Assembly (NCBI GenBank): GCA_963743085.1 | Contig: CAVUOU010000034.1 | Location: forward strand, 3,679 to 67,678 | DNA length: 64,000 nucleotides | From: an uncultured Actinomycetota bacterium | Lineage (GTDB): Bacteria; Actinomycetota; Actinomycetes; Streptosporangiales; Streptosporangiaceae | Reading direction: 5' to 3' | Shown: positions 1 to 64,000 of the stretch, piece by piece | How the letters are laid out: the number at the start of each line of letters is the position of its first letter | How positions within the stretch are numbered: position 1 is the stretch's first letter | The notes under the pieces: generated by a model | Told to the model about the DNA's origin: nothing | The model's database searches: none | Seen by the model: the letters and a program-made list of their open reading frames with translations, nothing else | Translations under genes and position numbers: made by a program

Positions 1-377
1 GACGACGGGTGACAGCATGCCGAGACACAGCACGGCTAGGACGTATCCGGTCCATGGGGCTGGCGGGTGCGCCTTGAAGTAGAGGACCAGCAGTCCGAGG
101 GCCACAAGGAGACTCAGGGTCTTCACCGTCGCGTTTGGATTGGCGATGCCGTGCCGGATCACGGTCTCGACTGCGCCCGGCACGCCACCGCCGAACGATC
201 CGGACTGCCATCCCGCGCGTTGCGCGAAGAACCACTCGAAAGGCGAGCCGGCATGGATCCACAAATAGGAGAAAAAGATGCCCACACCAAGCGGGGCGAG
301 CAGCGGCGCGAAAAGCGACCGCCACTCGCGACGTGCGCGAATAGCGGCCATCGACGCCACGACACACGGCATCCACC

Positions 378-960
378 TCAATGCGGCGTTGCGCGCGCAT
401 GCGTTGTACAAGCGGGACGTGGAATACATCGTGCGGCGGCGGCGAGGTCATCATCGTCGATGAGTTCACCGGTCGCACCATGCCGGGACGACGCTGGTCG
501 GATGGGCTGCACCAGGCGGTGGAGGCCAAGGAGGGGTGCGGGTCCGCGGAGAAGACTCAACCGTCGCCTCGATCACCTTCCAGAATTACTTCAGGCTGTA
601 CTCGAAGCTCTCGGGCATGACCGGTACCGCCGATACCGAGGCGTTCGAGTTCCAGGAGATCTACGGTTTGGAAGTCGCCGTGATTCCGACGCACAAGCCG
701 ATGATCCGCAAGGATCACTCGGATCTCGTGTTCCTGTCGGAGAGTGACAAATTCCAGGCCATCCTCGAGGACATCCAGGATTGCGTGAAGCGCGGGCAGC
801 CCGCACTGGTCGGCACCACCTGATCGAGACCTCGGAGCGGCTGGCGAAGCTCCTGGTCGGAGCCAATATTCCGCACGAGGTTTTGAACGCCAAGCAGCAC
901 GAGCGCGAGGCGCACATCGTGGCCGACGCGCGCCCGCCTGCGTTCGGGACCGCGAACTCG
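378..960 (+). pseudogene. secA-derived fragment (motor-domain segment), multiply frameshifted
   Basis: Three overlapping + frames (381..620, 536..823, 781..~930) carry consecutive SecA-like segments: [29 protein letters not shown], then [50 protein letters not shown], then [45 protein letters not shown]. Only about 180 aa of a roughly 950-aa protein is present. Confidence 0.6.
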
Positions 961-2131
961 GATGAACTATGTGTCTACGTTCCGTTCTGGTCGCTGGAGG
1001 AACTGGCTGAACGCCGCGGCACCGATGCCGCCGAGGTTCTTGGCTGGCTCGGTGGGTGCGCGGTGGTCACCGCGGCCGGACACCATCGAGAAGTGATCGC
1101 GGGCCGGTACGCCCGTCTCGTCGCCTCCGGTGAGGTACCGGACCTGCTGGCGGGTGCACTGGAGGGCGGCACCGGTGAGGCGATGCTGGGCAGCCCAACC
1201 GAGATACAGGTCGAGAGCGACGGCTGGGACCCGGTCGGCTTGGGCGCGATCACCGATATCGTTCAGCAGGCCTACGGCCCAGTCGCATATGACCGTTCGC
1301 TGGTCGAACTGACGACGCTTCCGGCGCCGCGTCAGGGCTGCCCGGCCTGTGCGGGGAGACGATTCAATTTTCCCGCTGACCTCAACGAACAAGCGGCGTA
1401 CATGTGCGACCCGCACCAGAAGGAGGCACAACGGGTCACACGACAACGCACGGTGCGCGCCGAGCAGAGCAACCGCCGAGGGTGGAACGCGATAACCGAC
1501 GCGTGCATACGGCTGCAACGGCCAATACTGCCGTCCGGACTGGCTCCGAAGATCCGCGCCCAGATTGACAAGCCCGGACCGGAACTGCTCCGATTGCTCG
1601 TCCAGGCCAAAGAAGTTCCCCGGCCAGCCAGAGGACTTCTATGCCGCCATCGGCGAGAAATCCGTTCGTGTCGGTCGCCCGCCACGCTGGCTGGAGACGC
1701 TCGTGCGCGACCTGGCATCCGCGAATCTGTTTGCGGAGGCGCTCGCCGCGGCGGAGGCTCTGGCGGACTTCGAGCCGCTGTGGTCGGAACACTGGTACGA
1801 CGATCTCCTGGCAGCGCTCCCCGCTGCCGTGCCCACTGAGGCGATCGATGAGGACCGGGTGAGGTTCCAGGCCCAATTCGTCACGGATCTCTGCCCGGGG
1901 AATCCCTCGGTCCAGATGCACGCGGGTGACGTCTACGAGGCTCTCGGCGAGCGCGAAAACGCGCTTGAGGCCTACCAGGAGGCCAGGTCGCTAGCGGTCG
2001 CGCAAGGCGACTTCGAGATCCGCCGGGCTGTGACATTCCGCATCGCGGACCTGACGGGTGATGGGGCGCCCACACAACAGGTCATCCGGGTTCAGCGCAG
2101 GGTCCAGCCTCGCCGTAAGCGTCGCCACTGA
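960..2131 (+). pseudogene. hypothetical protein continuing from the secA fragment, frameshifted near 1600 (Cys-rich CPACAG..C..C segment)
   Basis: ORF 781..1839 continues in another frame as 1565..2131. Both halves are coding-like, and the frame switches around 1565-1840. No family recognised. Confidence 0.25.
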
Positions 2132-2186
2132 CGGGTTAGGAGCCTCGGCTCAGGGGGTCTGAAACGACGATCAGCCTGCGTCGTTG

Positions 2187-3899
2187 CTAGATCAGGTAGC
2201 GGGTGGGGTGGACACTGCGGGTTCTTCCTGATGGTCCGGTCCATCGGGTTTCGCGAGGTGCGGTCTTCACTACCGTCCACTCTTTTTGCTGCTTGAGCCG
2301 GTGGCAGTGCCGGTGTCCGGGGTCGAGGTTCCCTTCGCTGGTGTGTCCTCCGTCCTCCCACGGGATCGGTGTTCCATGTCGCAGGTGACGGCGGCGGCAT
2401 CGCATCCGGGTGTCGCGCAGGTGGTGTTCCGTGCTTCGATCAGGTGCCGCAGTGCTGCGACTGGGATCGTGTCGCGGTTCGCCGTGCCCGTCGTCGGTCG
2501 CTGGCGTTCCGGCGATGCGCTCCATCTTGAGGTTCAGGCTGGCCACGAACTCGGTGACCCCTGACTCTGGCGGTGTCTGCTGGCCCGGGTTGCTCGCCAC
2601 CCGGCGGTCCGGTCCCCGGTGGTCCCGTCCCCGGCGGCCCGGTTCCTGGCGGGGGCCACCGGTGCTGGCCCCTGGCGCACCCGTGGGCGACGGCTTCGCC
2701 GGTGCGGGGATCGACTTCGGTGACGCACCATCTGGCTGGCCGGGTTGGCCGTGCCGGCGGTGATCAGGTCCCGCGCGACCGCCCCGGTGATGTGGCCCCA
2801 GCCGGGAATCCAGCCGGGGGCGTCCTGCTTCGGGTCGAGGGTTCCGGCGGTGATCACCAGGTTGATGGTCACTACCGGGCTGCCCGGCACCGGCGGCTCC
2901 GTGCCCCGCTCCGTACTCGAAATCCCCGAATCCCCAGGGGTTGAAGTAGGTTGCCTCCTCATCTTCGGCTTGCTCGGCGGGGTCCTGGTCGGCTGGGGTG
3001 ATGCCGTCCCACGCGCCGCTCGGCTGCCGGGCCGGGCCGGTGAAGGCGGGGGCGGCGCCGCCGGTGACCGGGTGCCGGCCTAGCGCCAGTGCCGCCAGTG
3101 CGTCGGCTCGCAGATTGTCGAGGGTTCCGTTGATCCCGGCGGCTCGCATGATCCTCGCCCAGCCGGTGAGCGCCTGCTTGATGCCCATCGCGACTGCGAC
3201 CGACAGTTCCCGGGCCGTCATCAGCGCGTTGCCTGATTGTTCGGGCGCGAACTCCACCCGGCGGCCCTTGGCTGCCTTCTTCCTCCGTTCTTCCGCCTGC
3301 GCTGGATCGAGCAAAAGGACAATGCGTCGGCACATCGCCCGCAGCGATCCCGGGGTCCGGCCTGCTGCGTCTTTGGCGATCAGTTCGTCGGCCTTGCTGA
3401 GGAGCGATGGGTCCAGCAGCGCGGTTTCCTCGGCGATGATGCGCTGGCGGTAGTCGGTCAGTGCGCCGTCGTGGGCGAGTCGCATGCATTGCGGCATCCG
3501 GTCCAGGGTGACCGAGCGGTTCAGGTTCCCCTTCGCCGCCATGCCCGACAGCCGGATCTCCTGTGCGTAATCGTCGGCCCCGAACTCCGGTATCACCTCC
3601 TGCCCGCGTTGCGGATCCCACTCCAGGTTCCTTTTCGCGTACTCGGCGGCGAGGGTGTTCGCGGCCCACGCCGCGTGCCCGGCGACCCGTTCCGCCGCAT
3701 TGATCGCGCCCAGCAGTTCGTTGTCGCTGAGCCCGGACAGGTCACCCTCAGCGGTCACCGACACCGCCAGGCCCAGCACCGGTCCGCCCGGCTGGCCATC
3801 CAGCGCCCGGCCCTGCGCGAACTGCCGCTCGGCCGGCTCGGCGACCTGAAATCCCTCCTCCCGCTCCGCATCCCAGAACTCGTCCGGATACGCCGCCAT
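2187..3899 (-). CDS. DUF222 / REP13E12-family HNH endonuclease-like protein, probably degenerate
   Basis: N-terminus resembles DUF222 (LSDNELLGAINAAERVAGHAAWAANTLAAEYAKR). The C-terminus has a degenerate HNH-like stretch (CRRRHLRHGTPIPWEDGGHTSEGNLDPGHRHCHRLKQQKEW). The middle is a long Pro/Gly/Arg-rich low-complexity tract, and the antisense frame carries PGGPV repeats. It is a paralog of 20235..21749. Confidence 0.55.
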   Translation of the reverse strand: MAAYPDEFWDAEREEGFQVAEPAERQFAQGRALDGQPGGPVLGLAVSVTAEGDLSGLSDNELLGAINAAERVAGHAAWAANTLAAEYAKRNLEWDPQRGQEVIPEFGADDYAQEIRLSGMAAKGNLNRSVTLDRMPQCMRLAHDGALTDYRQRIIAEETALLDPSLLSKADELIAKDAAGRTPGSLRAMCRRIVLLLDPAQAEERRKKAAKGRRVEFAPEQSGNALMTARELSVAVAMGIKQALTGWARIMRAAGINGTLDNLRADALAALALGRHPVTGGAAPAFTGPARQPSGAWDGITPADQDPAEQAEDEEATYFNPWGFGDFEYGAGHGAAGAGQPGSDHQPGDHRRNPRPEAGRPRLDSRLGPHHRGGRAGPDHRRHGQPGQPDGASPKSIPAPAKPSPTGAPGASTGGPRQEPGRRGRDHRGPDRRVASNPGQQTPPESGVTEFVASLNLKMERIAGTPATDDGHGEPRHDPSRSTAAPDRSTEHHLRDTRMRCRRRHLRHGTPIPWEDGGHTSEGNLDPGHRHCHRLKQQKEWTVVKTAPRETRWTGPSGRTRSVHPTRYLI

Positions 3900-4159
3900 C
3901 GGCTCTTAGTCGAGATCTTCGATGTAGTTCATTTCTTCTCACCTCCTTCCCGTCGAACTATCTGAATCATACATCTGTTCGAATGTCATCATCAAGAGTT
4001 CAGGAATAAATTTCGAAATAAGTTTCAATGAATTTGTCCGGTATGTGCGGCTCGGGTGAACGCCGTACCTCTCCGGTGCAACTGGTTGCCAGGTAGGCGA
4101 ATTAGATCAGGCCGGTGGAATCGTACATACGTCGATAGTGGTCGTCTATACTCACCTGC

Positions 4160-4681
4160 ATGCCAGTCCCGGAGGAGCCGGAAGAATCCCGGCAGTACAT
4201 GCGTCTAGCGAACCTGCTCCGCTCCCAGATCAACGACGGCACCTTGCGTGCAGGTACGCCAGCACCTTCCCTGACGTCGCTATCGGAGCGGTACGGCATC
4301 GCGCGAGGCACAGCACGCAAGGCCATTCGCCTCCTTGAGAGCGAAGGGCTACTGCGCCGGATGCCCGGCCTCGCCTACTGCGTCACAAAACAGGCCCCGC
4401 TGGGCCGTAGCTCGCCCAGTGCCGAAAGCATGTTGGAGAGCGAATGCCGACTCTGGTGTAAGGGCGTCAGACGGAACACCGAAGACGACGCCGGCCTGCT
4501 AGCTGACGTTCCCTCGCGCATCTTGCGGCGCGTGCGCCACGTCGTGTCTAACGATTTGCTTGAGGATCCGTTCCGCGGGCTGCTCGGGGAACCGATCTTC
4601 ACTCGGCTCTGTTGCCTTCATGCGACGGTCAGCGGTGAGCTGACCCGCCGGGATTTCGCGACCAAACGGGCGGCAAGGTAG
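4160..4681 (+). CDS. GntR-type winged-helix transcriptional regulator-like protein
   Basis: The N-terminal stretch PSLTSLSERYGIARGTARKAIRLLESEGLLRR matches the GntR wHTH pattern. The C-terminal part is not recognised. Confidence 0.45.
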   Translation: MPVPEEPEESRQYMRLANLLRSQINDGTLRAGTPAPSLTSLSERYGIARGTARKAIRLLESEGLLRRMPGLAYCVTKQAPLGRSSPSAESMLESECRLWCKGVRRNTEDDAGLLADVPSRILRRVRHVVSNDLLEDPFRGLLGEPIFTRLCCLHATVSGELTRRDFATKRAAR

Positions 4682-4729
4682 GGCTGCGGCTCGGGCGAGC
4701 GTTGAAAGCCGCGTCAGTGCCCGCCCGGA

Positions 4730-5260
4730 CTAGGCACATGCGCCTTCGAGCGTGTTGCCACCGATGTTCAGCACGACCGTTTTCGGGGTCACATCGCCGT
4801 ATGCGCAGACTGCCGGTCGGGTGTTAAGGGGTTCATATCCGCCGAAAAGTACGGTGTCCCGACCGAGATTGACAACCAGTCCGCTGTTCCACATACCTGC
4901 CGCGAGCAGTGCTGACCGCACGGCGGTGACCTGCAGCCGCTGCGACGGATCGAGCCGCTGAAGTGCCTGCCGGATTCGTGTGGTGACCGGGGCGGCCTCG
5001 GCGGCCACCGAGGCCGGCAGAGATTTGCGCTCGTTGAACATCTCGTTGGATTGCTGGTACTGCTGTACTCCGACCGACACACAAGGATTTGGCGGCGTGA
5101 CGTTCGCGGCCGCCTCGGGGCACAGCGGAGGAGGCGCGACCTTACTGCTAGCGGTGGCAGACGCAGACGCCGTAGTAGTACCAGGGACCGCGCACCCCGG
5201 CAGCAGGGCGATAAGGGAGATGCCGCACCCCGCCAGAAGCAGCCTGCCGCGCCCGTTCAT
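4730..5260 (-). CDS. putative lipoprotein
   Basis: MNGRGRLLLAGCGISLIALLPGCA is a signal peptide with a lipobox Cys. Ser/Ala/Pro-rich linker. No catalytic motif. Confidence 0.45.
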   Translation of the reverse strand: MNGRGRLLLAGCGISLIALLPGCAVPGTTTASASATASSKVAPPPLCPEAAANVTPPNPCVSVGVQQYQQSNEMFNERKSLPASVAAEAAPVTTRIRQALQRLDPSQRLQVTAVRSALLAAGMWNSGLVVNLGRDTVLFGGYEPLNTRPAVCAYGDVTPKTVVLNIGGNTLEGACA

Positions 5261-5412
5261 CTCGCCGCCTCCCCGTCGATGACACAAACGGTACATCCCG
5301 CCGAATCCAGGCGAAGCTGGTTCGGCGTCGGACGAGTCGTCGGCTGACTCGAAGGCTCGCTGAGGCGGCCTGCATCAGCGAGCTACCGGTTCCTCCTGGA
5401 CCTGACTGCCGA

Positions 5413-7173
5413 CTACGACCAGCCCGCGCCGACCTTGAACGTTATGGTCTGCGTGAGCAGGAGGCCGGTAATCGTCACCGTGTACGTGCCGTCAGCCATT
5501 CCGTCCGTGTCGATTTTGGCGGTGACCCTACCGTTGCCATCCGGTCCGGTCACCGCAAGCGATGAGTCCGTCCCGGGTCCGGCGATGGTGGCCGTCACGT
5601 CGTCCCAGGTCTGTCCGGGCACCGTTGAGTTCGGGTTAGCATACGGGCCGCTCGTCACCCCGTACTGGCCGGGAAGCGGCGGGTACACGCCGAATCCGTC
5701 CAGAATCGTCGTCCCGTTCGGGGTCCGGCCGGGGATGAACCCGTTCCCGGTGATCGTGATGGTATGACCGCTAACCGCCTCGCGGATGTTGGACTGCAAC
5801 CGGTTCAGCGCCTGCTGCGCTAGTCGGCGAGGCTGGGACGGTCCGTGCTGCCTGTCGATCTGCCTGACCAGCGCGGGCACGAAAGCCGGCGCGTAGATGG
5901 TGCCCCAGCCCGACGCGATGTCGTAGCCAGGCCCGGTCGAATAACCGGTGACGCCGTACGCGCTGTCCGTATAGCCGGCGGGCACATCGATGATGCCGGC
6001 CGCCGCGCCACGCGGTCCGATCGCCGCCAGAGCAGGATTGATCGTGCCCAGATCGGCACCGCGTAGCTGGGTGGCCAGCGCGAGGATGCCCGCGAAGGTG
6101 GGCGACGCCTGCGAGGTGCCGTCGGAAGCATCCATCGAGATGTCGGGGAAGGCCCGGCCGGTGACGTCACGCAATGCCGGGATGTCCCGCTGCCAGTACG
6201 GCTTCGGGTAGATGGTGGATATCCCGGCGCTCGCCGCGTCAGAGTCGTCGTTCGGCGCGGTCCACAGCCCATCAGGGGCGGTACGCCCGGACTCGGTGGC
6301 GAGGCCAGCGTTGGGGATGGTGCCACCAACGGCGGTTACCCATGGGCTGTCGACCGGGTGACCCGCGGTGAGACCGATCGTCGGCGTGCACTGGCCGGTG
6401 TCGCCGAGGACCGTTGGATTGGTCGGGCCGCAGTCGCCGGCCGCGAACGACACCGGAATGTTGTGCGCGGCGGCGTCAATGAATGCGGGATCCAGCGAAT
6501 GGATGGCCGCCTGCTGGGTGGCGGACGGATTCGTCGGGTCGTCGATGAAGTCGTTCTCTCCGTCAGCCAGGCTCACCGTGATGACGTCGGCCAGGTGCTT
6601 GTTCGCGATCATCTCAATGGCCTGGGCCACCTGTGGCCAGCCCTGCATGCCAACGGTTTCGGGCACCGGAGGATAGACGAAGATAATGTTCGCGTAGGGC
6701 GCCATCGAGTGGATGGCCTCCGCGTCGAGCTGGTCTTCGCCGGTGCTGCACTCGACCTGGCACGTGGTGGAGGGGTTGGATGGCGCCGGGTACGCCATCT
6801 CAGTGATGTTCGCCGGTGGCAAGTCCATCGCCGTGTCGTAAGACGCCATCGACGCGGCCAGGTCAGGGTCCGGATTGGTGACGATGTACGCCACGGTCAC
6901 GCCGGCGCCGTCGATCCCCTTCTTCCACAGGTCGTTAACGCCGTAGTCGATGATGTCTTCCTGCGCCGTTGGATCCGGATAGCGCAGCCTGAGCGACTTA
7001 CCGGCAGCGATCTTCGCCTCGATCGCGTTGTACGTCGCCGTCGTTGCCGCGATGCGTTGCGCGGGAGGCGGGACGCTCTGGCTCTGGCCTGATGATGTCA
7101 TGGCCATTGCTGACGCCGGACTGATGAACAGGAGGCTGGCCGCGCCAGCGATGAGAAGGGGCCTACGGACCAT
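5413..7173 (-). CDS. secreted S53-family (sedolisin/kumamolisin-like) serine peptidase with C-terminal beta-rich extension
   Basis: N-terminal signal peptide (LLIAGAASLLFISPASA). Pro-domain plus IDYGVNDLWKKGIDGAGVTVAYIV. Nucleophile motif SDGTSQASPTFAGILALATQ. 586 aa. Confidence 0.7.
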   Translation of the reverse strand: MVRRPLLIAGAASLLFISPASAMAMTSSGQSQSVPPPAQRIAATTATYNAIEAKIAAGKSLRLRYPDPTAQEDIIDYGVNDLWKKGIDGAGVTVAYIVTNPDPDLAASMASYDTAMDLPPANITEMAYPAPSNPSTTCQVECSTGEDQLDAEAIHSMAPYANIIFVYPPVPETVGMQGWPQVAQAIEMIANKHLADVITVSLADGENDFIDDPTNPSATQQAAIHSLDPAFIDAAAHNIPVSFAAGDCGPTNPTVLGDTGQCTPTIGLTAGHPVDSPWVTAVGGTIPNAGLATESGRTAPDGLWTAPNDDSDAASAGISTIYPKPYWQRDIPALRDVTGRAFPDISMDASDGTSQASPTFAGILALATQLRGADLGTINPALAAIGPRGAAAGIIDVPAGYTDSAYGVTGYSTGPGYDIASGWGTIYAPAFVPALVRQIDRQHGPSQPRRLAQQALNRLQSNIREAVSGHTITITGNGFIPGRTPNGTTILDGFGVYPPLPGQYGVTSGPYANPNSTVPGQTWDDVTATIAGPGTDSSLAVTGPDGNGRVTAKIDTDGMADGTYTVTITGLLLTQTITFKVGAGWS

Positions 7174-7289
7174 GTGAGGGCCTCCAGGAGACGCCTTGCG
7201 ACTCTTGCCTTATCCGTCTAGCAAATCACTACATTCGGCAAATGAACACCTACGGGCGGAGTGGTGAACCGGGTGGTTAGGCTTCGCGG

Positions 7290-7487
7290 GTGGAAGGCAT
7301 CGACACCAGCGTTCCGAACATCGCGAGGGTCTACGACTGCCTGCTGGGTGGCAAGGACCACTTCGCGGTTGACCGAGTGCAGGCCGCCAAGTTGATCGAG
7401 TTCGATCCGTCGCTGCTGGGGTTACGGCGCTATGGGGTGACTAAGAGTTTATGCGCTGCGCGGCGGGAGATCCGCAGCACTTCTTGA
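7290..7487 (+). pseudogene. N-terminal stub of a DUF574-type SAM-dependent methyltransferase
   Basis: IDTSVPNIARVYDCLLGGKDHFAVDRVQAAKLIEFDP matches the conserved N-terminus of actinobacterial DUF574 methyltransferases (about 270 aa). Similarity is lost after about 47 aa, at the 3' end of the SEC-C gene. Confidence 0.55.
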
Positions 7488-8568
7488 ACTTGGTTCCGCT
7501 GCCGCAGGGACACGGTTCGTTGCGTCCTACCTTCCTGCTCACGACCGGGACCGGGTCTCGGAGTTGGCTGGCCTTCCGCTCCCATTCGCGAGCGTCGGCA
7601 ACCTTGCCCATGTCCTCGTATAGGTAACGGAACCTGTCGGCGATATCGGCACGGTCGCGCACGCCAGGGACTGAGTAGCCGCGCCGCAGCAGTTCCTCTG
7701 CCCGGCCCGGGTCCTCCGGGCTTTCTTTGAGCAAGCCGCCATAACAATCAGACCACCCGATCCAGCCCCATCCCCATCGCGGGTCGGCGGTCAGCCACGC
7801 GTCAAAGTGCTCGTCTGCCTTGCCCGGCCCGTCTGTCACGAAGTACGTCTCGGCAAGCGCGCGGCGAAGATTCTCGGTGAGCAACTGGTCCTCGTCGGCG
7901 AACCTGCGCAAGGCCTCCTCGCAGAGAGCGATCCGTTCGGTTAGGAACTCGGGCTTCTGCAGGCCCGCGTTCCATAGCTCTGATTCGATGTCGTTGAGCC
8001 AGTTGAACAGCGACTGAGTGAGCGGGAAGCGGTTATCAAAGCGTTCGATGGAGGTGATACACGCGGCGTCGCACAGAGCCAGGATGCTGCGCCACGCGTC
8101 GAGCCAGACGGTCATGCACGCGGTCAGATCCTTGCGCTCATGGTGCTTGTAGCCCGCCTGCATCTTGTCGTCGAGCAACTCCATGCAGACCTTGTCCGGC
8201 CACCAGCGCTCCCAGAGCGCGAGGACGCAGAGCCATATCCAGTCACCCTGCTGACCGCCGTCCGGGTTGCGTGAATCCCAGTTGTCCAGGAGCGGCTTGG
8301 CGGCATCCTCTGCCGACAGCGCGGTCGCGCAGAGATCCGTGAGCGCCTGGCGGTCCAGTTCGAATCCCAGGCCGCGCAGCTTGCCGAGCAGTTCGTCATC
8401 GCTCAGTTCTGCCGTACCCGACCGCATCGGCCTATCGTCGGCCTCAAGCGAGCGGCGCAACGACTCGTCTCGAGCCGCTTCCTCTTGGAGCATACGGTCG
8501 AGGGTCACCCACGACAGGTTCATGGCGCTCCTAGCTATGAGGCCTGGAAGATCTCGTCCATGTGCCAT
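7441..8568 (-). CDS. SEC-C motif domain protein (helical, Trp-rich; C-terminal [14 protein letters not shown] zinc-binding motif)
   Basis: The C-terminal [18 protein letters not shown] is the SecA-C-terminus-type metal-binding motif. Overlaps the upstream HNH gene by 34 nt, so operonic. Confidence 0.55.
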
Positions 8569-9560
8569 TGCAGGAACTCAGGGTTGGGCCGCTGGTCCCG
8601 GCGTTCCGGCAGTGCGATGACTTCACCTTGCTGCGCATAGTACCTGTCACCGTTCCCGTACACCTCGCGCAGCAGCGGGCTGACTCGGAGCCGGTACTGC
8701 GGATCGACGCCAAGGAACCCGCGATCGAACATAGTGTGCACATCGGATCGGAGCAGAAGCCCGTTGTCAATCCGGTGCTCGCCATGCCGCTCGACGGGAA
8801 CGATGTGTGCCGCCTGCAGCACCGGCCAGACTTTCGCCTCAGTGATCGCGCAACGCCGGTGATAGGCATTGAACACCGCTGCCCGGAAGCCGCCTTGCCC
8901 GAGCCGTTCCTGGCGCAGCCGCAGGTCGCTGAACATCGGCCCACTGTGCCGCCACTCCGGACTGCTGAGGTCGATCTCCACCGCCAGGTCGAGGACTTGC
9001 GCGGTGATCAGGTCGAAGTATCCGCCGTATCGTGGGGCATCGATGTCGTACGCCTTGCCCTGCATGATGCCCGGTGCCCACTCCGGCGGCGGTCCGGCGG
9101 TGTCGTGCCGATCGAAGAACCGCACGTCCCGCAGCAGAACGCAGCCGATCTCCGGATCGTCGCGTGGCCCCAGCGTGGCGTGCGCGCCGATCAGACGCCG
9201 TAGCTCGTCCAAAGTGGCGGCGCCGTTGCCAGGGCCGTACACCTCCCACGCGGCGGACAGCGGGAGAAGTTCCCAGTCGGCGAAAATGCCGCCGCCGACC
9301 ACGCGGTTGCCAACCGCCGCCTTGAGCTTGAAAAAGAAGAGGTCACCGGACTGGATCGCGCCGAAGCGCTTGCGGTCCCGTGGCCGCCAGAAGTTGACCT
9401 CGGTGAGTTCGGGGCGTGCGGACAGGAACTCGTACCATTCGAGGTCGGTTACCCCGACGTATCCCCGCACAGTCGTATTTTGCACTGGTGGCATGAAGCT
9501 GCGGGTGACATCGGCGCAAGTGCCTACCGTACTCGGCGCAGCGCCGCGAGGTGCGCTCAC
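8535..9560 (-). CDS. HNH_2-type endonuclease with N-terminal PUA-like (EVE-like) putative modified-DNA reader domain; Type IV restriction candidate
   Basis: C-terminal [61 protein letters not shown] fits the PF13391-like HNH pattern. N-terminal about 190 aa ([34 protein letters not shown]) resembles PUA-superfamily readers fused to HNH in modification-dependent REases. Confidence 0.55.
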
Positions 9561-9608
9561 CGCCGTTCTCTGTAAAGACTTTCATTCCCATAACGACGGT
9601 TACCGATC

Positions 9609-10607
9609 TCAAGCAGATACTCGAGTCGGGGGACGGCACGTATAGAGAATCCTGTTGGTTAGGTCGTCCAGGCCAGCTTCGATCTGTTCAGGCCCAGTCG
9701 TCAGGTCCAGCCACCATGAGTGAATCCGGATGTTCACGTTCCGGATCGTCGCCAAGAAGTCGGTTGGGAGCGACACGGATGCTGCCTTGAGGGCATAAAC
9801 AAGCGCCACGTCTTTAACGTCGTGCCCGATCGCGTAAGAGAGCATCTGGGCGTAGTGGTCGACATGCGTTGTTCCGTCACTCGCCAGGACGTACTTCGAG
9901 TCCAGGACGAAGGCGGCTGACGACCCTCGCTGCACGACGATGTCGGGTCTGATGATGAGGCGGTTCTCGACGTCCAGATGCCGCTGCTCTTGGCCGACCA
10001 CCCGGATGGTGTTGTCGGCTGCCTGAAGCCGCTTTCTGAGTCCCTCTTCGAGGAACTGCTCGAATAGATTGTTCATGTCGACCAGGAAAGAACAGTCGCG
10101 TGTGTTGCCGGCGGCTTCTGACAGGCTGAGTCGCCGCAGCAGGAGAGCGCTCAACCGGACGGCCGGAAGATAGCGACGGTCAAGTCGGGTCGGTTCCCAG
10201 GTTTCTGCCCAATGAAGGTCCGGCTCCACGGGTACGACTTCTTCGAGCAGAGTGAGTTGGAGTTGCAGGGTTCTGCGTACGGTTCCCGGTATGCCTGGCA
10301 GTCGCAGAACGCGGGAAAGTGCTGCTCTGATCAGCTGATTCAGCTTCGTATCGGCGGTGTAGTCGTCGTATCGGCAGCGGACCGGGACGGGTGAAAAAGG
10401 GTGGCGGAGTTGTTCCCTGAGGTCGATCCGGCCGCGGAGGGCGACGAGAGGCTCCTGGCGTTCGACGTAGCCATGCTGAACTCCTCGCCCAATGGCGCGG
10501 TCAACTGTGTGCGCTAGCAGCCTGGCAATGCCCGCGAAAAGGTCGTGATGGATCAGCAGATCCACCTCTTCGTTGCCCCACCAGTCTCGCGGCCGTTCGA
10601 TACCCAC
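9609..10607 (-). CDS. McrC-family PD-(D/E)xK nuclease subunit homolog (no adjacent McrB GTPase)
   Basis: Colinear with E. coli McrC: Y..E..L.ALRGRIDL, RYDDYTADTKLNQLIRAALSRVLRL, FLVDMNNLFEQFL, and the catalytic core IRPDIVV...FVLDSKYV (D..hhhhD.KY). The N-terminal about 30 residues of EcoMcrC are absent. Start is GTG. Confidence 0.6.
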   Translation of the reverse strand: MGIERPRDWWGNEEVDLLIHHDLFAGIARLLAHTVDRAIGRGVQHGYVERQEPLVALRGRIDLREQLRHPFSPVPVRCRYDDYTADTKLNQLIRAALSRVLRLPGIPGTVRRTLQLQLTLLEEVVPVEPDLHWAETWEPTRLDRRYLPAVRLSALLLRRLSLSEAAGNTRDCSFLVDMNNLFEQFLEEGLRKRLQAADNTIRVVGQEQRHLDVENRLIIRPDIVVQRGSSAAFVLDSKYVLASDGTTHVDHYAQMLSYAIGHDVKDVALVYALKAASVSLPTDFLATIRNVNIRIHSWWLDLTTGPEQIEAGLDDLTNRILYTCRPPTRVSA

Positions 10608-10801
10608 TGATCATCGGTCGGCTTAGCGAACTTCAAGGCGAGTACGGTGGCGTGCGCTTGGACCGTTTCCGATCGTTCGAGTTGTATCGCCGCAACACGG
10701 CCGAACCCGAGATCGTGACCTACGACGAACTCCTCGCACGAGCCGAGTGGCATCTCGCTGTTAGGTAAAGCCGTGATACCGGCCTCTGGGCGACTGAACG
10801 C

Positions 10802-11353
10802 CTACAGGAGCCCGTACTGCCTCGCGTAGCCGGGAAATTCGGCACCCGTGCAGGGCAGCCTGTGTCCCGACGCTCGCAAGGCGTCGATTAGATTTCCGGC
10901 GGCGGGCTCCGAGAGTTTGCCATCGCGGCAGGCGCCCGCCAGCATCCAAATGGTCCCGTGTGCGTCTAGACCGTGGGCCCTAGCGACTCGTACCGCCCCT
11001 CGATCGTCGGTGATGGCAATCGCCGAACGTAGTTCGGCTGCCGCGAATACGCTGGCTTCCCCCAGGTCCCGCTCGCCCGAACCTAGGCGCTTTGTCCACA
11101 CTGCGAAATGCTTGATCTCGTCGAGAGTGTCGAGTTGGACGATCTTGAGCCAGTCAGCCGCAAGGACATCGTTCAGCGCTGGGTACGCGGTGACGCCTCG
11201 CCTGACTTCTTCTAGAACGACTCGGGTTGTCCAGCACTCCTTCCCGACCAGTAGGTCGCGAAGTACATCCAGTCGTTCCGTCCGAGCGAAATGGCTCAAG
11301 CACACGGCATCGAATACCCAAACCGAGCTGACGGCAGCCGCCTGCTCGGTCAT
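10802..11353 (-). CDS. PIN-like (DUF4411-like) putative nuclease, partner of the XRE-ImmA gene
   Basis: The start ATG overlaps the upstream gene stop (ATGA). VWVFDAVCLSHFARTERLDVLRDLL is a PIN-like first acidic motif. Size and pairing match DUF4411 proteins found next to COG2856 peptidases. Confidence 0.5.
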   Translation of the reverse strand: MTEQAAAVSSVWVFDAVCLSHFARTERLDVLRDLLVGKECWTTRVVLEEVRRGVTAYPALNDVLAADWLKIVQLDTLDEIKHFAVWTKRLGSGERDLGEASVFAAAELRSAIAITDDRGAVRVARAHGLDAHGTIWMLAGACRDGKLSEPAAGNLIDALRASGHRLPCTGAEFPGYARQYGLL

Positions 11354-12468
11354 GGTTCGATATCTTCCTCGGTACACGCAGGCAGGTCGGCTGCGGTGAT
11401 CTGCCCGTGCATGAGTTCAACGGCCCTCGATGCGGTGACGGCGCCCTTCTTCCAGGCTTCCATGACGGCATGGGCATAACCGGGAGGCACTCGTATAGCT
11501 TCGAGATCCGGTTGCGGCGCCCATCCCAAGGCTTCCATGAACTCGCCCCGCGTAGGAGAGACCTTTCCCCAGTCGCGGCGGGTCGGCCCGCTGAGGACTC
11601 CCGCGCGGGCGGCTTGCCTGATCGCCAGCGACCACGACGTCCGATAGTGGGCCGCGAGTCCGATGAGCTGATCCCGGTCCATGGTCTCTGACGCGCCGAG
11701 TTCAGCCGTCACGACCTGCGAGGGGAGTAGCAGTTCCGCTGCGAATGTGTCGAGCAACGCCTCTCGGTCTCCTCGCGACGTGTGGACACCGAGATCACTG
11801 GAGTATTCATCACCGACGACGAGGTGGCCGAGTTCGTGAGCAGCGGTGGCACGGCGACGCCCTGGATCTCCTCGGCGGCTGATGACCGCGACCGCCACGT
11901 CGCCATCGACCATCGATGCGCCTTCTCCTGGAACGTCGGTGACCAGGACGTACTGGCCAGCTCGTTCGCAAAGATCCACCATCGAGTCGATTGGCTTGGT
12001 GTGAACGCCCAGTTGCTCTCGAACCCCTAGCGCGACTTCGCGAGCAGCGGCCTCGGAGTCGACCGGCGTCTTGGCCCGCAAGAGAGGTCCTGGCCGCAGC
12101 GTACCCAGCTTGACCATCTGCTGCACGTCATGCAGCCATGCCACCAGAGTCAGGTCTAGACGCCCAGACTCTCGTGCTGCTTCGGTGTCCGCGTCTTCGG
12201 TCACGACACCAGAGCGGTGCGACAAGATGAGGGGCGTGGGCTGGAGCAATAGTTCAACTGGCACCTGAAGCGCAGACGACAGTCTGATCAGCTCCATGGC
12301 ATCTATGCGCCGGTGCCCGGACTCGATCTTGACGATCATTGTGCGGTCCAAGCCTGCCTTGCTGCCGAGCTCCTCTTGAGTAAGGCCTGCGGCCAGACGA
12401 GCGATGCGCATGCGCTCTCCGACATCTGCCCACTCAGCGTCGCCACTCATAGTTCGATAATCGCACAT
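11350..12468 (-). CDS. XRE-family HTH fused to ImmA/IrrE-family (COG2856) zinc metallopeptidase
   Basis: N-terminal HTH_3 (MRIARLAAGLTQEELGSKAGLDRTMIVKIESGHRRIDAMELIRLSSAL). HEXXH motif ATAAHELGHLVVGDEY. 372 aa. Confidence 0.7.
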   Translation of the reverse strand: MCDYRTMSGDAEWADVGERMRIARLAAGLTQEELGSKAGLDRTMIVKIESGHRRIDAMELIRLSSALQVPVELLLQPTPLILSHRSGVVTEDADTEAARESGRLDLTLVAWLHDVQQMVKLGTLRPGPLLRAKTPVDSEAAAREVALGVREQLGVHTKPIDSMVDLCERAGQYVLVTDVPGEGASMVDGDVAVAVISRRGDPGRRRATAAHELGHLVVGDEYSSDLGVHTSRGDREALLDTFAAELLLPSQVVTAELGASETMDRDQLIGLAAHYRTSWSLAIRQAARAGVLSGPTRRDWGKVSPTRGEFMEALGWAPQPDLEAIRVPPGYAHAVMEAWKKGAVTASRAVELMHGQITAADLPACTEEDIEP

Positions 12469-12609
12469 CCGCCTCGTGAGCGCGAACGAGACCCGCCGCC
12501 AGGGAGGCCTGCCTCGATAAGGAGGCCAGCGGGCCGACGGTCAGTCCGCGCCTGTTTCCGATTGCCTTGACTGCGCAATGTGTTCGATATTAGAAACGAA
12601 TAGTATGAG

Positions 12610-12645
12610 AGGACCGTCGAGGTGCGGGAACACCTCGACGGTCCT
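12610..12645. other. perfect 15-bp-stem hairpin (aggaccgtcgaggtg / cgggaa / cacctcgacggtcct)
   Basis: Read directly from the sequence. Lies between the island and the repeat remnant. Confidence 0.6.
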
Positions 12646-12689
12646 AGTCATCAACTCCAACACAACTGGAGGACGACATGGGACCCATC

Positions 12690-12900
12690 AAATCATGAGC
12701 GATCGAGAACTCGTCGATGGTGTCGCGTCGGTTAGCCACGCCATCCCTGGCGTCCCCAACGTCACCAGGCTGTGGATGGGTGTCCGGGGAATGGAGAAGC
12801 GTTACGTCTTCTCCGGGAAGCCCTACCAGCGCTTCTTGTAAAAGGAGTTCGTGAAGGCGTGGAAACGATCGGGTCGGTAGCTCAGCTTTGGGCGGCCAGG
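12690..12900 (+). repeat. degenerate second copy of the 3' module of gene 25974..27464 (about 85% nt identity to 27030..27225)
   Basis: Encodes ELVDGVASVSHAIPGVPNVTRLWMGVRGMEKRYVFSGKPYQRFL*KEFVKAWKRSGR. The second copy encodes ELVEGVASVSHSIPGVPNVTGLWMGVREVEKRYVFAGKPFQRFLYKEFVKAWKRSGR. This copy carries an internal stop and no upstream coding context. Confidence 0.6.
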
Positions 12901-13738
12901 TGGCGTTCGAGGATGGTGCGGCTCTCGGTCGGGTCCGCGGCCACAGTGGTCTCGATGTGAGTCCAGATGTCATACAGCGCGTCACCAGAGGCTAGTCGGA
13001 CGCCAATGACTGCGGGATAGGCGACGCCAATCCGATCGTTAGTGCCTGCGAAAGACAAAATCTCGAAGAGGTGGCCGCGGCTCTCGAAGAAAGCGGCGTC
13101 CTTGGGGATGATGCACACTGTGGCATGCGGGCTGTGGCTTAGTGCGAGCAGGTGACGGAGCTGCCCGGCCATGATGTCTGGACGATTCAACCGCTCGAAA
13201 GCGGTCTCGTCGATGATCACGTCGAGAAGCCGGGTAGCCGCGGCCGGGTGATGCGTCTGGCGATGGTAGAGCAGGTCCCATTCCTGATCGACGTCGCAGT
13301 CGAGGAAGACATACGGCGCGATCTCGCGGAAGTAGCCTTCGGTCTGGACCAGGTAGGGGATCAGCAGAAGGCCGTGGACCTGGGCGAGGGTGGCCTCTGC
13401 TTCGAGCAAGAGCACGTCCCTGGTGTCTGCGGTCATCCGGGCGTGTGCGCGGCGAGCCAGGGTGGCGGGGAAGCCACGCGCCGAGCCATGTCGATAATCA
13501 TGTCGGAGGCTCCGGCTTCCCGTACGCCGTACTCGACAAGGATGCGTGCGACTTCCTCGGAGCTCGCTACCCCGAATCCGGTCTCTAGGCGAACCAGCCA
13601 GTCAGACCCGCGGCCCAGTCGCGCTGCGGCCTCGTCGTAGGTCAGGCACGCGACTTCCCGGGCCGTCTCGAGCATCGATCCCAGAGTGCCCGGACGGTTC
13701 GCGGTGCTGCTCGACGCGAACTCGGCCGGTGAGACCAC
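12882..13738 (-). pseudogene. XRE-HTH / DUF5753 (Scr1-like) regulator, frameshifted between the HTH and DUF5753 parts
   Basis: 13433..13738 encodes an XRE-like HTH. 12882..13436 encodes the DUF5753-like C-terminal domain in a different frame. The DUF397 partner gene expected downstream is absent. Confidence 0.55.
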
Positions 13739-13753
13739 GTTCTCCCAGGGCGT

Positions 13754-14547
13754 TCACCTGGCGCGGGCGAATAGTGCCCCCTGCGGCGTTGCCCGGTCTG
13801 GCTGGAGGATTTCGCCTCGTTCGATCGCGCCGGTCCGAAGCAGAACAGTGTAGGCGATCTCGGCGGAGTGCCTTGCTGTCCACTTGGTCATCGGTAAGCC
13901 ATCGCGGAAACCGTAGCCGAACTTCTCTAGCCAGTCGGTGGCGAACTGAAGCGGGTCCTCGGGCAGTTGCGCGGCCACCGCGGTGAGCAACAGTACGGTT
14001 GCCTGCAACTCCAGCCGTTGTGCACGGCGGGGTGGCACGTTTGCCGCTAGGTCCCACCAGAGCTTGACCGGGTCGTTGCGGACCGCGCGTCCGCTCGGGG
14101 TAGCGAGCAGGATGCCGCGTTCCTTGCGCAGTAGACCGGTTTTCATTGCAGACTCACGCAGTTCCAGAACGGGGAGAGTCTGGTTCTCCCGGTTGTGCTT
14201 GCCGATCCACTCGTCCCAGAGCCCGAGTTCGGCAACGGTGGCCTCGACGACCTTGGGCGGAAGGAACCCAGCAGCGGTCAGCTTTATCCCGTCGCTGACC
14301 TGGTCCAGCAGCCACGTGTACGGCGCACCATTCGGGTCGCGACCTGCGCGTCAACGAGGACCGGGTCTCCCAGTTTGGCTAGGAGCATCGACCTCAGCAG
14401 CTCGATCTGGAGGAGCGGGTCTTGCAGCACCGACACCACATCGTTGACCTGTTCGGCGAGAGTAGCTCGGAAACTTGGGTAGCCGAGGTTTTCCCAGGAC
14501 TTGTCCATGCTGGTCACCGTACCGGCGTGCGGGCTCTCCGTGAGCAT
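13754..14547 (-). pseudogene. hypothetical protein (about 264 aa) with a frameshift near 14300
   Basis: ORF 14284..14547 continues in the -1 frame into ORF 13754..14146 (..APYTWLLDQVSDGIKLTAAGFLPPKVVEATVAELGLWDEWIGKHNRENQTLPVLELRESAMKTGLLRK..). No family recognised. Confidence 0.35.
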
Positions 14548-14572
14548 GACGGCAATCTATGGGTGACAGCCA

Positions 14573-15310
14573 TCACACCGCCTTGCTGGCGCCGTTCGCA
14601 TCGGGCACTAGAACGCGCATCTGCAAGGCTGCCACGAGGTCTTGGCGCTCATAGCTGGCGAAGACGTTGGTGAGCTGCCCGAGTAGCAGCGTCTTCTCCG
14701 CGGGACTAAGCTCCGCGAGGAACTGCGCGACGAGACCGGGAACTACGTCCTTGTCAGCAGCGCTTGCACTGGACTCCGCGATGCCCTGCACGACCGTCTC
14801 GAATTGGTTCTCCTTGTCTGCTAGGGCGAGAAGCTTGCCCGGGTCACCATCGAACCACCACAGCCGGGCGGTGGCGGTATCGGCAAGGAACACGTCGCGC
14901 AGCTTCACCAGCCGGTCCCGCTGAGCCTCGAGTTCCGCGTCGGCGAGCATGGCCGCGCGATCGATGGAAGCCCGTCGTTCCGCATATTCAAGGTCATCGG
15001 CGGTTACGGTCAGCGTCACGTGTGCGGCCATCAGCGTGGCGCCAGTGCCTGGTATTTCCTGGGGCACCGCGAGACGATGGTTGACTTCGTCCTGGGCGGC
15101 GCTTGCGTCAAGCACCGAGTACTGGCGGGTGACCTTATTCGCGTCCTCAACCAGGTAGCGGAATACCGCCGCCCCGTCCTCCGGGGACGACACCCAGCGG
15201 GCAGACACCGTGGCGGTGAACCACGCTGCGGTCAGCAGGCGACTGGCCAGCCGGTATGGTCCCGCGTTGGCGTTGCAGCCAGGATCCGCGTAAGCACGCT
15301 GCCATCTCAT
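14573..15310 (-). CDS. hypothetical protein, co-operonic with the NTPase (4-nt overlap)
   Basis: Coding-like 245-aa ORF. ATGA-type overlap with 15307..17217. Confidence 0.4.
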   Translation of the reverse strand: MRWQRAYADPGCNANAGPYRLASRLLTAAWFTATVSARWVSSPEDGAAVFRYLVEDANKVTRQYSVLDASAAQDEVNHRLAVPQEIPGTGATLMAAHVTLTVTADDLEYAERRASIDRAAMLADAELEAQRDRLVKLRDVFLADTATARLWWFDGDPGKLLALADKENQFETVVQGIAESSASAADKDVVPGLVAQFLAELSPAEKTLLLGQLTNVFASYERQDLVAALQMRVLVPDANGASKAV

Positions 15311-17217
15311 ACGTTGGCCTCCGCGATCGCGGTATAAATTTTAGCCGGCGAGAGCCCGGGTGTGAGCGGGTCGCGAGCCGCTACCTTCCGCATGAGCTCG
15401 TCGTTGATGGTCTCACGGGGAATCGGGGCTGGATCGGTGTCCGCTTTCGCCCATTGCCAGGTCGCATTCGACAGAATGCCGATGTCATGGCTGCTATGGC
15501 AGGCGTCGGCCAGTGTGGTGGTCACAACCTCGTGAGATACCTTTCCCTGGGCGGCCGCCTCCAGCCATTCGACGCAGGCATCCCGCGCGGCGGCGACGTA
15601 GTCAGGGTCATGGAACGCGGCGCGCCAGCCCTCGGCGAGCAACTCGCGCCGGTCACGGCTGGAGAGCAGATCAGCGTCAGGAACGGCCAGCGCGAGAAAC
15701 ACCCGGATGCCGGTCGTGCGCAGGGGCTCGGGTTGCTCGATCCACCAGATTGTCTCCCGCAGCGTCTGGGTCCGCAGATGAGGCTCGTCAGCGAGCGACT
15801 GCAATGCCATCGTGACGCGCTCATACACGCCGGTGTCGCCGTTCCGGACGAGGTGACGCAGCCGCGTCATCGCGTTCCGCGGGAAGCTCTTGCCGAGCGG
15901 GCCGCCGCAGACGTCGGCGATGGTGAGCTTGAGGCTCTGCGTGGTTCCCGAGCGGGTCGCCCAACGGTACATGGCCTGGCGGATGCTGCTTCCGATAGTC
16001 GCGCTTACGCCCGCCTCTGTTAGTGCGTCAGCAGCTAGCTCCCGGCTTGCCGACTGCTCCGCCCATGTGCCAGCCGCATGGGTAATGAGTGCGGCGTCAC
16101 CGTGCCGGATGGCGAGATCGATCAGGCTGTAGGCGGCCTTGGCACCCGCTGGGTCGCGGAGTGATGTGGGCAGGTCAATGAGCCAGCGCTCCAGGTCGCC
16201 TCGCAAATGCAGACGATCGGTCCACACGTGTTCAAGCACAGAGGCGGCGTAGGCGGGGCGGGGAAGCTTTATCGTACCGTCGATGATCACCGCGTCGATC
16301 TCGGCGATGAGCTTGCCGGCACCGTCCCCGACGAGTCCTCCGCCGGGCGGCCGCTCGAATTTCACCCGGTCGATGAGCTGATCGGCAGCTCTGAAAACCG
16401 CTCCCGCGGCCGCGCCATCCAGAGAGGCAGCCGAGAGTAGCAGCGCTCGCTCGTATCCGTCGGTGTGCTTGCCGAACCAGACGCTCAGCTCATCGGACCA
16501 GTTTCGATATGCCGAGATAGCCTCGTGAAGGGGGTCGTCGCTATGTGCGGTGATCGCGTCGTTCCCAAGCTTTGCCAAACGTGCGGCGTCCGCCGGGCTC
16601 GCATCGTTTAGCAGATCCAGGACCTGGGGTCGCTGTGACCAGTCGTCAGCGACGGCCGGTGCGAGGTGGGTTCTCAGCACGTCGGCCGGATTCGGCGAGA
16701 TGATGGGGACAGAACGCATACGCGGCCCAAGCAGATTCCGGGTGGCAGGGGTCGTCGTCACCACGAGGTAGGCGCCGACCTTGGCGAGCTGATGGGCATA
16801 GCGAGGGAGGAGTTCGCTGAGCTCAGGCATTCCTCGCCCCATCTGATCATCGATGGCCACGATGTAGCCGTCGCCGCTCTTCGCGGGCAGCTCGCGCCGG
16901 TCGTCACCGGGGTCGAGGTCAACCCGATGGGGGATCGCGCCAAGCTCGGTGATCACGGCAACCGCAGTGACCAGTCGGCCAGACCCGGGCTGGCCGGTCA
17001 GCACAACGGCGTTCGCGGATCTTAGGGCATCAACCGCTTGGTCGGCCGATGCGGTACGTACATATACGGTCCGCAGTCGTGTGAGCTCTTCCAGGTCCAG
17101 CGCGTGCGCTTCGACCAGCTCCCGGACCCGCTGGACGATGTTTATGGTGTCGGCATTCAGTTGCTGCCCGTCGCCAGTGTTCTGATAGAACCTGGCAGGC
17201 TCGTCGATATCCGTCAC
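15307..17217 (-). CDS. STAND/NB-ARC-like P-loop NTPase with degenerate Walker A and C-terminal helical repeats
   Basis: Walker A is degenerate (VVLTGQPGSGRLVTA, K to R and T to L). Walker B GYIVAIDD about 40 aa later. hhhhTTT sensor-like motif YLVVTTTPATR. N-terminus is ARFYQNTGDGQQLNADTINIV. 636 aa. Confidence 0.55.
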   Translation of the reverse strand: MTDIDEPARFYQNTGDGQQLNADTINIVQRVRELVEAHALDLEELTRLRTVYVRTASADQAVDALRSANAVVLTGQPGSGRLVTAVAVITELGAIPHRVDLDPGDDRRELPAKSGDGYIVAIDDQMGRGMPELSELLPRYAHQLAKVGAYLVVTTTPATRNLLGPRMRSVPIISPNPADVLRTHLAPAVADDWSQRPQVLDLLNDASPADAARLAKLGNDAITAHSDDPLHEAISAYRNWSDELSVWFGKHTDGYERALLLSAASLDGAAAGAVFRAADQLIDRVKFERPPGGGLVGDGAGKLIAEIDAVIIDGTIKLPRPAYAASVLEHVWTDRLHLRGDLERWLIDLPTSLRDPAGAKAAYSLIDLAIRHGDAALITHAAGTWAEQSASRELAADALTEAGVSATIGSSIRQAMYRWATRSGTTQSLKLTIADVCGGPLGKSFPRNAMTRLRHLVRNGDTGVYERVTMALQSLADEPHLRTQTLRETIWWIEQPEPLRTTGIRVFLALAVPDADLLSSRDRRELLAEGWRAAFHDPDYVAAARDACVEWLEAAAQGKVSHEVVTTTLADACHSSHDIGILSNATWQWAKADTDPAPIPRETINDELMRKVAARDPLTPGLSPAKIYTAIAEANV

Positions 17218-17990
17218 GATGACCGGCCCCCGTATGTGATTGGTGCGGAGATGGTGTCGGCGTTGATCTGCTGGCCAGCTCCGGTGTTCTGGTAGAACCG
17301 GCCCGCCTTCGGCGGTTCACTGGAGTCGACGAGGGTGGCTGTCGCCGCCTGGGTCTCGGGGGCTGACGATCGCGATGGGCGCGGCACGTAGATCCAGGCA
17401 GGTTCGGCGAAGTCCTTGCCCGGCACCTCGGCTGTCACCTGATCGAACCGATCGGGATGCAACACTGATGTGTAGCCGCCACGGACGACATCATCGAAGA
17501 CGCGCTGCGAAACGATCGCGGCGAGCAGCGTTACATCGTGGTTGGAGCGGTTGAGGGCATCGCGCAGGGCGGTGGAGTCCAGAAGGCGGCATGCGACGTT
17601 CGTTGGAGTGCCAATGCGATCCCGCAGTTCGTCGCCTGCGTCTGGTACTGGGCCGATGTTGACGGACACTCGCAGCCGGAGCCGCAGCGCACGGTCGAGT
17701 GCCCGCAATTCCTCATCGGTCTCGGCCAGAACATCATGGAGCGTGTCGAGGACAGGGTGTAGCAGAAACGGCACGTCGGTCGGCATAGTTCCGAACAGGT
17801 ACCCGTCGCCGGTCCCCTGGGGGAAACGGCGTTGCTCCCAGATGCCCGGGAGCTGGCACCGCTCGAACGTCACCTTGAGCACGCGCTGAATGGTGGCGCT
17901 CAGGTCGGGCTGGCGGGCACTCGGGTTGGCGGTGAACCGTACGGTATCGACGGCGAAGATGCCTCGATACGGGGGAAGTGGTTCTGACAT
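17214..17990 (-). CDS. class III nucleotidyl (adenylyl/guanylyl) cyclase-like domain protein
   Basis: Metal-binding motifs GIFAVDTVRFTA and QGTGDGYLF. LRLRVSVNIGPVPDAG and GTPTNVACRLLDS carry the transition-state N/R arrangement of PF00211-type cyclases. The C-terminus ends RFYQNTGAGQQINADTI. Confidence 0.55.
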   Translation of the reverse strand: MSEPLPPYRGIFAVDTVRFTANPSARQPDLSATIQRVLKVTFERCQLPGIWEQRRFPQGTGDGYLFGTMPTDVPFLLHPVLDTLHDVLAETDEELRALDRALRLRLRVSVNIGPVPDAGDELRDRIGTPTNVACRLLDSTALRDALNRSNHDVTLLAAIVSQRVFDDVVRGGYTSVLHPDRFDQVTAEVPGKDFAEPAWIYVPRPSRSSAPETQAATATLVDSSEPPKAGRFYQNTGAGQQINADTISAPITYGGRSS

Positions 17991-18694
17991 ACCACGAAGG
18001 TGCCGCATCGCGGCGAACCCTTCTGTCCAGGAATAGACACTAACGCTAGCCCATCCGCGACGGCCGCGAGGCCGAGGGCGTCGGCTATCCAGATCCTGCG
18101 GCGGCCGGTTCGCACCAGTGCGTGGCGGCGAAGCCAGGCGAGCTCGCTGGCCACAGCGGATCGTGACATTCCCGCGGTCGTCGCGAGGTCGGACTGGGTG
18201 AGAACGCAGCAGCCACCCGGGGATAGGCGCAACAGCGAGCGTGCGAGCCGACGACGGGCAGGCAGCCCGGTCAGCTCGGCACGGATCTCCTCGCTCTCCC
18301 GTAGCCGCGCGATCACATGGCAGAAAACGAGGTCGCCAAGGGTGAAGTCACTAACGATCTTCCTGAAGCGTGCGTCCGGCAGGATGTACGTCACGCATGG
18401 GGAAAGAGCTGTGATGGTAGCGGAGCGCCGTCGATGGTCCAGATACGAGAGATCCCCGATGAGCTCGCCTCGTCCCCGAACGGCGAGCACGAGTTCGTGC
18501 CCGTCGGGTTCCAGGTGCGTGACCTTGACCAGGCCATGGGTCAGCGCGAGTACGAAACGCCCTTCGTCCCCCTGCCGTACGAGGATCTCGCCAGTGGCGT
18601 ACTGCCGGGGTGATCCGTTCACCAGGGTTGCGTGCCATGCTTGCAGCGGCATGAGGGCACCGAGTCCCTGGAGTCCGTCGTGCTCCACATTCAT
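17900..18694 (-). CDS. Crp/Fnr-family transcriptional regulator (cNMP-binding domain + HTH)
   Basis: cNMP-binding beta-roll GEILVRQGDEGRFVLALTHGLVKV...GRGELIGDLSYLD. HTH LTQSDLATTAGMSRSAVASELAWLRRHALV. An unusual about 50-aa C-terminal tail overlaps the cyclase gene start. Confidence 0.65.
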   Translation of the reverse strand: MNVEHDGLQGLGALMPLQAWHATLVNGSPRQYATGEILVRQGDEGRFVLALTHGLVKVTHLEPDGHELVLAVRGRGELIGDLSYLDHRRRSATITALSPCVTYILPDARFRKIVSDFTLGDLVFCHVIARLRESEEIRAELTGLPARRRLARSLLRLSPGGCCVLTQSDLATTAGMSRSAVASELAWLRRHALVRTGRRRIWIADALGLAAVADGLALVSIPGQKGSPRCGTFVVCQNHFPRIEASSPSIPYGSPPTRVPASPT

Positions 18695-18900
18695 ACGACA
18701 ACAGACCATCTAGCCATCGGCAAGCCCCGCTTTGGGAACGTTTGCTCGTCGAGTGCGTTCGCCATCAACTCCCGGATCGCGAACGGCACCGTCCAGTGCT
18801 CCAGGGCCTTCTCGATGTTCAGAACCCGTAGTGAGACGCATGACCGTGGGACAAGGTGTGCAGAAGACTACATAGGTGCACGGCATTCGTTACCGCACTG

Positions 18901-18923
18901 CTAGCCGTCACGTGACCGGCTAG
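18901..18923. promoter_or_regulatory. composite palindrome ctagccg-tcacgtgac-cggctag in the Crp upstream / divergent promoter region
   Basis: 7-bp arms flank a palindromic core, read from the sequence. A candidate operator. Confidence 0.3.
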
Positions 18924-19217
18924 TGGTCAGGCACCCACGAGAGGTTCCGGTGACTGGTAACAACCTTCCGAGTTGCGGGACCCCGGAGGGCTAAGCCCCC
19001 GTCGTTATGGTCCTCCGTGCTCTCACGGGCGCGGTCGGGCGCGTGTACCTCCCACCGGTACCAGCACGAAGGGCAACCCCATGCATCCTCAGTCGGCTAT
19101 CGGTCAGCGGCTGCTCGCCGGTTACCGCAAAATCTTGCATCGTCGCAGGTAGGGACCACTTTGTCGGGGGGCCTCATTATGGTGAGCGCACGATCCGTTA
19201 CGGAGAGGAACCCCCCA

Positions 19218-20197
19218 TGAACGAGCTGATCGTCCCAGTCAGGGAGGACGACGTGCACGCGACCTACCTGGTTCCGCTGCCCGGGTTCACGACCGTCGAA
19301 GCGGCCACCCAGGTCATCGCCGCAGCCGCCGCCACGGCGATCACCGGTAAGCGCGGCCGGAAGCTTACCCGCAAACGTGCGACCCGGCTGCCAGGGCTGT
19401 TCCCGGCGCTCGTCCTGTCGTGGGTCCGGTCGGGTGAGGTGACCATCTCTATGCTGGAGGGCGAGGATCCCGACGGCCTGCCGGGAGACATCCCGCCGGA
19501 CCTGGCCCGGTTTCTCGCTACGGCTCCCGCCTTCGCGGTCATCGCCTCGGTGCACCCCGCCTCGCTTCTGGCGGTGCAGGAATGGCGGGCACGCGCCACC
19601 GCCGCGGCGCTCGCCGCCGGGCTCGGGTGCGGGATGTTCGAGCTCACCGCCCTGCGAACGATCGATGTGCCCACGGCGCTCGCGTCACTGCCCGAGATCA
19701 TCATCGACGGTGAAGAGGTGGAGACCCGGTTTGACATGCGACCGTGGATCATGGCCAGCGCCTTCGAGGTCGAAGGCACCTACTGGGCGGTGTCGGACGG
19801 GATGGGGTATTTCGGCCTGCCGGAGCTGAAGTTCGGCGGGACGACGCGTGACCTGCGCACCGAACTCGCCGACATCGCCCGCGGGCTGGCGATCCTCATC
19901 GTTTCTTGCATAGATCCCGACGCCGCGTACTCCGGTCCCAACGCCCCGATGATGGCACTGCCGCCCGCGGTGCTGGTCCCCGAGGTGATCGAAGTCAACC
20001 GCGAACTGCTGAACCTCGATCCGGAGGCCCAGCACCGCAGCGGCACGAGGACAGGAGTGCGCATCCGTCTTGAGGAGGCGCCGCAGGGCTGCCGCTGGCT
20101 GACAGTGTGCCCACCCGACGAGAACGTCAGCGCGGAAACCTTTATCGGGGAACTGTGCGATGCGATGTTCGGCTTCGAGAAGCCGAGGTTGCGTTAG
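19218..20197 (+). CDS. hypothetical protein
   Basis: MNELIVPV... start, coding-like over 326 aa. Divergent from the Crp operon. No family recognised. Confidence 0.4.
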
Positions 20198-20234
20198 TCG
20201 GTGGCCAGGTTCCCACTCGCCCGAGCCGGTTGGT

Positions 20235-21749
20235 TCAGGCGGGGTACTGGCGGGGCTGGCTGGTGTAGTGCCGCCCGCTGGGGGTGGTCCATTGCCGGAA
20301 GCCGGGGGCGATCTGCTTGACTTGCCAGCTGGGCTTCTGCTTGATCTGGTGGTCGTGTTCGTCGACCATCGAGCAATTACACATACAGGTCCACCCACCC
20401 GATTCGAACGGCTGAGCGTGCTCGTAGTCGCATTTTCGAGCGGGTCGGGCGCAGCCGGGACGGGCGCAGGTTCCGTCCCTAACCTCGGTCAGGTGCCGGA
20501 GCAATTCGCTGGGATCGTGCTGCTCGGTGCGGTAGGTGTGGTCGCAGTCGAAGATGGCGACCGGGTACAGCGTGAACTCCCTGGCCTGGTCTTGCGGGAA
20601 GGCGATGCGCATGGTCCCGGCGTTGTCCGCTTTCGCCCGGTTGCTCCGCCGGTTCGCGGGTGGACATCCGTGCGAGGTGACCCAGCCCTGGTCGTTCACG
20701 AGGGAGAGATGCCATTCGGTCTGGTCCCCGGCGCGGGCCGCCGCTGCGGCGAGCTGGCGGACCATGTCCGGGTCGATGGCGCCGAGCCCGGCCGCTTCGC
20801 CCGGATTGTCGGCCTGGCCGAGCACGGTCAAAAGCGGCAGGATCCACTCCGGCGCGGTCAGGTGCACCTGCCGCGGTGCCGCCGCGGTGCTTTCCGTGGA
20901 GGTGTCGGTGCCGAGGGGGTTGCGGCCGGTGAGCTTATCGGCGAAGGCCCGGGCACGGAGCTTGTCCATTCCTCCGGTCATCCCGGACTTCTTGTAGGCT
21001 TCGGCGCGTTCCTGGACCGCGGCCTCGGCGTCCATCGCGTCGGCTGGGTTGAGGCCGGAGGCCTGGATCGCCATCGTGCCTTCCGGCTCCCGCCAGGACG
21101 CGACCTTCGCGTTCCGCTCCGATTCCGTTCGGCGCTTTTCCGCCGCCTCCGGGTCGGCGGCGATGCTGGCCCCCTCGGTCAGCTTGCGCAGCTCACCGGG
21201 GGTCTTGCCCTTGAACGAGCCCCCGGCCTGCATCAGGGCGAGTTTTTCGGCGTTCCACGCGGCCTCGTTGTCCAGCGGCCGGGTGACTTCCGCCATGATC
21301 GAGGCCTTCACGTAGTCGACGTCGCCGGTCTCCAGCGCGGCGGCGGTGGCGGTCAGCCGGGTGGCCAGCGTGACCCCCAGGCTCACCAGCTTGTCGGTCG
21401 CTGGCTTGGACATGCCCAGCGCCAGCGCCGCTTCCTCGCTGACGCTTTCGTCCCATCCGGCCGGTACTTCCGGTGCGATGTCGGCCGGTCCGGTGACAGT
21501 GCCGAGCGCCGGGATGCCCCGGCGCCGCACCAGCTCGGTCACCGCGGCCAGCTTCTGTGAGCAGGCCTAGGACTCGACCGCCGCCCACCGGCCCAGCGCC
21601 CCGGTGAGCTGGTCATCGTCCAGCCCTCGGTACCGGCGGTCCTGGCCCGCCACTTGCTCCAGGATCCCCGCCAGCTTCGCTGACGGGCGGGCCATGTCCA
21701 AGGTCTCGCCCTGGGAGAAGCCGCTGTAGTCTGCCATGCTCCCGTTCAC
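20235..21749 (-). pseudogene. DUF222 / REP13E12-family HNH endonuclease interrupted by an in-frame TAG
   Basis: Complete HNH core (RDGTCARPGCARPARKCDYEHAQPFESGGWTCMCNCSMVDEHDHQIKQKPSW). ORFs 21567..21749 and 20235..21542 are in the same frame, separated by a TAG at 21567-21569. Confidence 0.6.
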
Positions 21750-22098
21750 CCCGCTTCCCGGTCTGGGATACCTGGCGTCTCTTCCCGCCAGGCTTCCCGG
21801 TATCGATTTTACGTTCGAATTCTATCACGAACGATCCTGATATCGAACTCGCAGTTGATTGTGGTGGCGCGGGTAAGAATCCGGATATTGCACCACGGCC
21901 CCGCTGGATGAAAACGTGACAAAAGCTAGCAAATAGCGAGTGAATCGGAAGGCGTCCACGATTTGCCTGGTCGCCCATGCCTCGCTCACCATTCCTTGAG
22001 CCGAACGACAGGCTCTCATCGTCGTCGGCCATGCGCATCCCCGGCGAATGCCCTATTCTGATCACAGCTGCACTCGACCACTGTCGAGTTGTCCTTGA

Positions 22099-22422
22099 AT
22101 GCACGACAGGAAGGACGTCGTGGACCACGACAGCGCTCCTGGGGGTCAGGAGAACGACGAGTACGAGCTCCCGGCCTCGTTCTGGCGGGCGGTGGCGACA
22201 CTCGATGCCAGGACGGGGCCTGCGGTCACCGCGGTCATCCGGCTGTACCAGGAGTTCCCGGCCTGGGCCGTATGGCTGCCCCGTGGCGGTGGTCCGTGGG
22301 TCGCCGCCCGTCCGGCGTCCGCTGAGTGTCCGGCCGTCGGCTTGCCCATGGTGTGGGTGCACGCGGGCACCGCGACCGAGCTAGCCAACCGGATGCGGGG
22401 CGTGGACTGGCAGCTCAACTGA
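22099..22422 (+). CDS. small hypothetical protein
   Basis: 107-aa ORF with a plausible composition. Antisense ORFs are low-complexity. Weak call. Confidence 0.25.
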   Translation: MHDRKDVVDHDSAPGGQENDEYELPASFWRAVATLDARTGPAVTAVIRLYQEFPAWAVWLPRGGGPWVAARPASAECPAVGLPMVWVHAGTATELANRMRGVDWQLN

Positions 22423-22546
22423 TCGCGCGCCTTGGCGGCCGGCGGCGGCGGAAGTTCCACTGTGGCTGGTTGCCCGGAGATCCGAGCGCCGGGCCTGCCG
22501 GACAAAACGTGCGTTCAGGCTGATAGATCCAGACCGGTCGGCACGA

Positions 22547-23992
22547 TCATGCCTTACCGACGAGCTTCGGCTCGTCGGTCCGGTTGCCGGCCCGATGCGG
22601 AACCATCGTTGCCGCCGCGTCGGCGTCCCGGACGGTGAGTGCGACGGCGATGGCAGCGACGGCCGCCGCCGCGGCGGCGAGGAAGCCGTAGTGGTAGGCG
22701 CTCAGGTTCGCGGTGACGTGACCGGCTGCCAAACGCGTGGGTCCGGCGGCGGCGAGCACCGTGGTGAGCAACGCGACGCCAACGGCCCCGCCGAGTTGCT
22801 TGCCGGCGTTGAAGATCGATGAGGCGCGGCCGGTCTCAGCCTTGGTGATGGTCGCCATCGACGCGGCCTGGTTGGGGATGAACACCAGCGAGACCCCGAT
22901 GCCGAGCACCAGCATGATCAAGCGGATCAGCCACAGGCTGGTGCTGACCTGGGCCATCAGGACCATCGCTGCGGCCACGACGATGAGTCCCGCGATCACG
23001 AGCCGCTGCGGACCGAACCGCCAGTACAGCAGCCGTGTCACGACCTGTCCGCCGGCCATGACGCCGAGCGCGGAGGGGAAGACGGTGAGCCCTGACTGCA
23101 CGGCGGACAGGCCGAGCGCGTCCTGGAGGAACAGCGCGGCTAGGTACAGCGCGCCGAGGTAGGCGACCGAGCCGAGCCCGTACAGGCTGGTCGCCGCCGC
23201 GAACAAACGATTGCGGAACAGGTGCAGGTCCACCAGCGGGTTGGCTACCCGCAGCTCGACGACAATCATTGCTATCAATAGCGCTGTTCCCGCGCAGATG
23301 GTGGCGAGTACCGGAACGGCCAGCCAGCCCTGGGCCGGTCCCTCCGAGATTCCGTACATGACCGAGCCGAGCCCAAGGCCCGACAGCGCCAGGCCGGTGA
23401 TGTCGAGACGGCCGGGGTGGTGCGGGATGTGGTCGGCGAGCGTCACCGCGCCGAACACGAACGCCGCCACGCCGATTGGCGCGTTGACGAAGAACACCAG
23501 CCGCCACGACAGGTAGGTCGTGAACAGCCCGCCGAGGATCGGTCCCAACGCTGGTGCCAGTGCGGTGAGCACAGCTAGGACGCTCGAGATCCGCACCCGT
23601 TCGGCCGGCGGGTACACCCGGAACAGCATTGCCAATCCGACCGGGGTCATCACCGCGCCGCCGACGCCCTGCAGGACCCGGAACGCGATCAGCTCACCCA
23701 GGCTGGTGGACAGACCGCACAGCGCCGACGCGATGGTGAACACGCCGATCGCGGTGAGCAGCGCGCGGCGGCCGCCGATCCGGTCGCCCAGCCAGCCCGA
23801 GGCTGGGATGAACACCGTCAGGCTGACCAGGTAGGCGATCGACACCAGGCCGACCCCGTTGGCTCTGGCGTGGAAGTCCCGGCCCAGGGTGGGCAGCGCC
23901 ACGTTGACGATTGTCGTGTCCATGATCGCCATGAACATCGCGGCGACGTATACAACGGCCACGGCCAGCTTCTGATCTTGATGCCGATCCAT
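22547..23992 (-). CDS. MFS transporter, DHA2 (EmrB/QacA-like) 14-TMS drug-efflux family
   Basis: MFMAIMDTTIVNVALPTLGRDF motif. 14 hydrophobic segments. WLGDRIGGRR. Confidence 0.8.
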   Translation of the reverse strand: MDRHQDQKLAVAVVYVAAMFMAIMDTTIVNVALPTLGRDFHARANGVGLVSIAYLVSLTVFIPASGWLGDRIGGRRALLTAIGVFTIASALCGLSTSLGELIAFRVLQGVGGAVMTPVGLAMLFRVYPPAERVRISSVLAVLTALAPALGPILGGLFTTYLSWRLVFFVNAPIGVAAFVFGAVTLADHIPHHPGRLDITGLALSGLGLGSVMYGISEGPAQGWLAVPVLATICAGTALLIAMIVVELRVANPLVDLHLFRNRLFAAATSLYGLGSVAYLGALYLAALFLQDALGLSAVQSGLTVFPSALGVMAGGQVVTRLLYWRFGPQRLVIAGLIVVAAAMVLMAQVSTSLWLIRLIMLVLGIGVSLVFIPNQAASMATITKAETGRASSIFNAGKQLGGAVGVALLTTVLAAAGPTRLAAGHVTANLSAYHYGFLAAAAAAVAAIAVALTVRDADAAATMVPHRAGNRTDEPKLVGKA

Positions 23993-24021
23993 AGTCAAGA
24001 ACATAGATAATATCACTGAGT

Positions 24022-24070
24022 GTGTCAATCAATGAAAATGTCAATCTTTTATACTGTCAGTCAGTGACAG
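24022..24070. promoter_or_regulatory. AT-rich MarR/MFS divergent promoter with palindrome ctgtcagtcagtgacag and direct repeat tgtcaatc x2
   Basis: Read from the sequence. Typical MarR operator layout. Confidence 0.35.
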
Positions 24071-24087
24071 GCAGTATCATCGATCTC

Positions 24088-24552
24088 ATGAGCTCTGGTA
24101 TGCAGGCGCCGGCCGCCGAAGTCGAGACTGAGGAACCCGCGGCTGAGGCGTGGCGGCGGATCCGGTCGCTCAGTCATAACCCGGCTGCCATGGCCGCTGC
24201 TCACCAGATCACGCTGGAGACTGGGCTGCCGCTTGCTCCGCTGCGGGCGCTGCTGGTGCTTCCGCTGGACGAGACCATGCCGATGCGCCAGCTTGCCAAG
24301 CACCTAGGCTGTGACAACTCCTACGTGACCTCGCTGGTCGACGCCCTGGAGCAACGGGGCCTCGCGGTTCGTCAGCAGCACCCGACCGACCGGCGGGTCA
24401 AGGTCATCGCGCTCACCGGGAAGGGCCAAGAGGTGGCCAAGCGCGCGCAGCTCGCCGACACGACACCGCCGGTCGCGTTCTCCGCGCTGAGCGAGTCTCA
24501 GCTGGTCACGCTCCGGGACCTGCTGCGAAAGCTCGATTCCGAGAGCGCCTAA
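24088..24552 (+). CDS. MarR-family transcriptional regulator
   Basis: MRQLAKHLGCDNSYVTSLVDALEQRGLAVRQQHPTDRRVKVIALTGKGQEV fits the MarR wHTH pattern. Divergent from the MFS pump. Confidence 0.75.
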   Translation: MSSGMQAPAAEVETEEPAAEAWRRIRSLSHNPAAMAAAHQITLETGLPLAPLRALLVLPLDETMPMRQLAKHLGCDNSYVTSLVDALEQRGLAVRQQHPTDRRVKVIALTGKGQEVAKRAQLADTTPPVAFSALSESQLVTLRDLLRKLDSESA

Positions 24553-24950
24553 CGTCCCAATCCCTGTGCGTTGGCCCAGTAGTCACGGATCTCCTGGAAC
24601 TTCTGGCCCTCGGGGACCTCGGTCGGCAGGCTGTAGCGCGAGGCGGAGATGTTCACGACCTGGATGTCTGTCACCTCCGGCCAGTGGCACGAATGATGGC
24701 CGAAGAACGTGCCTGTCCGGATGCCCTTCGGCGACAAGACGGTGGGGCCATGGGCGACGTTGAGCAAAATTATCGCGGCGATGAAGCCCGCCAAGCCCGG
24801 TATGAAGAGAAACCTGGTCGCCTGGCCGGACACCTCTGGCGCTGCGGCGACGCCCGCGACCCCGATCAAGAACACGACGGTGGCGATCCACCCTCGTCTC
24901 AGGAGCTGACGACGCTGAGACAGGCGATACTCGATCGCATCCACCGCCAA
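24549..24950 (-). CDS. small membrane protein (2 TMS, bacterial PH-like fold possible)
   Basis: Two hydrophobic helices followed by a beta-rich tail. Weak family call. Confidence 0.4.
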   Translation of the reverse strand: MAVDAIEYRLSQRRQLLRRGWIATVVFLIGVAGVAAAPEVSGQATRFLFIPGLAGFIAAIILLNVAHGPTVLSPKGIRTGTFFGHHSCHWPEVTDIQVVNISASRYSLPTEVPEGQKFQEIRDYWANAQGLGR

Positions 24951-25111
24951 ATCCCAGTAGAGGGTGAGAAACCATACCGTCCGTACTCGCGTTCAAAATT
25001 TCGCTGAGGAGGCGGTCGCCGAAGACAGGTCGATAACGGGCGAGTACGCATGACGATAAGTCTGGTGCCGATAACCGCATCGCTGATACACCATAAACGA
25101 AGGGATGGGCA

Positions 25112-25963
25112 ATGGATCTCGGGCAGCTGTGGAACGGGCTCGCTGACGAATTGAACCGTGAGTTCCGCAAGTTCCGGTCTCACCTCACGGGTCTCGATGT
25201 GCGGGTGAAAGCCGACAACACTCTGCTCACGGATGCGGATATAGCCGTCGAGAACCTGATCATAGATCATATCCGTATGGTTGATCCCGATCCGGTCATC
25301 GTGGCGGAAGAGGATGAGCGGGACTCGGTCCGCGATGAGGTGCTGGAGCGTCCCGGCCGGATATGGGTGATCGATCCGATTGACGGGACTGCTGAGTTCG
25401 TGAAGCGGGATGGCCGGGAGTTCTGTTCGGTGGTCTGCCTGCTGGAGAATCTGCTGCCAGTGGCCGCATTCGTGTTTGCGCCCGAACTCGGCCATGATGC
25501 AACGCCTATACAGGTAATAGGTAACGCTCGTGAGCCGTCGATCACGGCTAATGGCACCGTGGTGGGCCGGCGTTCTGGGAGCTGGGTATCGGCGACCCGC
25601 AGCACCGGAACGGAGCCGCGACCGTTTGAGACGGGACTTGAGCGCGCCGGGTACCGGCTGAAAACCCGGACAACGTTGCAAACCCTGGACATGGTTCGCA
25701 CCGCGGTGGATGTTGATGTCTTCTCGGATCTTCCGTTGCCTCAGTTCAAGATGTTTCTTCGGGAGAACCAGAAGGTCTGGGATGGTCTGGCGGGCGTGTG
25801 CCTGGGCAAGGTCGCGGGTCTCGCTTGCGTGGATGCCGACGGGCGTGATCGGGTGCCGGTCAGCACCGACGTGCTGAGTCAACCCGAGCCCGTGTTCAAG
25901 ACAACGATTGTTGGTGACAAGGAGTTGGTTTCGTGGCTCCTGAACGGATGTAGCGGGAGCTAG
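25112..25963 (+). CDS. inositol monophosphatase / CysQ-family phosphatase
   Basis: LLTDADIAVENLI, then VIVAEEDE, then WVIDPIDGTAEF metal-binding motifs. Confidence 0.7.
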   Translation: MDLGQLWNGLADELNREFRKFRSHLTGLDVRVKADNTLLTDADIAVENLIIDHIRMVDPDPVIVAEEDERDSVRDEVLERPGRIWVIDPIDGTAEFVKRDGREFCSVVCLLENLLPVAAFVFAPELGHDATPIQVIGNAREPSITANGTVVGRRSGSWVSATRSTGTEPRPFETGLERAGYRLKTRTTLQTLDMVRTAVDVDVFSDLPLPQFKMFLRENQKVWDGLAGVCLGKVAGLACVDADGRDRVPVSTDVLSQPEPVFKTTIVGDKELVSWLLNGCSGS

Positions 25964-25973
25964 ACGGCGGCAT

Positions 25974-27464
25974 ATGAACACGGTCCTGATCGATGTGACA
26001 TCCCTGATAGGGGCCGAAGAGTTCGTTCTTGCGCAAAATAACCGCCGACCGTTCGGTGATCCGTTTGGTCGGCAATGCTTTGTCGAGGTCGTCCAGTCTC
26101 TGATCTTCATGTCCGAGGTCTGCGTCGCTCATCCGGTGCTAGCTTTGCCGCGGGATACCGATTTTGGTGAGCAGCCACGCTTGCTCCGCACCTTGCTCTC
26201 TCGCGGTCTTGTCACGGCACTCCGGCTTGAGGAATCGGCCCGCAACTCTGCCTCGGCGCTGGAAGCGGCAGCGCTGAAAGATTTGCAGAGCGCCGATGGG
26301 CTCAGCTCCGTCGTGCGTTTCGTAACTCAAGCTCGGCTATGCGACGACACGGTTGCGTATGGAATCGCGCTTGCGACGAGGTTGCGTGAATGGTCGCAAT
26401 TCCAGGAGACGTGAGTCCACGGCGTCGCTGGTCACCATGACGTACGTATTCAGACCAACGATGGCATCGAGGCCGATGCTTTCGGCGACTGGGCGAGGGC
26501 AGCGGCGGTCGTGTTGAGTGAGACTCTGGCGGACATCTCGGTTCCCGGGACCGAGGCCTATCTGATGGCTACCTTGGCCCGGGGTATTCGATACCGCGCT
26601 CGAGCGGATGCGGCGAATGTGTCGTACCAGTCCCATCCACTGCGGCGAGACTTCCTGCTCACTTTCGAACTGACTCGCGGTGGTGCCGGGGACTCGCTCA
26701 TCTTCGATGTCATCCAGGTTGTCCGCGGCATCCAGACATCGCTGGTGACCGCTGGCGGTGAGTCGATGAGATCCCGGCTGCAGATCCTGGAGCTAGAGTT
26801 GCCGCTTCTCGGCGGTCGGCTATGGGATGCGTCGGAGACTGGCAGGTACTCCGACGAGTCGTGGATCGAGCTAGTCGCTGACAGAATCGTCGACTACCGA
26901 GCGAGAGCGCGGGAACTGAGGGATGCGATAGAGCAGTGCGTGACCGCTGAAGACTACCTACGGCTTTCCCGGGATATCGCCGCGGTTAAGAAGCGCCTGC
27001 TGGAACGGCTCGGCCTGCGGGCAGTGGACCTATCGCCCGTTGAGCGAGAACTTGTCGAAGGCGTTGCCTCGGTCAGTCACTCCATCCCTGGCGTCCCGAA
27101 CGTCACCGGTCTGTGGATGGGTGTTCGCGAGGTGGAGAAGCGTTACGTCTTCGCGGGAAAGCCCTTTCAGCGGTTCTTGTACAAGGAGTTCGTGAAGGCG
27201 TGGAAGCGGTCGGGGCGGTTAGGTGGCGTTGAGCCCAACAGACCGTCAACCGCAGCAAGATGCCGTTCGGACGCGGTGCTCAAGTCCCGGCCACTACTCG
27301 ATGGCCGATTTCGCGGTAACTCGCCCCGGAGGCCGGATCAGGACGTGTCCATCATCCCCTGGCCTTCGGCGTCACACACGCGACCGGACACGGTGCTCAC
27401 TATGACGGGGCCGCGCACCTATGTGGGATTCAGGCTTTGCCCTCCTTCTTCCTCATGCGCTTGA
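25974..27464 (+). pseudogene. hypothetical protein with an in-frame TGA at 26415-26417; conserved C-terminal module ends near 27215
   Basis: ORFs 25974..26414 and 26511..27464 share a frame and are separated by a single TGA. The C-terminal module is duplicated at 12690..12900. Confidence 0.35.
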
Positions 27465-27517
27465 TGGGCCGCCGGACTACTAGTCCGGCGGCCCATCAGA
27501 GTCGCTATCGGCGTGTA

Positions 27518-28279
27518 TCAGCAGCCGTCGTAGGCCGACCAGTTGGACTCGCCGCCATCAGCGACGGCGGTGTCGAACACCTGGTTCTGCTCGGCCACGC
27601 TCGCGTCACCGAAGTCAGCCGGGTTACCGCCGTACTCGGCCCAGGTCGAGGCGCTGAACTGGTACAGGCCGTAGTGGCCACTGGAGTTCATGACCTGGCT
27701 GTCGCCGCCAGACTCGCGTTCGATCACGCACTCCTGGAACGAGCTCTCGCCGGAGCCCGTGCTGGCGGACTGGTCCGACTCGCTGCTGTCCGAGGAGCCC
27801 TGCGAATAGGTCGAGGTCTGCTCGGTGCTCGTCGGCTCCGAGGTGGACGCCTGCTCCGAGGTGGACGCCTGCGACGGAGTCCCCGGGATGCTCAGAACCT
27901 CGCCGGGGTAGATGAGATTCTCATCCGAGATCTCGCCGGTGTTGGCCTGGTAAATGGCCGACCAATCGGCCGAGTTGCCGTAAACGCCCGCGGCGATCGA
28001 GCTGAGCGTGTCGCCCGACTGCACCGTGTACGAGGAGGTGCTCGTGGAGGCCGTCTGCTGCGCCGCCGCCGAGCTTACGGCCGACAGCAGCTGAGCGTGC
28101 GCGACGCTCGACTGGTGGCGAGCGGTCACGGCATGGTGCGCGATCGTGCTGGCCGATGCCGGGCTTGCCTGGAGTGACAGAGCGGCCGCTGCCGCTACCC
28201 CGAGGAGGGCGGGAGCGGCGGCAATCGGGAGTCGTTTTGACTTACGGAATCGTGCTGAGTGCTTACCTGGGCAGCCCAA
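27518..28279 (-). CDS. secreted LysM + transglycosylase-like domain protein
   Basis: TTG start 5 nt after a GGAAGGAG RBS. Signal peptide. LysM (YTVQSGDTLSSIAAGVYGNSADWSAIYQAN). C-terminal ECVIERESGG...GHYGLYQFSASTW transglycosylase-like motif. Confidence 0.65.
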   Translation of the reverse strand: MGCPGKHSARFRKSKRLPIAAAPALLGVAAAAALSLQASPASASTIAHHAVTARHQSSVAHAQLLSAVSSAAAQQTASTSTSSYTVQSGDTLSSIAAGVYGNSADWSAIYQANTGEISDENLIYPGEVLSIPGTPSQASTSEQASTSEPTSTEQTSTYSQGSSDSSESDQSASTGSGESSFQECVIERESGGDSQVMNSSGHYGLYQFSASTWAEYGGNPADFGDASVAEQNQVFDTAVADGGESNWSAYDGC

Positions 28280-28874
28280 AGGGCTCCTTCCCGCGAAGTT
28301 CGCGCTCACCTAGAAGGTGCAGAGTGGGGAGTATGGGTCGTTCGATCCCCACTCGTCCTCTGTAGCGCCTGACATCAACGCAACGTAGTTGATAAACGGT
28401 CAAAAGTTCAAAAATTGGACAAAATTTTTGTTGGATGCTACCTTGCGTGACCTTGATCCGCGGTCGCCGGTGAGATCGGACGCTTACTCTGTGTATCTGG
28501 CCACCCTGCGTGGACCTCTAACAAAGCCGGGGAAAGCGCCAAAATAGCGAGATATGACCGCAGGCGTCGCTCTCGCCGGGTCGGCTGGTTCTCGCGCTAA
28601 TTGACCGCTATGTTCCGCGTTTCAAGCCGGGACACCCGACCAGTCGGTGCCTCGGGTGAGTGCAACGTCACACTCGCCAGCCTCGGCCCGGCGGAAGCCT
28701 GGAAGGGCGCCGGGGCCTACTCGGGAACCGCTTGAGCGCCTCTTCGAGCGCTTCGGGAAGGTGAGTGGGCACGCCCATGCGCGGCACGGTCTTGTACGGG
28801 ATAAGTACGGCGAATTAACCGCTCCGTCGGGGAGTACGGTGGGGGCTGTTGTCGTGGTGGAGCTGGGAGGCAGT

Positions 28875-29339
28875 ATGACTGACGAGGTGCTGAGCAGGAC
28901 CTTGACGATCAAGGCACCCGCGATGCGGATATTCGAGACACTGGCGGATCCGGCGAGCCATGCGGCGATCGACGGCACGGGGTGGGTCCGTCAGCCGCTG
29001 GACACCGCGCCTGTGACGGCAGCGGGCCAGGTCTTCCGGATGGCGATGTTCCGCGAGGCGTCCGGCGACTACGTGATGGCGAACAGGGTCAAGGACTTCG
29101 ACCCGCCGCGTGCCATCTCCTGGGAGCCTGGCCTGGTCACCGACGGCCAGAATGAGCAACGATACGGCCACTGGATCTGGCGTTACGACCTGACCCCGGT
29201 GACTGAGTCCGAGACCGAGGTGCGGCTGTCTTACGATTGGTCGGCGGTTCCCCAGGCTCTCCGGGAGCGGATTCCGTTTCCTCCGTTTCCGCCGGAGCAC
29301 TTGGAGAACTCGCTTCAGCATCTGGCCAAGCTCGCTTAG
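28875..29339 (+). CDS. SRPBCC (START/polyketide-cyclase-like) family protein
   Basis: LTIKAPAMRIFETLADPASHAAIDGTGWV ... LSYDWSAVP pattern. Confidence 0.5.
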   Translation: MTDEVLSRTLTIKAPAMRIFETLADPASHAAIDGTGWVRQPLDTAPVTAAGQVFRMAMFREASGDYVMANRVKDFDPPRAISWEPGLVTDGQNEQRYGHWIWRYDLTPVTESETEVRLSYDWSAVPQALRERIPFPPFPPEHLENSLQHLAKLA

Positions 29340-29352
29340 CGAGCCGGGCGAG

Positions 29353-30177
29353 CTACGCTCCCCGGAGCCTGTCCAACGCCGTGGCCACCTTCCGCTCGGC
29401 CGCCTCGGCCCGCCGGGCGCGCAGCCTGGCTTGTGCCAGTTCGTCCCGCGCGGCCGTGACGCGTTCTTCGAGATCGCGGACCACCGCTTCCAGCCGTTCC
29501 TCTTCGGCCGCGGTGGAGGCGGTGATGACCGCGGCATTCGCAACGGCTCGTTCTGCTTCCTGGACGCGCTGACGGTGGCGGTTCTGCTCTTCCGCCTCCC
29601 GGAGCGGAGCGGAGGCCCGCGAGGTCGGCTTCGGCTTGGCGACCGGCTCAGCGGAGGGTGCCCGCTCGGGCCGGGGGACAGGTACCGGCCCCGCGTCAGC
29701 ACTCGGCTCGAACACGCCGAACCCGGCCCAGTGCACCGGCCGGGTCAGCGTCCCGGCGGATAGCTCCGCCGCGACCTCTGGGTCGGCGATCGCCGCCGAC
29801 AGAGTAGCCGACACGTCCCCGCGCAAGGCCGCCGCCGGATCAGGTACCGAAGCGAGCGTGAGCTCGGTAAGGGAATCCACCAGTGCCGAACGCGTCGCGG
29901 ACAGTTCACGAAGCCGAGCGCCGTCACGCGAGGAGGCTGCTGACCGGAGGCCGTCGCTCAGTTCCGCGAGCTCGGCCGGTACTTCGGGATGCTCCCGCAC
30001 CAGGCTATTCAGCAGCCAGGCCGGGCGGGTGGGCTTGCGCAGCGCCGCGATCCGCTTGGCCGCGTCGGAATCTCCGGCCGCGCGTGCCGACTTCACCAGT
30101 TCGGCGCGGCGAGCGGTGAAATCGTCCGGGTCCCGGCCGTATAGCTCGGCGGCGGCCTCACCCGCCCGGTCGGTCAT
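29353..30177 (-). CDS. hypothetical helical protein
   Basis: Coding-like. 4-nt overlap with the PIG-L gene upstream. Charged coiled-coil C-terminus. Confidence 0.4.
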   Translation of the reverse strand: MTDRAGEAAAELYGRDPDDFTARRAELVKSARAAGDSDAAKRIAALRKPTRPAWLLNSLVREHPEVPAELAELSDGLRSAASSRDGARLRELSATRSALVDSLTELTLASVPDPAAALRGDVSATLSAAIADPEVAAELSAGTLTRPVHWAGFGVFEPSADAGPVPVPRPERAPSAEPVAKPKPTSRASAPLREAEEQNRHRQRVQEAERAVANAAVITASTAAEEERLEAVVRDLEERVTAARDELAQARLRARRAEAAERKVATALDRLRGA

Positions 30178-31013
30178 CGCAGGCCGGAGAACAGATCGTT
30201 TTCCGGGATCGGGGCACCGGTCGAGTCGGCGGCCCGGATGAATGACTCGAAGCCGAACGCCTCGCCAGCTACCGTCGGCGGGATCTTGGCGAACCAGGAT
30301 TCGGCGATCTGGCTGTTGTGCGCGAGCAGCGCTTCGCGCTTGCGGTCCAGCACGCTCCTGATGTCGAGGGTGGTGGTGATGCGTGCCTCGGACTCAGCGG
30401 CGGCGCGGGCGGCCGCGCGTCCCTCCTCTGAGTCGTTGTCCCAGGTGGGAACCTCCTCGCCGGCCTCGCGGAGCGCCTCCCACACCTTGGCGAACGAGCT
30501 GCTACGCATCGCGGACAGGTACAGCTTGGCGGGGATGCCGGACTGCTTGAACGCGGCCTGCGCGGCCTGGCTGGCGTGCACGTGGTCGGGGTGCTGGTAC
30601 GGACCCTTGTCGTCGTAGGTGATCAGGATCTGCGGGCGGTACTTCTCTATCAGCCCCGCGATGCGGTCCGCGACCTCGGACAGCGGCACGTTGCTGAACG
30701 CGTCAGGGCGGAATTTGTACTCCCAGTCCGGCATGCCGGAGTCGTGGTAACCGAGTGTCTCAAGCTCGCTAACGCCGAGGATGGTGGCCGACTCGCGCAG
30801 CTCGGCGAGCCTGATCTTCGCCACGGCTTGCTCATCGTGGCCCGGCTGGCCGGGTTTGATCCCGCCGGGGGCATCGCCGAATTCGCCGTTCGTGCAGGTC
30901 ACGACGATGGTCCGGACGCCCTCATCGGAATAGAGCGCCAGCACGCCCCCGGTGCTGGAGGCCTCGTCATCGGGGTGAGCGTGCACCGCCATGAGAGTCA
31001 GAGGTTCTGTCAT
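30174..31013 (-). CDS. PIG-L family deacetylase (MshB/Mca-like)
   Basis: LMAVHAHPDDEASSTGGVLALY ... ITYDDKGPYQHPDHVH zinc-binding motifs. Confidence 0.7.
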   Translation of the reverse strand: MTEPLTLMAVHAHPDDEASSTGGVLALYSDEGVRTIVVTCTNGEFGDAPGGIKPGQPGHDEQAVAKIRLAELRESATILGVSELETLGYHDSGMPDWEYKFRPDAFSNVPLSEVADRIAGLIEKYRPQILITYDDKGPYQHPDHVHASQAAQAAFKQSGIPAKLYLSAMRSSSFAKVWEALREAGEEVPTWDNDSEEGRAAARAAAESEARITTTLDIRSVLDRKREALLAHNSQIAESWFAKIPPTVAGEAFGFESFIRAADSTGAPIPENDLFSGLR

Positions 31014-31408
31014 GGAAACAAGCTTGCCCGAGCCCGGCCACTACCTGGGAACCGGCCCGCCGGCCACGCGAGGAGGACGGGCGTCCTGGTCGTGGTTTTG
31101 CTTCGCGGCGGAGGGTGCGTGAACCGGACATCCGTGCCCATTTCGCCCGACTGCCGGGCTTGATGATCATGGTCGGTGCTGCACTAGCCACACTCTTTGC
31201 TTGGTAAGGCCGCACAGACCATAATCACCTCGGGCCTAGGGTGGCGACGGGAGTCGGCGCAACCGGGTGATATCGCCGCAAAACGGCCGGGGCGGTGGGG
31301 GAGCCGCCGCCACCCCGACCGGTCGGCCGGGAGCCGCCGCCGCCGGCCGGTTGGCTGGCTGGGACGCCGCGGCCGCCACGACCAGGCTCGTGGCGGCCGT
31401 GGCGCAGC

Positions 31409-32593
31409 TTAGTGATCGGCGGCCTGTCCGTTTACCGCGGCCTCCGGCCTGACGACGGCCGGTGTGGTACGGAGCGTGTCGAGCACCGCCATGCCTTGGG
31501 CCACGATGCCGGTCAGCACCTGGCCGACGCCCTCGGTGCCGTTCAGAACGGTCAGATGAGAGTCGGCCAGCCCGCGGGCGGCGGCCTCCACGACCTGCGG
31601 CAGCATCTCGACCAGGCGGCTCGCCGCGATCAGTTCCTGGTTGCCGTCGCGCAGCGACGCGGCTCGCGCCGTGTTCGCATCCGCCTCGGCGGAGGCGAGC
31701 GCCCGCTCGGCATCCGCCTCCGCCGCGGCAGACGCCCGCCTGGCGAAGCCATCCGCCTCGGCGAGGGTCCGCTTGCGGTAGGCCTCGGCGTCCGCCGGGC
31801 GGCGGACCTCGGCCTCGAGCCTCTGCGCGGCGAGTTCGGCTTGCCGTTGCGCGACCAAGGTCTGCTGCTGGATAACCTCCTGGGACGCCTGGGCCTGGGC
31901 CAGCGGGCCCGCCTGCGCGGCACGCGACTTGGCCTCCTCGGTCTCGGCGAGGTAGCCCGCGCGCTTGATCTCCGTGTCCCGCTCGAACTGGGCTTTCATC
32001 GCGGCGGCTTCCAGTTCGCGCTCAGTTGCCTCCTGATCCGCTCGGGCCTGGGCGATCCTGGCCTGACTGGCGATGTTGGCGGCGTGTGGCGCGGCGAGGT
32101 TCTTGATGTAGCCGGTGGAGTCCTCGATCTCCTGGATCTCCAGCGCGTCGACGACGATGCCCAGCTTCTCCATTTCGCTGTGGCTGCCGTCCTTCACCTC
32201 CTGCGCGACCCGGTCCCGTTCCCTGATGATCTGCTCGACGGTGAGCCCGCCGACGATGGACCGCAGGTGCCCGGCGAAGATGCGGCCGACGAGGACGTCC
32301 ATCTTGTCCTGCTCGGACAGGAAGCGGCGGGCGGCGTTGGCGATGGACGCTGAGTCGTCACCGACCTTGAACGCGGCGACCGACCTGACGTTGATCCGGA
32401 TCCCCTGATTGGTGATGCATTCCTCGGTGATCTCCGCCTCGCGCAGCGCGAGCGACAGCAGCCGCGCATTGCGGACCACCGGCAGCACGAACGCGCCGTG
32501 GCCGGTGACGATGCGGAACTGCGTCTCGTCCGTGTGCTTGGATCCGGAGATGAGGAGTGCCTCGTTCGGTGCCGGAACCCGCCAAAAGAACAT
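31409..32593 (-). CDS. SPFH/band-7 flotillin-like protein
   Basis: SPFH domain followed by a long Ala/Glu/Gln-rich coiled coil. Confidence 0.8.
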   Translation of the reverse strand: MFFWRVPAPNEALLISGSKHTDETQFRIVTGHGAFVLPVVRNARLLSLALREAEITEECITNQGIRINVRSVAAFKVGDDSASIANAARRFLSEQDKMDVLVGRIFAGHLRSIVGGLTVEQIIRERDRVAQEVKDGSHSEMEKLGIVVDALEIQEIEDSTGYIKNLAAPHAANIASQARIAQARADQEATERELEAAAMKAQFERDTEIKRAGYLAETEEAKSRAAQAGPLAQAQASQEVIQQQTLVAQRQAELAAQRLEAEVRRPADAEAYRKRTLAEADGFARRASAAAEADAERALASAEADANTARAASLRDGNQELIAASRLVEMLPQVVEAAARGLADSHLTVLNGTEGVGQVLTGIVAQGMAVLDTLRTTPAVVRPEAAVNGQAADH

Positions 32594-32624
32594 GACTAAC
32601 TGCCCCCTTTATAGGGTGACCTAG

Positions 32625-32837
32625 TTACTGGAATGGGGTAACGAAGACAGAGCGAGCCGAGATGCACTCGACGACCACTACACGCCGGTGCCTGGCTATC
32701 GGCTCGTCGGACCAGGCGGCGAACGCCTCACTGCCGCCGCGTACCGGGAGCAGTACTTCACCTGGCCCGTTTGCCGGTATGGAAACGGTTACTCGCCCGA
32801 CCTTGCCGAGAAGATTCTCCCGCGCGCCAACGGACAC
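32625..32837 (-). CDS. NfeD-like OB-fold protein (flotillin partner)
   Basis: GKVGRVTVSIPANGPGEVLLPVRGGSEAFAAWSDEPI fits the short NfeD/YuaF pattern. Sits immediately upstream of the flotillin gene. Confidence 0.5.
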   Translation of the reverse strand: MSVGARENLLGKVGRVTVSIPANGPGEVLLPVRGGSEAFAAWSDEPIARHRRVVVVECISARSVFVTPFQ

Positions 32838-32873
32838 TTGGTCCCCACCGGCTCTCTGTTTGCTATGCCCAAT

Positions 32874-33773
32874 TCACGGTATAGCACCGCAAACGCGTCG
32901 CGTACGAGACCCTAACAGCGTCCTAACGAGGAGGCTGCCCGGCTGGATTGTCACGGTCAGGGTGCGGGCCGAAGGACCTGGGAGAATGTCGCCATCGGCC
33001 TGGCGGGGGAGCGGCTTGTCCGAGGTGATCTCGATCCGAGTGGCGGGAAAATTCTCCAGGTGGCCGTCGCCACGAAGCACGTGGCCGGCCAGGGTGATCC
33101 AGCCGAACGGCCCGTGCGGGGCCAGCACCCCCACGTCGAGTACACCGTCGTCCACCCGAGCATCCGGCAGGATGGTAAAGCCGCCCGGCAAGAGTCCGCA
33201 GTTGGCGACGACAATGGAGCGCGCCGTTCTGGTAAAGGGTTCTTGATCGCCGACCCGGATGGTGAAGTGAGCCGGCGCACCCACCACGTGGGCGACACCC
33301 GACAAACCATAGGAAATCCACCCGAGGTTGCGCTTGAGGCGGGCGGCGGCGACCACGGCGGCGTCAATGCCGATGCCCGCCATCGCGGTGAAGGTCATGC
33401 TGTCCGCGGTGGCCAGATCGATCCGGCGGTCCCGTCCGTCGAACGCGGTGCGCAACGCGGTGACCGGGTGCCGCGGGAGCCCGAGGGCGCGGGCGAGCAG
33501 GTTGGCGGTCCCGAGCGGGACGATCCCCAGCGGAACGCCGCTGCCGGTCAGCGCCTGGGCGCAGCTGCGAACCGTCCCGTCCCCGCCCGCCGCGACGACC
33601 AGCGCGGCGCCGTCAGCGACGGCGCGACTAGCCGCCGCGACGCCGTCCGCCGCCGTGCTGGTCACCGTGACGCAGGGCTGCCAGCCAGCCCGTTTCGCGA
33701 GCGTGGCACATGCCGCTTGGAGCCGGGGGCTGGCGTGTGTTCCGTTGACGATGAAATGAGCGGCGGGGGCCAC
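32874..33773 (-). CDS. DAGK_cat-family lipid kinase (YegS/BmrU-like)
   Basis: LVVAAGGDGTV ... GIVPLGTANLLARAL motifs. Confidence 0.65.
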   Translation of the reverse strand: MAPAAHFIVNGTHASPRLQAACATLAKRAGWQPCVTVTSTAADGVAAASRAVADGAALVVAAGGDGTVRSCAQALTGSGVPLGIVPLGTANLLARALGLPRHPVTALRTAFDGRDRRIDLATADSMTFTAMAGIGIDAAVVAAARLKRNLGWISYGLSGVAHVVGAPAHFTIRVGDQEPFTRTARSIVVANCGLLPGGFTILPDARVDDGVLDVGVLAPHGPFGWITLAGHVLRGDGHLENFPATRIEITSDKPLPRQADGDILPGPSARTLTVTIQPGSLLVRTLLGSRTRRVCGAIP

Positions 33774-33776
33774 CAG

Positions 33777-35195
33777 CTACGACAGGTGCCAATGGAACGG
33801 CTTGAGCAGGTCGTCCACCTCCGATGGTCCCCAGGTTCCCTTCGCGTAAGGCTTGACCGGCGGCGGTGATTGCAGCAGCGGCTCGGAGATCTCCCAGACC
33901 CGCTCGATCCCGTCGGCGCGGGTGAACAGCGACTGATCGCCGAGCATCGCCTGCAGTATCAGCCGCTCGTAGCCTTCCAGCGCGTTCGCCTGGGCGAAGG
34001 AGTTCGCGTAGCTGAAGTTCATCGACGTCCGCCCCAGGGTTATCTCCGGCCCGGGCTCCTTGGCGAGGAAGTCGATGCTGATTGACCCTGGATCGGCGAA
34101 GTCGATGACGAGTTCGTTGTCGGTGCTCGAGGGCAGGTGGCCCCGGTGCACGTGGAACATCCGCAGCGCCGGCTCACGGAAGCCGAGCGTGATGACCTGG
34201 CGGCTCGCCGCCATGGACTTGCCCGACCGCAGGAAGAACGGGACGCCGTGCCATCGCCAGTTGTCTATCTCGGCCCGCACCGCGACCATCGTCTCGGTGT
34301 CGGAGTCCGGCGCGACGCCCGGTTCTGAACAGTATCCCTCGTATTGCCCGCGCACGACGTGCCGGACGTCCAGCGGCAGCAGCGAGTCGAAGGCCTTCGA
34401 CTTCTCGTCGCGCAGCGGCTTGGCGGACAGCGACGTCGGCGGCTCCATCGCCACGAAGCCGAGCACCTGGAGCAGGTGGGTGACCACCATGTCGCGGTAG
34501 GCGCCGGTCGCGTCGTAGAACGCCGCACGCCCCTCGATCGACAGCGTCTCCGGCACGTCTATTTGGACATAACGCAGGTGGTAATTGTTCCAGATCGGCT
34601 CGAACAACCCGTTGGCGAAACGGAACGCCAAAATGTTGTCGACCGACTCCTTGCCCAGGAAGTGGTCGATCCGGAACACCTGGTCCTCGGAGAAGACCTT
34701 GTGCACCAGGTCGTTCAGCGCCCGCGCCGAAGCCAGGTCGGTGCCGAACGGCTTCTCGATGATGACCCGCGAGTCCGGCGTCGCGAGTCCCGATGAGCCG
34801 AGTTCGCCGACCACCGAGCCGAACGCGACGGGCGGGACGGCCAGGTGGAACAGCCGCCGCGGCGAACCTCCGATGGCCTCCTCGGCGGCGTGCACCGCGT
34901 CTACCAGCGGCTGGCTGGCACCAGGGTCGGCCACGCCGAAGGACAGGTTCGCGGCGAAGGCGTCCCACGTCGCGCCGGTCGGCTTGGTGTTGCCGAACTC
35001 GGTCACCGCGTCCTTCGCGTGCTGCCGGAAATCATCCTCCGACAGCGCCGCGTTGGCCGGCGAGGAACCGATGATCCGGTACCGCTCGGGGAGCAGCCCG
35101 GCGACCGCGAGGTGGTACAGCCCGGGCAGCAGCTTCCGCTTCGCAAGGTCACCGGTCGCGCCGAACATGACGATGACGTGATTTTCTGGCCGCAT
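33777..35195 (-). CDS. zwf: glucose-6-phosphate 1-dehydrogenase
   Basis: IVMFGATGDLAKRKLLPGLYHL, RVIIEKPFG and RIDHFLGKE signatures. Confidence 0.85.
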   Translation of the reverse strand: MRPENHVIVMFGATGDLAKRKLLPGLYHLAVAGLLPERYRIIGSSPANAALSEDDFRQHAKDAVTEFGNTKPTGATWDAFAANLSFGVADPGASQPLVDAVHAAEEAIGGSPRRLFHLAVPPVAFGSVVGELGSSGLATPDSRVIIEKPFGTDLASARALNDLVHKVFSEDQVFRIDHFLGKESVDNILAFRFANGLFEPIWNNYHLRYVQIDVPETLSIEGRAAFYDATGAYRDMVVTHLLQVLGFVAMEPPTSLSAKPLRDEKSKAFDSLLPLDVRHVVRGQYEGYCSEPGVAPDSDTETMVAVRAEIDNWRWHGVPFFLRSGKSMAASRQVITLGFREPALRMFHVHRGHLPSSTDNELVIDFADPGSISIDFLAKEPGPEITLGRTSMNFSYANSFAQANALEGYERLILQAMLGDQSLFTRADGIERVWEISEPLLQSPPPVKPYAKGTWGPSEVDDLLKPFHWHLS

Positions 35196-35197
35196 GT

Positions 35198-36208
35198 TCA
35201 CGATTTCTTCTCCGCGTGGCCGCCGAACTCGGACCGCATCGCGGACAGCACCTTGGCGGTGAACTGGCCGTTGTCCCGCGACTCGAATCGCTCGTAGAGC
35301 GACGCCGAGATGACCGAGGCGGGCACGCCCTCGTCGATCGCCGCAAGTACCGTCCAGCGGCCCTCGCCGGAGTCGGAGACATGTCCCGAGAAGTCCGACA
35401 GCTGCGGGTCCTTCACCAGGGCGGCGGCGATCAGGTCGACCAGCCAGGAGCTGACCACCGATCCGCGCCGCCACACCTCGGCGACGTCGGCCACGTTGAT
35501 GTCGTACTGGTACGCCTCCGGCGTCCGCAGCGGCGTGGTCTCCGCGTCGATCTCCTGCTGGTGCAGGCCGATGTCCGCGTGCTTGATGATCGACAGGCCC
35601 TCGGCGATCGAGGCCATCATGCCGTACTCGACGCCGTTGTGCACCATCTTGACGAAGTGCCCGGCGCCGGCCGGGCCGCAGTGCAGGTATCCCTGCTGGG
35701 CGGTTCCGCCGGGCTTACGCCCTGGCGTCACCGGAGCAGACGACTCACCGGGCGCGATCGTCTTGAAGATCGGGTCCATCCGGGCGACGGCTGTGTCGTC
35801 GCCGCCGATCATCAGGGAGTAGCCGCGTTCCAGGCCCCAGACGCCGCCGCTGGTGCCCACGTCGACGTAGTGCAGTCCGTGCGCCGCGACCGCTTTGGCC
35901 CGGTCGATGTCGTCACGGTAGTAGGTGTTTCCGCCGTCGATGACCGTGTCGTCGGCGTCAAGCAGCGGCACGAGCTCGTCCAGCGTGGACGCCACGATTC
36001 CGGCCGGGAGCATGAGCCAGACGTTGCGCGGCTTTTCGAGCTTGGATACGAAATCGGCGAGTGAGGTCGCGCCCACCGCGCCCTCGGACTCGAGCGCCTT
36101 CACGGCGTCCGCGTTCACGTCGTAGGCGACGCAATGATGACCATCGCGCATCAGCCGCCGGACCAGGTTCGCACCCATCCGGCCAAGTCCGATCATGCCC
36201 AGTTGCAT
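35198..36208 (-). CDS. gnd: 6-phosphogluconate dehydrogenase (decarboxylating), short about 330-aa type
   Basis: MQLGMIGLGRMGANLVRRL Rossmann N-terminus plus a 6PGD C-terminal domain. The stop abuts the zwf start. Confidence 0.8.
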   Translation of the reverse strand: MQLGMIGLGRMGANLVRRLMRDGHHCVAYDVNADAVKALESEGAVGATSLADFVSKLEKPRNVWLMLPAGIVASTLDELVPLLDADDTVIDGGNTYYRDDIDRAKAVAAHGLHYVDVGTSGGVWGLERGYSLMIGGDDTAVARMDPIFKTIAPGESSAPVTPGRKPGGTAQQGYLHCGPAGAGHFVKMVHNGVEYGMMASIAEGLSIIKHADIGLHQQEIDAETTPLRTPEAYQYDINVADVAEVWRRGSVVSSWLVDLIAAALVKDPQLSDFSGHVSDSGEGRWTVLAAIDEGVPASVISASLYERFESRDNGQFTAKVLSAMRSEFGGHAEKKS

Positions 36209-36228
36209 AGGCCTGTCAGTTGCCATTT

Positions 36229-37878
36229 TTATGCCCCCTTCAAGGACCGGTACCGGCGTATCAGCGTATTCGTGGACGAATCATGATCCAACGCCGGTTC
36301 AGAGGTGGCGGTGAGCTCCGGAATGATCTGCTGCGCGAGGATCTTGCCGAGTTCGACGCCCCACTGGTCGAAGGAGTCAATACCCCAGATCGTGCCCTGG
36401 ACGAACACCGAGTGCTCATACAGCGCCACCAGCGAACCGAGCAGCCGCGGCGTGAGAATCTCCGCGAGCAGCACGTTGGTCGGCCGGTTGCCCTCCATGA
36501 CCTTGTGCGGCGCGACGTTCGCGGGGGTTCCCTCGGCGAGGATCTCGTCAAGGGTCTTCCCGAAGGCCAGTGCCTGGGCCTGTGCGAACACGTTGCTCAT
36601 CAGGTCGTCGTGGTGGTCACCGAGCGGGTTCAGTGACTTGCCGAACCCGATCAGATCGACCGGGATCAGTGACGTTCCCTGGTGAATGAGCTGATAGAAG
36701 CTGTGCTGCCCGTTAGTTCCGGGTTCGCCCCAGTACACCGCGCCGGTGTCGTAGTCCACGTGCTCGCCGGTGAGCGTCACGTGCTTGCCGTTGGACTCCA
36801 TCGTGAGCTGCTGCAGGTAGGCGGGAAACCGCTTCAGGTACTGCTCGTAGGGCATCACGCCGACGGTCTGCGCGCCGAAGAAATCGCGGTACCACACCGC
36901 CAGCAGGCCGAGGAGCACCGGCAGGTTGGACTCAAGCGGCGCCGACTGGAAATGCTCGTCGATCGCGCGGAACCCGGCCAGCAGCTCATAGAACCCGTCT
37001 GGTCCGAGTGCGATCATGGTGGACAGCCCGATCGCGGAGTCCATCGAGTAGCGACCGCCGACCCAGTCCCAGAATCCGAACATGTTCGCCGTGTCGATAC
37101 CGAATTCCGACACCCGCTCGGCATTGGTGGAAACCGCGACGAAATGGTTCGCCACCGCGTCCTGCGAGCCAAGCGCGTTCACGATCCAGTCCCGCGCCGA
37201 CCGGGCATTGGTCAGCGTCTCCAGCGTCCCGAAAGTCTTAGACGAGATGATGAACAGCGTCTCCGCGGGGTCCAGATCCCTGGTCGCCTCCACCAGGTCG
37301 GTGGAGTCCACATTGGAGACGAACCGGAACGTCATGTCCCGCTTCGAGTAATGCTTCAGCGCCTCATACGCCATTACCGGACCAAGGTCGCTGCCTCCGA
37401 TCCCGATGTTCACAACGTTCCGTATCGTCCGGCCGGTAAAACCTTTGAATTGACCAGAACGAAGGCGCTCAGTAAACTCGGCCATCTTCCTCAGCACGGC
37501 GTGCACGTCGCCCACGACGTCCTGGCCGTCGACGACAAGTTTCGCTGCCCGTGTTTCCGGAGAGCTCAGTGGCATGCGCAGCGCCACATGGAGCACGGCG
37601 CGGTTCTCCGACACGTTGATGTGCTCGCCGCGGAACATCGCGTCGCGTCGTTCCTCGACGTCGGACTCCCTGGCCAGTTCGACGAGCAGCCGGAGGGTCT
37701 CGTCGGTCACCCGGTTCTTCGAGTAGTCCAGGTAGAGCCCCGCGGCCTCCGCCGTCAGCCGCTCGCCACGTCCCGGGTCCTCGGCGAAGAACTCCCGCAG
37801 GTGCCGGCCGCCGATCTCCGCGTGGTGCCGCTCTAGTGCTTGCCAGGCCTTGCGTTCCCGCAGCGGAACCGCTGCCAT
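36229..37878 (-). CDS. pgi: glucose-6-phosphate isomerase
   Basis: [14 protein letters not shown] and a conserved PGI C-terminus. Confidence 0.85.
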
Positions 37879-37959
37879 CGGATTTCTCCCCTCGTTTGCT
37901 GCTATCTGCTCCAACCAGATCGTTTCATGCCTGCCGCCTGCTCCGCGCGTCAACCCCGC

Positions 37960-39735
37960 TCAGCGGGACCGCAGCGGGCGGGTGACTTCAAGGACGGCCG
38001 GGTTACTGGGGAGGTCTTCGACGAGGACCGGCTTGCCCGCGCCGTCGGACAGCGGGACGCGCCAGTTGGGGTATTCGTCGGTGGTGCCGGGAATGTTCTG
38101 CGGTCCCCGCTCTCCAACTGCGTCGGCGAGCGCGACTCCGATCAGCAACGCGGGAGATTCCGCGATATATGCGTACAGCGCCGCGGTGAAGCCGGTCGCG
38201 TCAGGAGTCCGGTCACGCGTCAGCAAGCGTTCGCGGGCCAGTGCGTCCAGCCAGGAGCCGAGTGCCCGTTTCGCGTCGGCCCGTTCGGCATCCTCGGATC
38301 GGGTAAGCAAGCCCAGCTTGGCGCGCAGCGCGACGTGCTCGCCGGTGAGGAAGGCGGCGGCCGGCGGCAGGTCGTGGGTGGACACCGTGGCCAGGCTGTC
38401 GCGTCGCCACCGCCGCGGTGGCAGCGGTCTCCCGTCTGGCAACCGTTCGAACCAGAGCATCGAGGTGCCGAGGATGTGCTTGCGGTCGAGGAACCCGCGC
38501 AGCCCGCGCTCGACCGTGCCGAGATCCTCGCCGATGGCGAGCCCGCCGGCCTTGGTGGCTGACTCCGCGAGCACGCCCACCGTGGCGGACCGGTCATACC
38601 GCAGGTAGGTGCCCTTGTCGGGCGTCAGGCCGTCCGGGATAACCCACAGCCGGGACAGCCCCATGACATGGTCGACGCGCAGCGCGCCCGCGTCCCGGTA
38701 GACCGCGTCGAACAGCTCGGCCATCGGCTGGTATCCGTGGGCGGCGAGGTTGCCTGGGTGCCACGGCGGGAGTGCCCAGTTCTGCCCGAGCTGGTTGAAC
38801 TCGTCCGGTGGCGCGCCCACTGTGAGCCCGCCGACCAGCACATCCTGGCGGGCCCAGGCGTCGAAACCACCTGGGTAGGTGCCGACCGCGAGATCGTGCA
38901 CGATCCCGATGCTCATTCCGGCGTCCAGCGCCGCGCGTTGCGCATCCGCCGCCTGCTCCGCGATCTGCCACTGCAGCCACTCGTGAAACGCGACCAGCTG
39001 GGAGTGCGCGTCGCGGAACTCCGCGACTTCCGCGGACGACGGGTCGCGCAGCCGCTTCGGCCAGACGCGGTAGTCGTGACCGTGCGTCTCGGCGATCGCG
39101 CACCAAGTCGCCCAGCCGGTCAGCGCCTGGCCCTCACGGACCCGGAACGCGTCCAGCGATCGTTGCCGGGCCGGGACCAGCGCGACGGTGAAGATCTGCT
39201 CCAGCGCTTTCCTCTTGGCCGTCCAGACGGCGTCGCGGTCGATGAGCGCGGAGGTTGTGCTGGCTGACAGGAGGTCCTTGGGAGCATCCACGCGCCGTTG
39301 TGAAAACTCTGGTATGTCCTCTACCCGGAGGTAGAGCGGGCTGAGGAAGCGGCGGCTCATCGGCGTGTACGGCGACGCCGTGATCGGCGGCACCGGCTCG
39401 GCGGCGTGCAGCGGATTGACCAGCACGAAGGACGCGCCGAGATCGCGTGCCGCCCAGGTCGCGAAGTCGGCTAGGTCCCGTAGGTCACCGTGGCCCCAGG
39501 AGTTCCGGGACCGCAGCGAGTACAACTGCACGGCGAAGCCCCATGCGCGTTTCGGTGGCAACGGCGCGATGGCTGTCGGCTGAGGGTTCTTGGGGGTTTC
39601 GGTGGGGGGCGGGCCAAGCGCGTCAAGGACGGCGGCTAGCGTCGCTTCCCGCACGTGGTGCGTGCGGCCGCTCACGGTCCACGACGTCGCGATGCCGTGA
39701 CGGCGGGCATTCCGGCGTAGTTCGGCGCTTGTCAC
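37960..39735 (-). CDS. malQ: 4-alpha-glucanotransferase (amylomaltase, GH77)
   Basis: AWGFAVQLYSLRS..SWGHGDLRDL and the GH77 core. Confidence 0.8.
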   Translation of the reverse strand: MTSAELRRNARRHGIATSWTVSGRTHHVREATLAAVLDALGPPPTETPKNPQPTAIAPLPPKRAWGFAVQLYSLRSRNSWGHGDLRDLADFATWAARDLGASFVLVNPLHAAEPVPPITASPYTPMSRRFLSPLYLRVEDIPEFSQRRVDAPKDLLSASTTSALIDRDAVWTAKRKALEQIFTVALVPARQRSLDAFRVREGQALTGWATWCAIAETHGHDYRVWPKRLRDPSSAEVAEFRDAHSQLVAFHEWLQWQIAEQAADAQRAALDAGMSIGIVHDLAVGTYPGGFDAWARQDVLVGGLTVGAPPDEFNQLGQNWALPPWHPGNLAAHGYQPMAELFDAVYRDAGALRVDHVMGLSRLWVIPDGLTPDKGTYLRYDRSATVGVLAESATKAGGLAIGEDLGTVERGLRGFLDRKHILGTSMLWFERLPDGRPLPPRRWRRDSLATVSTHDLPPAAAFLTGEHVALRAKLGLLTRSEDAERADAKRALGSWLDALARERLLTRDRTPDATGFTAALYAYIAESPALLIGVALADAVGERGPQNIPGTTDEYPNWRVPLSDGAGKPVLVEDLPSNPAVLEVTRPLRSR

Positions 39736-39785
39736 TCATCCAGTCTGCCAGGTCTTGCGCTCCATAACGATGAGTGCGAGTCTGA

Positions 39786-41957
<2,172 letters not shown>

Positions 41958-41981
41958 CCGCTCCAGCGGCCGACGAGCCGG

Positions 41982-42839
41982 TTAGTCCTTCTTAGCAGGC
42001 AGCCGGTCAAGGATCTCGTGGAGCAGTTTCGTGTGCTCCCCGAGAACCATGGTGTGTTCGTCCTGGACCGTCTTGAGGGTGCCGACGTCGGTTTTGAGTG
42101 TGCTGACGTCGGTTTTGAGGGTGCCTACGTCGGTCTTGAGGGTCTTGACGTCGGTCTTGAGGACCGCGGTGTCGGCCTTGAGGGTCTTGACGTCGGTCTT
42201 GAGGACCGCGGTGTCGGCCTTGAGGGTCTTGACGTCGGTCTTGAGGACCGCGGTGTCGGCCTTGAGGATCTTGACGTCGGTCTTGAGGACCGCGGTGTCG
42301 GCCTTGAGGATCTTGACGTCGGTTTTAAGGACCGCGGTGTCGGCCTTGAGGGTCTTGACGTCGGTTTTAAGGACCGCGGTGTCGGCCTTGAGGACTGCGG
42401 TGTCTTTCTTCAGGGTGCTGACGTCGGTTTTGAGGATGGCGACGTCGGTCTTGAGGACTGCGGTGTCTTTCTTCAGGGTGCTGACGTCGGTTTTGAGGAT
42501 GGCGACGTCGGTCTTGAGGACTGCGGTGTCTTTCTTCAGGGTGCTGACGTCGGTTTTGAGGATGGCGACGTCGGTTTTGAGGGCCGCGGTGTCTTTCTTC
42601 AGGGTGCTGACGTCAGCTTTGAGGACCGCGGTGTCGGTTTTGAGGATGGCGACGTCGGTTTTGAGGGCCGCAGTGTCCTTCTTCAGCGTGCTGAAGTTTG
42701 TCTTGAGAGACTGGACGTCCTTCTTGAGGGCTTTGACATCGATGTGGACGTCGGTGATGCGGCTGGACAGAACCTTGATCTGTCCTTCCCCAGCCCACGC
42801 TTCCAGACGTTCCACCCGCTCCTCCAGCTGAAGGGCCAT
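41982..42839 (-). CDS. coiled-coil protein built from about 35 tandem heptads (LKTDVxx / LKADTAV)
   Basis: The translation is almost entirely V/T-LK-T/A/K-D-T/V-A/S/K heptads (a Lys- and Asp-rich coiled-coil repeat protein). Convergent with geoA. Confidence 0.5.
   Translation of the reverse strand: MALQLEERVERLEAWAGEGQIKVLSSRITDVHIDVKALKKDVQSLKTNFSTLKKDTAALKTDVAILKTDTAVLKADVSTLKKDTAALKTDVAILKTDVSTLKKDTAVLKTDVAILKTDVSTLKKDTAVLKTDVAILKTDVSTLKKDTAVLKADTAVLKTDVKTLKADTAVLKTDVKILKADTAVLKTDVKILKADTAVLKTDVKTLKADTAVLKTDVKTLKADTAVLKTDVKTLKTDVGTLKTDVSTLKTDVGTLKTVQDEHTMVLGEHTKLLHEILDRLPAKKD
42060..42760. repeat. tandem 21-bp (42/63-bp super-unit) DNA repeats encoding the heptad array
   Basis: Reiterated gtcttgacgtcggtcttgaggaccgcggtgtcggccttgagg-like units. 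Confidence 0.75.
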
Positions 42840-42979
42840 AGTTCCCGCTCCTAGCGTAGCGAAGTCGCGATCCAGGGGGGTTTGGGAGGCGCGATCTCCG
42901 GGCCGACGATAACGGATCGGCCGGTGACTAAATGTAGCGAGGGGTACTGACATTCTGTCGAGCGAATTACCATACGGTC

Positions 42980-43771
42980 ATGAGCGACAACGCGGTCAAC
43001 CTGGTCCGGCATGACGCCGCCGCCATCATCGAGCTGAACCGCCCGGATCGGATGAACGCCTGGAGCGATCAGCTGTCCGCCGAGCTGCTGACGGCGGTGC
43101 AGGCTGTCGCGGAGGACCCGGCTACCCGGGCGGTCCTGATCACTGGCGCGGGCCGCGCGTTTTCATCCGGCGCGGATCTCAAGGAAGGCATCGATCTTTT
43201 CAAGTCCGGAAACTTCGATCCGTACAAGATACTGACGCAGCGCTACCACCCGATCATCTCCGCGATCCGGGAGATGGCCAAGCCGGTCGTCGCCGCCGTC
43301 AACGGTCCGTGTGCCGGAGTCGGGGTATCTCTCGCGCTAGCCTGCGACCTCGTGGTCGCGACCCAGTCGTCGTATTTCTCGCTGGCTTTCGTCAACATCG
43401 GGCTGGTACCCGACGGCGGATCGAGCGTGTTCGTGCCGTCGCGGGTCGGGTTCGCCCGGGCCGCGGAGATGGCGCTTCTTGGCGAACCGGTCGCTGCCGA
43501 GCAGGCCGCCGAATGGGGCCTGATCAACAGGGTGTACGCCGACGAGGTCTTTGCCGACGAATCCCGCGCGCTGGTGACTCGCCTAGCCGCCGGTCCGACC
43601 AAGTCCTATGCCGGGACGAAGCGCCAGCTCAACCGCTGGATGTACTCCACGATGGCGGATCAGCTCGAGTTCGAGGCCAGTATCCAGGGCGAGATGGCCG
43701 TTTCCGCCGATTTCGCCGAAGGCCTGGCCGCCTTCACCGAGAAGCGCCCGCCGAAATTCACCGGCGCGTGA
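42980..43771 (+). CDS. enoyl-CoA hydratase/isomerase (crotonase) family protein
   Basis: ITGAGRAFSSGADLKE oxyanion-hole motif. 263 aa. Confidence 0.8.
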   Translation: MSDNAVNLVRHDAAAIIELNRPDRMNAWSDQLSAELLTAVQAVAEDPATRAVLITGAGRAFSSGADLKEGIDLFKSGNFDPYKILTQRYHPIISAIREMAKPVVAAVNGPCAGVGVSLALACDLVVATQSSYFSLAFVNIGLVPDGGSSVFVPSRVGFARAAEMALLGEPVAAEQAAEWGLINRVYADEVFADESRALVTRLAAGPTKSYAGTKRQLNRWMYSTMADQLEFEASIQGEMAVSADFAEGLAAFTEKRPPKFTGA

Positions 43772-43891
43772 CGGCCCCCTGCTGGTTAATGCCGCATCAA
43801 CCAGAGCGGCGCTCCGGGCGGCGGCCCGCAGCGAGCAGCCCGTTCCGTCCGGCAATGCCCGGAGCCGAGGTCAGGGCATTCCGGGCTGCGG

Positions 43892-43946
43892 TCATGATCG
43901 TGGGCTGAAACGACCAGATACTGGTCGTTTCAGCCCACGATCATGA
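43892..43946. terminator. perfect 26-bp-arm palindrome (tcatgatcgtgggctgaaacgaccag-ata-ctggtcgtttcagcccacgatcatga)
   Basis: Read from the sequence, about 120 bp after the hydratase stop. No U-tract. Confidence 0.35.
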
Positions 43947-44282
43947 GACCATGGCGTCGCACGCCCCAGTGTGCCCGAAGGGCGAGAGCTTTCTTAAGTT
44001 CCTGCCATTGGAAAAGAAGCTGGGGAGTGCAGCACCCACCAGGAACCGGGCACCCCTCAGGCGATCACACAAGAAACATCTGCACTGCCAGCACCACGAC
44101 CATCAACAGCACGCGCCTTCGGCGGCGGGCGCGGGTGCGGCAGCGACCCCCAGCCCGCTACCCGCCACTCCGCCTCGCTGTCACGCCACCGCGATCATTC
44201 TCCGGGGATCAGGCAGGCTTTGCTTGATAATGCCGCACCAACCAGCAAAGCCTGCGTCAGGCAAACGCTACCGTGGGCACTC

Positions 44283-45029
44283 ATGGAGACCAAGATCGCC
44301 GTCGTCACCGGGGCCGGCGCGGGCCTGGGGCGGGACATCACACTGACCCTCGCCGCCGATGGGTGGCAGATCGCGGCGGCGGGGCGCCGCCCGGACCCGT
44401 TGGAGGAGGTCGCCGCGGCCGCGCCACCGGGTGCCGTGCTGCCGGTCCAGACCGATGTGTCCGACCCGGCCCAGGTGGCCGCGTTGTTCGCCGCCGTGCG
44501 ATCCCGGTGGGGGAGGGTCGACCTGCTGGTGAACAACGCGGGCGTGTTCGGCCCGGCCGGCGCGGTCGACGAACTGTCGCCGCAAGGCTGGCAGCAGATC
44601 GTGGACATCAACCTGACCGGTTCGTTCCTGTGCGCGCACCACGCGGTGCGGCTGATGAAGGAGCAGGACCCACGGGGCGGCCGGATCATCAACAACGGCT
44701 CCATCTCCGCGCACGTCCCGAGGCCGGCCAGCGTCGGCTACACCGCGACGAAACACGCGATCACCGGCCTGACGAAATCGATCTCCCTCGACGGGCGGGC
44801 CCACAACATCGCGTGCGGCCAGATCGATATCGGCAACGCGGCCACCGAAATGACGGCCGGGATAAGCAAAGGCGCTCTGCAGGCTAACGGCGAGCGGCGG
44901 CCAGAACCGGTCTTCGACGCCCGTCACGTGGCCGATGCCGTGCGGTACATGGCGTCGCTGCCGCTTGATGCGAACGTTCAGTTCATGACCGTGATGGCCA
45001 CCGCGATGCCCTATATCGGGCGAGGCTGA
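44283..45029 (+). CDS. SDR-family oxidoreductase
   Basis: [13 protein letters not shown] glycine-rich motif. NNAG. Y/K catalytic region. Confidence 0.75.
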
Positions 45030-45064
45030 ATATCGAGCGAGGCTGAATATCGAGCGAGGCTGAA
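45014..45064. repeat. 17-bp direct repeat x3 (tatcg[ga]gcgaggctgaa) overlapping the SDR stop codon
   Basis: Read from the sequence. Confidence 0.7.
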
Positions 45065-45070
45065 AAGAGT

Positions 45071-45123
45071 GTGTCCGCCGGCCCGGGCGTCCGCTGCGGA
45101 CGGACGGCCGGGCCGGCGGACAC
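45071..45123. terminator. GC-rich 16-bp-stem hairpin between convergent SDR and nadK
   Basis: gtgtccgccggcccgg ... ccgggccggcggacac arms. Confidence 0.5.
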
Positions 45124-45211
45124 CAGCAGAACCCAGGACGGGGGGGCACCCGGGGTTCCGCATGCGGGGAAAAGGCCCTCATACGTAACAACGCCGACGC
45201 CCTGCGTGGCG

Positions 45212-46105
45212 TTACACCTCCACGGCGGGAGCCGCGATTTCCGCGGAATCGGTGATCCGCAGCTTGCGCCGGGCCCGTTGGTAGAACGTGGTCTGCCCGA
45301 GCCGGATCACCCGCGCGGCGCCGGTCCTGGCGGTGATCCGCAGTTGGTCGCCCGCTACGACATAGCCGCCAACCGGCCCATCCACCTCGACCGCGAGCCG
45401 TCCGCTGCCGGACAGTACCTCGAGCGTGACGGAGTCGGCCAAGGACAGCACAACACCTCTGTTATAGGCGGAATGCGGTGAAGCCGGCGTCACGATCAGC
45501 GCGTCCACTGTCGGCGCGACGATCGGCCCGCCCGCTGAGAAGCTGTAGGCCGTCGAGCCGGTGGGGGTCGATACCACGACCGCGTCGGCCGCGTAGGACA
45601 CGAAAGGATCGCCGCCAACCCGCACCGCCACGAGCGCCGCGCCGTCGCCCGGCACCCGGACCGTGGCGATGTCGTTGAACGCGGTGACCGTCACTCCGCC
45701 GAGCACCGAATCAATCGCCAGCCGCGGCTCAATGGTGAACTCTTGCCGCTCGATCGCCGACAACGCGGCCGGCACATCGGGGACGTCGATTTCCGCCAGG
45801 AACCCGAGCTTGCCCAGGTTCACCCCGAGCACCGGCGTCGGCTCGACGCCCGGGTGGCACACCCCGTCCGACAGCCGCATCGCCCGCAGCATCGTGCCAT
45901 CCCCGCCCAGGCTGACCAGCAGGTCGCAGTGCTTGGCAAGCTGGTCGGCGGGCACCGCGACCGCCGCGCAGCGCAGCCGCTGCACCTCGTCGTCGATGCC
46001 GTAGACGGTCTTGCCGCTGCGTTGCGCCCAGCTGAGGATCTCCTCGACGGCTTCCGCCGAGTCACGCTTAGGGTGCAGCACCATCCCTACCGAATGCATC
46101 AGCAC
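45212..46105 (-). CDS. nadK: NAD(+) kinase
   Basis: LLVSLGGDGTMLRA motif. Confidence 0.8.
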   Translation of the reverse strand: MLMHSVGMVLHPKRDSAEAVEEILSWAQRSGKTVYGIDDEVQRLRCAAVAVPADQLAKHCDLLVSLGGDGTMLRAMRLSDGVCHPGVEPTPVLGVNLGKLGFLAEIDVPDVPAALSAIERQEFTIEPRLAIDSVLGGVTVTAFNDIATVRVPGDGAALVAVRVGGDPFVSYAADAVVVSTPTGSTAYSFSAGGPIVAPTVDALIVTPASPHSAYNRGVVLSLADSVTLEVLSGSGRLAVEVDGPVGGYVVAGDQLRITARTGAARVIRLGQTTFYQRARRKLRITDSAEIAAPAVEV

Positions 46106-47485
46106 TCACATCCCGTACGTTTCCAGCAGGCGCAGCCATACTTCGCTCATTGTCGGGTACGACGGCACGGACTGCCAGAGCGTGTCAAGCGGCACTGCTC
46201 CCGCGACCGCGATCGTCGCGGCGTGGATCATCTCGCCCGTGCCCGGACCGACGAACGTCACACCCAGCAGCACCCGCCGGTCCTCATCCACCACCATCCG
46301 GGCCTGGCCGGAATATCGGTCCTCGAACAGCGACGCTCCCGCGACCGAGCCCAGGTCGTAGTCCACGACCCGGGTCCGGTATCCGGTGGTGATCGCCTCC
46401 GCCGCGGTGAGGCCGACCGACGCGACCTCGGGGATGGTGAAGACCACCTGCGGTACCGGCGCGGTCGCCAGGACCGAGGGCTGTTCGCTGCGGGCACGGG
46501 CCGCGATCGCGTCGCCGCAGACCCGCGCCTGGTACTTGCCCATGTGAGTGAGCAACGCCCGGTTAGTCACGTCACCCGCGGCGTAAAGCCAGTCTCCGTC
46601 GACCCCAAGGACCCGCATGGTGTCGTCGGTGTCCAGCCATGCTCCTGGGTGTAGCCCAGCGTGCTCAAGCCCGATGTCGTCGGTACGCGGTGCGCGGCCG
46701 GTCGCCGCGAGCACCTCGTCGGAGGTCACCCGGGTCCCGTCGGCCAGCGTCAGCGTCACCTTGCCAGAGCCGTCGCGGGTCGCCGACAATACGGACGCGT
46801 TGGTCCGCACGTCCACTCCCGCGGCGCGTAGCCCGTCGGCAACGAGCTGGCCAGCGAAGTCCTCTGACCGGTCAAGCAGACCGCCGCGCGAGAGCAGTGT
46901 GACTCGTACCCCGAGCGCTGACCACGCCGCGGCCATCTCGCAGCCGACCACGCCACCGCCGACGATCGCCAGTCGCTCCGGCACCGCCGGCCCCTCGGGC
47001 GCCCCGGCACTGGTCGCCTCACGGCTGGTCCACGGTTTGACCTCGGCCAGTGCTGGCGGCACCATCGCGCGGCTCCCGGTGCACACCACCACCGCGCGCC
47101 GCGCTTGATACTGCGTGCCCGCGACCTCGACGGCCCGGATCCCGGTGATCTTGCCGCTGCCTCGGACCAGGTCGATGCCCGCGCTTTTGACCCAGTCGAC
47201 CTGGGAGTCGTCGTTCCAGTCATGGGCGAAAGAGTCTCGCCGGGCCAGCACCTCAGGAGTGACCAACCTAGCCCCGGTGACGCCGCCCAGGTGCTCGGCT
47301 TCGCTGACCGCGCTGACCGGGCGCAGCAGCGCCTTGGACGGCATGCACGCCCAGTAGGAGCATTCGCCGCCCACCAGCTCGGATTCGACAAGCAGCGCCG
47401 AAAGGCCGCCCTTGACCGCACGGTCCGCGACGTTCTCCCCGGTCGGTCCCGCACCGATCACGATCACGTGATAGGTCTCGGTCAT
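46106..47485 (-). CDS. class I pyridine nucleotide-disulfide oxidoreductase (Lpd/mycothione-reductase-like)
   Basis: HVIVIGAGPTG FAD-binding fold. GGECSYWACMPSK redox-active disulfide. IVGGGVVGCE NAD fold. Confidence 0.7.
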   Translation of the reverse strand: MTETYHVIVIGAGPTGENVADRAVKGGLSALLVESELVGGECSYWACMPSKALLRPVSAVSEAEHLGGVTGARLVTPEVLARRDSFAHDWNDDSQVDWVKSAGIDLVRGSGKITGIRAVEVAGTQYQARRAVVVCTGSRAMVPPALAEVKPWTSREATSAGAPEGPAVPERLAIVGGGVVGCEMAAAWSALGVRVTLLSRGGLLDRSEDFAGQLVADGLRAAGVDVRTNASVLSATRDGSGKVTLTLADGTRVTSDEVLAATGRAPRTDDIGLEHAGLHPGAWLDTDDTMRVLGVDGDWLYAAGDVTNRALLTHMGKYQARVCGDAIAARARSEQPSVLATAPVPQVVFTIPEVASVGLTAAEAITTGYRTRVVDYDLGSVAGASLFEDRYSGQARMVVDEDRRVLLGVTFVGPGTGEMIHAATIAVAGAVPLDTLWQSVPSYPTMSEVWLRLLETYGM

Positions 47486-48921
47486 TGTTCAACCCCTGTC
47501 ATACGCGCCGGGTCGACCACCCGGTCGAATTCATCGGCCCCGATATACCCGCTGGCGATCGCCGCTTCGCGCAACGTGGTGTTCTCCGCGCTGGCCTTGT
47601 GGGCGATTTCTGCGGCTTTGTCGTAGCCAATAGCGGGCGAGAGGGCAGTCACCAGCATCAGCGACCGTCCGGTGAGTTCGTCGATGCGCTCGCGGTTGAG
47701 TTCCGTCCCCCGGACACAGTGGATGTCGAGCGAGCCGCACGCGTCGCCGAGAATATTCGCCGACCGCAGCACGTTACCGGCGATTAGCGGCCGCATCGTG
47801 TTCAGTTCCAGGTTCCCTTGGGCCGCGGCCGACGCGACGATGGCGTCGTTGCCCAGCACCTGCAGGCAGACCATGATCGCCGCTTCGCACTGGGTCGGGT
47901 TGACCTTGCCCGGCATGATGGACGATCCGGGCTCGTTCGGCGGGAGAACAAGCTCGCCCAGACCGCATCGCGGCCCGGACGCCAGCCACCGCAGGTCGTT
48001 GGCGAACTTCATTACCGCGGCGGCCAGCCCGCGCAACCCGGCCGAGGCGGCGGCCATCGCGTCCGCGCCGGCCAGCGCGGCGAACTTGTTCGGCGCGGTG
48101 CGGTATGGATGTCCGGTTTCGTTGGCGATCTGGGCCGCCACCGCCTCGGCGAAGCCCGGCGGCGCGTTCAGGCCGGTCCCGACCGCCGTTCCGCCGACAG
48201 CCAGCTCATGCAGCCCGTCCACCGAGCGCTCGAGCGCGTCGATGGTGGCACTTAGCTGAGCCGCGTAACCGGACCACTCCTGCCCGACGGTGAGCGGGAC
48301 GGCGTCCTGGAGATGGGTACGCCCCGTTTTGGTCACGTCGTACCACTGCTTGGCTTTGGCTGACACCGTGTCGCGCAGTCCACGGGCCTGGGGGAGTACC
48401 CGTTCGCGCAGCGCCCGCACGGTGGCGATGTGCATCGCGGTGGGAAACGTGTCGTTAGACGACTGGCCCATGTTCACGTCGTCGTTGGGGTGCACCGGTT
48501 TCTTGCTGCCGAGCTCGCCGCCCGCCAGCTGGATCGCCCGGTTGCTGATCACCTCGTTGACGTTCATGTTGGTCTGCGTGCCCGATCCCGTCTGCCACAG
48601 GCAGAGCGGGAAGTTCTCATCCAGTTCGCCGCGGGTCACCTCGTCGGCTACCCGGGCGATCAGGTCCGACTTCCAGCTGGGCAGTCGTCCGGCCTCGCCG
48701 TTCACCAGCGCCGCGGCCTTCTTCACCAGCCCGAGCGCGTGGTAGACCTCGATAGGCATCCGCTCGCCGCCGATCGCGAAGTTCCGCAGCGACCGCTCGG
48801 TTTGCGCGCCCCAGTACCTGTTCGCTGGTACCTCGACCGCGCCCATTGAGTCGGTCTCCCGGCGCACGCCAGTGGCGCTAATTCCTGCGGGTATGTCCGA
48901 GATTTCGGGACCATCCTCCAT
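47482..48921 (-). CDS. fumC: class II fumarate hydratase
   Basis: GSSIMPGKVNPTQCEA signature. 479 aa. Confidence 0.85.
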   Translation of the reverse strand: MEDGPEISDIPAGISATGVRRETDSMGAVEVPANRYWGAQTERSLRNFAIGGERMPIEVYHALGLVKKAAALVNGEAGRLPSWKSDLIARVADEVTRGELDENFPLCLWQTGSGTQTNMNVNEVISNRAIQLAGGELGSKKPVHPNDDVNMGQSSNDTFPTAMHIATVRALRERVLPQARGLRDTVSAKAKQWYDVTKTGRTHLQDAVPLTVGQEWSGYAAQLSATIDALERSVDGLHELAVGGTAVGTGLNAPPGFAEAVAAQIANETGHPYRTAPNKFAALAGADAMAAASAGLRGLAAAVMKFANDLRWLASGPRCGLGELVLPPNEPGSSIMPGKVNPTQCEAAIMVCLQVLGNDAIVASAAAQGNLELNTMRPLIAGNVLRSANILGDACGSLDIHCVRGTELNRERIDELTGRSLMLVTALSPAIGYDKAAEIAHKASAENTTLREAAIASGYIGADEFDRVVDPARMTGVEQ

Positions 48922-48951
48922 GGTTCAACCCTCTCATACACCCGCCATCGT

Positions 48952-49011
48952 GCGGTTGAGGCGGCTGCGGTTGAGGCGGCCGCGGTTGAGGCGGCCGCGG
49001 TTGAGGCGGCT
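48952..49011. repeat. 15-bp direct repeat x4 (gcggttgaggcggc[ct]) in the fumC / DyP divergent promoter region
   Basis: Read from the sequence. A second, diverged 25-bp repeat pair follows at about 49033-49088. Confidence 0.75.
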
Positions 49012-49115
49012 GCGGCACGCTGCTCCCGCGACCCCAGCGATGGGTCATCGATAGCGCTCCAGCCCCTGCGATGGGCCATCGACGGCCCGGCATCACGAGG
49101 CGCTAGAGTGTCGCT

Positions 49116-50135
49116 GTGGATCAATGGGGGCATAAAGCGCCCGTGATAGGAGACGGGCCGGAGCCTCAGCCAGTGCTGAGTCCGCTCACCGAGGCCGCGA
49201 TCTTCCTCGTGCTATCGGTCAGTCCCGGCGGCGAGGACGCTGCCCGGGGCGTACTCGAGGATATGGCGGCGCTGCAGCGGTCGGTTGGCTTCCGGATACC
49301 CGACGGGAAGCTCCAGTGCGTCGCGGCTATCGGCTCCGCCGCCTGGGACCGGCTGCTGCGCGGCCCGAGGCCCAAGGAACTGCATCCGTTCCGTGAGCTG
49401 GCCGGTGCGCGGCACCGCGCGCCCGCTACGGCTGGTGACCTGTTCTTCCATCTGCGGGCGAACCGGATGGACTTGTGCTTCGAGTTCGCCGCGCAGGTGA
49501 TGTACCGGCTGGCCGGGCAGGTCACGGTCAACGACGAGGTGCACGGATTCCGCTACTTCGACGAGCGCGATCTGATCGGCTTCGTCGACGGGACCGAGTC
49601 GCCGTCAGGCACCGCGGGCGTCACCGCCGCCATCGTCACCCAGGCCGACGACCCGGACTTCGCCGGCGGCAGCTACGCCATCGTGCAGAAGTACCTGCAT
49701 GACATGCCGGCGTGGAACGCGCTCCCTATCGAGGAGCAGGAACGGGCGATCGGCCGCAGCAAACTGGACGACATCGAGATACCCGATGACGTCAAGGCGG
49801 TGAACTCGCACGTCGCGCTGAACACGATCACCGACGCCAATGGCGAGGAGCAGAAGATCGTCCGCGCGAACATGCCGTTTGGCGACGTCGGACGGGCCGA
49901 GTTCGGCACCTACTACATCAGCTACGCGGCCACCCCCAGCGTCACCGAGCAGATGCTGACCAACATGTTCATCGGGAACCCACCGGGTAACACCGACCGG
50001 ATTCTCGATTTCTCCACGGCGGTGACGGGCGGATTGTTCTTCGCTCCGTCAGCGGACTTCCTGGACAATCTGCCCGATCCGCCGTCGTCGGGTACGACGA
50101 GCGGGCTCGGGATCGGTTCACTGAAGGGGCAGTAG
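49116..50135 (+). CDS. Dyp-type peroxidase with C-terminal encapsulin targeting peptide
   Basis: DyP fold motifs. The C-terminus SGTTSGLGIGSLKGQ matches the encapsulin cargo-loading peptide. Confidence 0.8.
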   Translation: MDQWGHKAPVIGDGPEPQPVLSPLTEAAIFLVLSVSPGGEDAARGVLEDMAALQRSVGFRIPDGKLQCVAAIGSAAWDRLLRGPRPKELHPFRELAGARHRAPATAGDLFFHLRANRMDLCFEFAAQVMYRLAGQVTVNDEVHGFRYFDERDLIGFVDGTESPSGTAGVTAAIVTQADDPDFAGGSYAIVQKYLHDMPAWNALPIEEQERAIGRSKLDDIEIPDDVKAVNSHVALNTITDANGEEQKIVRANMPFGDVGRAEFGTYYISYAATPSVTEQMLTNMFIGNPPGNTDRILDFSTAVTGGLFFAPSADFLDNLPDPPSSGTTSGLGIGSLKGQ

Positions 50136-50938
50136 TGATGAACAACCTGTACCGCGAGCTGGCGCCAGTGTCGGACGACGCCTGGGCGAGCATCGAGGCC
50201 GAGGCCAAGCGCACTTTCGAGCTGCACGTGGCGGGACGGCGGGTCACCGATGTCACCGGCCCTGACGGGGACGCGCTCGCCGCCCTCGGCACCGGGCACC
50301 GTACGGACATCGACTCCCCGGACGACGGGGTGACGGCCTGGCTGCGCACCGTGCTGCGCGTGGTTGAGTTCCGGGTGCCGTTCACCCTGGCCCGCCGGGA
50401 CATCGACGACGTGGAACGCGGCGCGCAGGACTCCGACTGGCAGCCGGTCAAGGACGCGGCGAAAAAGATCGCGTTCGCCGAGGACCGGGCCATCTTCGAG
50501 GGCTACGAGGCGGCCGGGATCACCGGTATCCGCCCGGCATCGTCGAATGAGCCGCTGACCTTCCCGGCGTCGGTCACCGATTACCCGGACGTGGTCAGCC
50601 GCGCGGTTAGCGAACTGCGGCTCGCCGGGGTCGCGGGACCGTATTCGCTGCTGCTGTCGGCGGACGCCTACACCGCGGTGTCGGAGACGGCCGACCACGG
50701 CTACCCGGTCCGCGACCACCTGGCGAAGGTGATCGACGGCGACATCATCTGGGCGCCCGCGATCGCCGGCGGCGTCGTGCTTTCCGGCCGCGGCGGCGAC
50801 TACGAGCTGCGGCTCGGCCAGGACCTGTCGATCGGTTACCTGTCGCACGACGCCGAGAACGTTCAGCTCTACTTCACCGAGACGTTCACCTTCGCGCTCT
50901 ACACCGCTGAGGCCAGCGTCTCGATCGGCCACGCTTAA
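50135..50938 (+). CDS. family 1 encapsulin nanocompartment shell protein
   Basis: MNNLYRELAPVSDDAWASIEAEAKRTF..GRRVTDV start. Near-colinear with Cfp29-type encapsulins. GTG/ATG start overlaps the DyP stop. Confidence 0.85.
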   Translation: MMNNLYRELAPVSDDAWASIEAEAKRTFELHVAGRRVTDVTGPDGDALAALGTGHRTDIDSPDDGVTAWLRTVLRVVEFRVPFTLARRDIDDVERGAQDSDWQPVKDAAKKIAFAEDRAIFEGYEAAGITGIRPASSNEPLTFPASVTDYPDVVSRAVSELRLAGVAGPYSLLLSADAYTAVSETADHGYPVRDHLAKVIDGDIIWAPAIAGGVVLSGRGGDYELRLGQDLSIGYLSHDAENVQLYFTETFTFALYTAEASVSIGHA

Positions 50939-50943
50939 GCGCC

Positions 50944-50975
50944 CGTCTGGAAACCCGCGTCCACGCGGGTTTCCA
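50944..50975. terminator. 13-bp-stem hairpin ctggaaacccgcg-tcca-cgcgggtttccag between convergent encapsulin and GH53 genes
   Basis: Read from the sequence. Confidence 0.5.
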
Positions 50976-50986
50976 GACACAGGTTC

Positions 50987-52027
50987 TTAGGCGCTGAACC
51001 CGTTCATGATTACGGTCGGCTCCAGAGTGGACGAGTTCCAGGCGCCCGAGGTGTAGTCGGTGAACTGGGTGAGCACCTCTGGCTCCCAGTAGAAGATGCC
51101 CTGCCCGCCTGTTGAGTTAAGCGCGCTGATGTAGGCCTCGAGAGCGGACTCGGTGCTCCCCGGCGAGTTGACGGAGCCGCCGAATTCCGTCTGCATGAAC
51201 GGCTTGTCGTAGGCCGCCGCGATCGATTTCATGTTGGCCACGATGCCCGCTGCCTCGCTCGCGCTGCCGTAGGAGGAGAACACCGACATGTCCCACTGGC
51301 CGCCATTTTCCGAATAGGCGCTGAAGAAGTCCTCCAGCGAGGAGTAATCCTGCGGTTGGGCCAGGTGGATGCAGACCGTGGTATCGGAGGACACCTCCTT
51401 GACCATGTCGTAGGCCGCGTTCAGCAGCCCAGTCATCTGGGACGGATAGTTGAGGCCGCCGATTGGCCAGCAGATGCCGGAGTTAATCTCGTTTCCGATC
51501 TGCACCCACTCCGGATAGATGTTGGAGTACTTCAGTGTCTCCATCGAGTCGTAGACGTAGTTGTACATCGCCTGGAGCATCTCGCTGTAGGTCATGTCCG
51601 CCCAGGCCGCCGGGGGATTCTGGACTCCGACGGAGTTCCAGGTGTCACCGAAGTGGAAGTCGATGACCACCGACATTCCGGCGTCTTTGGCGAGCACGGC
51701 CATCTCCGTGGTCTCGGTAATGTCGCAGTTGCCGTTGACCGGGTCGTCGGACGGGTCGACCCAGGTGCGGAGCCGGATCGCGCCGATGCCATAGCCAGCC
51801 AGGATGGTGAACAGGTCCTCCGTGGTGCCGGAGGCGTTCTTCCACGTGTAACCCTCCGCCATCATCTGCTGCGCCCAGCTAATGTCACAGCCCTTGATGA
51901 ACGTCGAGGCCTCGGCCCGCTGCGCGGACACGAGCCCTTTGGACGCGAGCCCTCCGAGCGCGAGAGCCGAGGCTCCCGCGGCGCTCGCCTGAAGGAATGA
52001 TCGCCTGCTCAATCGCGGCTGGTTCAT
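50987..52027 (-). CDS. secreted GH53 endo-beta-1,4-galactanase
   Basis: Tat signal RRSFLQASAAGASALA. IKGCDISW, GAIRLRTW and GNEINSG motifs. Confidence 0.75.
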   Translation of the reverse strand: MNQPRLSRRSFLQASAAGASALALGGLASKGLVSAQRAEASTFIKGCDISWAQQMMAEGYTWKNASGTTEDLFTILAGYGIGAIRLRTWVDPSDDPVNGNCDITETTEMAVLAKDAGMSVVIDFHFGDTWNSVGVQNPPAAWADMTYSEMLQAMYNYVYDSMETLKYSNIYPEWVQIGNEINSGICWPIGGLNYPSQMTGLLNAAYDMVKEVSSDTTVCIHLAQPQDYSSLEDFFSAYSENGGQWDMSVFSSYGSASEAAGIVANMKSIAAAYDKPFMQTEFGGSVNSPGSTESALEAYISALNSTGGQGIFYWEPEVLTQFTDYTSGAWNSSTLEPTVIMNGFSA

Positions 52028-52235
52028 GCCGCGCACCTCCTTGTGTGAGCGCTCCCACATGTACGTTAAACGCGCTACAGCCCGGAAGCAATCATTTCCC
52101 CAAGCAACTACACAAGATCAAGCTCAAGGACCCAGGCCGAATGAAAGCCAGCTGAAACGCGCGGCGGCGCGCGTCTCCATCTCGTCACCACATCGGTTTC
52201 ACCTGGATGGCACGAGCGCTTGGTGCACTGGCGGC

Positions 52236-52649
52236 ATGAACGCAGATGAAGTCATCAACCGGCACGGACCCCTCGACCGCCCGCGATGGCGAGCGGTGCT
52301 GGAAACCCGCTGGCTAGCGCGGCTGCGGGAGGTCACGGAGCTCTCGCTGGCCTACCACCACGCGGCGGCCGAGACCCCCGTCGGATTCCATCTTGGGCCC
52401 GACCAACTCCAGACCCAGCGGGTGCTTGACCGCGCCGTCGCGGCCCGGCGAGGGCTGGCGGACGTCGAGGAGGCGCTCGGGCGGCTGTCGGCGGGGACCT
52501 TCGGGCGCTGTGAACAGTGCGGCTCGCAGATCGACCCGAGAATTCTGGAAGCGCTCCCAGAAACAAGGTACTGCGCGAGCTGTGCCGGCGTGCCCAGCGC
52601 GTCTGGCATGGCCGCTGTGCCGGCTCCGCGCCCGGCGGTCACGGGGTGA
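52236..52649 (+). CDS. DksA/TraR-family C4 zinc-finger protein
   Basis: CEQCGSQIDPRILEALPETRYCASCAG motif. Confidence 0.5.
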   Translation: MNADEVINRHGPLDRPRWRAVLETRWLARLREVTELSLAYHHAAAETPVGFHLGPDQLQTQRVLDRAVAARRGLADVEEALGRLSAGTFGRCEQCGSQIDPRILEALPETRYCASCAGVPSASGMAAVPAPRPAVTG

Positions 52650-52677
52650 CGCTGTAGGCCTGCTCCCAGCTCCGCGG

Positions 52678-54066
52678 TCACGTCGCGATAGGAAGGGTCA
52701 GCGTGAAGCGGGCCCCGTGGCCGGGATTGCTGCTGACGGTGAGCTCGCCGCCGTGCGCGCGGGCCAGTTCGGCTGCGATCGCGAGGCCGATTCCGCTCCC
52801 GGAGGTGCTCGCCGCCGCTGGCCCGCGCCAGAACCGGTCGAAGACACGGGGCAGGTCTTCGGCGGGGATGCCGATACCCGTGTCGCTGACCTCCAGCACG
52901 GCGCTGTCACCGTCCCGCCGGGTAAGGACAGTGACGTTGCCTCCAGGGGGCGTGAACTTGAGCGAGTTGGTCAGCAGGTTGGTGACGATCTGGTGCAGCC
53001 AGTGTTCGTCGGCGAGCACCGGAACGCTGGCGAAATGCCGGTCCACGGCCACTCCCGCCGCTTCGAAATTCCTGGCCAGGCTCTCGGTCGCGGTCGCCGC
53101 CAGACTCCCGAGGTCAAGCCGCAGCGGGGACAAGTGCAGGGCCGCGGCGTCGGCGGCCGCCAGCGTCTGCAGGTCGCCGACCATCCGGGCTAGCCGGAGT
53201 ACCTCGTCGCGTAGCGAGGAGAGCTCCTCCGGGGTGGGCTCGGCGACCCCGTTGAGCAAGGCTTCGTGTCCCGCTTGGAGCACCGCGATCGGCGTGCGCA
53301 GCTCATGAGCGACGCTGGCCACCAGGTCACGCCGGATCTGGTCCTCCCGGTCGAGCGACTCCGCCATCTGATCGAAGGCGACGGCGAGCTCCCGCAATTC
53401 CCCGGGCGCACTGACGTCGCCTGCCCGCGACGCGTGATCGCCGGCGGTCATGGCACGGGTAACCGCGATCAGCCGGGTGATCGGGCGAGTGAGCCGTTGC
53501 GCGATGAACAGGCCGGTCACCAGAGCCAGCAACGCCGCCAGGCCAGCCGCACCGGCGATGGCCCGCAGCAGCCCGTTCCGCAGCACGTTGTCGGCCGCGC
53601 TGAGCCCGGAGCCGGTGAAGCGGACCGCGACCCCGCCGCGTCGCTGATCCCGGACCACGACGTCAGCAGTGGACTGCTCTCCTGATCGTGCCGCGAAACC
53701 GGACGACGCGACCACCGACTGTCCAGTGGCATCAGTGACCTGGATGGCCAGCCCGCTGCGGGCGGCCAGGTCGAGAACGGGCGTGAGATCGGCGGATGTC
53801 CAGCTATCGTGGGCGTCCCAAGCCGCTCCCGCGGCCACCGAGACCGCCGTGGTCAGTTCCGAGCGCTGCTGGTTCGCCAGCGACGAGACATCTCTGGCGG
53901 TGAAGGCCGAGGCGAGGCCGGCCAGCAGTGCCACCGCGGCCAGCGCGACGGCCACGAACGCCAGTGTGAGCCGCAGCGCCAGCGTGCCGCCTCGCCGCAC
54001 CGCCGGTGCCGGTGCCGGTGCCGGTGCGGATGCGGATACCGATGCCGATGGCGGTGTGTCAGCCAT
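52678..54066 (-). CDS. sensor histidine kinase (HAMP-HisKA-HATPase)
   Basis: ASVAHELRTPIAV H-box. GSGIGLAIAAELARAHGG G-boxes. 2 TMS. Confidence 0.8.
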   Translation of the reverse strand: MADTPPSASVSASAPAPAPAPAVRRGGTLALRLTLAFVAVALAAVALLAGLASAFTARDVSSLANQQRSELTTAVSVAAGAAWDAHDSWTSADLTPVLDLAARSGLAIQVTDATGQSVVASSGFAARSGEQSTADVVVRDQRRGGVAVRFTGSGLSAADNVLRNGLLRAIAGAAGLAALLALVTGLFIAQRLTRPITRLIAVTRAMTAGDHASRAGDVSAPGELRELAVAFDQMAESLDREDQIRRDLVASVAHELRTPIAVLQAGHEALLNGVAEPTPEELSSLRDEVLRLARMVGDLQTLAAADAAALHLSPLRLDLGSLAATATESLARNFEAAGVAVDRHFASVPVLADEHWLHQIVTNLLTNSLKFTPPGGNVTVLTRRDGDSAVLEVSDTGIGIPAEDLPRVFDRFWRGPAAASTSGSGIGLAIAAELARAHGGELTVSSNPGHGARFTLTLPIAT

Positions 54067-54751
54067 CGCGGGTCAGCCCCAGTCGGTAACCGCCGCCCAG
54101 AACGGTCTGGACAATGCGCGGATCACCCGGATCCTCCTCGATCTTGCGCCGGAGGTTCTTCACATGGGAGTCAACCGTGCGCTCGTACCCTTCGAACTCG
54201 TAGCCGCGCACCCGGTTGATCAGCTCGAATCTGGAGTACACCCGGCCGGGGACGGTGGCCAGCGCCACGAGCACACCCCACTCGGTGGGGGTGAGCGCGG
54301 GCTGTGCGCCGCGGACCGTCACGGTGCGGCGCTGCTCGTCGATCAGCAGTTCGCCCCCGCCATAGCTGGCGACCTCCTGACCGGTGGCCGGAACTCCGCG
54401 CCGTAGGATTGCCTGCACTCTCAGCACCAGTTCCCGCGGGCTGAACGGCTTCGTCACGTAGTCATCGGCGCCGAGCTCCAGGCCGCGGATCCGGTCTTCC
54501 TCCGTGCTTTTCGCGGTCAGCATCAGGATCGGCGTCGCGCGGACCCCGCGGATCTCGCCCGCGACCGTCTCACCCGGCACGTCGGGCAGGCCCAGGTCAA
54601 GGATGACCAGATCCGGGTGAGCCTCGAGAGCCATGGTGATCGCCTCCGCGCCGGAGCCGGTCGTCAGCACCGTGAATCCGGCTCGTTCCAGGTAGGAGCG
54701 GATGAGATCGCGGAGCTTCCGCTCGTCCTCGACCACCAGCACCGTCGCGGC
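54059..54751 (-). CDS. OmpR-family response regulator
   Basis: VLVVEDE...LDLGLPD receiver domain plus a winged-helix C-terminus. Overlaps the kinase gene. Confidence 0.8.
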   Translation of the reverse strand, partial: AATVLVVEDERKLRDLIRSYLERAGFTVLTTGSGAEAITMALEAHPDLVILDLGLPDVPGETVAGEIRGVRATPILMLTAKSTEEDRIRGLELGADDYVTKPFSPRELVLRVQAILRRGVPATGQEVASYGGGELLIDEQRRTVTVRGAQPALTPTEWGVLVALATVPGRVYSRFELINRVRGYEFEGYERTVDSHVKNLRRKIEEDPGDPRIVQTVLGGGYRLGLTRDG

Positions 54752-54861
54752 CATCGCCTCGCACTCCCTCCACACCGTCACCATGGCACCTTCACCCAGC
54801 AGGCACGCTCACCAGGTGAGCTGATACCAACAGCATCGGCAGAGTAGTACAGGACAGCGAC

Positions 54862-54963
54862 GATGATTGGAAGCGATCTGATCGTGGCGGCGCCATGGCT
54901 CATTTTCGGCGTCGCGCTCACCGTCCTCTGCGTCAGGCTGTTCCGCGGCTCCGGGCACCGGTG
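54862..54963 (+). CDS. possible 33-aa single-TMS peptide MIGSDLIVAAPWLIFGVALTVLCVRLFRGSGHR
   Basis: ATG-initiated small ORF in the intergenic region. Below the ORF-track size cutoff. Speculative. Confidence 0.2.
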
Positions 54964-55030
54964 AGCGGGGCCGCTGACGGGGAGCGTCTCCACACCATCT
55001 CCACTCATTGCCCGTCGTCCGTCCACATCG

Positions 55031-55552
55031 GTGGCCGAACCTACAGTCATGCAGAACACACCGCTTCTCGATCCGATCAGCGCCGCCTGGAACACGGTCG
55101 GGCGCTTCGATGACTACGAGTCCGCGCAGCGCGCGGTCGACAGGCTCTCCGACGACGGATTCCCAGTGGCCAAGCTGGACATCGTCGGCAGCGACGTAAG
55201 GCTGGTCGAGCGGGTCACCGGTCGGCTGACCACCGGGCGGGCCGCCAGCGCCGGGGCGCTCAGCGGGCTGTGGGCCGGGCTACTGATCGGCGCGCTGCTC
55301 GCGCTGTTCACGACCGGGCACGCCTGGCTCGCCGTCATCGCCGTCGCCGCCGCCCTCGGTGCCGTGTGGGGCGGCGTCTTTGGATTCGTCGCGCACTCGG
55401 CGACCCGTGGCCAGCGCGACTTCAGCTCCGTGCGGGCGCTGGCCGCGCGTCATTACGACCTCATCGCCCGGGAGGGCACGGTCGACCAGGCCCGGACTAT
55501 GCTCCGCGACGCCGGTCTGCTGCCCGAAACTGAGGCACAAACGGTCGGGTGA
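55031..55552 (+). CDS. YflT/DUF1269-like general-stress membrane protein
   Basis: VGRFDDYESAQRAVDRLSDDGFPVAKLDIVGSD N-domain plus Gly/Ala-rich TM helices. Confidence 0.45.
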   Translation: MAEPTVMQNTPLLDPISAAWNTVGRFDDYESAQRAVDRLSDDGFPVAKLDIVGSDVRLVERVTGRLTTGRAASAGALSGLWAGLLIGALLALFTTGHAWLAVIAVAAALGAVWGGVFGFVAHSATRGQRDFSSVRALAARHYDLIAREGTVDQARTMLRDAGLLPETEAQTVG

Positions 55553-56054
55553 CCGCCGCCCGCCGCGCGGTTCCTCCGGTAATCGTGTTCTGCGGGCCAG
55601 GTGAAATAACGCGAAGCCTATTTGTACCTGGGGGTGCAAAAATCCTCCGTGTTATTCTGAGCCGAGGTAGCTGCCGCCCGATATGCCGGGCGTTCCAGTC
55701 GCAGCATCCCCGCTGACCGCGAGTACTGGCATGCGGGCCCGCGTATGTTGGGGTTTGTTGGTGTTTGCGGCGTGTGGGAGACGCGTGGATTGAACACATG
55801 GCGACCTGGACGGCTACGAGCCGAGGAGCATATACCTGCAAACCGGACGACTGGCTACCGCCACGATGCGCCGACCGACACGCGGCGACGCGCCGACCGA
55901 CACGCCGGCTCACGCGCCGACCAGCGCGCTGCGGCGCGCCGACCGACACGCCGGCCCACGACGCCGGCCCACGCGCCGACCCCGGCGTCGCCTAAGCACC
56001 CAAAAGCCGTAACGGTACCGATTGAACCCTTGAGCCGGCGGGTAACCCGCATCC

Positions 56055-56342
56055 ATGACGGAGGATCAGGAGTTTCACCGAGACCGCCGGTACCACGGCG
56101 GCGCGCCGCAGCGGCTGGATGACGACAAGCTCGCCGAACTGACCGAAGAAGAGCGTGTCGACGCCGGACTGGACGCTTACGACCCGGACGAGGTGCCCCC
56201 GGCGACCGACCCGTTGCCCGAGGGAGTGCCCGCGCCGAAGCCCGATATCCGCGACACGCCCGAATACCGCGAGGAACTGCGGGAAGCCGCGGCGGAGCAA
56301 CCCGATGACGAGGGTTTCCCGCCGACCCGATACGACAAGTGA
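56055..56342 (+). CDS. acidic hypothetical protein
   Basis: 95 aa, strongly Asp/Glu/Pro-rich, coding-like. Confidence 0.4.
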   Translation: MTEDQEFHRDRRYHGGAPQRLDDDKLAELTEEERVDAGLDAYDPDEVPPATDPLPEGVPAPKPDIRDTPEYREELREAAAEQPDDEGFPPTRYDK

Positions 56343-56389
56343 CCCACCCCACTACTACAGGACGTAGTAGGTAGAGCTAGGCTGGCCTC

Positions 56390-57730
56390 ATGGGGGTTAA
56401 CCAGCAGTACCTCTATCAGGCGCGACAGATGCAGGCGCTGTCGCTGTCGGTGCATATCCCGCTTGTCTGTTTCGGCATCGCGTTCCCGGTTCTCGTGCTG
56501 TTCGCCGAATGGCGGTACCTGCGAACCGGGGACGCGCTCTACCGGACGATCGCCCGCCGGTGGAGCAGGATCATGCTCGCGCTGTTCGCCGTCGGCGTGG
56601 TCACCGGCACCATCTTGTCCTTCGAGCTTGGGCTGCTGTGGCCGGTGTGGATGCAGGATTTCGGGAACGTGTTCGGCCTCGGCTTCACGCTCGAAGGCTT
56701 CTCGTTCTTCCTCGAGGCCATCTTCATGGGCATCTACGCCTACGGCTGGGACCGGCTCAAGCCACGGACTCACTGGATCTCCGGGTTCCCGATCGCGTTC
56801 GCCGGCGTCGCCGGTTCGTTCTTCGTCATCAGCGTCAACGCGTGGATGAACCACCCGTCCGGTTTCACGCTGCAGGATGGCCGAGCCGTCGACGTGCATC
56901 CGTGGAAAGCGCTGTTCGCCAACCCGATGTTCTACTCCGAGTACATCCACATGTACTTCGCGGCCTTCATCGTCTGCGGATTCTGCATGGCGGCGGTGTA
57001 CGCCTGGTGCCGGCTCGGGGCCGGTTCGGCCGTTACGAAAAGACCGCGCTGTCCATCTCGGCGACCGCCGCCGCGGTGGCCTCGCCGCTGCAGGTCATCA
57101 TCGGTGACTGGGCGGCACGTGACGTCGCCCAGTACCAGCCGGTCAAGCTGGCCGCGATAGAGGGCCTCGCCACCACGACGAAAGGCGCCGCCGAGCACAT
57201 CCTGGGCTGGTACAACGGCCACGCGGTGGTGTGGGGCATCGAGATACCGAGGCTGCTGTCCATCCTCGCCTTCCATAACCCGAACGCGGTGGTCAAGGGC
57301 CTGAACATCGTGCCGCTCTCCGAACAGCCGCCGATCAACGTGGTCCGCTTCGCGTTCCAGACCATGGTCGGTCTCGGCACGCTGTTCGCGATCATCGGGC
57401 TGTTCTGGCTCTACATGGCGATCCGCAAGAAGGACTTTCCGCGCTGGGCGTGCTGGGCGATACTCGCGGCCGGCCCGCTGTCGGTCGTCGCGCTCATCTC
57501 GGGCTGGATCACCACCGAGGTCGGCCGCCAGCCGTGGATCGTCTACGACGTGATGAAGGTCGACGCGGCGGTCACCGGGGCCAAGGACATCCCCATCGGG
57601 TACGGCGCGCTGTCCGTCGCGTACCTGATCCTGGCCGTCATCGTGGTGGTGATCCTGCGCCGGCTGGCCCGGATCCCGCTGGAGACCCGGGAGCAGAGCG
57701 ATGCTGGCTTACGTACCCGCCGGCCTGATC
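56390..57730 (+). CDS. cydA: cytochrome bd ubiquinol oxidase subunit I with an apparent frameshift near 57005-57020 and no in-frame stop before cydB
   Basis: CydA homology runs in frame 2 to ..MAAVYAW, then continues in frame 1 from GRFGRYEKTALSISA to ..GWITTEVGRQPWIVYDV..ILRRLARIPLE. Confidence 0.7.
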
Positions 57731-58888
57731 CTGGCCGGGATGGCCGCCTACACCGTGCTGGCCGGCGCGGACTTCGGCGCCGGGCTATGGACGCTGCTCG
57801 CCCGGCCGGGCCGCGCGCCAGCAGAAGACACCCGCGACCACGCACGGCACGCGATGGGCCCGGTGTGGGAGGCCAACCACGTCTGGCTGATCTTCGTGCT
57901 CGTGGTGTGCTGGACGGCCTACCCGGTGGCGTTCGGCTCGATCATGTCGACGCTGGCCGCGCCGATGCTGATCGCCGCGATCGGCATCATCTTCCGCGGC
58001 TCGTCCTACGCGCTGCGCGGCCTCACGTCCGGCAACTCCAGCCGAGTAGAGCTGCTGTTCGCGTTGTCCTCGATCCTGACCCCGTTCGCGCTCGGCACCG
58101 TCATCGGGGCCATCGCGCTCGGCCGGGTCCCAGTAGGCAACGCCAAGGGCGATCCGGTCGGTTCCTGGCTCGCGCCGGGGCCGGTGCTGATCGGGGTGCT
58201 CGCCGTCGCGTTCTCCGGGTACCTGGCGGCGGTTTACCTCGCCGCCGACGCGATCCGCCTCGGCGAACGGACCCTCGCAAAAGACTTCCGGGATCGCGCG
58301 CTGATCAGCGGGGTGGTGGCCGGCGGGCTCGCGATCGCGGGCCTGATCGAGCTCCGGTCGCTGCCACTGACCCACGGGCTGGCGCTCGTCATGGTGATCG
58401 TGAGCGGCTGCGGGGGACTGGCGACCGTCGTTTTGGTATGGATATGGCGGTTTGAGGCGGCGCGGCTGACCGCGGCGCTAGCCGTGGCGGCGGTGGTGAT
58501 CGGCTGGGCCGCGGCGCAGGCGCCCAGGTTCCTGCCCGGGATGACCGTGACCCAGGCGGCGGCGGGCCGGTCGACGCTGATCGCGCTGCTGATCGGGGTG
58601 GCCGTGGGGCTGGCCGTCCTGATCCCGTCGCTGATCCTGCTGTTCACCCTGTTCCTGCGGGGCAAGCTGGCCGAGCCGGAGATCAGCCTCCAAACGTCCG
58701 TAGAATCTGCTGCTCCGGCGCCAGATTCTACGGACGTTCGCCATGCGTTCCGGGGGGCACTGGCCGTCGCGACGCTGGCGGCCGGCGCGGTGCTGGTGGT
58801 GTTCGCTGGATCGGTCTGGCTGCAGGTCTTTGGGGTGGCCTGCCTGGTGGTATGCGCCGTGTCCGCGTTCGGCGTCGCGGTGGAATAA
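57701..58888 (+). CDS. cydB: cytochrome bd ubiquinol oxidase subunit II
   Basis: MLAYVPAGLILAGMAAYTVLAGADFGAGLW CydB N-terminus. Polytopic. Confidence 0.75.
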   Translation: MLAYVPAGLILAGMAAYTVLAGADFGAGLWTLLARPGRAPAEDTRDHARHAMGPVWEANHVWLIFVLVVCWTAYPVAFGSIMSTLAAPMLIAAIGIIFRGSSYALRGLTSGNSSRVELLFALSSILTPFALGTVIGAIALGRVPVGNAKGDPVGSWLAPGPVLIGVLAVAFSGYLAAVYLAADAIRLGERTLAKDFRDRALISGVVAGGLAIAGLIELRSLPLTHGLALVMVIVSGCGGLATVVLVWIWRFEAARLTAALAVAAVVIGWAAAQAPRFLPGMTVTQAAAGRSTLIALLIGVAVGLAVLIPSLILLFTLFLRGKLAEPEISLQTSVESAAPAPDSTDVRHAFRGALAVATLAAGAVLVVFAGSVWLQVFGVACLVVCAVSAFGVAVE

Positions 58889-58926
58889 CCGCCCCCGGCA
58901 TCTCGTTTTTAAAGACGCGAAACAAC

Positions 58927-60063
58927 ATGACACGTCAACTAATTGCCGGGAGCACCCACATGCAGTTCGGTATTTTCACGGTCGGGGATGTCACCGAGGA
59001 CCCCACAACGGGCCGGACGCCGACCGAGCATGAGCGCATCAAGGCCATGATCGCCATCGCGGAGAAGGCGGAACAGGTTGGGCTCGACGTCTTCGCGACC
59101 GGTGAGCACCACAACCCGCCGTTCGTGCCGTCCTCGCCGACCACCATGCTCGGCTACATCGCCGCCAAGACGGACAAGCTGATCCTGTCCACCGCCACCA
59201 CGCTGATCACCACGAACGACCCGGTGAAGATCGCCGAGGACTTCGCGATGCTGCAGCACATCTCGGACGGCCGGGTGGACCTGATGCTCGGCCGTGGCAA
59301 CACCGCCCCGGTGTACCCCTGGTTCGGCAAGGACATCCGGGACGGCATCGACCTGGCCATCGAGAACTACCAGTTGCTGTACCAGCTGTGGCACGAAGAC
59401 GTCGTTGACTGGGAAGGCAAGTTCCGGACGCCGTTGCAGGGCTTCACCTCCACGCCGCGTCCGCTGGACGGTGTGCCGCCGTTCGTCTGGCACGGCTCGA
59501 TCAGGTCCCCGCAGATCGCCGAGCAGGCCGCGTACTACGGCGACGGCTTTTTCGCCAACCACATCTTCTGGCCCACCGACCACTTCCAGCGGCTGATCGC
59601 CTTTTACCGGCAGCGTTTCGAGCACTACGGGCACGGCACCGCCGATCAGGCGATCGTCGGCCTCGGCGGACAGGTGTTCATGCGGAAGAACTCCCAGGAC
59701 GCGGTCAGCGAGTTCCGCCCGTACTTCGACAACGCGCCGGTCTACGGGCACGGGCCGAGCCTGGAGGAGTACACGTCGACGACCCCGCTGACCGTCGGCA
59801 GCCCGGAGCAGGTGATCGAGAAGACACTGACCTTCCGCGATCACTTCGGCGACTACCAGCGCCAGCTGTTCCTGATGGACCACTCAGGCCTGCCGCTGAA
59901 GACCGTGCTCGAGCAGATCGACATGCTGGGCGAGGTCGTCCCGGTGCTGCGCCGCGAGATGGACGCCAACCGTCCGGCGCACGTCCCGGACGCGCCCACT
60001 CACGCATCGCTGCTCGCCGCGCGGGGCACGCGGGAGACGCGGGAGACGCAGGTGACAGCATGA
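58927..60063 (+). CDS. LLM-class (luciferase-like) flavin-dependent oxidoreductase
   Basis: MQFGIFTVGDV...ATGEHHNPPF...LSTATTLITTNDPVKIAEDFAMLQHISDGRVDL pattern. Confidence 0.75.
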   Translation: MTRQLIAGSTHMQFGIFTVGDVTEDPTTGRTPTEHERIKAMIAIAEKAEQVGLDVFATGEHHNPPFVPSSPTTMLGYIAAKTDKLILSTATTLITTNDPVKIAEDFAMLQHISDGRVDLMLGRGNTAPVYPWFGKDIRDGIDLAIENYQLLYQLWHEDVVDWEGKFRTPLQGFTSTPRPLDGVPPFVWHGSIRSPQIAEQAAYYGDGFFANHIFWPTDHFQRLIAFYRQRFEHYGHGTADQAIVGLGGQVFMRKNSQDAVSEFRPYFDNAPVYGHGPSLEEYTSTTPLTVGSPEQVIEKTLTFRDHFGDYQRQLFLMDHSGLPLKTVLEQIDMLGEVVPVLRREMDANRPAHVPDAPTHASLLAARGTRETRETQVTA

Positions 60064-60611
60064 TCACCGCCGTCAGCGCCGGGCTGGGGTCCCCCTCCGC
60101 CTCGACCCTCCTCGCCACCCGCCTGTCCCAGGCGACCAAACAAGACTTCCAGGTCATCGAGCTCCGCGACCACGCGAAAGACATCACGAACGCCCTGCTC
60201 ACCGGCGTCCCCTCAGCCTCGCTGACGAAGGTCATCGAGCAGGTGACGACGGCGGACGGGCTGATCGCGGTGACGCCGGTGTTCAACGCGTCCTACAGCG
60301 GGCTGTTCAAGATGTTCTTCGACATCCTGGACCCGGACGCGCTGACCGGCAAACCCGTGCTGGTCGGCGCGGCGGGCAACTCGCCCCGGCACTCGCTGGT
60401 CATCGAGCACGAGATAAAGCCGATGTTCGGCTATCTGCGAGCGCTGCTGGTCCCGACCGGCGTCTACGCAACCGGTACCGATCCCGAGCTGGCCAGCCGG
60501 ATCGACCGGGCCGGAGCAGAACTGGCCGCTCTAGTACAACGGAACCCAGTCTCGGAACCCAAGGACCCGTACGCGAGCTTCACCCCGATCGGGGAACTGC
60601 TCAGCCGGTAG
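60060..60611 (+). CDS. NAD(P)H-dependent FMN reductase (LLM partner)
   Basis: GLIAVTPVFNASYSGLFKMFFD motif. 4-nt overlap with the LLM gene. Confidence 0.7.
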   Translation: MITAVSAGLGSPSASTLLATRLSQATKQDFQVIELRDHAKDITNALLTGVPSASLTKVIEQVTTADGLIAVTPVFNASYSGLFKMFFDILDPDALTGKPVLVGAAGNSPRHSLVIEHEIKPMFGYLRALLVPTGVYATGTDPELASRIDRAGAELAALVQRNPVSEPKDPYASFTPIGELLSR

Positions 60612-60972
60612 TCCGGCCGATAATCCGGCACGGCACCGGGGTCTTCTCGTTGAGGTGATAGCTCGCGCAGACCCGGTGATAGCCGTCCGCGATCCACAGC
60701 GGGGCGCCGTAGACCAGCAACACGGGCGACAGCTTCGTGCCGGACCTGACCTTTTCCAGATCGGTGGCGACCTCGGAGTCGTCCGGGGACAGCAAGGGCA
60801 GCCCCGCCGCGCGCAGAATATCCTTGGCCGCGTAATTCTGGAGCGCTGGCCCCTTGCGCAGGGATTTGGCCATTTTGGCCGCGGCGTCCGGGCCGACCAG
60901 CAGCGACAGATAGGAATTCGCGGCGGGAAAGTCCTGATCCTCCGGCTCATCTTTCCAGTGCTCGTTAGCCAT
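60601..60972 (-). CDS. hypothetical protein, possibly ParB/Srx-like nuclease fold (LWIADGYHRVCA)
   Basis: The family call is weak. The ORF is coding-like. Confidence 0.3.
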   Translation of the reverse strand: MANEHWKDEPEDQDFPAANSYLSLLVGPDAAAKMAKSLRKGPALQNYAAKDILRAAGLPLLSPDDSEVATDLEKVRSGTKLSPVLLVYGAPLWIADGYHRVCASYHLNEKTPVPCRIIGRTTG

Positions 60973-61016
60973 AGGTTCTCACGCTCCTGATATCGGTTAA
61001 GCGCTACGGTATCGTT

Positions 61017-61382
61017 ATGGCCGATAACCCGGCGTTCCGTGCCAACGGCGTCACGTACCTGCGCATCCCGGCCCCCGATCCGCGGCAGGCCGCGGTCTTC
61101 TACCACGTGGTCTTCGACTGGACGGTGGACACCAGCCGCGCGGACCCCTCATTCTCCGACAGCACCGGGCACGTGATCGGCCATTTCGTGTCCGATCTGC
61201 TGGTAGTCGGCGAGGCCGGCGTGCTGCCCTACGTCTACGTGGACAGCGTCCCCGACACCCTGGCGAGGGTGACGGCCAGCGGCGGAGAGGTAGTCCGCCA
61301 GCCCTACAACGAAGGCGACCTGATCGTCGCGACCTTCAGAGACCCCCCAGGCAACGTAATCGGCCTCTGGCAGCACGCCTGA
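61017..61382 (+). CDS. VOC/glyoxalase-family protein
   Basis: 121 aa with a glyoxalase-like beta-alpha-beta-beta-beta pattern and a ..DPPGNVIGLWQ C-terminus. Confidence 0.6.
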   Translation: MADNPAFRANGVTYLRIPAPDPRQAAVFYHVVFDWTVDTSRADPSFSDSTGHVIGHFVSDLLVVGEAGVLPYVYVDSVPDTLARVTASGGEVVRQPYNEGDLIVATFRDPPGNVIGLWQHA

Positions 61383-61869
61383 ACGCGGGGGCGCGGGGTG
61401 CGTCCGGCGGGGAGCCTGAGGCCAGCAGGGGGAGGTCGCGCCGGGCGATGACCTCCGACAGCGCGATCGCGCTAGTGGACCGGGCGACGGCGGGGGATGA
61501 GTCGATCCGCAGCAGCGTGACCTGCAGGTCCGCGTGCGAGGTGGCCGCGACCTTGCACAGCAGGTCACCGGTGCCGGTGATCGCGTAGGCCTCGAGCACG
61601 CCGGGAATCGCGCGCAGGTCGGCGGTGACCCGCTCAAGCGCGCCCTGCGCGATCTCCAGCGTGACGAACGCCTGCACCCCGTACCCGGCCGAGGCCAGGT
61701 CAATATCGGGCCCATAGCCGGTGATCACCCCGGCCCGCTCCAGCCGGTCAAGCCGCGCCTGCACGGTGGCCCGCGCCACCCCGGTCAGCCGGGACAACTG
61801 CAGCGCACCGGCCCGCGGGTTATCCCGGAGCGCTGTCAGCAGTGCCAGATCGAGCGAGTCAATCTGCAT
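61336..61869 (-). CDS. Lrp/AsnC-family transcriptional regulator
   Basis: LDLALLTALRDNPRAGALQLSRLTGVARATVQARLDRLERAGVI HTH plus a RAM domain. Divergent from hppD. Confidence 0.7.
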   Translation of the reverse strand: MQIDSLDLALLTALRDNPRAGALQLSRLTGVARATVQARLDRLERAGVITGYGPDIDLASAGYGVQAFVTLEIAQGALERVTADLRAIPGVLEAYAITGTGDLLCKVAATSHADLQVTLLRIDSSPAVARSTSAIALSEVIARRDLPLLASGSPPDAPRAPAFRRAARGRLRCLGGL

Positions 61870-61871
61870 AG

Positions 61872-63125
<1,254 letters not shown>

Positions 63126-63126
63126 T

Positions 63127-63836
63127 AAAACCGGGCTGACCAGCATCAGCAGAGCATCGTCACGCATCGGCCGGTCCACGGCATGCGTGTGCAACGCGGC
63201 GAGCAGCCCGTCCAGCAGCGCGTCGCCGTCGCGCCCTGAGACTTGGTGGGCGGCGGCCGCGCTGGCCGCGAGCGGGAAGAACTCGCGGGCGGCGTCGCGG
63301 GCTTCGCTGACTCCGTCGGTGTACAGCAGCAGCCGGTCCGAGCTAGTGAACCGGAAGGTACCCGGCGAGCACCATCCGTCGGCCATGTCCAGCAGCCCGA
63401 GCGGGGGAGCGGGCTGGTAGCTGTCGATGAAGGTCGCGGTGCCTGCGCTCAGCAGCAACGGCGGCGGGTGGCCGCAGCAGACGAACTCGGCCCAGGACTG
63501 GCTGTCGAAGTTCGCCATCAGCGCGGTGACGAAACGCTCCGGGTGCTGGGACTTCGTGACCAGGCCGTGCAGCCGGACGGCCGCCCCGGCCAGCGTCGGC
63601 TCGGTCCGGGCGATGGCCCGCCATCCGGCCAGGATCTCGGCGCCGGTCTGGCTGGCCGCTATGCCGGTCCCCATCACATCCCCGATCAGCACCCGCAGGC
63701 CAAACTTGGTCTGTGCCACGTCGTAGATGTCGCCGCCACGGACCTGAGCAGGGAGGTGCCGCACGAGTACACTCCACCCCCCGGTCCAGGTCGTGCCGAC
63801 CGGGTCGAACTGGTGTGACCGCTCCCGCTCAGTCAT
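63127..63836 (-). CDS. PP2C/SpoIIE-family serine phosphatase domain protein (3' end uncertain, no in-frame stop)
   Basis: GGDIYDV, LIGDVMGTGIAAS, HPPPLLL and LLLYTDGVSEAR motifs. The reading frame runs on, antisense through hppD, to 62118, so the true stop is missing or shifted. Confidence 0.45.
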
Positions 63837-64000
63837 CTCACCGCGAGTGTAGTGATTCGGTAGCAACTTGTTGCCGGTTACTCACGGGTCGGGTTACCTA
63901 TTTTCGCTGTATTCGCCACAGCCGGTAACGGGCGTGCATCGCGCTTTCCTCGCCGAGCCGGAGCAGCATGGCCGAGCCGTAGGCGCGAATGGTCTCCGGT

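What the first reader, a model, noticed from the sequence alone, without database searches (positions are those of the whole stretch)
10802..12468. XRE-HTH/ImmA-IrrE metallopeptidase translationally coupled (ATGA) to a PIN-like DUF4411-type protein
The 372-aa protein combines an XRE HTH with an HEXXH peptidase of the ImmA/IrrE (COG2856) type. Its stop overlaps the ATG of a 184-aa PIN-like protein (VFDAV... acidic motif). COG2856 peptidase/PIN-like pairs are predicted toxin-antitoxin or abortive-infection-like modules. This one sits directly beside the McrC/HNH operon, and the pair may regulate or complement it.
Basis: partly seen in the sequence, partly recalled or inferred. Interest (0 to 1): 0.6.

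Follow-up and report, generated by a model that had tools for sequence, protein, structure and literature searches.

The report
Peptidase-repressor plus PIN nuclease toxin pair
This is a self-contained two-gene toxin-antitoxin-type module (a DNA-binding zinc-peptidase protein coupled to a PIN-domain nuclease) of a class already predicted in the literature; it is kept as a pair in nearly all related actinomycete genomes, carries a strikingly conserved operator-like palindrome, and shows no conserved tie to the restriction genes next to it.

Summary
On the minus strand an XRE-HTH/M78 (ImmA/IrrE, COG2856) protein with an intact HELGH site ends in an ATGA overlap with a 183-aa PIN-fold protein.

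Two details are wrong:
- The PIN protein belongs to the COG2405/DUF3368 clade (PADLOC candidate PDC-S70), not DUF4411.
- The conserved start of the upstream gene is ATG 12450 (366 aa), not 12468.

In 80 actinomycete genome loci the two genes are adjacent and co-oriented in 78. They overlap by 4 nt in 65 of 77 and have co-diverged (Mantel r 0.89). No third gene is conserved: McrC lies nearby in 1 of 80 loci and the HNH gene in 3 of 80, so the proposed link to the McrC/HNH genes is not supported.

Seven loci have a disrupted PIN gene beside an intact upstream gene. The reverse case never occurs, as expected if the PIN protein is toxic and the upstream protein restrains it.

New here is an invariant 15-bp palindrome, GTGCGA-WWW-TCGCAC, ending 2 nt before the start codon. 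It occurs once per locus amid unconserved flanks, and is probably the HTH operator overlapping an extended -10 element.

Closest known kinds are the RosmerTA-type antitoxin (RmrA models, E 2e-28) and the predicted Xre-COG2856+PIN systems. Verdict: a new member of a known, experimentally untested subtype; modest interest.

The parts
12452..12466 (-). 15-bp palindrome GTGCGATTATCGAAC (family consensus GTGCGA-WWW-TCGCAC) ending 2 nt before the ATG of gene A. Probable HTH operator overlapping an extended -10-like element (TGcGATTAT) of a possibly leaderless transcript.
   Evidence: The general pattern matches exactly in 68 of 80 genome loci, and 8 more carry 1-2 mismatches or a 1-nt deletion. It occurs once per locus, always just upstream of A, and the flanking bases are unconserved. 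There is a single site in the window. The same TGCGA-N3-TCGCA core is found in relatives whose B is 28% identical, on Streptomyces and Tsukamurella plasmids. Function as operator/promoter is inferred.
11350..12450 (-). Gene A: 366-aa XRE-HTH / M78 (ImmA/IrrE, COG2856) zinc-peptidase fusion. Putative antitoxin and autorepressor of RmrA type.
   Evidence: Pfam HTH_3 1.2e-12 and Peptidase_M78 3.6e-10. PADLOC RmrA 1.9e-28 and capP 5e-15. PHROG 2439 1.3e-32. AF2 model pLDDT 84: the HTH resembles C-proteins/Cro and the peptidase resembles PprI/IrrE 8sln/3dti. The start at 12450 follows from conservation.
12247..12408 (-). XRE-type helix-turn-helix domain of A (residues 15-68 in 366-aa numbering).
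   Evidence: Pfam HTH_3/HTH_31/HTH_19. PDB sequence matches to C.AhdI and C.BclI. Q25, R36, K41, E43, G45 and R47 are invariant in 73 orthologues.
12184..12240 (-). Inter-domain linker of A (residues 71-89). It carries the invariant S77 and R79 in a predicted short strand, followed by a low-confidence loop. Candidate self-cleavage or pseudosubstrate segment (speculative).
   Evidence: Invariant S77 and R79. Strand 75-79, with pLDDT below 50 for residues 80-87. The analogy is to CapH, cut at F82/R83 by CapP. This part is inference only.
11632..11970 (-). M78/COG2856 peptidase core of A. HELGH is at 11824-11838 (H205, E206, H209) and the third zinc ligand E230 is at 11761-11763.
   Evidence: Pfam Peptidase_M78 covers profile positions 1-115 of 123. 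GRRR-x-x-AAHELGH, E230, E239 and P243 are invariant in 73 orthologues down to about 48% identity.
11413..11556 (-). Conserved C-terminal helical region of A (residues 299-346), which lies outside the RmrA and M78 profile matches. Candidate partner-specific (toxin-recognition) region.
   Evidence: P299, T300, E303, W310, P312, D315, L316, V321, A328 and R342 are invariant. RmrA models stop near residue 294. The region aligns with the Tsukamurella relative at 28% identity. The role is inferred.
11350..11353 (-). ATGA overlap: the stop codon of A overlaps the start codon of B (translational coupling).
   Evidence: Read directly from the sequence. An NTGA overlap is present in 65 of 77 related loci: GTGA 51, ATGA 8, TTGA 6.
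10802..11353 (-). Gene B: 183-aa PIN-domain protein of the COG2405/DUF3368 clade (PADLOC PDC-S70). Putative nuclease toxin/effector.
   Evidence: PADLOC PDC-S70 9.7e-15. Pfam PIN 3e-4 (below the curated cutoff) and DUF3368 0.017. Among family members, DUF3368 matches 36 of 41 and PIN 23 of 41. AF2 pLDDT 93. Foldseek top hits are 1y82, VapC4 5h4g, PAE2754 and Shigella VapC.
10976..11323 (-). PIN core of B (residues 11-126), with acidic residues D15, E49, D96/E99 and D116/D117.
   Evidence: D15, E49, D96 and D116 are invariant, and E99 and D117 are at least 90% conserved, in 41 homologues. The secondary-structure order matches PIN.
10853..10960 (-). C-terminal helical extension of B (residues 132-167), the DUF3368-like region typical of COG2405 PIN proteins.
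   Evidence: Pfam DUF3368 match at residues 132-167. PF11848 is precomputed on all 120 listed homologues.
12610..12645 (-). Perfect 15-bp inverted repeat (hairpin) about 160 nt upstream of A. Probable terminator insulating the pair from the upstream DUF5753 gene; it marks the boundary of the unit.
   Evidence: the repeat finder I1. RNA fold -37.1 kcal/mol, z -6.7. Not conserved in other loci.

Best explanation
The two genes form an autonomous, horizontally mobile, type II toxin-antitoxin-like (RosmerTA-architecture) module.

Gene B encodes a catalytically competent PIN nuclease of the COG2405/DUF3368 clade, which is the growth-arresting effector. By analogy with VapC toxins it is most likely an RNase.

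Gene A encodes a single-chain repressor-peptidase. Its XRE HTH, as a dimer, binds the 15-bp palindrome that overlaps the operon's own -10 region and start, and so autorepresses. A also holds B in check, most likely through direct binding by its family-specific C-terminal region. Translational coupling through ATGA keeps A and B made together.

A stress or infection cue activates the M78 peptidase. The cue could be single-stranded DNA or DNA damage, as for the related peptidases IrrE/PprI and CapP, or a phage product. The peptidase then cuts A itself, in cis or in trans, plausibly in the HTH-peptidase linker. This derepresses the operon and frees the PIN nuclease.

Shown here: the domain identities, the intact active sites, the conservation and co-divergence of the pair, the conserved palindrome, and the asymmetric decay of the two genes.

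Inferred: toxicity, neutralisation by contact, the operator function, the trigger, and self-cleavage.
For: Domains and folds:
- A has HTH_3 plus Peptidase_M78 and matches 15 RmrA (RosmerTA antitoxin) models, best E 1.9e-28.
- The A model resembles C-protein/Cro HTHs and PprI/IrrE.
- B has a PIN fold with pLDDT 93, and all top PDB hits are VapC/PIN.
- B's acidic residues D15, E49, D96 and D116 are invariant.
- The peptidase site HELGH plus E230 is invariant in 73 orthologues, so proteolysis is under selection.

The pair as a unit:
- A lies immediately upstream and co-oriented in 78 of 80 genome loci.
- A 4-nt NTGA overlap is present in 65 of 77.
- A and B distances correlate, Mantel r 0.89, with 0 of 2000 permutations as high.
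- No third conserved gene exists, and contexts range from housekeeping to defence (MmeI/Mrr, Wadjet-like).
- The architecture is kept in relatives whose B is 28% identical, on actinomycete plasmids.

Toxin-like behaviour:
- B alone is frameshifted or truncated with A intact in 7 loci. A alone is disrupted in 0, and both are disrupted in 5.
- A is twice as long as B, so neutral decay would hit A more often. By my arithmetic the chance is (1/3)^7, about 5e-4.

Autoregulation:
- The invariant palindrome sits once per locus at the A start.

Foreign origin:
- GC3 is 0.68-0.70 for A and B, against about 0.85 for most genes in the window.

Literature:
- Fused Xre-COG2856 proteins are linked to PIN/RelE toxins (PMC2701414).
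- COG2405 is listed among PIN families co-transcribed with HTH plus DUF955 (PMC5499597).
- The ImmA node is an antitoxin node associated with PIN-like domains, and RosmerTA is validated in defence (PMC10440598; bioRxiv 10.1101/2022.05.11.491447, where a rmrA deletion could not be transformed).
- CapP and PprI are activated by ssDNA (bioRxiv 10.1101/2022.04.27.489752; PMC10904395).
- COG2856 peptidases alone were not toxic (PMC4257102).
Against: - I found no experiment on any HTH-M78 + COG2405-PIN pair in the searched library.
- Toxicity, substrate and neutralisation mode are all inferred.
- A lacks the GAF-type C-terminal domain through which IrrE/CapP are thought to be regulated, so the ssDNA trigger may not transfer.
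- B's match to the Pfam PIN model is below the curated cutoff (21.8 vs 23.6 bits).
- No consensus sigma-70 promoter was found by the simple scan. The -10/leaderless reading rests on my inspection of the motif.
- A complex prediction could not be run, so direct A-B contact is untested.
- Many loci sit in ordinary chromosomal contexts rather than defence islands, which weakens a dedicated anti-phage role.
- Some frameshifts in draft genomes could be sequencing errors.
Confidence: 0.62

Rival explanations
1. Transcription-only switch. A is a fused CapH/CapP- or ImmR/ImmA-like, damage-responsive, self-cleaving repressor. B is an inducible effector nuclease held in check only by low expression, not by protein-protein neutralisation. 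On this reading the module is a regulated effector rather than a true toxin-antitoxin pair.
For: - A matches capP (5e-15) and capH (9e-9) models and resembles PprI/IrrE.
- The palindrome overlaps the promoter and start region.
- CapH/CapP, DdrO/IrrE and ImmR/ImmA all work purely by repressor cleavage (bioRxiv 10.1101/2022.04.27.489752; PMC10904395; PMC10440598).
- Asymmetric decay is also expected if A merely represses B.
Against: - The ATGA coupling, kept in 65 of 77 loci, makes B whenever A is made. This fits stoichiometric complex formation better than pure repression.
- A carries a conserved C-terminal region that is absent from the RmrA and M78 profiles and is kept in PIN-partnered relatives at 28% identity.
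- A and B co-diverge tightly.
- Derepression would also raise A.
Confidence: 0.25
2. One reading: the pair is a regulator or functional partner of the adjacent McrC-like/HNH restriction genes.
For: - The genes are adjacent and co-oriented, 194 nt apart.
- No terminator-like site was found on the minus strand between B and the McrC-like gene, so read-through is possible in this genome.
- The same arrangement is seen in eight metagenomic contigs carrying a 100%-identical B protein.
- CapH/CapP-type regulators do control neighbouring defence operons (bioRxiv 10.1101/2022.04.27.489752).
Against: - A McrC homologue lies within 6 kb in 1 of 80 loci (on the opposite strand, 32% identity) and HNH in 3 of 80. 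The SEC-C protein is found in none.
- Even the closest relatives (68-80% identity, L011-L014, L074) lack them.
- No neighbour family recurs in more than 12 of 81 loci.
- The palindrome occurs only once in the window.
Confidence: 0.05
3. An immunity/regulatory cassette of a prophage or integrative element (ImmR/ImmA-like), with the PIN gene as incidental cargo.
For: - A matches phage family PHROG 2439, 'transcriptional regulator', at 1.3e-32.
- ImmA/ImmR control ICEBs1 (PMC10440598, PMC2701414).
- The low GC3 suggests acquired DNA.
Against: - No tRNA gene is present in the window, and no conserved mobile-element gene recurs next to the pair.
- B has no tblastn match in 50,697 phage records.
- The viral-contig matches to the palindrome lack A/B homologues.
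- B is as conserved as A and co-diverges with it.
Confidence: 0.04

Closest known systems
RosmerTA (RmrT/RmrA) anti-phage toxin-antitoxin systems (Millman et al. 2022; Ernits et al. 2023, PMC10440598)
   Same: - A two-gene operon.
- The antitoxin is an XRE-HTH plus ImmA/M78 zinc peptidase. A matches 15 RmrA models, best E 1.9e-28.
- The antitoxin family pairs with many unrelated toxins.
   Different: - The partner is a PIN nuclease with no RmrT match. Validated RmrT toxins have no known domain or are membrane-depolarising (PMC10440598).
- The C-terminal 70 residues of A fall outside the RmrA profiles.
- Anti-phage activity is untested here.
Predicted Xre-COG2856 (DUF955) + PIN 'three-component' TA systems (Makarova et al. 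2009, PMC2701414; Matelska et al. 2017, PMC5499597)
   Same: - Exactly this architecture: a fused HTH-COG2856 protein upstream of a PIN-like gene.
- COG2405/DUF3368 is explicitly listed among the PIN partners, with a Geobacillus example.
   Different: - Those reports are purely computational and give no operator, no start-site correction and no actinomycete clade analysis.
Here the actinobacterial partner is COG2405-type.
VapBC (PIN toxin with DNA-binding antitoxin)
   Same: - PIN fold with a conserved acidic quartet.
- The antitoxin gene lies upstream with a 4-nt overlap.
- The antitoxin carries a DNA-binding domain, and a palindromic site lies at the promoter.
   Different: - The antitoxin is 366 aa with an active-looking metallopeptidase, not a small RHH/AbrB/Phd protein degraded by host proteases.
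- The PIN carries the DUF3368 C-terminal extension.
- The usual COG2405 partner UPF0175 (PMC5499597) is replaced.
CapH/CapP, DdrO/IrrE(PprI) and ImmR/ImmA repressor-peptidase switches
   Same: - An XRE repressor together with an M78 peptidase.
- The peptidase core resembles PprI/IrrE and matches capP.
- The likely logic is proteolytic inactivation of a repressor.
   Different: - Here repressor and peptidase are one polypeptide.
- There is no GAF-like sensor domain.
- The controlled gene is a translationally coupled single nuclease rather than a regulon, CBASS operon or mobile element.
PADLOC candidate PDC-S70 (single-gene PIN defence candidate; PMC12988326)
   Same: B matches PDC-S70 models, best E 9.7e-15 over profile positions 3-145 of 161.
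   Different: - PDC-S70 is defined as a single-gene candidate and is described as predominantly archaeal.
- Here the PIN gene is obligately paired with an HTH-peptidase gene in Actinomycetota.

Membership tests
   No DUF4411 hit for B even at E<=10, and 0 of 41 family members match it at E<=0.01.
COG2405 / DUF3368 PIN clade | PIN core plus the C-terminal DUF3368 (PF11848) segment | tested here: met
   DUF3368 matches 36 of 41 family members, and PF11848 is precomputed on all 120 listed homologues. The window protein itself is weak: E 0.017, below the cutoff.
PIN domain superfamily (VapC-like) | PIN fold (a parallel beta-sheet flanked by helices) | tested here: met
   AF2 model pLDDT 93 and pTM 0.87. 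The Foldseek PDB top 50 are almost all PIN/VapC, best E 1.9e-5 and TM(target) about 0.7. The Pfam PIN match (E 3e-4, 21.8 bits) is just below the 23.6-bit cutoff.
PIN domain superfamily (VapC-like) | Conserved acidic active-site residues (three to four Asp/Glu) | tested here: met
   D15, E49, D96 and D116 are invariant, and E99 and D117 are at least 90% conserved, across 41 homologues. Their spatial clustering was not inspected.
PIN domain superfamily (VapC-like) | Mg/Mn-dependent nuclease activity and toxicity | not testable with these tools
   Needs expression and cleavage assays.
RosmerTA | Antitoxin RmrA: a zinc peptidase (ImmA/M78), usually with an N-terminal HTH | tested here: met
   15 RmrA HMMs match A, best E 1.9e-28 over residues 18-294. 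HELGH and E230 are invariant.
RosmerTA | Toxin of the RmrT families | tested here: not met
   In PADLOC, B matches only PDC-S70 models and no RmrT model. It is a PIN fold.
RosmerTA | Two adjacent co-oriented genes forming one operon | tested here: met
   ATGA overlap. The pair is kept in 78 of 80 loci and the overlap in 65 of 77.
RosmerTA | Protection against phage; toxin neutralised by the antitoxin | not testable with these tools
   Only indirect support is available: B-only decay in 7 loci against A-only decay in 0.
Xre-COG2856 + PIN predicted TA systems (Makarova 2009 / Matelska 2017) | Fused Xre HTH and COG2856/DUF955 peptidase encoded next to, and co-directional with, a PIN-like gene | tested here: met
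   The definition is quoted.
CapH/CapP-type regulator of a neighbouring defence operon | Conserved association with, and an operator upstream of, the regulated defence genes | tested here: not met
   McrC lies nearby in 1 of 80 loci and HNH in 3 of 80. The palindrome occurs once in the window, upstream of A only.
IrrE/PprI/CapP peptidases | C-terminal GAF-like regulatory domain and ssDNA-stimulated cleavage | tested here: inconclusive
   Only about 157 columns of the peptidase core align with PprI/IrrE. The C-terminal region of A is short and helical, so a GAF domain appears absent. ssDNA stimulation is not testable here.

The most novel reading that the evidence does not exclude
A is a single-chain 'LexA-like' sensor-antitoxin. 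The invariant palindrome is its operator on a leaderless, extended -10 promoter. An infection or DNA-damage cue makes the M78 domain cut its own HTH-peptidase linker, at the invariant S77-x-R79 segment. That one cut simultaneously derepresses the operon and releases a COG2405 PIN RNase. This would be the first mechanistic model for how Rosmer-type peptidase antitoxins sense and fire, and it would show that the PADLOC 'single-gene' candidate PDC-S70 is, in actinomycetes, the effector of a two-gene system.
Probability: 0.25. Interest if true: 0.55.

Novelty: new member of a known kind. Interest (0 to 1): 0.3.

Why it matters
Peptidase-containing antitoxins (RosmerTA and the Xre-COG2856 family) are widespread, but how they sense a trigger and release their toxins is not understood. 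PIN-partnered versions have, as far as the searched literature shows, never been tested.

This actinomycete clade offers a clean model:
- a strictly two-gene unit;
- an intact peptidase site;
- a defined 15-bp operator candidate, invariant across relatives about 50% identical in protein sequence;
- natural toxin-only pseudogenes.

It also corrects automated labels. The PIN gene would be called a stand-alone PDC-S70 candidate and the upstream gene an orphan RmrA. For the genome in hand, the finding is ordinary accessory-genome content and says nothing special about the neighbouring McrC/HNH genes.

Tried and rejected
- **Complex prediction.** Direct A-B contact therefore remains untested.
- **DUF4411.** No profile support.
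- **Phage origin.** tblastn of B against 50,697 phage records found nothing. A scan of viral contigs for GTGCGATTATCGCAC gave 43 hits, but none sits near an A or B homologue, which I take to be chance-level matches.
- **A second operator.** An 8-nt repeat, GTTCGATA, at 12582 is at chance expectation and is not conserved. The resemblance of the A/B junction (ATCGAACCATGA) to the operator half-site is not seen in other loci, so it is a coincidence.
- **Promoter scan.** The consensus sigma-70 scan found none in 10500-13000. The -10 reading rests on inspection of the motif.
- **Third component.** A search for a conserved third gene by clustering all neighbours found none.
- **RNA features.** No Rfam family and no tRNA in or near the region.
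- **PDB sequence search with B.** No hit; only the fold comparison worked.
- **An apparently missing B gene in L134.** This was an annotation gap. The DNA is 99.94% identical to the window, with no indels.
Full report
**Observation**

Both genes lie on the minus strand. The upstream ORF runs from 12468 (first ATG) or 12450 down to a stop at 11350. The downstream ORF runs from 11353 to 10802. The sequence ...gaaccATGAccgag... shows that the stop codon of the first gene and the ATG of the second share ATGA at 11350-11353.

The upstream protein carries an XRE-type HTH (Pfam HTH_3, E 1.2e-12) and a Peptidase_M78/IrrE-like domain (E 3.6e-10). Its HELGH motif is at 11824-11838.

**What the downstream protein (B) is**

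B does not match DUF4411, even at E<=10. Its only Pfam signals are PIN (E 3e-4, 21.8 bits against a 23.6-bit cutoff) and the C-terminal DUF3368 (E 0.017).

At family level the picture is clear:
- All 120 listed homologues carry PF11848/DUF3368 in precomputed annotation.
- In my own scan of 41 members, 36 match DUF3368, 23 match PIN and none matches DUF4411.
- In PADLOC, B matches the candidate defence family PDC-S70 (E 9.7e-15). A 2026 survey describes PDC-S70 as a single-gene PIN candidate (PMC12988326).

An AlphaFold2 model built on the 41-sequence alignment has pLDDT 93. Its PDB neighbours are almost exclusively PIN/VapC proteins: 1y82, VapC4 5h4g, PAE2754, Shigella and mycobacterial VapCs. 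The acidic residues expected of an active PIN site are invariant or nearly so: D15, E49, D96/E99 and D116/D117.

B is therefore a PIN nuclease of the COG2405/DUF3368 clade. Matelska et al. list that clade, alongside DUF4411, among PIN families co-transcribed with HTH and DUF955/COG2856 domains (PMC5499597). A profile search of 1.84 billion representatives finds 1763 clusters at E<=1e-3 and 448 at E<=1e-10, so the family is of moderate size.

**What the upstream protein (A) is**

- A matches 15 PADLOC models of RmrA, the antitoxin of RosmerTA (best E 1.9e-28). It also matches capP and capH.
- It matches phage family PHROG 2439 (E 1.3e-32), and weakly the NCBIfam 'spr1629 family repressor/antitoxin'.
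- Its AF2 model (pLDDT 84) has an N-terminal HTH that superposes on controller proteins and Cro-type repressors at about 1 A. Its peptidase core aligns with PprI/IrrE (8sln, 3dti).
- Across 73 orthologues, down to about 48% identity, the motif GRRR-x-x-AAHELGH, the third zinc ligand E230, and E239/P243 are invariant. The peptidase is therefore under selection to stay active.
- A C-terminal segment (residues 299-346) is also strongly conserved. It lies outside the RmrA and M78 profile matches and is alignable in a Tsukamurella relative at 28% identity. I take it as the candidate partner-specific region. This is inference.

**Conservation of the pair**

A scan of one genome per species returned 80 loci, all from Actinomycetota: Micromonospora, Nonomuraea, Amycolatopsis, Lentzea, Microbispora, Actinoplanes, Glycomyces and MAGs.

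- By tblastn, an A homologue lies immediately upstream on the same strand in 78 of 80.
- The 4-nt NTGA overlap is present in 65 of 77 analysable loci (GTGA 51, ATGA 8, TTGA 6).
- Pairwise distances of A and B correlate across 52 intact pairs, Mantel r 0.89, with 0 of 2000 permutations as high. The two genes are inherited and diverge as a unit.
- Clustering all neighbouring ORFs shows no third conserved gene. The most recurrent neighbour, a LuxR-type response regulator, occurs in 12 of 81 loci. The others are TetR regulators, ABC ATPases, ribonucleotide reductase and similar genes, in patterns that reflect local synteny.
- Individual contexts range from defence islands (MmeI-type enzyme and Mrr in Micromonospora; Wadjet-like DUF2397/TIGR02678 on a Streptomyces plasmid) to plain housekeeping (Planobispora).

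**The McrC/HNH neighbours**

The adjacency is real. A McrC-like gene (Pfam McrBC, E 1.7e-40) lies at 9609-10607 and an HNH_2 gene at 8535-9560, both downstream on the same strand.

Across the 80 loci, however, a McrC homologue lies within 6 kb only once (opposite strand, 32% identity) and the HNH protein three times. The SEC-C and DUF5753 neighbours never recur. Only contigs from the same organism share the arrangement. These are eight contigs carrying a 100%-identical B protein, plus one whose DNA is 99.94% identical to the window. The idea that the pair regulates or complements McrC/HNH is therefore not supported. Transcriptional read-through in this particular genome cannot be excluded, because no terminator-like site was found between B and the McrC-like gene.

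**A conserved operator-like palindrome**

Aligning the regions upstream of A showed complete divergence except for 15 nt ending 2 nt before the ATG.

- The strict form GTGCGATTATCG(C/A)A(C) occurs in 55 of 78 loci.
- The general form GTGCGA-WWW-TCGCAC matches exactly in 68 of 80 loci, and 8 more carry 1-2 mismatches or a 1-nt deletion.
- It always occurs once per locus and always at this position.
- The window has GTGCGATTATCGAAC at 12452-12466, with one arm mismatch shared with its closest relatives. It has no other site in 64 kb.
- All 15 positions are conserved in at least 89% of 55 loci. At the preceding twelve positions the commonest base reaches only about 30-80%.
- The same TGCGA-N3-TCGCA core sits upstream of the distant plasmid-borne relatives.

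The motif contains TGcGATTAT, which reads as an extended -10 element placed so that transcription would start at or near the ATG. The central WWW variants keep the A and T that matter most in a -10 hexamer. In the Amycolatopsis variant the palindrome lies between a TTGACG and a CACACT hexamer spaced 18 nt apart.

I read the palindrome as the binding site of the A HTH dimer, overlapping the core promoter of a possibly leaderless operon. This is inference from sequence; the simple sigma-70 scan found nothing.

One consequence concerns the start codon. ATG 12468 lies inside this element, and its counterpart is absent or out of frame in relatives. ATG 12450 is invariant, so A is most likely 366 aa.

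**Evidence that B is harmful and A restrains it**

Among the 80 loci:
- B alone is frameshifted or truncated, with A intact, in 7: L076, L077, L078, L082, L083, L086, L087. The disruptions are at different positions and in different genera.
- Both genes are damaged in 5.
- A alone is damaged in none.

A is twice as long as B, so neutral decay should hit A more often. By my arithmetic, seven of seven single hits falling in B has a probability of about (1/3)^7 = 5e-4. This is the pattern expected for a toxin and its antidote. It does not by itself distinguish neutralisation by contact from repression.

The literature agrees in kind. A rmrA deletion could not be transformed (bioRxiv 10.1101/2022.05.11.491447). 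COG2856 peptidases alone were not toxic in S. pneumoniae or E. coli (PMC4257102).

**Most likely mechanism**

The module is an autonomous, horizontally acquired toxin-antitoxin-type unit. GC3 is 0.68-0.70 for A, B and the McrC-like gene, against about 0.85 for most genes in the window.

- A dimer represses the operon at the palindrome.
- Coupled translation supplies A and B together.
- A keeps the PIN nuclease inactive, probably through its C-terminal region.
- A cue activates the M78 domain, which cuts A (or a second A molecule). This derepresses the operon and frees B, which arrests growth by cleaving RNA, as VapC-type PINs do.

The related peptidases CapP and PprI/IrrE are switched on by single-stranded DNA and cut their XRE repressors just after the HTH domain. 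CapH is cut at F82/R83 (bioRxiv 10.1101/2022.04.27.489752; PMC10904395; bioRxiv 10.64898/2026.05.16.725639).

In A, the linker after the HTH carries the invariant S77 and R79 in a short predicted strand, followed by a low-confidence loop. That is a testable candidate cleavage site, but it is speculative.

A lacks the GAF-like domain of IrrE/CapP, so the trigger may differ. The main rival is a transcription-only switch without protein-protein neutralisation. I could not run the complex prediction that would bear on this.

**Comparison with known systems and novelty**

The architecture was predicted by Makarova et al. in 2009: fused Xre-COG2856 linked to PIN/RelE toxins (PMC2701414). Matelska et al. 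predicted it again in 2017, naming COG2405 explicitly. It also appears in the NetFlax network as the ImmA antitoxin node associated with PIN-like domains (PMC10440598).

RosmerTA shows that such peptidase antitoxins can belong to anti-phage TA systems, but with different toxins. B fails the RmrT criterion, so the pair works like a Rosmer system without being a member in the strict sense.

I found no experimental study of a PIN-partnered version.

What this analysis adds:
- the correct PIN clade;
- the corrected start codon;
- the actinomycete-wide conservation of the pair;
- the decay asymmetry;
- the operator-like palindrome.

Verdict: a new member of a known kind, of modest interest (0.3).

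Noticed in passing
window 9609-10607 (-), 8535-9560 (-), 7441-8568 (-): The McrC-like gene (Pfam McrBC, E 1.7e-40) has no McrB/AAA GTPase partner among the ORFs tested between 7.4 and 20.2 kb. It is followed by an HNH_2 protein whose C-terminal ~120 aa resemble a phosphorothioate-DNA-dependent restriction endonuclease (NCBIfam, E 4e-19), and then by a SEC-C-motif protein. This is an unusual orphan-McrC/HNH arrangement.
   Followed up: partly
window 13433-13738 (-) and 12882-13436 (-): An HTH_31 ORF (101 aa) and a DUF5753 ORF (184 aa) overlap by 4 nt. From my own knowledge (not checked here), these two domains are normally one Streptomyces-type regulator, so this is either a natural split or a frameshifted gene. 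The same split is present in the same-organism contigs L001, L002 and L134.
   Followed up: no
window 14573-18008 (-): Three ORFs of 264, 636 and 245 aa abut one another with 4-nt overlaps. The 636-aa protein has weak nSTAND3 (E 2.3e-5, below cutoff) and PDC-S73 (E 3e-5) matches, and the other two have no family match. This may be another defence-type operon in the same low-GC3 stretch.
   Followed up: partly
window 12610-12645: A perfect 15-bp inverted repeat with a 6-nt loop. As RNA on the minus strand it folds at -37.1 kcal/mol (z -6.7). It is probably a terminator between the DUF5753 gene and the pair. It is not conserved in other loci.
   Followed up: yes
window 7400-19000: Genes in this stretch have a lower third-position GC than most of the window: 0.68-0.79 (A, B and the McrC-like gene at 0.68-0.70) against 0.83-0.92. 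This is consistent with an acquired island. No tRNA gene occurs anywhere in the window.
   Followed up: partly
loci L076, L077, L078, L082, L083, L086, L087 (B at ~6000-6550): The PIN gene is frameshifted or N-terminally truncated while the upstream peptidase-repressor gene stays intact. These look like natural toxin pseudogenes in several genera (Actinoplanes, Nonomuraea, Paractinoplanes, Micromonospora, a MAG).
   Followed up: yes
L080 2995-3358 and 5090-5944: In Plantactinospora sp. WMMB334 the A gene appears split by about 1.7 kb of inserted DNA. The palindrome and the N-terminal fragment lie upstream of the insert, and B is also frameshifted. The insert was not characterised.
   Followed up: no
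L138 1832-6504 (Streptomyces sp. BB1-1-1 plasmid): A distant version of the pair (B 28% identical) sits directly upstream of DUF2397 and TIGR02678 genes (Wadjet-like). It has the palindrome TTGCGATTTTCGCAA 19 nt upstream of its ATG.
   Followed up: partly

Follow-up and report, generated by a model that had tools for sequence, protein, structure and literature searches.

A candidate actinomycete signalling module in which a cyclase-like protein and a STAND-like NTPase carry matching tags

Genes for a Crp-like regulator, a cyclase-like protein and a STAND-like NTPase lie together on the minus strand within positions 15307..18709 of a 64,000-nucleotide stretch of actinomycete DNA, referred to here as the window. 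Do these genes form one signalling system, and how could their products act on each other? The original prediction described a self-contained nucleotide-messenger operon. The three genes it named are real and oriented as described, and its interpretation is partly supported. The module has no existing annotation as a system and its cyclase is missed by Pfam. On balance, we lean towards the view that the Crp-like, cyclase-like, STAND-like NTPase and SPFH-like proteins belong to a single signalling module that is conserved in actinomycetes and is of the NLR type, i.e. acts in conflict or immunity. The features are summarized in Table 1.

Table 1. Features of the module in the window (positions in the 64,000-nucleotide stretch)
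Feature	Position	Strand	Basis or remark
Crp/Fnr-type regulator	17900..18709	-	PF00027 and PF13545 (HTH_Crp_2)
cNMP-binding domain of Crp-like protein	18350..18607	-	
Phosphate-binding cassette GEL..RRSAT of Crp-like protein	18407..18469	-	
Crp-type wHTH of Crp-like protein	18062..18250	-	
Predicted divergent class III nucleotide cyclase-like protein, 258 aa	17214..17990	-	AF2 fold, Foldseek, column conservation
Folded cyclase domain	~17376..17990	-	AF2, residues 1-205 ordered
Putative metal-binding Asp codons of cyclase	17946..17948, 17805..17807	-	
Asn and Arg codons of cyclase GxxxNxxxR motif	17598..17600, 17586..17588	-	
Predicted disordered linker, cyclase domain to C-terminal motif	17301..17375	-	AF2 pLDDT, alignment gaps
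Effector-side tag RFYQNTGAGQQINADTIS (BASS-like motif), cyclase C-terminus	17247..17300	-	Match to NTPase tag
STAND-like P-loop protein, 636 aa	15307..17217	-	nSTAND3-like, GTG start
Receptor-side tag RFYQNTGDGQQLNADTIN, NTPase residues 9-26	17140..17193	-	Match to cyclase tag
Walker A GQPGSGRL, residues 75-82	16972..16995	-	Arg for Lys
Walker B-like YIVAIDD	16846..16866	-	
ARM/HEAT-like helical C-terminal half, example stretch	15787..15873	-	ARM E 4e-7, HEAT_2
SPFH/Band-7-like protein, 245 aa	14573..15310	-	Conserved fourth module gene

Gene order and genomic context

Synteny was compared across 45 related actinomycete loci, drawn from Streptosporangiales, Streptomyces, Pseudonocardiales, Actinoplanes and Stackebrandtia. 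In 42 of the 45, the NTPase gene comes after the cyclase gene, the Crp gene lies upstream of the cyclase gene on the same strand in 35 (divergently in 2 more), the SPFH-like gene follows the NTPase gene in 34, and the complete four-gene set is found in 28. Module genes overlap by about 4 nt at their junctions across loci; in the window, a 4-nt overlap joins the GTG start of the NTPase to the cyclase stop, and another of 4 nt joins the start of the SPFH-like gene to the NTPase stop. Since dozens of genomes, spread over several orders of actinomycetes, share this gene order, the arrangement is not a matter of chance. The Crp ORF shares 91 nt with the cyclase gene and is about 45 aa longer at its C-terminus than its homologues; gene callers leave the window's Crp gene out in metagenome contigs. 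The block was originally taken to hold five genes, of which the SPFH-like one proved conserved, giving four, whereas 13754..14547 was rejected as a single gene (six in-frame stop codons) and resolves into ORFs of 87 and 130 aa with relatives in none of the 45 loci.

Fused relatives occur at three loci (L026, L029, L033), where the cyclase is joined to an Arg-type P-loop and an FHA domain. They lend something to the idea that the window genes are a mycobacterial-type adenylyl cyclase / NB-ARC / TPR / LuxR regulator divided over separate genes, or one fused gene broken by a sequencing frameshift. That idea is highly improbable: the fused relatives end in FHA without a LuxR HTH, profile searches gave no match to PF00211, NB-ARC, TPR or LuxR, and more than 35 independent genomes have two genes joined by a stop/start overlap, with one tag on each protein, which rules out a frameshift artefact. 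As first proposed, the cyclase and NTPase are separate overlapping genes; they are also co-conserved. The mycobacterial proteins with which they had been compared are not the nearest analogue, given these fusions, the missing PF00211 match and an NTPase whose nSTAND3 match is sub-threshold.

The Pycsar effector PycTM is present in 18 of the 45 loci (PF18967 above cut-off; PADLOC PycTM E 5e-16) and occupies the place of Crp in L005, L007 and L008; none was found in the window. On a Streptomyces plasmid, RefSeq independently lists a "Pycsar system effector family protein" and then "Crp/Fnr" beside the unannotated cyclase; this plasmid is linear and mobilizable, and its copy of the module is interrupted by an IS element. 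A role in conflict or signalling, as first suggested, is plausible because relatives carry PycTM effectors. The output, originally left unspecified, narrows to a Crp-type regulator in the window and PycTM in relatives. The defence context is anecdotal. In the window it comprises McrBC/HNH, PIN and XRE-M78 genes; BovA lies near the module in L007 and a methylase in L050.

All genomes in which the family was found here are actinomycete, and most belong to filamentous genera; a search of viral contigs for relatives found none. Instead of antiphage defence, the module could serve developmental or physiological signalling in filamentous (multicellular) actinomycetes, or their programmed cell death, with Crp reprogramming transcription after an internal stress cue. 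This host range and the missing viral contigs would fit such a role, as would the transcription factor without a killing effector in the window and the near restriction of reported amyloid signalling (BASS) pairs to multicellular bacteria. It is nonetheless unlikely in view of the PycTM effectors, the mobilizable plasmid with its IS-disrupted copy, and the defence or mobile genes adjoining several loci. One role need not preclude the other.

Properties of the encoded proteins

The longest cyclase ORF spans 17214..18008, and homologues point to the ATG at 17990 as its start. The protein has no Pfam, NCBIfam, PADLOC or PDB sequence match, and no member of its family matches PF00211. Its AF2 model (pLDDT 85.6) was compared with the PDB using Foldseek, and the best 50 matches listed are all nucleotide cyclases (top E 3.6e-7), headed by CyaC, Cya2, Ma1120 and cUMP synthases. 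The tail is predicted to be disordered (pLDDT <50 for residues 211-241), and the linker varies and contains gaps across the aligned family. The D..D and N/R motifs named in the original prediction are present. Among 117 homologues, residues D15, G61-D62, R107 and R135 (numbered from 17990) never vary, and 101 (86%) have N131. By its model the product has a class III nucleotide cyclase fold, in line with the first assignment, and its catalytic residues are retained. Cyclase activity and substrate, and the identity of the cyclic nucleotide, are predictions, because the base-specifying position is Gln in 105 of 117 homologues, as against Lys or Glu, and the transition-state Asn is missing in 16.

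The protein might instead be a catalytically dead nucleotide-binding or scaffold subunit, with Crp merely placing the operon under ordinary cAMP control. The lack of a PF00211 match and the non-canonical Gln would agree with this; inactive cyclase domains have been reported in some conflict systems, and Crp-family regulators commonly sense global cAMP. Such a dead subunit is quite improbable, however, given the invariant metal Asp pair, Gly-Asp hairpin and both Arg and the largely retained Asn. In addition, the same locus may hold Crp, the cNMP-activated PycTM or both, which argues for a dedicated messenger.

The Crp-like ORF matches PF00027 (E 9e-20, 70.9 bits) and HTH_Crp_2 (PF13545; E 3e-9, 37.2 bits), both above the Pfam cut-offs, which bears out the cNMP-type regulator placed upstream. 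The Arg and Ala of its phosphate-binding cassette are invariant among 14 syntenic homologues; a search for a conserved Crp operator found none. The NTPase reaches 24.6 bits against nSTAND3, under the Pfam cut-off of 27.2. This model is the recurrent top match among its homologues, always under cut-off, and the sensor is recognised as neither NACHT nor NB-ARC. The replaced Walker A lysine, already pointed out, is a family-wide trait: Arg stands there in 117 of 135 family representatives and pairs in alignment with the Lys of GSGKTTTA in Ffh. The sensor may therefore not cycle nucleotide as NLRs do. An ARM-repeat match (E 4e-7) is joined by HEAT_2 matches, and the Pfam search gave no HTH match, consistent with the earlier remark that no LuxR HTH is evident. 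The SPFH-like protein has no evident membrane anchor in its 245 aa. It is a conserved accessory, and one could guess at a role as oligomeric scaffold or regulator.

Paired tags and a proposed mechanism

A G/N/Q-rich motif of 18 residues is common to the C-terminal tail of the cyclase and the N-terminus of the NTPase (15 of 18 identical), with 8 of the 15 identical residues encoded by different codons. This matching tag, the key feature of the locus, does not figure in the original prediction. The motif varies between the 45 loci and agrees inside the gene pair at almost every one, e.g. GGSSHRASGHGTVNVVGGNQY on the cyclase and GGDSHRASHGGTVNVIGGNQY on the NTPase of L002, and AGRDIDQSRRHTTVRGDQYKA and AGRDLDQSTHYVTVSGDQYQA, respectively, in L039. 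Over 39 pairs, the mean tag score is 54.2 for cognate and 31.5 for non-cognate combinations (permutation p <= 1e-4). Different codons are used at 136 of 303 identical residues in 27 tag pairs, so selection acts on the tag peptide itself. Gly is enriched 2.3-fold and Asn 4.4-fold, Gln, Val and Ile are raised, and Pro, Leu and Lys are strongly depleted, matching the bias reported for BASS motifs (bioRxiv 10.1101/2020.01.06.895854, section 9). Streptomyces cyclases carry 2-3 tag pseudo-repeats versus a single copy in the NTPase; effector-side pseudo-repeats have been reported for BASS1/6 and HET-s, and all-in-one fusions have been described for NLR effector domains (bioRxiv 10.1101/2020.01.06.895854). 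A co-varying pair of this kind is the hallmark of the amyloid signalling (BASS-type) pairs associated with NLRs, and the tags are probably amyloid-like. Such a common tag suggests that the sensor turns on synthesis of a second messenger read by Crp or, in relatives, by PycTM.

The observed gene order, co-conservation, folds, catalytic and cNMP-binding residues, co-varying tags, fusions and PycTM linkage are consistent with the following mechanism, which we infer as the most likely. The ARM/HEAT-like C-terminal half of the sensor would bind a trigger and the protein would oligomerise, clustering its N-terminal tags of about 20 residues into a cross-beta (amyloid-like) nucleus. This nucleus would template the matching tag on the flexible C-terminal linker of the cyclase, so packing cyclase domains side by side. 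Class III cyclases build their active sites across a dimer interface; forced proximity could for that reason switch on cyclic mononucleotide synthesis. In the window, the messenger would be read by the Crp-like cNMP-binding transcription factor to give a transcriptional response. In many relatives, PycTM beside or in place of Crp would lead to Pycsar-style membrane damage or abortive infection. The SPFH-like protein would act as a conserved accessory.

The same wiring could be obtained if the tag were a short linear adaptor instead of an amyloid. It would then build a defined beta-zipper, either hetero- or homo-oligomeric, or both copies would dock on a common partner, e.g. the ARM/HEAT region or the SPFH-like protein. 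In function it would equal the folded effector-associated domains (EADs) of Aravind-type conflict systems. Matching EADs or Death-like domains are known to link cyclases to STAND modules, the tags are short (18-30 aa across loci) and diverse, and the module does include a conserved fourth protein. This alternative is rather unlikely, as composition, length, position, disorder, effector-side pseudo-repeats and gene arrangement fit BASS/HET-s-type motifs and not EADs.

Comparison with known systems

Cyclic-mononucleotide antiphage systems of the Pycsar type were reportedly described by Tal et al. in 2021; to our knowledge, how the Pycsar cyclase senses infection is not known. As in Pycsar/Pucsar (bioRxiv 10.64898/2026.08.12.744502), a class III-fold cyclase adjoins a cNMP-activated effector, PycTM (PF18967), in 18 of the 45 loci. 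Unlike Pycsar, the module's cyclases match neither PADLOC PycC nor Pfam models, its four or five genes include one for an SPFH-like protein and one for an upstream sensor dedicated to the system, and in the window the receptor is a Crp-type transcription factor, with PycTM absent. Mycobacterial proteins of the Rv0386/Rv1358 type hold AC, ATPase, TPR and LuxR domains in one chain; their cyclase is a canonical PF00211 domain and their output a LuxR HTH. They resemble the module in combining a class III cyclase with a STAND-type P-loop in an actinobacterium. The module differs in its separate genes, a cyclase unseen by Pfam, the lack of LuxR and a DNA-binding output that is a separate Crp-type cNMP receptor.

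In Aravind-type conflict systems, cNMP cyclases are coupled to STAND proteins, either fused to them or linked through adaptor domains (Kaur et al. 2020, PMC7159879; 2021, PMC8195603). Coupling of a cyclase to Band-7, and CRP-like factors near actinobacterial AP-ATPase systems, have also been described (PMC7159879; PMC8195603; "immune clade 1", bioRxiv 10.64898/2026.08.12.744502). There, as in the module, a cNMP cyclase is the effector that generates the signal in a conflict system built around an NTPase. However, those systems use direct fusions or folded adaptors with NACHT, AP-ATPase, iSTAND or VMAP cores, whereas the module has a short co-varying amyloid-like tag, an nSTAND3-like NTPase with an Arg Walker A and a separate Band-7-like gene. 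Amyloid signalling in antiphage defence has been shown experimentally for Bab/Agp of E. coli (bioRxiv 10.1101/2024.11.07.622273), likewise adjacent genes with an N-terminal and a C-terminal amyloid tag and a sensor that is not necessarily a classical NLR; there, the tags pass on activation when phage infects. Bab, however, is a small killer protein that targets the membrane, Agp is a TPR/GreAB-C/PIN protein, and neither a nucleotide messenger nor a transcription factor takes part.

The Bell/NLR pairs of BASS1-10 share with the module an effector directly upstream of and collinear with the receptor, a tiny overlap, and a tag, about 20-25 aa long, with which the effector ends and the receptor begins and which is rich in G/N/Q/V/I and poor in P/K/L. 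Effector-side pseudo-repeats, all-in-one fusions and filamentous actinomycete hosts are further points in common. The tags are likened to BASS by composition, position and gene arrangement. Bell is pore-forming, whereas the module's effector would make a diffusible messenger; the receptor is nSTAND3-like and ARM/HEAT-like, with an Arg Walker A and no Pfam NACHT or NB-ARC, and the module also encodes the messenger receptors Crp and PycTM and an SPFH-like protein. The pipeline of Dyrka et al. (2020) would miss this receptor because it is anchored on NACHT and NB-ARC models. "A guanylate cyclase domain" appears among the rare non-Bell effectors of BASS motifs (Dyrka et al. 2020, bioRxiv 10.1101/2020.01.06.895854), and BASS-cyclase pairs and STAND-cyclase fusions have been mentioned only in passing by earlier work.

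Gene organisation, relatives and surroundings

The module comprises four tightly packed ORFs on the minus strand of the window, coding for a Crp-like regulator, a cyclase-like protein, a STAND-like NTPase and an SPFH-like protein. Related loci fetched from actinomycete genomes (cited by labels such as L001; 45 compared) share a recurrent gene order, and the predicted co-conservation of the genes is borne out. The NTPase gene follows the cyclase gene in 42 loci, the Crp-like gene lies upstream on the same strand in 35 and divergently in 2 more, and all four genes are present in 28, these counts being taken over the 45 loci with HMMs partly built from those same loci. A sequencing frameshift of one fused gene is ruled out by the occurrence of the two-gene form in more than 35 genomes, and the explanation of the layout as an artefact or as a split mycobacterial-type protein is essentially refuted. 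Fused, all-in-one relatives do occur (L026 6974..8893, L029 6854..8506, L033 6980..8767), in which the cyclase is joined to the same Arg-type P-loop (GGRRTTA) and a C-terminal FHA domain. In L026 and L029 the next gene codes for a membrane protein that weakly matches MotA/ExbB-like proteins, and L016 resembles a frameshifted copy.

Features of the module and its surroundings in the window
Feature	Coordinates	Strand	Remarks
Palindrome upstream of Crp-like gene	18901..18923		CTAGCCGGTCACGTGACGGCTAG, near-perfect
Crp-like regulator	17900..18709	-	269 aa
C-terminal extension of Crp-like ORF	17900..18061 region	-	about 45 extra codons
Cyclase-like protein	17214..18008	-	264 aa as longest ORF; 258 aa from ATG at 17990, start set by homologues
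Cyclase tail tag	17247..17300	-	...GRFYQNTGAGQQINADTIS..., residues 231-248 of 258
STAND-like NTPase	15307..17217	-	636 aa; GTG start, 4-nt overlap with preceding (cyclase) stop
NTPase N-terminal tag	17140..17193	-	MTDIDEPARFYQNTGDGQQLNADTIN, residues 9-26
SPFH-like protein	14573..15310	-	245 aa; 4-nt overlap with preceding gene
Small ORF	14284..14547	-	87 aa
Small ORF	13754..14146	-	130 aa; 137 nt from the 87-aa ORF
HTH_31 / DUF5753 pair	13433..13738 and 12882..13436	-	
XRE-HTH + M78 peptidase (ImmA/IrrE-like)	11350..12468	-	
PIN-like protein	10802..11377	-	PIN 21.7 bits, under cut-off
ORF, putatively McrC-like by the look of its sequence	9609..10607	-	332 aa
DUF222 protein	20235..21542	-	opposite side of module

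The first gene was proposed to encode a Crp-like cNMP receptor, and matches to PF00027 (70.9 bits) and HTH_Crp_2 (PF13545, 37.2 bits), both over the Pfam cut-offs, uphold this assignment. Judged by its sequence, the protein is a textbook member of Crp/Fnr with a cNMP-binding beta-barrel and a C-terminal Crp-type wHTH. Its phosphate-binding cassette (GEL...RRSAT) is present, and the Arg and Ala of the cassette are invariant in 14 syntenic homologues. The ORF continues beyond the stop point of all homologues and shares 91 nt with the cyclase gene. Gene calling on identical metagenome contigs missed the Crp gene and gave in its place a 59-aa ORF of the other strand (L046 9396..9575), probably because of the C-terminal extension and the overlap. 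The palindrome lies within the region of about 300 nt upstream of the Crp-like gene, and the same place in the related locus L001 holds TGGTCAATATGACCA, a GGTCA-N3-TGACC site. A search for a conserved Crp operator gave no enrichment, with the half-site pattern in 9 of 36 Crp upstream regions and in 53 of 215 control segments.

The SPFH-like protein has the layout of SPFH / Band 7 proteins, an SPFH alpha/beta domain with a long coiled-coil helix after it; it gave no match to Pfam, PF01145 included, and no hydrophobic N-terminal segment that could act as a membrane anchor is visible in its sequence. The original prediction had added a fifth gene at 13754..14547, which has to be withdrawn, as the stretch contains six in-frame stops and is not one ORF. 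It holds two small ORFs and is without relatives in the 45 loci. The longer of these ORFs gives only weak, sub-threshold matches to Dpy-30 and RIIa motifs and the shorter has no family match; the region may represent the remains of a gene or cargo specific to the lineage.

The Pycsar membrane effector PycTM is encoded in 18 of the 45 loci (PF18967 over cut-off; PADLOC PycTM E 5e-16), and in L005, L007 and L008 it takes the place of Crp directly upstream of the cyclase gene. No PycTM-like ORF was found in the window at E <= 10, and the adjacent effector expected of a Pycsar system is missing there. Both readers may occur together, as on a Streptomyces linear plasmid where RefSeq lists a “Pycsar system effector family protein”, a “Crp/Fnr family transcriptional regulator” and three “hypothetical proteins” in this order. 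On this plasmid (L050, NZ_CP108260.1 181283..187178), which is mobilizable, the NTPase gene is split by an IS701 transposase. It is the record inspected among three closely similar Streptomyces plasmid records with identical match statistics, on which the module lies beside genes for an N-6 DNA methylase and endonuclease VII. Five Lentzea loci (L030, L032, L034-L036, at about 4700..6300) encode, upstream of Crp, a further SPFH-like paralogue together with a methyltransferase of the FkbM type.

The G+C content is 0.62-0.66 over about 8-20 kb including the module, whereas other parts of the window reach 0.70. The downstream neighbours at 10802..13738 represent cargo of the toxin-antitoxin or regulator type, as is typical of variable islands, and together with the lower G+C content the neighbouring genes are compatible with such an island. 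Searches for a tRNA marking an island border and for relatives of the module on viral contigs found none. The gene calls of an identical contig include short McrBC and HNH_2 genes near the putative McrC-like ORF. In L007, from Nonomuraea, a CHAT-domain protein (3567..5675; PADLOC BovA of Borvo, E 1e-97) is encoded just upstream of PycTM, cyclase, NTPase and SPFH, which suggests a defence-island context. A rival reading is that the role of the module is developmental rather than antiphage.

The cyclase-like protein and the STAND-like NTPase

The 258-aa cyclase-like protein matches no Pfam, NCBIfam or PADLOC family at E <= 0.1, and phmmer and hmmsearch comparisons with PDB sequences returned nothing relevant, the sole profile match being a marginal one to Ma1120 (E 0.36). 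In some sources its homologues go by the names “class 3 adenylate cyclase” or “Guanylate cyclase domain-containing”. An AF2 model built with 117 homologues as input (pLDDT 85.6) is folded over residues 1-205 and disordered over residues 211-258. In a Foldseek search of the PDB the model gave 88 matches at E <= 0.001, the best 50 of which consist entirely of class III cyclases (adenylyl, guanylyl or uridylyl), among them CyaC 1wc1 (E 3.6e-7, TM 0.53/0.68), Cya2 and Ma1120. The model shows the palm fold of the class III cyclase homology domain (beta-alpha-beta-beta-alpha-beta), and by this predicted fold the protein is a cryptic class III nucleotide cyclase.

Catalytic positions are numbered from the ATG at 17990. 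The metal-binding Asp pair (D15 in beta1; G61-D62 of the GD in the beta2-beta3 hairpin) is invariant in 117/117 homologues, as are R100, R107, G113 and R135. The transition-state motif GxxxNxxxR of helix alpha4, placed by motif and secondary-structure order and not by residue-level structural alignment, reads GTPTNVACRL in the window, with R135 in 117/117 and N131 in 101/117 homologues. The original description as cyclase-like therefore stands for the fold and for the D..D and N/R motifs but not for the Pfam profile PF00211, which matches 0/117 homologues even at E <= 1. The canonical pair of substrate-specifying residues, Lys/Asp where ATP is used and Glu/Cys-Ser where GTP is used, is not kept. 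The base-specifying position, three residues before the glycine of GD, is Gln in 105/117 homologues rather than the expected Lys or Glu, so that the substrate is not predictable; the second substrate-specifying position is Asp or Glu. A rival explanation holds that the cyclase is dead and that Crp merely senses global cAMP, for which the departure from the canonical substrate pair speaks and against which the invariance of the metal-binding residues speaks.

The sole Pfam signal of the NTPase is nSTAND3 (PF20720), at 24.6 bits with a cut-off of 27.2, in a match confined to the initial third to half of the model. nSTAND3 is a recurrent best match in 5/25 and 5/10 NTPase homologues, always under the gathering score; when bona fide nSTAND3 members were sought through distant NTPase homologues, it stayed the best Pfam match and never passed the cut-off. 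No NACHT or NB-ARC match was obtained with Pfam for the window NTPase or its homologues. The replacement of the Walker-A lysine had been correctly noted: the motif reads GQPGSGRL in the window, Arg is found across the family, and the family profile GtGRrttA aligns to GSGKTTTA of Ffh with Arg opposite Lys. The family has 343 representatives in 1.84 billion proteins, 135 of them full-length; Arg occupies the position in 25/25 syntenic homologues and in 117/135 full-length representatives, and Lys in only 4. Walker B, a hydrophobic strand with an acidic end, is recognised in YIVAIDD of the window and in the family consensus GYLLDL. The C-terminal half is ARM/HEAT-like (4rzp, E 4e-7; HEAT_2 and ARM_5 in 3-4 homologues), and no unusually variable region stands out in the protein. 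The claim of a STAND NTPase thus holds for Walker B and for the tripartite layout of N-terminal tag, P-loop core and helical C-terminal half, but not for a canonical GxxxxGK[ST] or for nSTAND3 over the cut-off. The protein is called STAND-like here in view of the sub-threshold nSTAND3 score, the Arg in Walker A and the ARM/HEAT-like C-terminal half.

Paired tags and a proposed signalling route

A short motif, or tag, is shared by the C-terminus of the cyclase and the N-terminus of the NTPase. In the window the two tags are identical at 15 of 18 residues, and 8 of these 15 use different codons. Each cyclase C-terminus was compared with each NTPase N-terminus across the 45 related loci, and a matching pair was found in nearly every locus; the sequence varies between lineages and agrees within the pair. 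Cognate tags score a mean of 54.2 versus 31.5 for non-cognate ones (39 pairs; permutation p <= 1e-4). In 14 of the 39 the highest score belongs to the cognate partner, and in the others close relatives of the same motif type often score as well as it does. Among the 303 identical tag residues of a set of 27 pairs, 136 (45%) differ in codon, which shows selection on the peptide and rules out recent DNA duplication or gene conversion as the source of the match. Lentzea cyclase tails contain two motif types, ..GGVVQAGSIG.. and ..NTVAGRDI.., only the second of which matches the NTPase.

In the tags G, N, Q, V and I are over-represented and P, L and K under-represented, a composition also described for bacterial amyloid signalling sequences (BASS), and Streptomyces cyclases carry 2-3 tag pseudo-repeats versus a single copy in the NTPase, as effector-side pseudo-repeats are reported for BASS1/6 and HET-s (Dyrka et al. 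2020, bioRxiv 10.1101/2020.01.06.895854). By the published criteria a BASS motif forms the C-terminal end of the effector and, in the receptor, lies within 10-150 aa of the N-terminus. The tags agree with BASS in length (about 20-25 aa), in their disordered context (tail disorder in the AF2 model), in how long the N-terminal extension is and in gene layout, with collinear adjacent genes overlapping by 4 nt and relatives laid out alike. The rival here is that the tag is a non-amyloid adaptor, against which its composition and the pseudo-repeats speak.

The best-supported reading is that of an NLR-type sensor module in which a signal passes from the sensor through the tags to the cyclase, and as cNMP to Crp or PycTM. 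Class III cyclases need a dimer interface. The sensor, the STAND-like NTPase, would oligomerise, the tags of sensor and cyclase would template each other, and the cyclase domains would be brought together through them; the clustered cyclase would then make cNMP, to be read by Crp in the window and by PycTM in relatives. A fuller version specifies a probably non-hydrolysing STAND-like sensor with Arg in Walker A, prion-like templating of a co-evolving tag that assembles and switches on the cryptic cyclase, and an output of transcriptional, non-suicidal immunity through Crp (window) or of abortive infection through PycTM (relatives); the assembly of an amyloid would in this way be turned into a diffusible cyclic-nucleotide signal. 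This version is advanced tentatively, with a fair prospect of being right that falls somewhat short of even.

Significance and comparison with known systems

The module unites NLR-type sensing, amyloid-tag signal transfer and Pycsar-type cyclic-mononucleotide immunity, which have mostly been studied apart. If the proposal is true, amyloid signalling would here be seen for the first time to feed a second-messenger pathway, and dedicated sensing with tag-driven proximity would explain in concrete terms what turns on the Pycsar-like cyclases of this family. Crp and PycTM as alternating readers would allow non-lethal and abortive outputs to be compared. The family-wide change from Lys to Arg in Walker A bears on the need for NTP hydrolysis in STAND sensors; degenerate Walker motifs have already been noted in Avs8 (PMC13581612). 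RefSeq labels three of the four proteins “hypothetical”, and the BASS pipeline is anchored on NACHT/NB-ARC (bioRxiv 10.1101/2020.01.06.895854). With these labels, a cyclase lacking a Pfam match and an NTPase under the cut-off, the family would be missed by domain-based defence surveys and by that pipeline.

Full-text literature searches found no description of the four- or five-gene module, of a Pycsar-linked cyclase with a co-varying tag or of the Arg-Walker-A family. Related arrangements have been described: cNMP cyclases act as effectors, joined by fusion or through EADs to STAND, VMAP or iSTAND cores, and cyclase/Band-7 coupling and CRP-like factors occur near some actinobacterial AP-ATPase systems (Kaur et al. 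2020 PMC7159879; 2021 PMC8195603). Cyclases fused to NACHT or AP-ATPase form “immune clade 1” of a 2026 preprint (bioRxiv 10.64898/2026.08.12.744502). PADLOC PycC, for the cyclase of Pycsar, matches neither the window protein nor four homologues, and the Foldseek list has cUMP synthases only in places 9 and 47.

The closest likeness is to BASS pairs, which share the effector/receptor layout, cognate-specific tags and composition; their receptors are NACHT/NB-ARC NLRs, whereas that of the module matches neither. A receptor that is not an NLR has a precedent in Agp, and in Bab/Agp amyloid tags are proven to transmit antiphage signals (bioRxiv 10.1101/2024.11.07.622273). A BASS motif beside “a guanylate cyclase domain” is mentioned in a single sentence by Dyrka et al. 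(2020, bioRxiv 10.1101/2020.01.06.895854), and the all-in-one forms of the module resemble the NLR effector domains of that study in occurring both fused and as two components.
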